This document shows, piece after piece, positions 1 to 27,476 of a DNA stretch of 27,476 nt (position 1 is its first letter; the number at the start of each line of letters is the position of its first letter). Made by a program: the position numbers and the translations under genes. The notes under the pieces were generated by a model that worked only from the letters and a program-made list of their open reading frames with translations, did not search any database and was not told where the DNA came from. Source of the DNA: Amoeboaphelidium occidentale (Eukaryota); the NCBI GenBank assembly GCA_023515795.1, contig JALGPX010000047.1:62001-89476 (forward strand). Direction: 5' to 3'.

Positions 1-607
1 ATCTTGGGAGGTCTTTTCATCACCCTTTGCATAGGTACCTTTAACCTCAAGATTAACTAAACAATCTTCAGCCTGTGGTTTATACTACGTCGCAGAGTTC
101 GTCGAGGAATTCACTGTGCTCTCAAAGAAGATTATTCAAAGAACGATAGGCGCCGTGCTTCTGCTACACATTCTGCTTCTGTTCGATGGGATGCCGTTCC
201 TACAGATTTCCGTTTCGTTCTGCTGCCATTTGTTTTACACTCTTCTTTTACGAACATTTCCGGTAATTGGTTTGACTGACTTTGCTTTTGTTACGTCGTG
301 CGTTTTGGTCGTTGCGGACCATTTCATGTGGTTCGCTTACTTTACACAGAACAGACGGTTTAGCTTCGCGGAAATTACATGTTTCTTCTTTATCTGCATA
401 TGGCTCGTTCCTTTCCAGTTCTTTATATCTCTATCTGCTGGTGATAATGTTCTTCCGTACGCAAATGTCGTTGTCAGCGCTAAGGGCGAAGGGTTTGGTG
501 ATCATAATAGGAGAAAGGGTTTAAACCTAAAGAATGTTCTAGTCTGGGTTATTGATAAAAAGAATGAACTGCTGCCGTCTAAATCAAGTTCAAACAAGGC
601 ATTCTAA
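1..607 (+). CDS. SVP26: SVP26/TEX261 (Erv26 family) COPII cargo adaptor, 5'-partial; exons <1..34 and 72..607
   Basis: Removing a 37-nt GT-AG intron (35..71) gives ILGGLFITLCIACGLYYVAEFVEEFTVLSKK, matching the family N-terminus. Downstream hydrophobic helices contain DHFMWF and FFICIWLVPFQFFISLSAGDNVLP, typical of Svp26/TEX261. Confidence 0.92.
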
Positions 608-814
608 GTTCTGTTAAAANNNNNNNNNNNNNNNNNNNNNAATGTTCTTCCGTACGCAAATGTCGTTGTCAGCGCTAAGGGCGAAGGGTTTGGTGATCAT
701 AATCGGAGAAAGGGTTTAAACCTAAAGAATGTTCTAGGCTGGGTTATTGATAAAAAGAATGAACTGCTGCCGTCTAAATCAAGTTCAAACAAGGCATTCT
801 AAGTTCTGTTAAAA
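446..814. repeat. Haplotype overlap duplication around N-gap 620-640 (446..619 = 641..814)
   Basis: The two copies are identical except for two SNPs (aatagg/aatcgg; ctagtc/ctaggc) and abut an N-run. Confidence 0.9.
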
Positions 815-838
815 TAAAGCTTTTAAACTATTGGTTTT

Positions 839-2424
839 TTATTCGCTCAAGACTGCCTTAGGAGTTGGCCTTGTTATTGTGTAATAGACATGATATCCAA
901 CAGATTTTTTTCCAGGCTCACCAAGTCTTACTGCTTTCAAAACATAATCAGATTCCGTGAAACCACCTTGAATGTACTTTTCCCTTGCCATATAAACGAA
1001 GGATCTTCGTGTTAACTGAGATAAAGGAGCAGAAATGATGGCTTTGTACTCATCAGGTGTCGTAGCTTTGGTGAATTCAATTGTTTGATCAGCAGGAAGA
1101 TTCTCCTGTTTATCAAAAATGCCATCCAATACGGCTTTAGTTCTTGGNNNNNNNNNNNNNNNNNNNNGGAGCAGAAATGATGGCTTTGTACTCATCAGGT
1201 GTCGTAGCTTTTGTGAATTCAATTGTTTGATCAGCAGGAAGATTCTCCTGTTTATCAAAAATGCCATCCAATACGGCTTTAGTTCTTGGCTCCATGATAT
1301 TCTTCATTTTAATGGTTTCAAGTTCAGCAATGGGAAAGTCCGGAACAGAGTTCTTTACGAAATCAATGTGACCAATGATAACATCCACCGAGGATGCCTT
1401 CAAGTACGCGGTAGTTGGAACAGGCTTCCCATTGTGCTCCAACATTGGTTTGAACAAATTATCTGCTTCATCTTTGACAAATGCTTCCTTTTTGAACAAA
1501 GTATTGAACGTATGATCTTTGAGTTTCGCCTGCTTGACACCCGTAAAACCAGGAGGATTAAACATTTCACAACTAACAAACTGAACATCGAACGCCTTTG
1601 CTTCAGGTCTCCATAACGTCTCAGCATCGATATTGAACAAATAGGAATCGCTCTTGAGGTCGAGTCGTTTTTTAATCGCTGTCTGTTTCTTTGCGATATC
1701 TCCTTTTGCTTCAACCTGAAAGCCTCCAGGGATATCAACACCGGCATCATCAACAATTCCCTTGGAAGCTTTGAAGGGTGCCTCTGGAGTACCGAATATG
1801 GTACCATAANTCAATATTGAACAAATAGGAATCACTCTTGAGGTCGAGTCGTTTTTTAATCGCTGTCTGTTTCTTTGCGATATCTCCTTTTGCTTCAACC
1901 TGGAAACCTCCAGGGATATCAACACCGGCATCATCAACAATTCCCTTGGAAGCTTTGAAGGGTGCCTCTGGAGTACCGAATATGGTACCATAAATATTCT
2001 TTCGTGTTTCAGCATCAAGAAAGCTAGCTTTAATAGAATCAATAGCTCCCGCAGACTCCAATGAAGGCTTAACCGCTTCATCAACAACTTTCTCAGGAGT
2101 TCCTGCACCTGAAAAACAATTATTCTTGTTTCTTTTGTGCAAATGTTGTGCAATAGGAATTACAGACCTGTAATGATCGCATACACATTTGTCCTTCAAA
2201 CAAGCACACGAAGGATCAGAAGAACCAACACTGCATAACTTAACAGCAGCATCTGTTAAATCACAACCAACACATTCACACTTGAAATTTCCTCTTTCTG
2301 CTAGTTGTACTAGGATTGTTTGAACATTGAAACCAGAACTAGAACCAAGAAACATAGACACAGAACGCGCATTGCATTCAATAATAATACCAAATATAAA
2401 AATAATCAAGTTAGTTACCAACAT
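839..2424 (-). CDS. Secreted Cys-rich prepro-protein of unknown family (paralog A), ~419 aa after removing two assembly overlaps
   Basis: ATG at 2424, hydrophobic signal MLVTNLIIFIFGIIIECNA, CEC..C..C..CAC..CVC cluster, HLHKR site. The ORF pieces join in frame once the 142-bp and 184-bp gap overlaps are collapsed (1260 nt). It is homologous along its length to 7856..8995. Confidence 0.85.
1026..1289. repeat. Haplotype overlap duplication around N-gap 1148-1167 (offset 142 bp)
   Basis: 1026..1147 is repeated at 1168..1289 with one SNP (ttggtg/tttgtg). Confidence 0.88.
1627..1993. repeat. Haplotype overlap duplication around N at 1810 (offset 184 bp)
   Basis: 1627..1809 is repeated at 1811..1993 with about 4 SNPs. 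Confidence 0.88.
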
Positions 2425-2551
2425 GGTTTGAAAATATTGAATCGGATTTATGGGTTGGGTATTCAAGAAAGGATCCGAAGCCGTTCCGGTCCAATCAGAA
2501 AATACCTTTCACGCCAAGTTGCGAACTTCCGATTGATGTGCAAGCAGGATC

Positions 2552-2809
2552 CAGTATCCTGCCATCTGTAGAATTTCCCATGAAACTTGATAATGATTTC
2601 GCCGACGCTTTAAAGCGAGTTCGTTTGCAAGGTAGATTAAAGCTTTATATATTCAAGAAAGTCCAAAAGGAGATCAGAACTGGTTCATATTAGTTGTCTA
2701 GTTGAAATAAAATCTATTTTGTGAGATAAATTCATTAGTTGTCATGATTACTTCGAAACAGCAGTCGTCAAAAAATAATCTTATTTCTAAGGATACAGTT
2801 GGGTAGGAA
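2552..2809. other. Empty-site (deletion-allele) junction contig end
   Basis: 2552..2644 equals 2811..2903 and 2631..2809 equals 7197..7375. The two halves overlap in one copy of GGTAGATTAAAGCT (2631..2644), and the block ends at N 2810. Confidence 0.85.
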
Positions 2810-2889
2810 NCAGTATCCTGCCATCTGTAGAATTTCCCATGAAACTTGATAATGATTTCGCCGACGCTTTAAAGCGAGTTCGTTTGCAA

Positions 2890-5800
2890 GGTAGATTAAA
2901 GCTCTCTGAGCAAGCAGATTGACAGCTCGGCAACTCCTTTATCTCAGATTTCAAGCCTTGCGCACCTCGATTGATAACCAGTTTCAACATTCGCGATGGA
3001 TCAACTCACAGAATACAAAGAGCTTAAAGCAGTTCAGTAGAAAATGGGAAACTATAGCGCCCGACTAGACCGAATGGAAGGCGCTGGGATCGCGTTCTGC
3101 TGTTTCTGAAGTAAGTATGCGCTGATTTCGATATTCAGCATTATTCCTTGTCGATTAAAGATTCTGTCATTGAACTTTCAGATCATTTGGCCTTTCCTCC
3201 TGCAGAATACACGTTATCTTCTATTGATGGTTCCCATGCGATGCTGAATGTGATTTACCAACCACTTCCTATAGTTCCCCGTAGCACATCATCGCAAAGA
3301 TCATCAAAACCTCTAAAGAAACAGCGAGTTGACTCCTCTGACGGGAATGAGACGTTTGAAAAACTAATAATTCAACGGGATCAGCACTGCATGATCACTC
3401 GAAAATACAAGTCATTAAGAGCATCTCATATTGTTGTTCCTGCTTAGTGGATAGACCATCCTGATTTGAAGGATATACAACGGGGAGATATCAAAAAAAT
3501 TATAAGTTCTCGTGATGGTGGTGTTGATCATATTACTAACGGGATATTACTTCAGCGATCGCTTTCAGATGCATTTTACCGAGGAGACATTTCGCTTCAG
3601 TTTGTGGATGGGCATTTTTATTTTGTTTCAATTACCCCTGACTATGAATCAATTGATGGAATCAAAGTTGATGAATGCGTTTGTTCTCGCTGGGATGGTA
3701 CTTCTTGGTGGTGTCAAAAAAATAGCCCCAATCCTTATCTGATGGCATTTCATTTGCGAAATAGCGTTTTTGCTCCTTGTCGTGGTGCTTTCGGTTACGA
3801 TGAATGTGATATCGAAGATGTCGAAGAGTATTGAATGAATTAAACTGAGTCCACAAATGAAACAAGTCGAATGGAATCTAAAATTCTAAATTATTGGTCT
3901 TACTATGAGTGATTTAGAGAGTAAGTGAGATTGAAGTCCGGCAATGGAATATTATACTCTGAAACAGTACTTGAGACTGATTGCTACGGGAAACAACACT
4001 TTGATTATAATTAATTGAATTCACTTTATCAGTTTTCGCGATCGGAATCATTGATTGTGTGACTTTTCAGAGTGAGGTTTTATATTCCTGTTCAATCTTC
4101 TCGTGACTTACTAAGAATCGTTGAAATGGACAATATGATCTTCATAGCAACCAACCAGTTCCAAGAAAGCGGCCTGTGAAAACGGAGTAATGCCGTCGAG
4201 AGGGATGATCGTGTGTTGGCGTTCATGGAAGAGGTTGGCTTGTTTGAACCGTTATCGATGGTTGCTATGACGACATCCTCATCTTCTTTGATCAGTGAGA
4301 TCACAGTTCGTGAGAGTTCTGTACCGTCTGAGTGTATCAAGGATTGTTCGTTAGATCAAGGTTGACAACTGCTTATCGATAAGAGTGTACCTTGTGCTTT
4401 ACGACTAGTTGATAATAGAAGTCTTTTACAGAATCCAGAACTTACACAGTCTGCTCGAGGACCAGCCTCTAAACTTTTGAACGCTGCTGACAAACATCCA
4501 AAAGCGATGGTAACGTTGTTGTTAACTCCGTTGCAAACAACAAACCGTTTCAACTCCATTCTCGACAATCATCTGGTTCTTCCACAGCGAAATCTGGCAC
4601 ATAGTCATGACTTCCAAAAAAGCTGCCCTCGATGGTGTTAAAGAACTTATTGATAAGAAGGTTTGGGGTAAAAGGCTTGAATCATCATACAAGTTATCAA
4701 AGGAAGATTACGATAGGGTTGCGAATGCTTACAGGGATCTGGAGACAGAAATATCAGAGATAACTGGCAATAATGCAATTGGTATGCAGAATGAAGGTGT
4801 CGCAAATCCTTCTAAATACCTAAAAACTACTGTTTTGTCGTACTATAGACAGAAACAAAGAAAGGACTCGCTTGACACACCCATTTCCAAAAGGAAAAAA
4901 ACCCATATAGAATCGATCTTAAACAGGCCATCCACTTCTGGATCTTCTTCTATTACGGATCATGTACCTCCAGAAAGTTTGCCTGGTGTTGAAAATTATC
5001 ATGCCGAGACAAACCAGAAAGCTGAGAGTGTAGTTGACATGGATATAGACTCTGAAAATCTTATTGATAAAGACAGTATTAATGCAGACGCAAATGATGC
5101 CAAAGGGAATGTATCAGAAAAGTATGTTAATCTTTGATTATTCTCTGACTAGTTATAGAAACACAGAAATCTTGAAGTCTCCGGCACGCGCCATTAATGA
5201 AGTTCTTCATGATGATGCTACTGTGGACAATTTGGTTGGTCCTCCGAAAAGAGCCGATAGTCAAATATTTACGTCGAAACATTTGACTATTTATGGAAGC
5301 CAGTACAACATTGGAAGGTGCATAGTTCAAAAATGGCTGAAATATGTTCCTGGACTTCTAACTGGTGAATTTGATAACGTTAACCTCATTGTCATGGGGC
5401 CCAGCTCAAGGGATCTCAAATCTCAGTTTGAGGATGATTTTACTGCTTGGAACCGAAAACAGAGGGGAACCTATATTGTCAATCCTGTAATTACAAACAG
5501 CTCCTCTTTATTAAAACTAAGACACGAGTTTTTGGAGAATCTGAATAGTTCCTCGTTAAATGTAATCATTCATGATGAGGCGCATTGGGGAATTGCCAGT
5601 GATTCAAATATTAACTCATTTCTTTTGGATGTTAGTTGTAAAGTGGAAAATGATCCCACAATTGTTTTAGCTATTCTTTTTGTTTCAGCAACAATTGAGG
5701 TGATCACGAAAGTTAACAGATTTCCTGAAAGAACAGTGGATTGGACTGAACTAAAGGAGATGGACCAATTCCAAGCCAAAACTTACAGACACATTGGTGA

Positions 5801-7210
5801 ATTAAATTATGTTTATGATAACAGAACCACAGATATAACTTTGACCGAGGCCTCGACAATTGTGAGAGATGATTATTTAAACTTTTTCAATGGAGGATCA
5901 TCAGACTTTGCTGGTAAACTAATTAGTGATGTTGTGTATGATGACAAATTGTCTATGGCGATGATTAGAATGTCCAACACGGAGGATATGTTAACAGTAG
6001 TTGAAGCCATGAAAACCTGGTTAAAGGACACGGGCTGTTGGGGAAAAGTTTTTGCTTTATACTTAAATTCAGATTCTCTACCATTGTCGGAGCAGTTGAG
6101 ACAACAAGGAATGGAAAAATCAAGCACTTTAAAGTATAAATCTGTTCTTGACTTGAGTAATATCAAATGCTTTCTGTTTGTGATTGAAATGGTTCGTATG
6201 GGACAAAGAATTCCTTCGACTTGCAAATATTATGATGTCCGTAGCAGATATACCTCAAAGAAAGGCATATGGGCAACATATCTTCAAGATGTTGGCCGTT
6301 GCGCTGGACATAATAAGCCACGTGCTACTGTGTTTGTTACTGAAGGATTGGAGTTTCCCAGGTGGGATCAGCTGCTTAAAGAAACAGAGGAGCCTTCAGG
6401 AAGACATCCGGAATCTATAGAGGCCTGCGGAGAGAAAGGAGTTTATAGTAGATTGTTGAAGCATTACACGATTCTTAAAGCTGAACCACAGATTGGTAAA
6501 ACAGGCGCAATTTTGAGTACTCTTGAAATATTACAGAATTCTATCTTTAGAAACGCCAAGGCGAAAAAAGAACAATCATTTCCTAGTTCGTTACTTGTTG
6601 AATTAACCAAATTATATAGCACAATGGCAACTGAGAATCTTCAAGAGTTTATCAAAGTATTTCCAGGAGTATCCTTTCAGTTTTACCACCAAGAAATGAA
6701 AAAATCCAAGCAAGCGTGGATTCCTGATGAACCAAACTTGATTATTTGCCAATGGTTAATTGATAATTTGAAGCCAATAAGCGATAACCAGAAATTGTAT
6801 TTGGCAGATTGTGGTTGCGGTCCTTGCGGTATAACTGATGTCATGCGTAAGGATTTTGCCAATAACGAATTTTGGAAGAACATTGTTGTTTACGGATATG
6901 ATGTTGATCAGGAGATTAAAAAAATGGAATTAGGGCACTCTCCTGAGTTTAGAGGATTTGCTGGAAATATGTGTAGCCAAGAGGAACTAGACAGCTTTCA
7001 TTGTGTGGTGTTTTGTCTTTCTTTGTTTGAGGAGCAGATAACACGACACATAACTTGGGCCAAGAAAAGCTTAAAGATGAATGGTTACTTAATTATTGTA
7101 GACGTTCCAAGGAAATTCGAAGATGAAGAACGAGCACCTATTAAAGGAATTTCGAATCAAGTTGGACCTTTAGTACATGAAAGACAAGTAGCTAAGGGTA
7201 GATTAAAGCT
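2890..7210. repeat. 14-bp direct repeats GGTAGATTAAAGCT (2890..2903 and 7197..7210) bounding a 4307-bp presence/absence segment
   Basis: Exact 14-bp match at both ends, and the junction at 2631..2644 skips the intervening DNA. Confidence 0.85.
3024..3834 (+). pseudogene. Degenerate HNH endonuclease (HNH_2/PF13391 type, as found in Crinkler-like effectors)
   Basis: ORFs 3148..3447 and 3466..3834 are one frame split by TAG at 3445. They read QRDQHCMIT...ASHIVVP...VDHITNGILLQRSLSDAF...PNPYLMAFHL...CRG, the eukaryotic HNH_2 pattern RD..C..T..AHI.P..NG.LL...H..FD. There is a probable 28-nt intron at 3111..3138 and another in-frame TAG at 3066 in the upstream exon. The 5' limit is uncertain. Confidence 0.75.
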
Positions 7211-7259
7211 TTATATATTCAAGAAAGTCCAAAAGGAGATCAGAACTGGTTCATATTAG
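4607..7259 (+). CDS. SF2 helicase-like ATPase (permuted motif order) fused to an RRP8-like class I SAM methyltransferase; join(4607..5121,5159..7259), ~871 aa
   Basis: A 37-nt GTATGT..TAG intron (5122..5158) joins the two ORFs in frame. Helicase motifs: IIHDEAH (5574), FVSAT (5685), MVRMGQRIP, LQDVGR (6285), AEPQIGKTG (GKT 6495). Methyltransferase motifs: FYHQ..W..P (6684), ADCGCG (6807), GYD, VVFCLSL (7011), LKMNGYLIIVDV..KF. Confidence 0.82.
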
Positions 7260-7855
7260 TTGTCTAGTTGAAATAAAATCTATTTTGTGAGATAAATTCA
7301 TTAGTTGTCATGATTACTTCGAAACAGCAGTCGTCAAAAAATAATCTTATTTCTAAGGATACAGTTGGGTAGGAAGATGTGTTGTATGCGTGCTTGGACG
7401 GCAACGGATTTTCTGAACCCTAAGTGACGTTGGCACCACAAGCAGGGTCCCCATCTGAGGAAGGAAGTGACTTGAAGAGTGCCAACAAGTATTCGTTTGT
7501 TAAAGAGGTAGAAGTGCTTAAGGAAAGACTATACTTGAAACGACTGACGTATCGAGAATAAAGCCTGTTACCGAACTTAGAACACAGAGAGTCTTCTCGA
7601 GGACTAGACTATAAACTTTTGGTGGTGATATCCAATAAACTATGAGTTGCGACTCGTCTTAATCTCATCAAGTTCACATTAATCTCGACTCAACCGCTTA
7701 GATTCGATTTCTCACGAATTCCAAATTTAGCTCGCGGAGTTTGAAAATGCGACATTGATCTGCAAAATGTTCGCTCGTGATCACGCGATGCAACCCCGTG
7801 AAACGTGATTTCAACCCGGTTTACAAATTTTGTTCAAAATTCCCATAATCCAAAA

Positions 7856-8995
7856 ATGATATTTCCTTCCTCTTTCCTCTGCTTTGTCGCTACTCTATGC
7901 GCGCTTTCCTCCTTGGCTTCAGCGACTAAAAGCTCAGAATGCTCTAGAACAATCACAATCCAAGTTGATGATCGTATTCAGGAGTGTGAATGTACCAACG
8001 TTTGTGGTTCTCATAACTCTGCATTTTCTTCTTGTTTAAGAAATTCTCAAGATTCCTTTTGTGGCTGTTTGAGGGCTGCCTGTACATGTGAAGATCAAGG
8101 AACAATCATTCCGTTCCCGCGCCACTTATTCAAGAGAGCAAACATTAGATGTCCTAGCGATCAGGTTCGTGCTGAGTTTATGGATCCTATTGCAAGAGAT
8201 ACAGTGTTCAATGCGTTATTTGGCAATTCAAAGGGCATGTACAGCATTGAGGACGTGTCAGTTCAGCAAGGTTCGAAATCAGAGCATGGAAGGTTTCAAG
8301 TGGAAAGTACGGATAAAACGGCAATTAATTTGAAAAAATTAATGAAAAAATGGAAGTTTGATGGCGATTCCAGACTATTCAGGTTCGACCTTCAAAGCAT
8401 CTTTGATCCTGCTCAAGGCAAAATCACGGTTCAATGGATCGTGTTCGAAAAGCTGGCACCAGAAGACTTTCCAGAGGTCTCCGTGACAGCCTACAATGAT
8501 GAAATATTCGGCAAACTCTTTAATAAGAAATTCTTTCAACGTCATGGGAATTCATATCGAGTTAAGCAATCTATTGATGGAAGAGCTGTCACGAAGAATG
8601 ATTATGTTATTCCATCTGCTGTAGACTTGATTGCTTCTCATATTGAGTTTGTCGAGGAAGTTAGAAGCAATTTTAAATTGTCTGAGCTTCAATCTATTGC
8701 GATGAAGAATGTCATGGAACCTCGCACAGAAAAGGTTTTGCTTGAGATTTTAACAAACTCAGAGAATACTCAGTTGCCATTAACAATAACATTCAACGAT
8801 AATCCGGAAGAATATGAAAAACTTATGAAGACCCCACTTTCTGCATTGACCACGAGAACATTCAAGTATTTAACATCAAACAAAAAGATTAAAGGTGGCT
8901 TCGATAACAGTGATTACACTCTTGTTATTGATCAAGATGTTCAGGACGGCATTGGGGGAGGCTACACAATTGTTTACACGATTAACAGACAATAA
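7856..8995 (+). CDS. Secreted Cys-rich prepro-protein of unknown family (paralog B), 379 aa
   Basis: ATG at 7856, signal MIFPSSFLCFVATLCALSSLASA, CEC..C..C..CGC..CTC, HLFKR. It shares GxFQVE, MKN(V/I)MEPRT, PLSxLTxRxF, GGFxxSDYxL and GYxxxYTI with 839..2424. Confidence 0.88.
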   Translation: MIFPSSFLCFVATLCALSSLASATKSSECSRTITIQVDDRIQECECTNVCGSHNSAFSSCLRNSQDSFCGCLRAACTCEDQGTIIPFPRHLFKRANIRCPSDQVRAEFMDPIARDTVFNALFGNSKGMYSIEDVSVQQGSKSEHGRFQVESTDKTAINLKKLMKKWKFDGDSRLFRFDLQSIFDPAQGKITVQWIVFEKLAPEDFPEVSVTAYNDEIFGKLFNKKFFQRHGNSYRVKQSIDGRAVTKNDYVIPSAVDLIASHIEFVEEVRSNFKLSELQSIAMKNVMEPRTEKVLLEILTNSENTQLPLTITFNDNPEEYEKLMKTPLSALTTRTFKYLTSNKKIKGGFDNSDYTLVIDQDVQDGIGGGYTIVYTINRQ

Positions 8996-9108
8996 TTACT
9001 GATTATTAACATAGAACAATAGAGCATATTATTATCTTTGAACTCAAACGTTCTCCTCACGAACAAGCCAACTAAAAACAGAAACACCATCAAATATTTA
9101 TATTGATT

Positions 9109-10428
9109 TCAGATTTCCATATCAAAATCAAGAAAGTGCTCTTTGCCTCTGTCTTCAAGACTCATTGGCAAACCACCGACAAAAACTTCGTGTGCTTTCG
9201 TTGGGCTTTCTTGTTCATCCGCTTCCTCGATGACCGTGGAGTATACTCTTCTTCGTTTCTTTCCTGAACTCATCACAGAATTCCTCGCCATCATTCTCTG
9301 GGCACTTGTCGAAAGGAAAGTGTATCCTTTGAATACATTCTCACCATAAACTTGAGGCACCGAAGGCGGAGATAATTTTGGCGTCATTTTAGTAAACTCA
9401 GTGTCAAACCAGCGGAGATCATCTTCTCCGGTTACTTGTGGAACAAACGGAGGCTTAATTTCTTTCTTGTCAAGCTTTTCAAAATCAATATCACTGAAGA
9501 ACGGATGGTTTCGAATATGCTGTTCTGCATCCAAACCAGAACCTAAACGAGAAGCAGGATCCTTAACTAATAATCCGGTTATTAACTCTTTTGCGTGCTC
9601 AAGAAGCACATAATTGTCAGAGCGCCTAAAGAAGTCTGCAGGAAACTCCAAACTGTCATAAAGAACACGTTGATACATGGCCATGTGATTCTCAGCCCAA
9701 AACGGAGTAAAGCCAGTTATCAGTTCAAATAGAAACGTTCCCAAAGACCACCAGTCAACTTCATAAGAGTATGGAAGCTCTTTAAGAATCTCTGGCGCCA
9801 AATACTCCGCAGTACCACAAAACGTTACGGCAGATGAGTTCTGCGATAATTTAAACTGTTTTGATAAGCCAAAGTCAGTCAACTTGATGTGACCATTCAT
9901 GTCAAGTAACACGTTCTCAGGCTTTAAATCGCGATAAATAATCCCGTGTTTATGCAACTCACAAATTCCACTAACCATCTCAGCGCAATAAAACTGTGCT
10001 CGCTTAACATCCAAAGAACCATACAATGCCAATTGAGTAGCAAAATCACCACCCTGAATGTACGGCATAACTAAAAATAGATTCGTATCGCTCTGAAAAG
10101 ATGCGTGCAAGCGTATAAGGAACGGATGGTTCAGCTGCGAGAGAGTTGCCAGAACGCGTTGCTCCGTGAGCGTGTGCTCCACTTCAGTTTTGCCGTGCGA
10201 AATAACAAACTTCTTTGATATAGACTTAATCGCATACTTCTTGTTGCTTCCCTTTTCTCTTGCTAATAGAACTTTGCCCATGCAGCCAACGCCCAGGACT
10301 TTAATCAGTTCGTAATTCTCCAGCGTATTCTTTGCGTCCACCTGCGCATCGCCACAAGAATTCTCATTACTTCCTGTCTCCGATTCTCCATGCAGCGCCT
10401 TGCCCGTGAAGAATGATTTAAATAACAT
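9109..10428 (-). CDS. AGC-family Ser/Thr protein kinase (S6K/SGK/Ypk/Akt-like), 439 aa
   Basis: Kinase motifs GVGCMGKV, YAIK, YRDLKPEN, DFG, TFCGTAEYLAPE and DWWSLG. AGC tail PPFVP...FDTEFT and hydrophobic motif FKGYTF. First ATG at 10428. Confidence 0.95.
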   Translation of the reverse strand: MLFKSFFTGKALHGESETGSNENSCGDAQVDAKNTLENYELIKVLGVGCMGKVLLAREKGSNKKYAIKSISKKFVISHGKTEVEHTLTEQRVLATLSQLNHPFLIRLHASFQSDTNLFLVMPYIQGGDFATQLALYGSLDVKRAQFYCAEMVSGICELHKHGIIYRDLKPENVLLDMNGHIKLTDFGLSKQFKLSQNSSAVTFCGTAEYLAPEILKELPYSYEVDWWSLGTFLFELITGFTPFWAENHMAMYQRVLYDSLEFPADFFRRSDNYVLLEHAKELITGLLVKDPASRLGSGLDAEQHIRNHPFFSDIDFEKLDKKEIKPPFVPQVTGEDDLRWFDTEFTKMTPKLSPPSVPQVYGENVFKGYTFLSTSAQRMMARNSVMSSGKKRRRVYSTVIEEADEQESPTKAHEVFVGGLPMSLEDRGKEHFLDFDMEI

Positions 10429-10523
10429 TCCGTAATTGAAAATCACAATTGACGAAGCTCTGATGAAAAAGATCGGCGAGTTGTTTCAAGATTGACGCCA
10501 CACAGAGAAGCTGATTAACAGAA
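10429..10523. promoter_or_regulatory. Putative bidirectional promoter between kinase and talin
   Basis: Only 95 bp separate the divergent ATGs. Confidence 0.55.
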
Positions 10524-13500
10524 ATGTCGACGGTTTCGCTTAAAGTCACAGTATCCGAACAGGGTATAACAAAGACCATGCAGTTCGCTGGTGATACGAC
10601 TATCAATGATGTATGTAAGGAGATCAGGGCCAAGATAGGTGAGACAGTCAATGTCAGCACTGATCATGGTCTCTTCTATCCTATTATATCAAAGTGGCTA
10701 TTGGCCAACAAGACTTTGGATTACTATGATCTAAAGACTGGTGACACAGTTGAGTACAAGAAAAAGCACAGAGCTTTGAGAGTTCGAATGATGGATGATA
10801 CAATCAAGACGGTGCTTATTGATGAATCGCACAATGTGGCCGATCTGGTTGTGAATGTCTGTCAGAAGATCGGTATATCAAATCCTGAAGAGTACTCATT
10901 GCAGGCTGAGAAAGCACTTAATGGTTCAAGAGACAATCTTGCCGAAGAGAAGAAGTGGTTGGGGCCTGAGAAGACATTGGCAGAACAAGGTGTAGTCGAA
11001 ACAGACATACTCTTGCTAAAGAAGAAGTTCTTCTTTAGTGACCAGAATGTTGATCGCAACGATCCTATCCAGTTGAATCTGTTGTATGTGCAATCCAGAG
11101 ATGCGATCGTCAGCGGTAAGCATCCGTGCACAATTGATGAAGCTGCACAATTAGCAGCCTTGCAGTGTCAAGTCCAGTATGGTAATCATGAGCCTGATAA
11201 ACACAAACCTGGGTTCATCAAGATCAAAGAGTTCGTGCCTCCGGAGTATCACAAAGACAAGAAGGAGTTGGAGAAGAAGATCTATCAAGAGCATCGCAAG
11301 TTGCAAGGTTTAACTGAATTGAATGCGAAATTCAGATATGTCCAATTATGTAGATCACTGAAGACCTATGGTGTTACTTTCTTTATGGTGAAGGAGAATG
11401 TTCCAAAGAAGAACAAGATGGTTCCGCGCTTGTTGGGTGTTACTAGAGACAGCATTATGAGATTAGATGCTGAAACTAAAGAAATTTTGAAGACTTGGCC
11501 TTTGACTACATTGAGACGTTGGGCTGCTGCTCCAAACAGTTTTACTTTAGACTTTGGTGATTACGCTGATTCTTACTACTCCGTTCAAACCTCTGAAGGA
11601 GAACCAATATCGCAACTTATTGGTGGCTACATTGATATCATTTTGAAAAAGAGAAAAGAAGCTTCAAGAAAAGTCGAAGAAGAAGAGGTTCAAGTTGCCA
11701 TCGCTGAAGACAATGTCAGGCCAGCTAAAGCGACTGCAGTCAATCTAAGCTCGCACAAAGTTGGGAGGGCAGTTGAAGTCAATGTTGCAAGTGCAGGTGT
11801 TGTATCCGATGATTCAGGCAAAATTGGATCGAGACAAGTTATCAAGAGAAAGAATCTTGCACAAGCGACAGAAGTTGACACTGTTCAATACAGTGCATAT
11901 GGATCTCAGCAAGCAGTCATGCAGAATATTAACAATGGATTTGCTGCTATTAATGCTGCAACGAATGAATTGACAGTAGCTACACAATTACCTCCAATTG
12001 GTAATGATCCTGCTTCGAAGCAATGGAAAGTTCAGACCATGGATGTGAATAAGCAGCTCATTGGCGCACAAGTTGCTGCACATCTTACTTCAACCGCTTC
12101 TGTTGTCACTATAGGAAGCGTCAACGATTCAGACTTCATAGATTTTGAACAATTGGCAGCTAATATTGCATCACTGTCTTCAAATTTGAATCAGATTACT
12201 TCAAGCACCAAAATGGTTGCTGCTCTTATGGATCAAATGCAAGGCGATAAAGTTTTGGAGGCGGCACGAGCATTTGCAGCCGCAACTTCATCACTCTTAC
12301 AGGGTATTCAACCTTTGATTACTGGAGAAGAATTCCACAACAACAATCCTTATAAAGCAGCCCTGTTGCAACAAGGTCAAGAAATTTCCAAGGCTGCATT
12401 CCAGTTGCTATTCAAGATTGGAGAAATTGAAATCCCACAACAGCAACAGCAAGAATTGATTGATTTGGCAAAGCTTGTTACCCAAGCTACTGCTGGTCTT
12501 GTTGCAAACGGTGTCAAGCCGTTAGCGATCGAGATCCAACCGAACCCACACTTGAGAGAAACACAACAATTTATTCTTGGCTCTGCTAGAGATGTAGCAA
12601 CTGCAGCTGAAGCTTTGGTCACCGTGTCTGTCATCACAGCTCCAGCCATTCATTTGGGTGTTTGTCAAGACCAAGTTATGCAAGGAACAGTTTCTTTGAG
12701 TGATGCATTGAATGCAATGAATGCTTCAGTAGATACCGTGAAGCAAGAAATTGGCGGCGACTCTAAAGGTGTATCTGAAATGGCTAAGCACGTCCAAAAA
12801 GTTATCAATGCGCTTGCAAGATTCATTGAGAAAGTCAGAGATCCTATGAAGAGCGTTGATGAAGCAGCTGAATCTAAGGCTAGCGTTTTTGATGCCGTAT
12901 TGAACGCTTCCTCCGAGCTGATTTACCAGCGTGATAATGTGCAACAAATTGTGGCAAATGCGAAAGAGCTTACTCTTGCCGGAACTCAACTTGTGAATTA
13001 TTTGAAGAAGAGATCCGATGAAGAAAGTGATCCAGATGAAAAGCAGAAGCTGATCTCTCAAGCCAAGGCTGTTGCCGAGAACATTCACAAGATTGTTGCA
13101 TTGGCCAAAGAATTAGCAAAGAATCCAAAAGATGAATCAAAACAAGCTCAATTGAGAGAAGCTATTGATGCCATTCAAGCATTAACAATTCAGGCTGCTG
13201 GCAAGGAAGCTAGAGATAGACTTTTCAAGAAACTGGTTGCCCAAGCGAAGCAACTTGCATCTGCAACTACCTCTCTTATTGCTGCTACAAAGAGTGCCGC
13301 ACAATCTAATCGTGACCAAGTGTCTCAAATTCAAGTCACCCAGGCTTCTAAGAAAGCAGCAGACTCAACAGTCAACATGGTTGTTGCGAGCAAATCATTG
13401 CTTACAAATGTCGAAGATCCTTCCAACCAATTGAAGTTAGTATCAGTGGCCAGAAGTGCTCTTTCCCCAACAACCGATCTTGTTGCTGCAGTTAAGACGG

Positions 13501-16500
13501 CCAGTTCTACTACAGTTGATTCATCAGCTCAAGAAAGTTTAATGGAAGGAGTGTATCAAGTCGAAGAAGCGATGAAAGCTCTGATTACAGTGTTGGACCA
13601 AGCAGAGAATGCATCAAGTGGTCTCGAATACGAAAGCGCTTTTGAAATTGTTAAACAAGTCAATGCTGACCTACAGCAGGCAAAAGAAATGGCCGCTGCT
13701 GGTAAACTTAGAATCATGGCTGGATACACTGCTGAATCTGCTCAACTGGAAGTATCAGGTAGTTCCAGGATTGTCGGATCTGCTATCTCCCAACTTGTTG
13801 CTGCTTCTAGTCAAGGAAATGAGAAACTTACCGGTGTTGCTGCGAGAGATACAGCAAATGCCCTTCTGGCTTGGACAACGGCTGTTCGCGCTCTTGCTGG
13901 AAGCTCGCAGGATGACAAGAAATTTCAAGAGCAACTTATTGGTAGTGCACAAAACCTTTCGAAGCATGTTTCGGATTTGCTTAACGGAGCGAAAGCAGTT
14001 GTCAAACTCCAGAAATCCGAAGCAAATAATGTTGACTCTGCTCAGTCCTCCTTGATGAACTCAGCTAAAGAAACTAACGATTTGATTTTTGCCGTTGTTG
14101 ATACTTTGCCTGGGAACCGTGATGTCGAGCGCGCATTACAAGTTGTTATGGCTGGTATTGAAATTCTTGAAACTGGTCCGAAAGTTAAGCCTGTTGCTGG
14201 TGAGTCGATCCAAATGTCCCAGAACAGGCTTAATGTTGCAGCATCTGGTTTGGCCGCTGCAGTTAATTCTGTGATTGCAGCAAGCTCCAGTGGGAATCCG
14301 GATGAATTGACCAAAAGTGCAGCTCAATTCGAAGACAAATACAACAAACTCGTCACCGCCGCTCAAGGTCTTATTGCGCAGACCAACGACGAGAAAGCAA
14401 AAGCAGAAATTATGTCTTACGTCAAAAGTGTTGCTGAAGCTAGTTCTGGGCTTCTACAAAGCTCAAAGAGTTCAAGATCAGATTTGAATGGTCCGAATGG
14501 AATCTCATCACTCACTGTTGCGGCTAAAAACATGGCTGGATCCATTTCGAAACTGTTGGAAGTATGCACCACAAGTGCTCCTGGCGTTTCAAGTGCCAAC
14601 CAGGCTGAACAGAAACTATTGCTGGCTGGACAAAAACTTACCACTTACAATGATCCTTCTATTGTATCTAATTTGTCTTACTTTGATTGCATTAAGCAAA
14701 CAGTTGATGTTCAGAAAGCTGTATTGCAGTCAACCGCCGCAGCATCGATCGCAGGCAAGGAGAATGATGGAGAGAAACTTGGAAAGACATTGTTGGATAT
14801 TTCTGATGCAATCGAGAAGCTTGCTGAAACTTGTGCTAAAGCAGCATATCTTATCGGTGTCAGTGATAGGAGCTCTATTCCTGGGCAGCCAGCACTAGTA
14901 GACCAACAGGCTGTTGTCGATAGCTCCAATGAAATCAAGTCAGCCTTAACTAAAATGAATGATGGCAAAAGCAATCAACAGACAGTTCTTCAAGCAGCTA
15001 GCGCTATTGCTAAACATACCGCTCTCTTGTGTAATGTCGGAAAACAGGCTTCAACAAACGCTGGTATCAGTGCAAACGGAAAGCAGCAATTCCAGTTGGC
15101 TGCGAAGAATATTGCAACAACAACTGCAGCTTTGGCCCAAGATATCAAAGCTTTAGCAACAGCTCCTTCTGCGTCGACAAGAGAAAATGCCAGTAAAAGC
15201 TCTGCTCCTTTACTTGAAGCTGTTGAGAGTCTGGTTGCGCTTGCAAACAGTCCAGAATATGGCGCCACTCCACCAACATTGTCTCCAATGGCTCAAGCAA
15301 AACAGAAACCGCTTATCGATACATCCAAGAATGTTATCAGTCTCACGCAAGATTTGGTTTCTACCGGTAAAGCTATATGCTCCTCTGGATCCGTCGATGC
15401 AAGTCAAGTTCATTTGCTAACTACTCAAAGCAAAGCTGTCAGCGATTCATTGAAGTTCTTAACTACAACCGTCAAACAAAGTGCTCCAGGACAACAAGAT
15501 ATCCAGGCCGCTATTGAAAAAGTCAGCGGAGTTGCGGCTCAACTTGAAAGCGCATCATTGCACGTTGAAGTAGATGAAACATCCGCATCAGGAGGAAATG
15601 CAGTTTCAGGCTCAAATATGAATTTGGCAGCTGCTTCAGCTACGGGTCTAGATCAGTCATTGAAGGACAAGTTACTCGACAACGCAAAGGCATTAGCTTC
15701 ATTGATTCACATGATTGCTGATTCTGCTAAAGGAAAAATTGAACAAGGACAATCGCCTCTGGAAGCAGCGGGAAATCTTTCTTACGCAGTAATTCAACTC
15801 GCTGAAACATTTCAACCAATGGGAGTGACAGCTATCGGGTTGTCGCAGTCAACGTCTAGCAAACCTTTCCAGAAGTCTGTTTTAGAAGGAGTCAAACGAA
15901 TTGCTGATGATACATTGACATTCTTATATGCAGCAAAAGACGCTGGTGGCGATGCCAAAAATGCTGAAAGTCATGCCAAGATTGATAGTACGATGAATTT
16001 ATTGACTGCATCTTTGAACAAGATGGCTCTCAAACTTGAAGGATCCACCAAAGGATCAGCAGAAATATCAAAGGTTTCATCGAATATTCAGGACACTTTG
16101 CGCTCTATTTCAGAAAACAGACCTTCATCTGCTGCCAATGATTCTTACCAACAATACGCTACTCAATTATTTTCGAACGGGAAAAACCTGGTCGATATTG
16201 TTGGAGATGTTATCACCAAATCTGTCAAGCCTGATAAAGATGTCTTGTTGCCAGTTATTGAGCAGATAGGAAAAGTGTATAACTTGATTGTGAAGAACGC
16301 TGTGAATGGATCTAATTGTGTTACTGATCCAAAAGTCAAGCAAAGTTTATTGGATGTCTCACGAGAACTGGGAGGCAGCACCTTGAAACTTGTAGATGCC
16401 GTCAAAAGCGCTTTGATTTCCGCTTCAAGCGGTGATGGAGTCGTGGATCCTAATTCAAAACAGAAATTAACGAACGCTTCGAAAGAAGTTACCCAGAACG

Positions 16501-18269
16501 TTTCAAAACTCATGGCAGTATCAAAAGAAGGTTCCAAATCTCTCACTGCCTGTGAAAACGTCGTGGAACTTATTGGCGATGCGTTGGCTGATCTTGAATC
16601 TCATATCATCTTTGCTCAAGCAGGACAGTTGGATTCAAACGATAAGGAGAAATTCGACGCTTATCAAGAAGAGCTACAAAGTTTGGCGAGAGAATTAGTT
16701 GAAAACTCGAAAGCGCTTGTGTCACATGGAGCTATGGGTAAATCGGATGACCTGGCTGTCTCTGCAACTCTAGCTGGCGAGACCCTTTTGTCTTTGAAAG
16801 AATCCACAAAGCTTGCCGCATTTGCTCTAACATCTAATGATAGTGGCACACAAGAAGAACTCTTATCGCAATGCCGTGATGTCGCAAAGGCATTATCACA
16901 TCTCCTTAAGATGGCAATCGATCTTGGAACAAAGCCATTGAAGCCGCTTAAAGGTACAATCAACGCCACGACGATTCCAACAGATTTCGTCCAGTTTAGA
17001 GAAGCAGCAAAAGATTTGGTTGGCCAAGTTGGAGATTTCATTAAGACTGTAAAATACGTTGGAGATGAATCTTCGCGTGGTGCCAGGGCATTAGAAAGCT
17101 CCGCTCGTGAAATTGAAAGAGCCGTTCAGATTTTGGAGGACGAATCGCCAGCAGAAGGAACCGCACTGCCTGAAGAGGTCGCTCAAATTGCAAAATCTGT
17201 TGCAGCAGCCTCTGCGAATCTCGTTTCAGTCGCTTCCAAAGGTATCAACAATTTGACACAAGATGAATTAGTCACTTCCACTGCAGAACTCAAGAAAGTC
17301 CTTCTTGATCTCACAAGAGCTGGTAAGGCTTCTACTGAGCAAGCTCCAGAAGATGCAAAAGCTTTGATGCATGGGGCAATCAAATCTGTTGCTGATGCTA
17401 CTTGCTTGCTTTTGAACAAAGTTAAGCTTATTGCAGAAGGGCAATCATCAGGAAAATCAGAAGTTCAGTATGCTGCCAAGGAAGTTGCTTCTAGTGTTGG
17501 TAAAGTAGTGGACGCAGCAGGTGAGCTGATTCCAGGTGGTTATGTGGATCCTAATGATCCTAATGTTGTGGCAGAACGAGAACTTCTTGCTGCAGCTAGT
17601 TCTATTGAAGCCGCCGCAAGGAAACTCGCCATGCTTAAACCTCCTGAAAGACCTAGAGAGGCAAACGAAGATCTCAACTTTGAAGAACAGATTCTGGAAG
17701 CAGCAAAAGCTATTGCATCTGCCACTTCTGCACTCATCAAGTCTGCTACTTCGGCTCAGAGAGAAATTGTCGCGAAAGGAAAAGTCAGCAACAAGAGAGA
17801 AGACCAGATGTACTTTTCAGATGGTACCTGGTCCGATGGCTTAGTATCTGCTGCAAAAAATGTCGCCAGTGCTACTGGAGATTTATGTGAAGCTGCAAAT
17901 GCTGCTGTCAAGGGCGAAATTCAAAGAGAAAGAGTCATTGTATCTGCGCGAAATGTGTCTAGCTCAACAATACAACTATTGCATTCAGCGGCAGCAAGAA
18001 CTGATGCCAACTCTCAGTCTCAAGTAAGATTGAAAGCTGCAGGAAAGAGTGTCACTCAAGCAACAGAAGCTCTTGTGAAGGCTGCAGAGCAAACGATGGC
18101 TTATGAAGAGGAAGCCAACGTTTCTTCTTTGATGAAAGGAAAAGGAACAAACGCTATGCAAAAAGCTCAGGAATTGGAAGCAGCAGCAAAAGTGTTGCAG
18201 ATGGAAAAGGAGCTGGAGAATGCGAGAATGAAGTTGGCAGGAATGAGAAAAGCAAAGTACAAGAAATAA
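10524..18269 (+). CDS. TLN: Talin (FERM F0-F3 head, Ala-rich helical rod, I/LWEQ actin-binding tail), 2581 aa, intronless
   Basis: Head motifs KTMQF, KKFFFSDQNVDRNDPIQLNLLYVQSRDAI, CRSLKTYGVTFF, WPLTTLRRWAAAPNSFTLDFGDY and QLIGGYIDIILKK. Tail motifs AERELLAAASSIEAAARKL, FEEQILEAAKAIA, WSDGLVSAAK and EKELENARMKLAGMRKAKYK. Confidence 0.98.
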   Translation: MSTVSLKVTVSEQGITKTMQFAGDTTINDVCKEIRAKIGETVNVSTDHGLFYPIISKWLLANKTLDYYDLKTGDTVEYKKKHRALRVRMMDDTIKTVLIDESHNVADLVVNVCQKIGISNPEEYSLQAEKALNGSRDNLAEEKKWLGPEKTLAEQGVVETDILLLKKKFFFSDQNVDRNDPIQLNLLYVQSRDAIVSGKHPCTIDEAAQLAALQCQVQYGNHEPDKHKPGFIKIKEFVPPEYHKDKKELEKKIYQEHRKLQGLTELNAKFRYVQLCRSLKTYGVTFFMVKENVPKKNKMVPRLLGVTRDSIMRLDAETKEILKTWPLTTLRRWAAAPNSFTLDFGDYADSYYSVQTSEGEPISQLIGGYIDIILKKRKEASRKVEEEEVQVAIAEDNVRPAKATAVNLSSHKVGRAVEVNVASAGVVSDDSGKIGSRQVIKRKNLAQATEVDTVQYSAYGSQQAVMQNINNGFAAINAATNELTVATQLPPIGNDPASKQWKVQTMDVNKQLIGAQVAAHLTSTASVVTIGSVNDSDFIDFEQLAANIASLSSNLNQITSSTKMVAALMDQMQGDKVLEAARAFAAATSSLLQGIQPLITGEEFHNNNPYKAALLQQGQEISKAAFQLLFKIGEIEIPQQQQQELIDLAKLVTQATAGLVANGVKPLAIEIQPNPHLRETQQFILGSARDVATAAEALVTVSVITAPAIHLGVCQDQVMQGTVSLSDALNAMNASVDTVKQEIGGDSKGVSEMAKHVQKVINALARFIEKVRDPMKSVDEAAESKASVFDAVLNASSELIYQRDNVQQIVANAKELTLAGTQLVNYLKKRSDEESDPDEKQKLISQAKAVAENIHKIVALAKELAKNPKDESKQAQLREAIDAIQALTIQAAGKEARDRLFKKLVAQAKQLASATTSLIAATKSAAQSNRDQVSQIQVTQASKKAADSTVNMVVASKSLLTNVEDPSNQLKLVSVARSALSPTTDLVAAVKTASSTTVDSSAQESLMEGVYQVEEAMKALITVLDQAENASSGLEYESAFEIVKQVNADLQQAKEMAAAGKLRIMAGYTAESAQLEVSGSSRIVGSAISQLVAASSQGNEKLTGVAARDTANALLAWTTAVRALAGSSQDDKKFQEQLIGSAQNLSKHVSDLLNGAKAVVKLQKSEANNVDSAQSSLMNSAKETNDLIFAVVDTLPGNRDVERALQVVMAGIEILETGPKVKPVAGESIQMSQNRLNVAASGLAAAVNSVIAASSSGNPDELTKSAAQFEDKYNKLVTAAQGLIAQTNDEKAKAEIMSYVKSVAEASSGLLQSSKSSRSDLNGPNGISSLTVAAKNMAGSISKLLEVCTTSAPGVSSANQAEQKLLLAGQKLTTYNDPSIVSNLSYFDCIKQTVDVQKAVLQSTAAASIAGKENDGEKLGKTLLDISDAIEKLAETCAKAAYLIGVSDRSSIPGQPALVDQQAVVDSSNEIKSALTKMNDGKSNQQTVLQAASAIAKHTALLCNVGKQASTNAGISANGKQQFQLAAKNIATTTAALAQDIKALATAPSASTRENASKSSAPLLEAVESLVALANSPEYGATPPTLSPMAQAKQKPLIDTSKNVISLTQDLVSTGKAICSSGSVDASQVHLLTTQSKAVSDSLKFLTTTVKQSAPGQQDIQAAIEKVSGVAAQLESASLHVEVDETSASGGNAVSGSNMNLAAASATGLDQSLKDKLLDNAKALASLIHMIADSAKGKIEQGQSPLEAAGNLSYAVIQLAETFQPMGVTAIGLSQSTSSKPFQKSVLEGVKRIADDTLTFLYAAKDAGGDAKNAESHAKIDSTMNLLTASLNKMALKLEGSTKGSAEISKVSSNIQDTLRSISENRPSSAANDSYQQYATQLFSNGKNLVDIVGDVITKSVKPDKDVLLPVIEQIGKVYNLIVKNAVNGSNCVTDPKVKQSLLDVSRELGGSTLKLVDAVKSALISASSGDGVVDPNSKQKLTNASKEVTQNVSKLMAVSKEGSKSLTACENVVELIGDALADLESHIIFAQAGQLDSNDKEKFDAYQEELQSLARELVENSKALVSHGAMGKSDDLAVSATLAGETLLSLKESTKLAAFALTSNDSGTQEELLSQCRDVAKALSHLLKMAIDLGTKPLKPLKGTINATTIPTDFVQFREAAKDLVGQVGDFIKTVKYVGDESSRGARALESSAREIERAVQILEDESPAEGTALPEEVAQIAKSVAAASANLVSVASKGINNLTQDELVTSTAELKKVLLDLTRAGKASTEQAPEDAKALMHGAIKSVADATCLLLNKVKLIAEGQSSGKSEVQYAAKEVASSVGKVVDAAGELIPGGYVDPNDPNVVAERELLAAASSIEAAARKLAMLKPPERPREANEDLNFEEQILEAAKAIASATSALIKSATSAQREIVAKGKVSNKREDQMYFSDGTWSDGLVSAAKNVASATGDLCEAANAAVKGEIQRERVIVSARNVSSSTIQLLHSAAARTDANSQSQVRLKAAGKSVTQATEALVKAAEQTMAYEEEANVSSLMKGKGTNAMQKAQELEAAAKVLQMEKELENARMKLAGMRKAKYKK

Positions 18270-18303
18270 AGAAATCTTCTCGTCAGAGCATTTATGTGCA
18301 GAG

Positions 18304-20061
18304 TCAGCCTTGAAATTCCAGAAGTTGTAGAATTAGAGATTCCTTTTCAGCCAAAAACTCTGGCGCAACCAGTTTATCATGAATATGTTCAAGCAAATAA
18401 CGAAGAGCTGAAGTAAAATCATTCTTCTTCAATAACGAAACATACTCATCTCTTAAATAGTACATGTCCACGTAGTCATATGGAATTGATAGTTCAATTA
18501 ATTCAAGTAAATCCTTTGTTTGCTGTTTACTATCATAACTATCTCCTGCTCTGATAGAATCAAACACGAGTAGTTTCTTCGCAAGAGTCTTTCCCGTAAA
18601 CGCATCTCTTAATTGATAAAGTATTGTTCTCACACGTTCAAGAAGCGCTTCAGTTTCTTCAGATGTCAACTTTTCCAAAACATCTACTGGTGGCTGGTTT
18701 CTTGATCTTCGCTCTGAAACAGCAAGAATAGATTCTTTCTTAACAGTCTTTTGCTTCTTTGGCTTTGAACCGTCCTTGCTTTCAGTCTTCTTTTTCTTTG
18801 TTCCTCCCTTTTTAGTTGAAGGCTTTGGAACAACNNNNNNNNNNNNNNNNNCTTTCTTAACAGTCTTTTGGTTCTTTGGCTTTGAACCGTCCTTGCTTTC
18901 AGTCTTCTTTTTCTTTGTTCCTCCCTTTTTAGTTGAAGGCTTTGGAACAACCTCGATTTGAGTGCAATCCTCTTCAGGTTTCAACCTCTCATTATTCTCC
19001 CTAAACAGAATTAATCCCATTATCCCCGAAAAGACTTACTTTTGTTCGTCTGCTTCTTCTTCGGCTTCCCTTTCGCGTTTTCTAGAACTTGGTACAGGTT
19101 CAGAACCATTTAAACAGTCTGTTTCTTCAGCCGGCACAGACTCCATCGGGATATCACCAGGATTTTCTGTTGTAGACTCTTCTTGTTCAATTTCGCAGAC
19201 AGTAAAAGCGACAGCCACCGGAATTACGTCTTCGTGTGAAGCTNTCTGTTTCTTCTTCGGCTTCCCTTTCGCGTTTTTTAGAACTTGGTACAGGTTCAGA
19301 ACCATTTAAACAGTCTGTTTCTTCAACAGGCACAGACTCCACAGGCACGTCACCAGGATTTTCTGTTGTAGACTCTTCTTGTTCAATTTCGCAGACAGTA
19401 AAAGCGACAGCCACCGGAATTACGTCTTCGTGTGAAGCTTCAACCTTTGGCTCGACTAACTGTTCCACAACATAACTTTCATTCACAGCGGCATTCTCTT
19501 CGAGGATATCAGCTGGCGCAGTATCAGCATCTTGAGGCGCAATTGATTCCTCTTCGGGTTCAACATGAACCGTAGACTCAATGTGATCCCAAACTTTGTC
19601 CAAGTACATTGACAAGGTTGAATTCGTAACAATCGCACCATATCTCTTAGNGTCTTCGTGTGAAGCTTCAACCTTTGGCTCGACTAACTGTTCCACAACA
19701 TAACTTTCATTCACAGCGGCATTCTCTTCAAGGATATTAGCTTGCGCAGTATCAGCATCTTGAGGCGCAATTGATTCCTCTTCGGGTTCAACATGAACCG
19801 CAGACTCAATGTGATCCCAAACTTTGTCCAAGTACATTGACAAGGTTGAATTCGTAACAATCGCACCATATCTCTTAGCGCTCTTGCCAACATTGCCTTG
19901 CTCTATCGCTTTCTTTACAGCATCCTTTTGCTTACTATTGAAACCATCATATGTCTCAAGTAATTCCAACACTAGGAAAATGAATAAATGCCTACAAATA
20001 AAACTTTAATACCTTGCGCTTCCGTTAGCTTTTCGTTTGAAGTCTTGTTAATTAGGACCAT
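18304..20061 (-). CDS. Hypothetical protein (acidic/Lys-rich linker, conserved helical C-terminal domain), paralog of 20733..21710; exons 20061..20013, 19971..19040, 19000..18304 (includes three assembly overlaps)
   Basis: ATG at 20061. GT-AG introns at 20012..19972 (41 nt) and 19039..19001 (39 nt) both restore frame. The C-terminus LLELIELSIPYDYV..FTSALRYLLE..APEF matches the neighbouring paralog. Confidence 0.75.
18735..19848. repeat. Three haplotype overlap duplications around N at 18835-18851, 19244 and 19651
   Basis: Tandem ~100-220 bp near-identical copies each abut an N and differ by SNPs (e.g. GDIPMESVPAEE vs GDVPVESVPVEE). Outer limits are approximate. Confidence 0.8.
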
Positions 20062-20117
20062 CCTCGCAGTTGAGACAACAGAGGCAAACATACAGAGTTG
20101 CCGTTTGTGACTTTGAA

Positions 20118-20624
20118 ATGTCTGCAGCACGACCAGCTTTACCATTTAAGAATCTTTACACCCACAGGACAGCCTCAAGAGAATCGACGTGCTTCATATG
20201 TGGGAAATTCACAAGCGCTGTCTTTACACACAACGATATCGACTTCTTCTATGTGTGCCTAAATCACATCAAAGATCCTTCATTCTGTAAGCCTGCGAAT
20301 CTTCCATATCAGCCAACTGTACCATCTGCAAAAACATCAGGAGCATGCCAAGTCCCGCCTGGCCCTGTGACACAAGGAGTTGTGGTTATTGATGGACCTG
20401 CACCATCTAAAGACGATAAAGGTAAAGACTCTGGTATCGAAAAGAATAAGTCACCACAAGAAGTAGTGCAACCACAACCTCAGGTTGTATCACAAGCTAA
20501 GGAATATATTCTAGACTCAAAGATATTCATGCTACGGGAACAAGAGTACAGGAAAAAGCAGAGCGCAAAGCAGCTGAAACAAGTTGCTGATTCTATACCA
20601 TCCGTGCCTAGGAACAGATTTTGA
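20118..20624 (+). CDS. VFA1: Vps4-associated protein Vfa1 family (DUF1742/PF08432), 168 aa
   Basis: FKNLYTHR..CFICGKFT.AV..DFFYVCLNHIKDPSFCKP, late Y.LDSKIFMLR and terminal PSVP match the family pattern. ATG at 20118. Confidence 0.88.
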   Translation: MSAARPALPFKNLYTHRTASRESTCFICGKFTSAVFTHNDIDFFYVCLNHIKDPSFCKPANLPYQPTVPSAKTSGACQVPPGPVTQGVVVIDGPAPSKDDKGKDSGIEKNKSPQEVVQPQPQVVSQAKEYILDSKIFMLREQEYRKKQSAKQLKQVADSIPSVPRNRF

Positions 20625-20732
20625 ATAAAGTCTTAATTTGTCTCTGTGATACTTTAAATCTGCGCCACTCAAGAATCGCTTGTTTCATTGATATCAGCTG
20701 AACTCTTGATAAAAAAGATCCTTCTTGTAAGA

Positions 20733-21710
20733 ATGAGTGATATCAACGAGAAGTTAAAGAAAGTTCTGGCAAAGAGCAAGAAGTACAACATTGAAGATAA
20801 GCTTGCTATTATAGCTGCTATTGCAAAGAAGAGCGAGAACACACAGATTCACGATGCGATCAATGATCTAGGGGATGATAGTCCAACTTCTTACATTGAA
20901 ACAGTGTTGAGTATAATTCATCAGGTTGTCAAAGAGAAGGAAAATAAAGCTGCATCAGCAAGCGCTCGTAAGTCTGCTAAATCCTCACCTTCCAAGAGTC
21001 CAAAGAGAGCGGTTCAGCAAGAAGAAAGATATGATGATGATCGTCCATCCAAAGCAAGTCCTTCAAAGAAGAGCAAGAAAAGTCCAATGCCGGATTCAAA
21101 AACAAGAAGAAGCTCTACACCGTCTCCTCGCAAGCCTAAACCTAATCCAGCTTCGTTGTCAGCAGCAGCTTCACCAAGAACTCCAGTTCAATTCAAATTG
21201 CTACCAGAACCAGGAAGGACTTGGTATGTTATGTTGACTGAGAATGCTAACGATGCTGATGATGATGTTCATGGTTCTCGTCGTTCAAGGCGTTTGAAAG
21301 GTCAAGTCAAAATGGATTTGCGCCATGTTAAAGGATTCAAGCCTGACTTTGATAAGACCACTATGAACATGATCAAGGAATTTGCTGTTGATTACTTTGA
21401 TGCGTTATGTAATGGTATTGAGCTGAATGATAAGCCACGCGTCGAATATGAAGAGATATTGACTGCGGGTATCAAGGACGCAGAAGATTTACAGGATTTA
21501 TTATTATCGCTTGATCTTGCTATTCCGTCAGAGTACGTTAATGCTGAGTATGATCGCAACATCTACGAATGCTTCCTAAACACTTACCAGTTCTCTGAAG
21601 CTCTAAAGTATCTGGTTGAAGCAACATTGGCAGAATATTTAGAACCTGAATTCAACAGAGGTTTAAAGAAATACTTGAAAGATTTGGCTACTTATGACTT
21701 TACATGCTGA
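20733..21710 (+). CDS. Hypothetical protein (Ser/Pro/Lys-rich linker, helical C-terminal domain), 325 aa, paralog of 18304..20061
   Basis: Long intact ORF from ATG 20733 with many SP/SPK motifs. C-terminus LLLSLDLAIPSEYV..FSEALKYLVE..EPEF. Confidence 0.8.
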   Translation: MSDINEKLKKVLAKSKKYNIEDKLAIIAAIAKKSENTQIHDAINDLGDDSPTSYIETVLSIIHQVVKEKENKAASASARKSAKSSPSKSPKRAVQQEERYDDDRPSKASPSKKSKKSPMPDSKTRRSSTPSPRKPKPNPASLSAAASPRTPVQFKLLPEPGRTWYVMLTENANDADDDVHGSRRSRRLKGQVKMDLRHVKGFKPDFDKTTMNMIKEFAVDYFDALCNGIELNDKPRVEYEEILTAGIKDAEDLQDLLLSLDLAIPSEYVNAEYDRNIYECFLNTYQFSEALKYLVEATLAEYLEPEFNRGLKKYLKDLATYDFTC

Positions 21711-21746
21711 GCTTGAGCCAAATAGAATGCCAATCTTGTTTGCAAA

Positions 21747-22403
21747 ATGTCTTCGATGCTTCTTCGATCCCTACCAAAAGAGGATCGCTTCTACACAAAA
21801 AACATCATTTTCTCTTTGAATGAACTTTTGTATGCGCTGATATTCTCTTTATATTTGAGTGATAAGAACGCTCTTAGTTTACTGATCCGGCTGATTGTTC
21901 TAATCTCCATAACTCTTTTTGGCTTGAAGGTTCGACGTAACTTTAGAGAGTCGATATTCATAATCTCTTTTGGATTTCTGCTGTCAACGCCGAGGCACAT
22001 TTTGAGTGTTGGGAAATTTGAAATATTTCTGGACTTTGTTGGCTCGAACGATGATGATGTCAGTTGGTCGATGCTCCTGTGGAAGGAATTATCGATTGCG
22101 CTTTGCCAGATTGTGCTCGTTTGGTTGATAGACTTTTATGAGAAACCTTTTGCATTTAATTGCATTGGAACGATGGTATGCGCTCAGCAGGATGATACGA
22201 TAGAGCACCCCTTCTGTGAGATTGTTTCTTCACAGAACGCATATTCTTTAACGCTCAAAGATTTGCGTCTTCGGTTTCAATTGGGATCGCTAAAGTCCAC
22301 TCCGAACCGAGGGGCTGGTAACAATTTCGAAACAAGTGCGACACTTTTTAGAAGAATGCGTCTACTTGGGAGACAGCGACAACAGAATATCCTTCCTATT
22401 TGA
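21747..22403 (+). CDS. Multi-pass membrane protein, DUF1746 (Dsc4/Vld1-like DSC E3 ligase subunit)
   Basis: About four hydrophobic segments with L..LLY....LY..D.....LLIR, H, and IFLDFVG...LLW.EL.I...Q.VL, resembling the DUF1746 pattern (LYYLD..LR; IDFIG; LD..I..LQ). Confidence 0.6.
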   Translation: MSSMLLRSLPKEDRFYTKNIIFSLNELLYALIFSLYLSDKNALSLLIRLIVLISITLFGLKVRRNFRESIFIISFGFLLSTPRHILSVGKFEIFLDFVGSNDDDVSWSMLLWKELSIALCQIVLVWLIDFYEKPFAFNCIGTMVCAQQDDTIEHPFCEIVSSQNAYSLTLKDLRLRFQLGSLKSTPNRGAGNNFETSATLFRRMRLLGRQRQQNILPI

Positions 22404-22438
22404 ACTGTCTATTTATTTCTTACAAAGTTCAGCAGAAA

Positions 22439-23062
22439 CTATTTATGAAATCTGACCTTCTTCTTTGGGTGCTTCTTTAAATATCGATCAGCTGCTTCCT
22501 GTGTTGTGAATACTCTGTTCTTTGCAGAGCCTTTGACTATTGCGTATTTGTTGAGCGGCTTATTCTGAATTGGGGGCGATGGTTTGATGTCGACAGGAAC
22601 AGGTGAAGTAGACTGATGTTCTCTCTGGACAATCTCCGCGTAGTTGTGCTTTAAGTTTCTGCGGTATTCATAAATGATATCCATTCGTTCCTTCTTTTCC
22701 TTCTCCTCTTCGTATTTCCTGGTGTCTTGCTCATCCTCAGAAAGCACGGAGAAGTCTGATTCTACGCTCACATACGCCATTTTGGTCATCGGCTTCCATT
22801 TGTACGGCGTTAATTTGTTCATTCTTCTGGCGAACAGATGCGGTAAAGGATGAGGCTCCTTCTTTCTTGCTTCCACAAAAGTATCAACGCGTAAAACTTT
22901 TGCATTGTACATTGCGCCCAAGTAATTCTTGATATCGATCTTTGTCATAAATCTTGGGAAGCGGAATAGAAGCTGATTATCTCCGGAGACTCTTGGGCGC
23001 AACTTCCATCGCGGTACGACCAGGGCTGCTTTGATATTTGGCAAGTAGAAATTTATGGGCAT
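22439..23062 (-). CDS. MRP20: Mitochondrial ribosomal protein uL23m (MRP20/MRPL23), 207 aa
   Basis: FYLPN..ALV, FRFPRFMTKIDIKNYLGAMYNAKVLRVDT and K.AYV are uL23m signatures. ATG at 23062. Confidence 0.88.
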   Translation of the reverse strand: MPINFYLPNIKAALVVPRWKLRPRVSGDNQLLFRFPRFMTKIDIKNYLGAMYNAKVLRVDTFVEARKKEPHPLPHLFARRMNKLTPYKWKPMTKMAYVSVESDFSVLSEDEQDTRKYEEEKEKKERMDIIYEYRRNLKHNYAEIVQREHQSTSPVPVDIKPSPPIQNKPLNKYAIVKGSAKNRVFTTQEAADRYLKKHPKKKVRFHK

Positions 23063-23091
23063 CTTTTTGATTCTTTGCAAGAAACTAAAAA
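23063..23091. promoter_or_regulatory. 29-bp divergent intergenic spacer between MRP20 and UTP15
   Basis: ATGs lie at 23062 (-) and 23092 (+). Confidence 0.55.
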
Positions 23092-24782
23092 ATGTCGTCG
23101 CATAAGTTGCACCATAAGAAGTACGTTGCGCCTGGCGTTGATACTTCAATTGACGGAGAAAAGGAAGCAGAGACTAGATACTGGAAAAAGTTCAAGACTG
23201 TTGCTCAAATACGCGAACTTGGTCAGATCAATTCCATTAATTTCTCTCCAGCTGCACCACATTTATACGCGGTCGCTGCATCTGCGCGTATTCAGTTGTA
23301 CTCGCCGGAAAGCAATGCGATCCATAAGACCATATCGCGTTTCTCTGATGTAGTTTATGATGCGCGGTTCAGGGATGATGGTCGCTTGATTGTGGCTGGT
23401 GATGGGTCAGGTTTAGTGCAGATATTTGATCTAAAGAGTCGCGCTATTCTTCGTAGTTTTACTGGGCACACCGGTGCAGTGCGTTCCGTTTCGTTTCTTG
23501 GCACGAGCGTATTGAGTGGTGGTAATGATAAGAGTGTTCGTGTGTTTGATATTGCGACTCAAGAGCAGTTATTCTACGGACAGGAGCACGGGGATTATGT
23601 CAAGTATGTTTCTACGTTTCATCAGAATCCGAATCTGTTTATTTCTGCTTCTTATGATCACACAGTTAAACTTTGGGACACTCGCCAGGAGAAGTCTGTC
23701 ATGACATTAAGCCACGAAAATCCTGTTGAGATTGCAGCATTGTTCAGTACAGATTCTGTTTTGGTTACTGCTTCATCGTCTTCTATATTTGTTTGGGACA
23801 TTTTGGGTGGAGCGTCTGGCGGAAAACTTTTGAATGTATCCTCAAACAGTCAAAAGACTTTTACTTCGCTGTGCTTCAACGCAGATTATTCAAGATTATT
23901 GGCAGGTTCGCTTGATCATCAAGTTAAAGTGTACAATGTTAGCAACTACAAAGTTGTTCATACATACAAGTACCAGAATCCAATTACATCTGTTGCTCAT
24001 TCTCCAGATTCTTCACATTTTGTTTGTGGTATGGCTAATGGTGTGTTGAATATCAAAGAGAAGAATTCAGTTACTACTCATGTAACCTCATCATCTGCTG
24101 ATAAGGATTTGTTCACAATCAAGAAGAAGGAATTGCCTGCTACCAGGCACGAGAAGGACATGCTGTCAAAACGCGGTACATTTCAATTTTTTACGAGAGG
24201 TCTACACAAAGAAGCATCTGATGACGACTTTGTCGTGGAACACATGAAGAAGCCTCGTTTGAAGCTGTTTGAGAAGCATCTAAAAGCATTTTCATATAAG
24301 GCTGCGCTAGATACTGTTCTGAATTCAGAAACAAGTCCAGCTGTTGTGTTGGCATTATTCGAAGAACTTATCCGAAGAGGAGATGGATTAAGGATCGCAT
24401 TACAAGGTCGCGCGGAAGAGAGTATAGTTACTTTATTAACTTTTGTGAACAGACACATTCTTAAACCGAAATACACTGAAGTTCTACTGAAAGTTGCAGA
24501 CATGATGATTGAGCTTTACTCCAATGCAGCCAAGGATTATCCAAAGATTGCGGACGAGTTCAAAANNNNNNNNNNNNNNNNNNNAAACCGAAATACACTG
24601 AAGTTCTATTGAAAGTTGCAGACATGATGATTGAGCTTTACTCCAATGCAGCCAAGGATTATCCAAAGATTGCGGACGAGTTCAAAAAGATTTACAAGAA
24701 AGTGTCTCTAGAATGCGATACACACTGCGAATTACAAGCTCTAGTTGGCTCAGTGGAATTGTTACTTAGCGCAGCGAATTAG
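23092..24782 (+). CDS. UTP15: U3 snoRNA-associated protein 15 (WD40 + UTP15 C-terminal domain), ~522 aa after collapsing a 122-bp gap overlap
   Basis: ETRYWKKFK, KTISRFSDVVY..RFRDDGRLIVAGD.SGLVQIFD..SRAILR, WD repeats, and C-terminal F.YKAALD..EELIRRG..LRIALQGR. Reading continues after the N-gap (24566-24584) to TAG at 24780-24782. Confidence 0.95.
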
Positions 24783-24849
24783 ACAAAAGATTAAATCTAT
24801 AAATATAACCGTAGTTCTCGGCCAAGTTTGAGGAGAAAACTTGTTAGAA

Positions 24850-27476
24850 ATGCTCGCAAGAACCATCATATGGTTGCTCCAGATCGTTATTGTGACCAAG
24901 ATCGTAGAAAGTCTTGAGCATGAGAAGAGTTTTCTGTTGATAGATGTCCCATCAGAGGTATACGTCATTGGCAAATTCAGAAACTCCATCTTGCTACCAG
25001 CTCGTAGTGATATAGTCCAGAGGGATATTGAAACTGGAGAAATTATAAGAACATTTAGGGCTCACACAAAACTGGTTGAAGCATTTGTAANACTTTTCTT
25101 CTCAAACTTACTTGAAATGCTTGCGAGAACCATCATATGGTTACTCCAGATCGTCATTGTGAGCAAGATCGCAGTAACTCTTGAGCATGAGAAGAGTTTC
25201 CTGTTGATAGATGGTCCATCTGAGGTATATGTCATTGGCAGATTCAGAAACTCCATCTTGCTACAAGCTAATAGTGATATCGTCCAGAGGGATATTGAAA
25301 CTGGAGAAATTATAAGAACATTTAGGGCTCACACAAAACTGGTTGAAGCATTTGTAATTTTAGATGATGACAGGATGATCAGCTCCGGAGAAGATAACAT
25401 GATAATAGTTTGGGACTTAGTATCAGGTTCTGTTCTTAAGAAGATTTGGCTTGGGTCAACGCCGTCTGGGATAGCGACCATCATAGTCAGGGATAATCAG
25501 CTGTTCGCAGGCGGATACGCGATCAGACAGATAGATTTGACTAGCGGAAGAACCGTACAAACTATAGGTGGAACTTCTTGTTTGAACCTCTGATATTCTA
25601 GATATTGGTATAAGTGTGTCGGCAATGCTACTTGATGAAAACCATTTGTAAGTTGCTACGGAAGGCTTTGGAGGTAAACTAGAGAAGTTCACGATATCAC
25701 CCTGGGGCTTCCAGTTGAGCTTTGTTGGACACACTAATACTGTGACCGCTATTCTTTTGCTCAACGAAAGAATTTATTCCTGTGATAAAGTTGGAGACAT
25801 CTTTGCGTGGANAGACAGATAGATTTGACTAGCGGAAGAACCGTACAAACTATAGGTGGAACTTCTTGTTTGAACCTCTGATATTCTAGATATTGGTATA
25901 AGTGTGTGGGCAATGCTACTTGATGAAAACCATTTGTACGCTGCTACGGAAGGCTTTGGAGGTAAACTAGAGAAGTTCACGATATCACCCTGGGGCTTCC
26001 AGTTGAGCTTTGTTGGACACACTAATACTGTGACCGCTATTCTTTTGCTCAACGAAAGAATTTATTCCTGTGATAAAGTTGGAGACATCTTTGCGTGGAA
26101 CAAAGAAACAGGGGAGAGGATCATGCAATTTTATGGATTTCAGAATATTCCCCGTTTACTTTACAGAGGCGAAAAAACAACGTGAGAGCTTTTGCCGTTT
26201 GGAAGAATTTGCTAATAAGTGGCAGCGATGATGGAAAAATCCGAGTTTATGACAGTACCTCAGGTGATACGTTACCCGTTTTTACTGCTGAAGAACACAA
26301 ATCGTTTACCTCATTTCTTCATGTTCACGAAAATCTCTTGTTTTCTGGAAGAAGTGATAGTTTAATCATGCAATGGAGCTTGGCCAATTTTACATATTTG
26401 AAGACTCTTTACGGTAAGTTTTCCCAATAACCCTTAATCATGAAGGACATCTTGGCCCGGTTTCAGGGATTGACTCCGACAGCACTTTTTTATACTCGGG
26501 TGGATACGATATGGTTGTAAGAAAATGGGATATCTCTAGCGGATCTCAAATCGCTGTGTCCTCACGCCATAATGATTTTATTTCTGCAATTGATGTTACT
26601 GAAGAGCTTGGTTTCTCGGGCTCTGAGGATTCAATATTGAAGATTTGGAACAAAAATAGCATTTTTCAGCTGAGATCAATCGATAGTACGCTCAAAAGCA
26701 AGAATTATTAATTATTTAGCTTTTTACTCGATTAAAGTCATACTTGCTTTTGGTGCATATGTTTCAATTGGTACATCTGGCGGTGTTAAATTAGTTGATA
26801 TTAGTTCTGGGCAACAAATAGTGTACATCAGAGGTAATTATCATCGTTAGCAACTTTATGTCAAGACTTTTCTGGCTGTACAAGCCTGGCACTTGTAGGC
26901 ACCTTTTTAATTACAGGACATGGCGATGGTGCAATCAACTCTCGAGATACTATTACTTTGAGTGTGTTGGGCGTTTTTTCAGGCCATAAATCTATAATTA
27001 CATCTTTGCGTTTCGACGATAGTAACGTCTTGGTTTCATCAAGCATTGATGGCATTATCAAGAAATGGGACATGCGGACACGGAAAGTTGCGTTTTCGTT
27101 TGAAAATAGGAACGGCTCAGTGACATCGTTGACTGCAATAGGAAACAAGTTGATAGTTGGAACATTTATGGGGCGCATCAATATTTTCAGCATCGACTCC
27201 GCAGAACTTGATCATTTCCATGATTATCACCAAAAAGAGGTTTCTATTCTGGTAGTCAAAGATCAGGTTGTTTATTCAAGTGCTATGGATGGCATGGTTG
27301 CTTCTTTTTCACCCCAAAACCACACGAAAGCACAAATTATGCTTGAGTTTCCTGGCGTTCCAGTTTATGACATCATTATGACAGAGAGCCTTCTTTTAGG
27401 GATAAGAAATGGAAATGATATTATTTTAGTTCCACAAAATGGAACTTCCAGCAAAATCAAAACTCTTTCGGTTTTA
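24850..27476 (+). CDS. Signal-peptide-bearing multi-WD40 protein (secreted or receptor ectodomain), multi-exon, 3'-partial, possibly disrupted
   Basis: N-terminus MLARTIIWLLQIVIV followed by many GH...WD/WN repeats. Introns at 25568..25601, 26414..26445, 26686..26719 and 26834..26865 (32-34 nt) restore frame. Overlap duplications occur at N 25091 and 25811. The frame change near 26135-26167 lacks a clear GT donor. Confidence 0.78.

Follow-up and report, generated by a model that had tools for sequence, protein, structure and literature searches.

A gene in the 27,476-nt stretch of Amoeboaphelidium occidentale DNA analyzed here (the window) encodes one 871-aa protein joining a permuted SF2 helicase to a predicted methyltransferase of the RRP8/nucleomethylin fold. 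The moved part of the helicase is the Walker-A strand-loop-helix alone, with the Q motif left N-terminal, and the gene is not the housekeeping RRP8. Its two exons are separated by a 37-nt GT..AG intron. The NCBI model, MP638_000186 (Amoeboaphelidium occidentale), is chimeric, being equal to the spliced product over 843 residues and continuing beyond them into the next gene. All the motifs listed in the initial annotation were found at their positions (Table 1). K447 and E140 are given in P0001 numbering, and GKT residue 618 and DEAH residue 311 in that of the spliced product.

Table 1. Features of the fusion gene and its surroundings, in window coordinates
Feature	Position	Strand	Description
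Deletion-allele junction	2615..2809	+	Placed by the assembly in tandem next to the complete allele
Half-read-depth segment	2904..7210	.	4.3 kb, missing from the other allele
Exon 1	4607..5121	+	N-terminal region, 171 aa, without Pfam match; second half low-complexity
KRKK	4889..4900	+	In exon 1, aa 95-98; presumably a candidate nuclear localization signal (consensus)
Intron	5122..5158	+	37 nt, GTATGT...TTATAG; splice same as in NCBI model P0002
Exon 2	5159..7259	+	Single open frame spanning helicase and methyltransferase
RecA1 core	5289..5693	+	Q motif 5289-5324, Ia 5379-5429, DEAH 5574-5585, SAT 5685-5693
RecA2	5955..6311	+	R270 invariant, V 6177-6215, DxR 6234-6242 invariant, QDVGRCAGH (motif VI) 6285-6311
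Relocated Walker-A unit	6441..6545	+	Strand, PQIGKT loop (GKT from 6495), helix; predicted to complete RecA1
RRP8/nucleomethylin-fold SAM-dependent methyltransferase	6579..7256	+	Helical cap with YH (from 6684), DCGCG (ADCGCG from 6804), D581, VFCLSL (from 7008)

The helicase scores 56 bits against Pfam cpSF2-GREB1 (PF20692; E 4e-15, cut-off 26.2), bearing out the GREB1-linked permuted SF2 domain first proposed; because the methyltransferase likewise scores above its Pfam cut-off (below), the pairing is not a chance one. The RecA1 core has no motif I strand and helix of its own. As initially described, the sole Walker-A-like motif follows motif VI and none precedes DEAH: the whole spliced product contains one GK[TS], at residue 618, C-terminal of DEAH at residue 311. 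Motifs ran in the order II-VI-I in 70 of 70 distinct proteins showing all three, a set retrieved by similarity to the query, and in none of these was a GK[TS] present within 160 aa before motif II. A 69-row alignment gave near-complete conservation of motif II (D139 67/67, E140 66/67), SAT (68-69/69), motif VI (G379 66/66, R380 65/66) and Walker A (K447 66/67, T448 64/67). At the sequence level, all ATPase motifs are thus more than 90% conserved and motifs I, II, III and VI are intact; motif VI has a single arginine instead of two. The segment IYGSQYNIGR, considered as an alternative P-loop, instead holds a conserved N-terminal Q motif (IYGSQ), with Q in 54 of the 56 alignment rows that have a residue there. 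The permutation is therefore not a strict circular one, in which the Q motif would also have moved C-terminal. In structure comparison, RadD aligns from its residue 2 onward to the model from residue 36.

Folded as a separate piece, the Walker-A unit docks in RecA1 at the place of motif I with a score of 0.81, against 0.15 for the best of three controls, consistent with the packing into RecA1 beside DEAH that the initial annotation expected. Of 78 solved complexes, 51 reach this docking mark, as do 2 of 108 mismatched pairs. The run made no use of the alignment, and the pass may reflect likeness to solved SF2 folds. Docking runs share at least 90% of contacts, with partner pLDDT of at least 77. 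In the docked model, strand 435-439 forms a pair with residues 170-175 and helix 447-462 rests on residues 52-59; the unit contacts the motif III strand and the Q helix. With motif I moved back to its canonical place, 28 of 36 ordinary SF2 proteins gave a higher profile score, and the Z1-helicase profile matched the canonical order at 96% over 167 columns, compared with 78% over 82 columns for the native order. The C-terminal Walker-A unit is thus predicted to fold back into RecA1, which would restore a normal ATP site and also tether the methyltransferase directly to RecA1.

The C-terminal domain matches Methyltransf_8 (PF05148) at 43 bits (E 5e-11, cut-off 27), in keeping with the initial RRP8-like assignment. 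PDB 2ZFU is both its best sequence-level match (E 2e-16; the next, 2e-4) and its top structure (Z 15.7, rmsd 3.8, 190 aligned), although in VIA the lead over unrelated small-molecule methyltransferases is less than 1 Z unit (15.7 vs 15.2). Glycines of DxGxG (50/54 alignment rows) and the acidic residue D581 (43/47) are conserved. By these sequence and fold comparisons, the domain is an RRP8/NML-fold methyltransferase with 2ZFU as nearest solved structure. It shares the fold, the YH helical cap, DxGCG and VFCLSL with RRP8/nucleomethylin, and the cap is kept in its RRP8-type form (YH..W); unlike RRP8, it is joined to a motor and has lost the signatures FRxxNExLY and terminal YKKR. Because of these losses and an identity to the host RRP8 of 27% over 178 aa, its base specificity may differ. 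A database search with the methyltransferase part alone returned just two near-identical proteins.

The distinction from housekeeping RRP8, made in the initial annotation, is upheld by a separate canonical RRP8 in the same organism's annotation (MP638_004639), which scores 231 bits against PF05148 where the fusion scores 43. Grouping of the fused methyltransferases with RRP8 (3 rows) was rejected by the AU test (p 9e-10) on a tree holding 20 of 37 fused methyltransferases and 2 of 5 outgroups. The fusion gene is thus neither stand-alone nor the sole RRP8, and does not group with RRP8s. A true RRP8 orthologue would place its m1A in helix 25.1 of LSU rRNA.

The architecture is not confined to this genome, being a widespread branch of a named Pfam family whose members are scattered patchily across eukaryotes. 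It is undescribed in the literature covered; the cpSF2-GREB1 family was reportedly defined by Iyer et al. 2013. Among 67 rows, the C-terminal partner is this methyltransferase in 40, the GREB1 glycosyltransferase (TAGT) in 7 and a TFIIS ribbon in 1, the last on a giant-virus-like contig. Of 49 scanned members, 6 carry TAGT and 3 carry OTU domains; one member has an OTU-named tail replacing the methyltransferase, one has a bromodomain, and two from rotifers bear an RRP8 label in UniRef. The initial suggestion of viral or mobile origin is partly sustained, by the giant-virus-like member and by a distribution that is patchy and dispensable; which way any transfer went did not emerge. The ESM Atlas flagged ResIII-like clusters in NCLDV. 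The 117 viral and 121 genome pattern matches included no permuted-family member from prokaryotes or IMG/VR, and PF20692 was found in 0 of 301 genomes, where the controls were silent too; these counts are not proof of absence. Searches for viral RRP8-like proteins and for PHROGs matches to the query returned none, and PADLOC defense models gave a partial match of 35 residues (19 bits).

On a midpoint-drawn, quick-method tree the TAGT rows form one clade (98) within the methyltransferase rows, suggesting an ancestral methyltransferase fusion from which GREB1 arose by a TAGT swap. Rooting on five Z1 helicases instead placed the root within TAGT and set the methyltransferase rows apart by a branch at 80, and we favor neither order of the swap.

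GREB1, a human cancer protein, belongs to the same permuted SF2 family (PF20692, with TAGT as PF20691) and has the same motif order. Its helicase has been described as catalytically inactive, whereas the motifs of the fusion are intact and predict activity. The fusion is less than half the size of GREB1 and carries the RRP8-like methyltransferase where GREB1 has TAGT; a search with PF20691 found nothing up to E 1. Among canonical motors, Z1 helicases (PF10593) have in common with the fusion QxGKT, an L..QT..RL motif Ia, DDEA/DEAH, TAT/SAT and an R.FG-like motif VI, and are collinear with it once motif I is put back; they differ in being canonical in order, prokaryotic and without a fused methyltransferase. 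Z1-type helicases are placed in restriction-modification operons by an earlier report (PMC2292703). As single sequences, five Z1 proteins ranked 1, 3, 12, 16 and 30 of 36, three of them low, and the Z1 affinity of the motor is suggestive only. PF10593 did not match the fusion protein up to E 1, and this eukaryotic gene has no restriction-modification neighbors.

Bacterial proteins with DUF723/DUF4379 zinc ribbons, SF2 and Methyltransf_8 (L026, L027, L029) likewise combine a motor and an RRP8-like methyltransferase in one chain, and a literature search on such fusions found no paper. SF2+Methyltransf_8 proteins are sporadic in bacteria, partly plasmid-borne (L049-L051), and were present in one genome out of 301 from one phylum. 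Their helicases have the canonical motif order and are weakly similar to that of the fusion (HHalign 36-63%), and their methyltransferases form their own clade (95). They are probably an independent fusion. Descent of the eukaryotic gene from them found no support, helicase similarity amounting to just 8-11 bits around motifs II-III.

On balance, we favor an accessory enzyme acting as a single chain, in which a putative motor opens or translocates along nucleic acid, DNA being likelier, and the RRP8-fold domain methylates a base, most plausibly adenine at N1. The SF2 motor, with its intact ATPase motifs, would bind nucleic acid and move along or open it, and the RRP8-fold domain would transfer the methyl group of SAM. 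As N1 of adenine is buried in the base pair, reaching it would require a motor that separates the strands or removes bound protein. A mark of this kind would prevent pairing, which would befit either action against selfish or foreign nucleic acid or a chromatin mark specific to the lineage. Pointers to DNA are the best-scoring canonical motors, which are Z1-type and other DNA-acting SF2s, the restriction-modification setting of Z1-type helicases, the bromodomain member, the zinc-ribbon repeats that the bacterial fusions share with phage endonucleases, and the relationship of TAGT to DNA-base glycosyltransferases (PMC7968844). The characterized relatives act only on RNA (RRP8) and protein (the GREB1 glycosyltransferase).

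An RNA-directed version is rather unlikely; in it the motor would remodel RNA or RNP while the RRP8-fold domain writes m1A, the target being of viral or transposon origin, a nascent transcript or a second site in rRNA. The nearest characterized methyltransferase is indeed an rRNA enzyme, RRP8/NML making m1A (10.1101/313874), and the TFIIS zinc ribbon of the virus-like member points to a transcription complex. The top Foldseek row is the DEAH-box RNA helicase Prp22, but Foldseek matched helicases poorly (rmsd 17, TM 0.3), sequence-profile and VIA neighbors are mostly DNA motors, and the canonical rRNA job is done by the separate RRP8. Less probable still is a writer on protein, anchored by the motor on chromatin or RNA much as the GREB1 glycosyltransferase glycosylates ER-alpha, a protein (PMC7968844). 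Loss of the RRP8 basic tail and the OTU domains and OTU-named tail, as protein-acting partners, would fit such a substrate; the retained RRP8-type cap argues against it, and keeping a motor fully conserved just for anchoring would be costly; the GREB1 motor has been described as dead.

Read depth indicates that the gene is missing from about half of the chromosomes. The half-depth segment is flanked by the 14-nt repeat GGTAGATTAAAGCT (2890-2903 and 7197-7210), whose right copy falls within the gene's conserved last strand. The deletion spares only the last codons of the gene. A perfect 179-nt copy of the 3' end (2631-2809) results from assembly of the deletion allele in tandem; interpretations of this direct repeat as a pair of transposon ends or a duplicated target site were rejected. 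The fusion gene adjoins an HNH gene that is broken, as well as multicopy repeats. With a separate RRP8, the half-depth deletion and patchy hosts, the gene is dispensable and accessory. That it is a decaying, horizontally acquired passenger with no current function in its host, as the deletion and these neighbors might suggest, is very improbable given the intact open frame, intron and motifs and an intact, 89%-identical copy in another data set (helicase 91%, methyltransferase 86%).

The rotifer proteins labelled RRP8 and the chimeric NCBI model expose annotation errors in this family. The predicted architecture is that of an SF2 ATPase whose P-loop unit comes from the far C-terminus with the Q motif unmoved, and RRP8-type methyltransferases are paired with motors both in eukaryotes and, by what looks like a separate event, in bacteria. 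As a compact (~700 aa) relative of the GREB1 helicase module that, judging from its motifs, appears active, the fusion makes the role of that module testable in vitro. A bolder proposal, which we regard as doubtful, is that such proteins form an unrecognized eukaryotic class of motor-coupled DNA N1-adenine methyltransferases, whose restriction-modification-derived motor swaps writers (RRP8-like, base glycosyltransferase, TFIIS, OTU) and acts as a conflict weapon, spread between protists, basal fungi, rotifers and giant viruses, that deliberately lays pairing-blocking m1A on foreign DNA. We know of no enzyme that deliberately writes m1A on DNA, and such an activity would be new. If this were true, the class would be the active counterpart of the dead GREB1 helicase and, together with the bacterial SF2-RRP8-like fusions, would give RRP8-type enzymes a DNA-acting branch.

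The gene (exon 1, 4607-5121; intron, 37 nt; exon 2, 5159-7259) encodes an 871-aa protein, residues 1-843 of which are the NCBI model MP638_000186 from the algal parasitoid Amoeboaphelidium occidentale; that model misses the final 28 residues and continues into the downstream gene. Pfam matches to cpSF2-GREB1 (PF20692, E = 3.7e-15) and Methyltransf_8 (PF05148, E = 5.3e-11) both exceeded the cut-off, supporting the initial annotation of a GREB1-type SF2 helicase fused to an RRP8-like methyltransferase (MTase). The AlphaFold2 model (17-row alignment) had a mean pLDDT of 80.9 and a pTM of 0.65. Its top VIA-align structure was nucleomethylin (PDB 2ZFU; Z 15.7, rmsd 3.8, 190 aligned, residues 474-699; helicase and MTase residues are numbered in the frame at 5160-7256), and the helicase part matched RadD (Z 14.8, rmsd 5.1, 293 aligned; model 36-408, chain 2-372), as well as FANCM, DRH-1, Ino80, and Mfd.

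The single GK[TS] lies C-terminal to motif VI. When the Walker-A unit (424-466) was co-folded as a separate chain with RecA1 (30-212) in the presence of ATP and Mg, the score was 0.81 vs. 0.15 for the best of three controls, with at least 90% contact agreement between runs and a partner pLDDT of at least 77; the docking mark is one that 51 of 78 solved complexes pass, as do 2 of 108 mismatched pairs. In the predicted complex, strand 435-439 pairs with residues 170-175, the strand of motif III, and helix 447-462 lies against both the motif II strand and helix 52-59; ordinary SF2 enzymes have motif I in this place. The Walker-A unit is predicted to complement the RecA1 fold, as had been proposed; since the score may stem from resemblance to solved helicases, it speaks to fold complementation rather than activity. 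In an independent comparison with 36 ordinary SF2 proteins, the profile score rose for 28 once the motif I columns had been returned to a position after the Q helix and before motif Ia. The alternative P-loop, the N-terminal IYGSQ segment, is instead the Q motif (Q present in 54 of 56 alignment rows). The rearrangement is thus the relocation of one strand-loop-helix: the only GKT does follow motif VI, but with the Q motif still N-terminal the permutation is not strictly circular. Partial duplication with reciprocal loss could explain it.

Against a five-member profile of Z1 helicases (PF10593), which have QxGKT in common with our protein, the restored order gave 96% over 167 columns, vs. 78% over 82 otherwise. 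Among 36 single sequences, the Z1 proteins took ranks 1, 3, 12, 16, and 30, other SF2s following closely, and Z1-type ancestry is a lead, not a result. The Z1 proteins compared contain the DThhQXuRhFG motif, whose bearers sit in restriction-modification operons according to part of PMC2292703.

Retained RRP8 features of the MTase are the cap (YH..W), DxGCG, VFCLSL, and the acidic SAM residue; FRxxNExLY and YKKR are missing. A. occidentale has a separate canonical RRP8, MP638_004639 (231 bits on PF05148), 27% identical to the fused domain. In a tree of 30 MTase domains, ours groups with other fused MTases (support 91), and placing it with three RRP8s was rejected by an AU test (p = 9e-10; quick method, long branches), a result indicating that it is not the housekeeping enzyme. 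Fused MTases did not form a single clade in this tree (3 changes, compatible with one origin).

Searches with the protein gave 28 matches at 90% clustering and 147 among 50% representatives, a few being plain RRP8; named hosts are Lithocolla, Adineta ricciae, Planoprotostelium, Pelomyxa, Microstomoeca, and Mastigella. PF20692 matched 49 of 49 long hits scanned, among which extra domains were TAGT (the GREB1 glycosyltransferase; 6), OTU (3), bromodomain (1), and WD40 (1). C-terminal effectors are exchanged: 67 complete-helicase rows end in MTase (40), TAGT (7), a TFIIS ribbon (1), or neither (19, of which 14 have <100 residues beyond GKT and are probably truncated), a sample skewed to MTase forms because the query itself carries one. 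One branch (98) divides TAGT from MTase forms, and midpoint and outgroup rooting conflict on their order. Two A. ricciae members (P0009, P0167) are named ‘Ribosomal RNA-processing protein 8’ in UniRef, a likely mis-annotation. The ATPase motifs are intact (>90% conserved across family rows), whereas the GREB1 helicase is described as inactive in parts of PMC7968844 and PMC6163654.

One permuted SF2 (L002:263-2008), 32% identical to our protein and inside its sub-clade (support 90), lies in a gene-dense metagenome locus of 27% GC; it has a TFIIS zinc ribbon fused in frame and adjoins a SNF2/ResIII-type helicase. The ribbon shares 82% DNA identity with a stand-alone TFIIS gene (9977-10318) of IMG/VR locus L022, which also contains PolB, D5, UDG, and FtsJ; gene content suggests that both loci are nucleocytovirus-like. 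The stand-alone start ATG is ATA in the fused copy. The ESM Atlas neighbours closest to the helicase part are ResIII-like clusters from nucleocytoviruses and bacteria (0.96), a lead only. Searches of IMG/VR and prokaryote genomes found no permuted members.

An RRP8-seeded search returned bacterial proteins in which DUF723/DUF4379 zinc-ribbon repeats accompany an SF2 of normal order and a strong RRP8-like domain (PF05148 E about 1e-35 in Bacteroidota), from Bacteroidota MAGs and plasmids of Crinalium and Rhodococcus. They are sporadic and annotated only as zinc-ribbon proteins; our literature search found no paper on them, and they are candidate modification or defence enzymes. DUF4379 occurs in viral endonucleases, according to part of PMC5513546. 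Like the permuted form they join a motor to an RRP8-like MTase, but their canonical-order helicase is distant from it, so by sequence this combination appears to have arisen twice.

Features of the window and bacterial fusion loci
Feature	Position	Remarks
Bacterial/plasmid zinc-ribbon + SF2 + RRP8-like MTase	L026:668-4555, L027:638-4555, L029:391-4209	
Bacterial/plasmid zinc-ribbon + SF2 + RRP8-like MTase	L049:3433-6843, L050:5374-9624, L051:5614-9654	
Broken HNH_2-like gene	3115-3834	Stop 3445-3447; E 0.003, below cut-off; inside half-depth segment
Multicopy interspersed repeat	4195-4480, about 7480-7620	Former copy in half-depth segment
Paralogous Cys-rich genes	839-2508 (-), 7802-8995 (+)	Diverge, flanking variable segment
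Ten N gaps	620, 1148, 1810, 2810, 18835, 19244, 19651, 24566, 25091, 25812	
Two Lys-rich ORFs	18304-19035 (-), 20658-21710 (+)	Similar C-terminal regions (…YV…EY…F..AL.YL.E…)

The window is eukaryotic, with genes including a talin-like ORF (10515-18269), a protein kinase, Vfa1, and mitochondrial L23; the fusion gene (GC 0.38, GC3 0.34) is close to four neighbours in composition, towards their lower limit. The talin-like ORF, an aphelid gene identified by eye, encodes 2,580 aa without introns. In contigs of run X1, possibly from the same DNA, depth was 58 at 2874-4222 and 52 at 4392-7226, vs. 107 and 106 in the flanks. A 46-nt contig of depth 58 links 2615-2660; its <31 letters per side are below the bridging rule, yet as expected from a 31-mer graph. 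Copies of a 14-nt repeat bound the 4.3 kb by which the two alleles differ. Because the right copy lies in the gene’s last strand, common to an 89%-identical relative, the difference is a deletion, and insertion of the segment was ruled out. The gene is dispensable, the half depth reflecting either heterozygosity or a mixed culture. The HNH_2-like gene resembles HNH domains of Crinkler-type proteins. Summed contig depth of the multicopy repeat reached about 3000 vs. about 105, and its window copies share 69 nt at 77%. The Cys-rich pair (27% identity over 169 aa, hydrophobic N-termini, no match in a Pfam scan) is possibly secreted. Near-identical 100-290-nt duplicates flanking each N gap are assembly artefacts, at least one due to the two alleles. 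The Lys-rich ORFs, with no Pfam match over cut-off, are a possible small paralogous family.

We lean, at somewhat better than even chances, towards an enzyme that opens nucleic acid, preferably DNA, and then methylates a base. The ATP-driven motor would bind or open the substrate, and methylation would come next, most plausibly at adenine N1, the position methylated by RRP8 (part of 10.1101/313874). An RNA target, as for RRP8 itself, is distinctly less probable, and a protein target is unlikely. That this dispensable gene, with its intact motifs, is a decaying passenger is very improbable. Our literature search found no description of an MTase-fused permuted helicase; Iyer et al. 2013, which reportedly defined the cpSF2-GREB1 family, was outside its reach and may already show this architecture. 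By term counts, GREB1 and Rrp8 are absent from PMC4738411. On sequence and model grounds, the protein is real and its structure well supported, with a putative function, and the MTase-fused form is a variant within an already known permuted-SF2 family.
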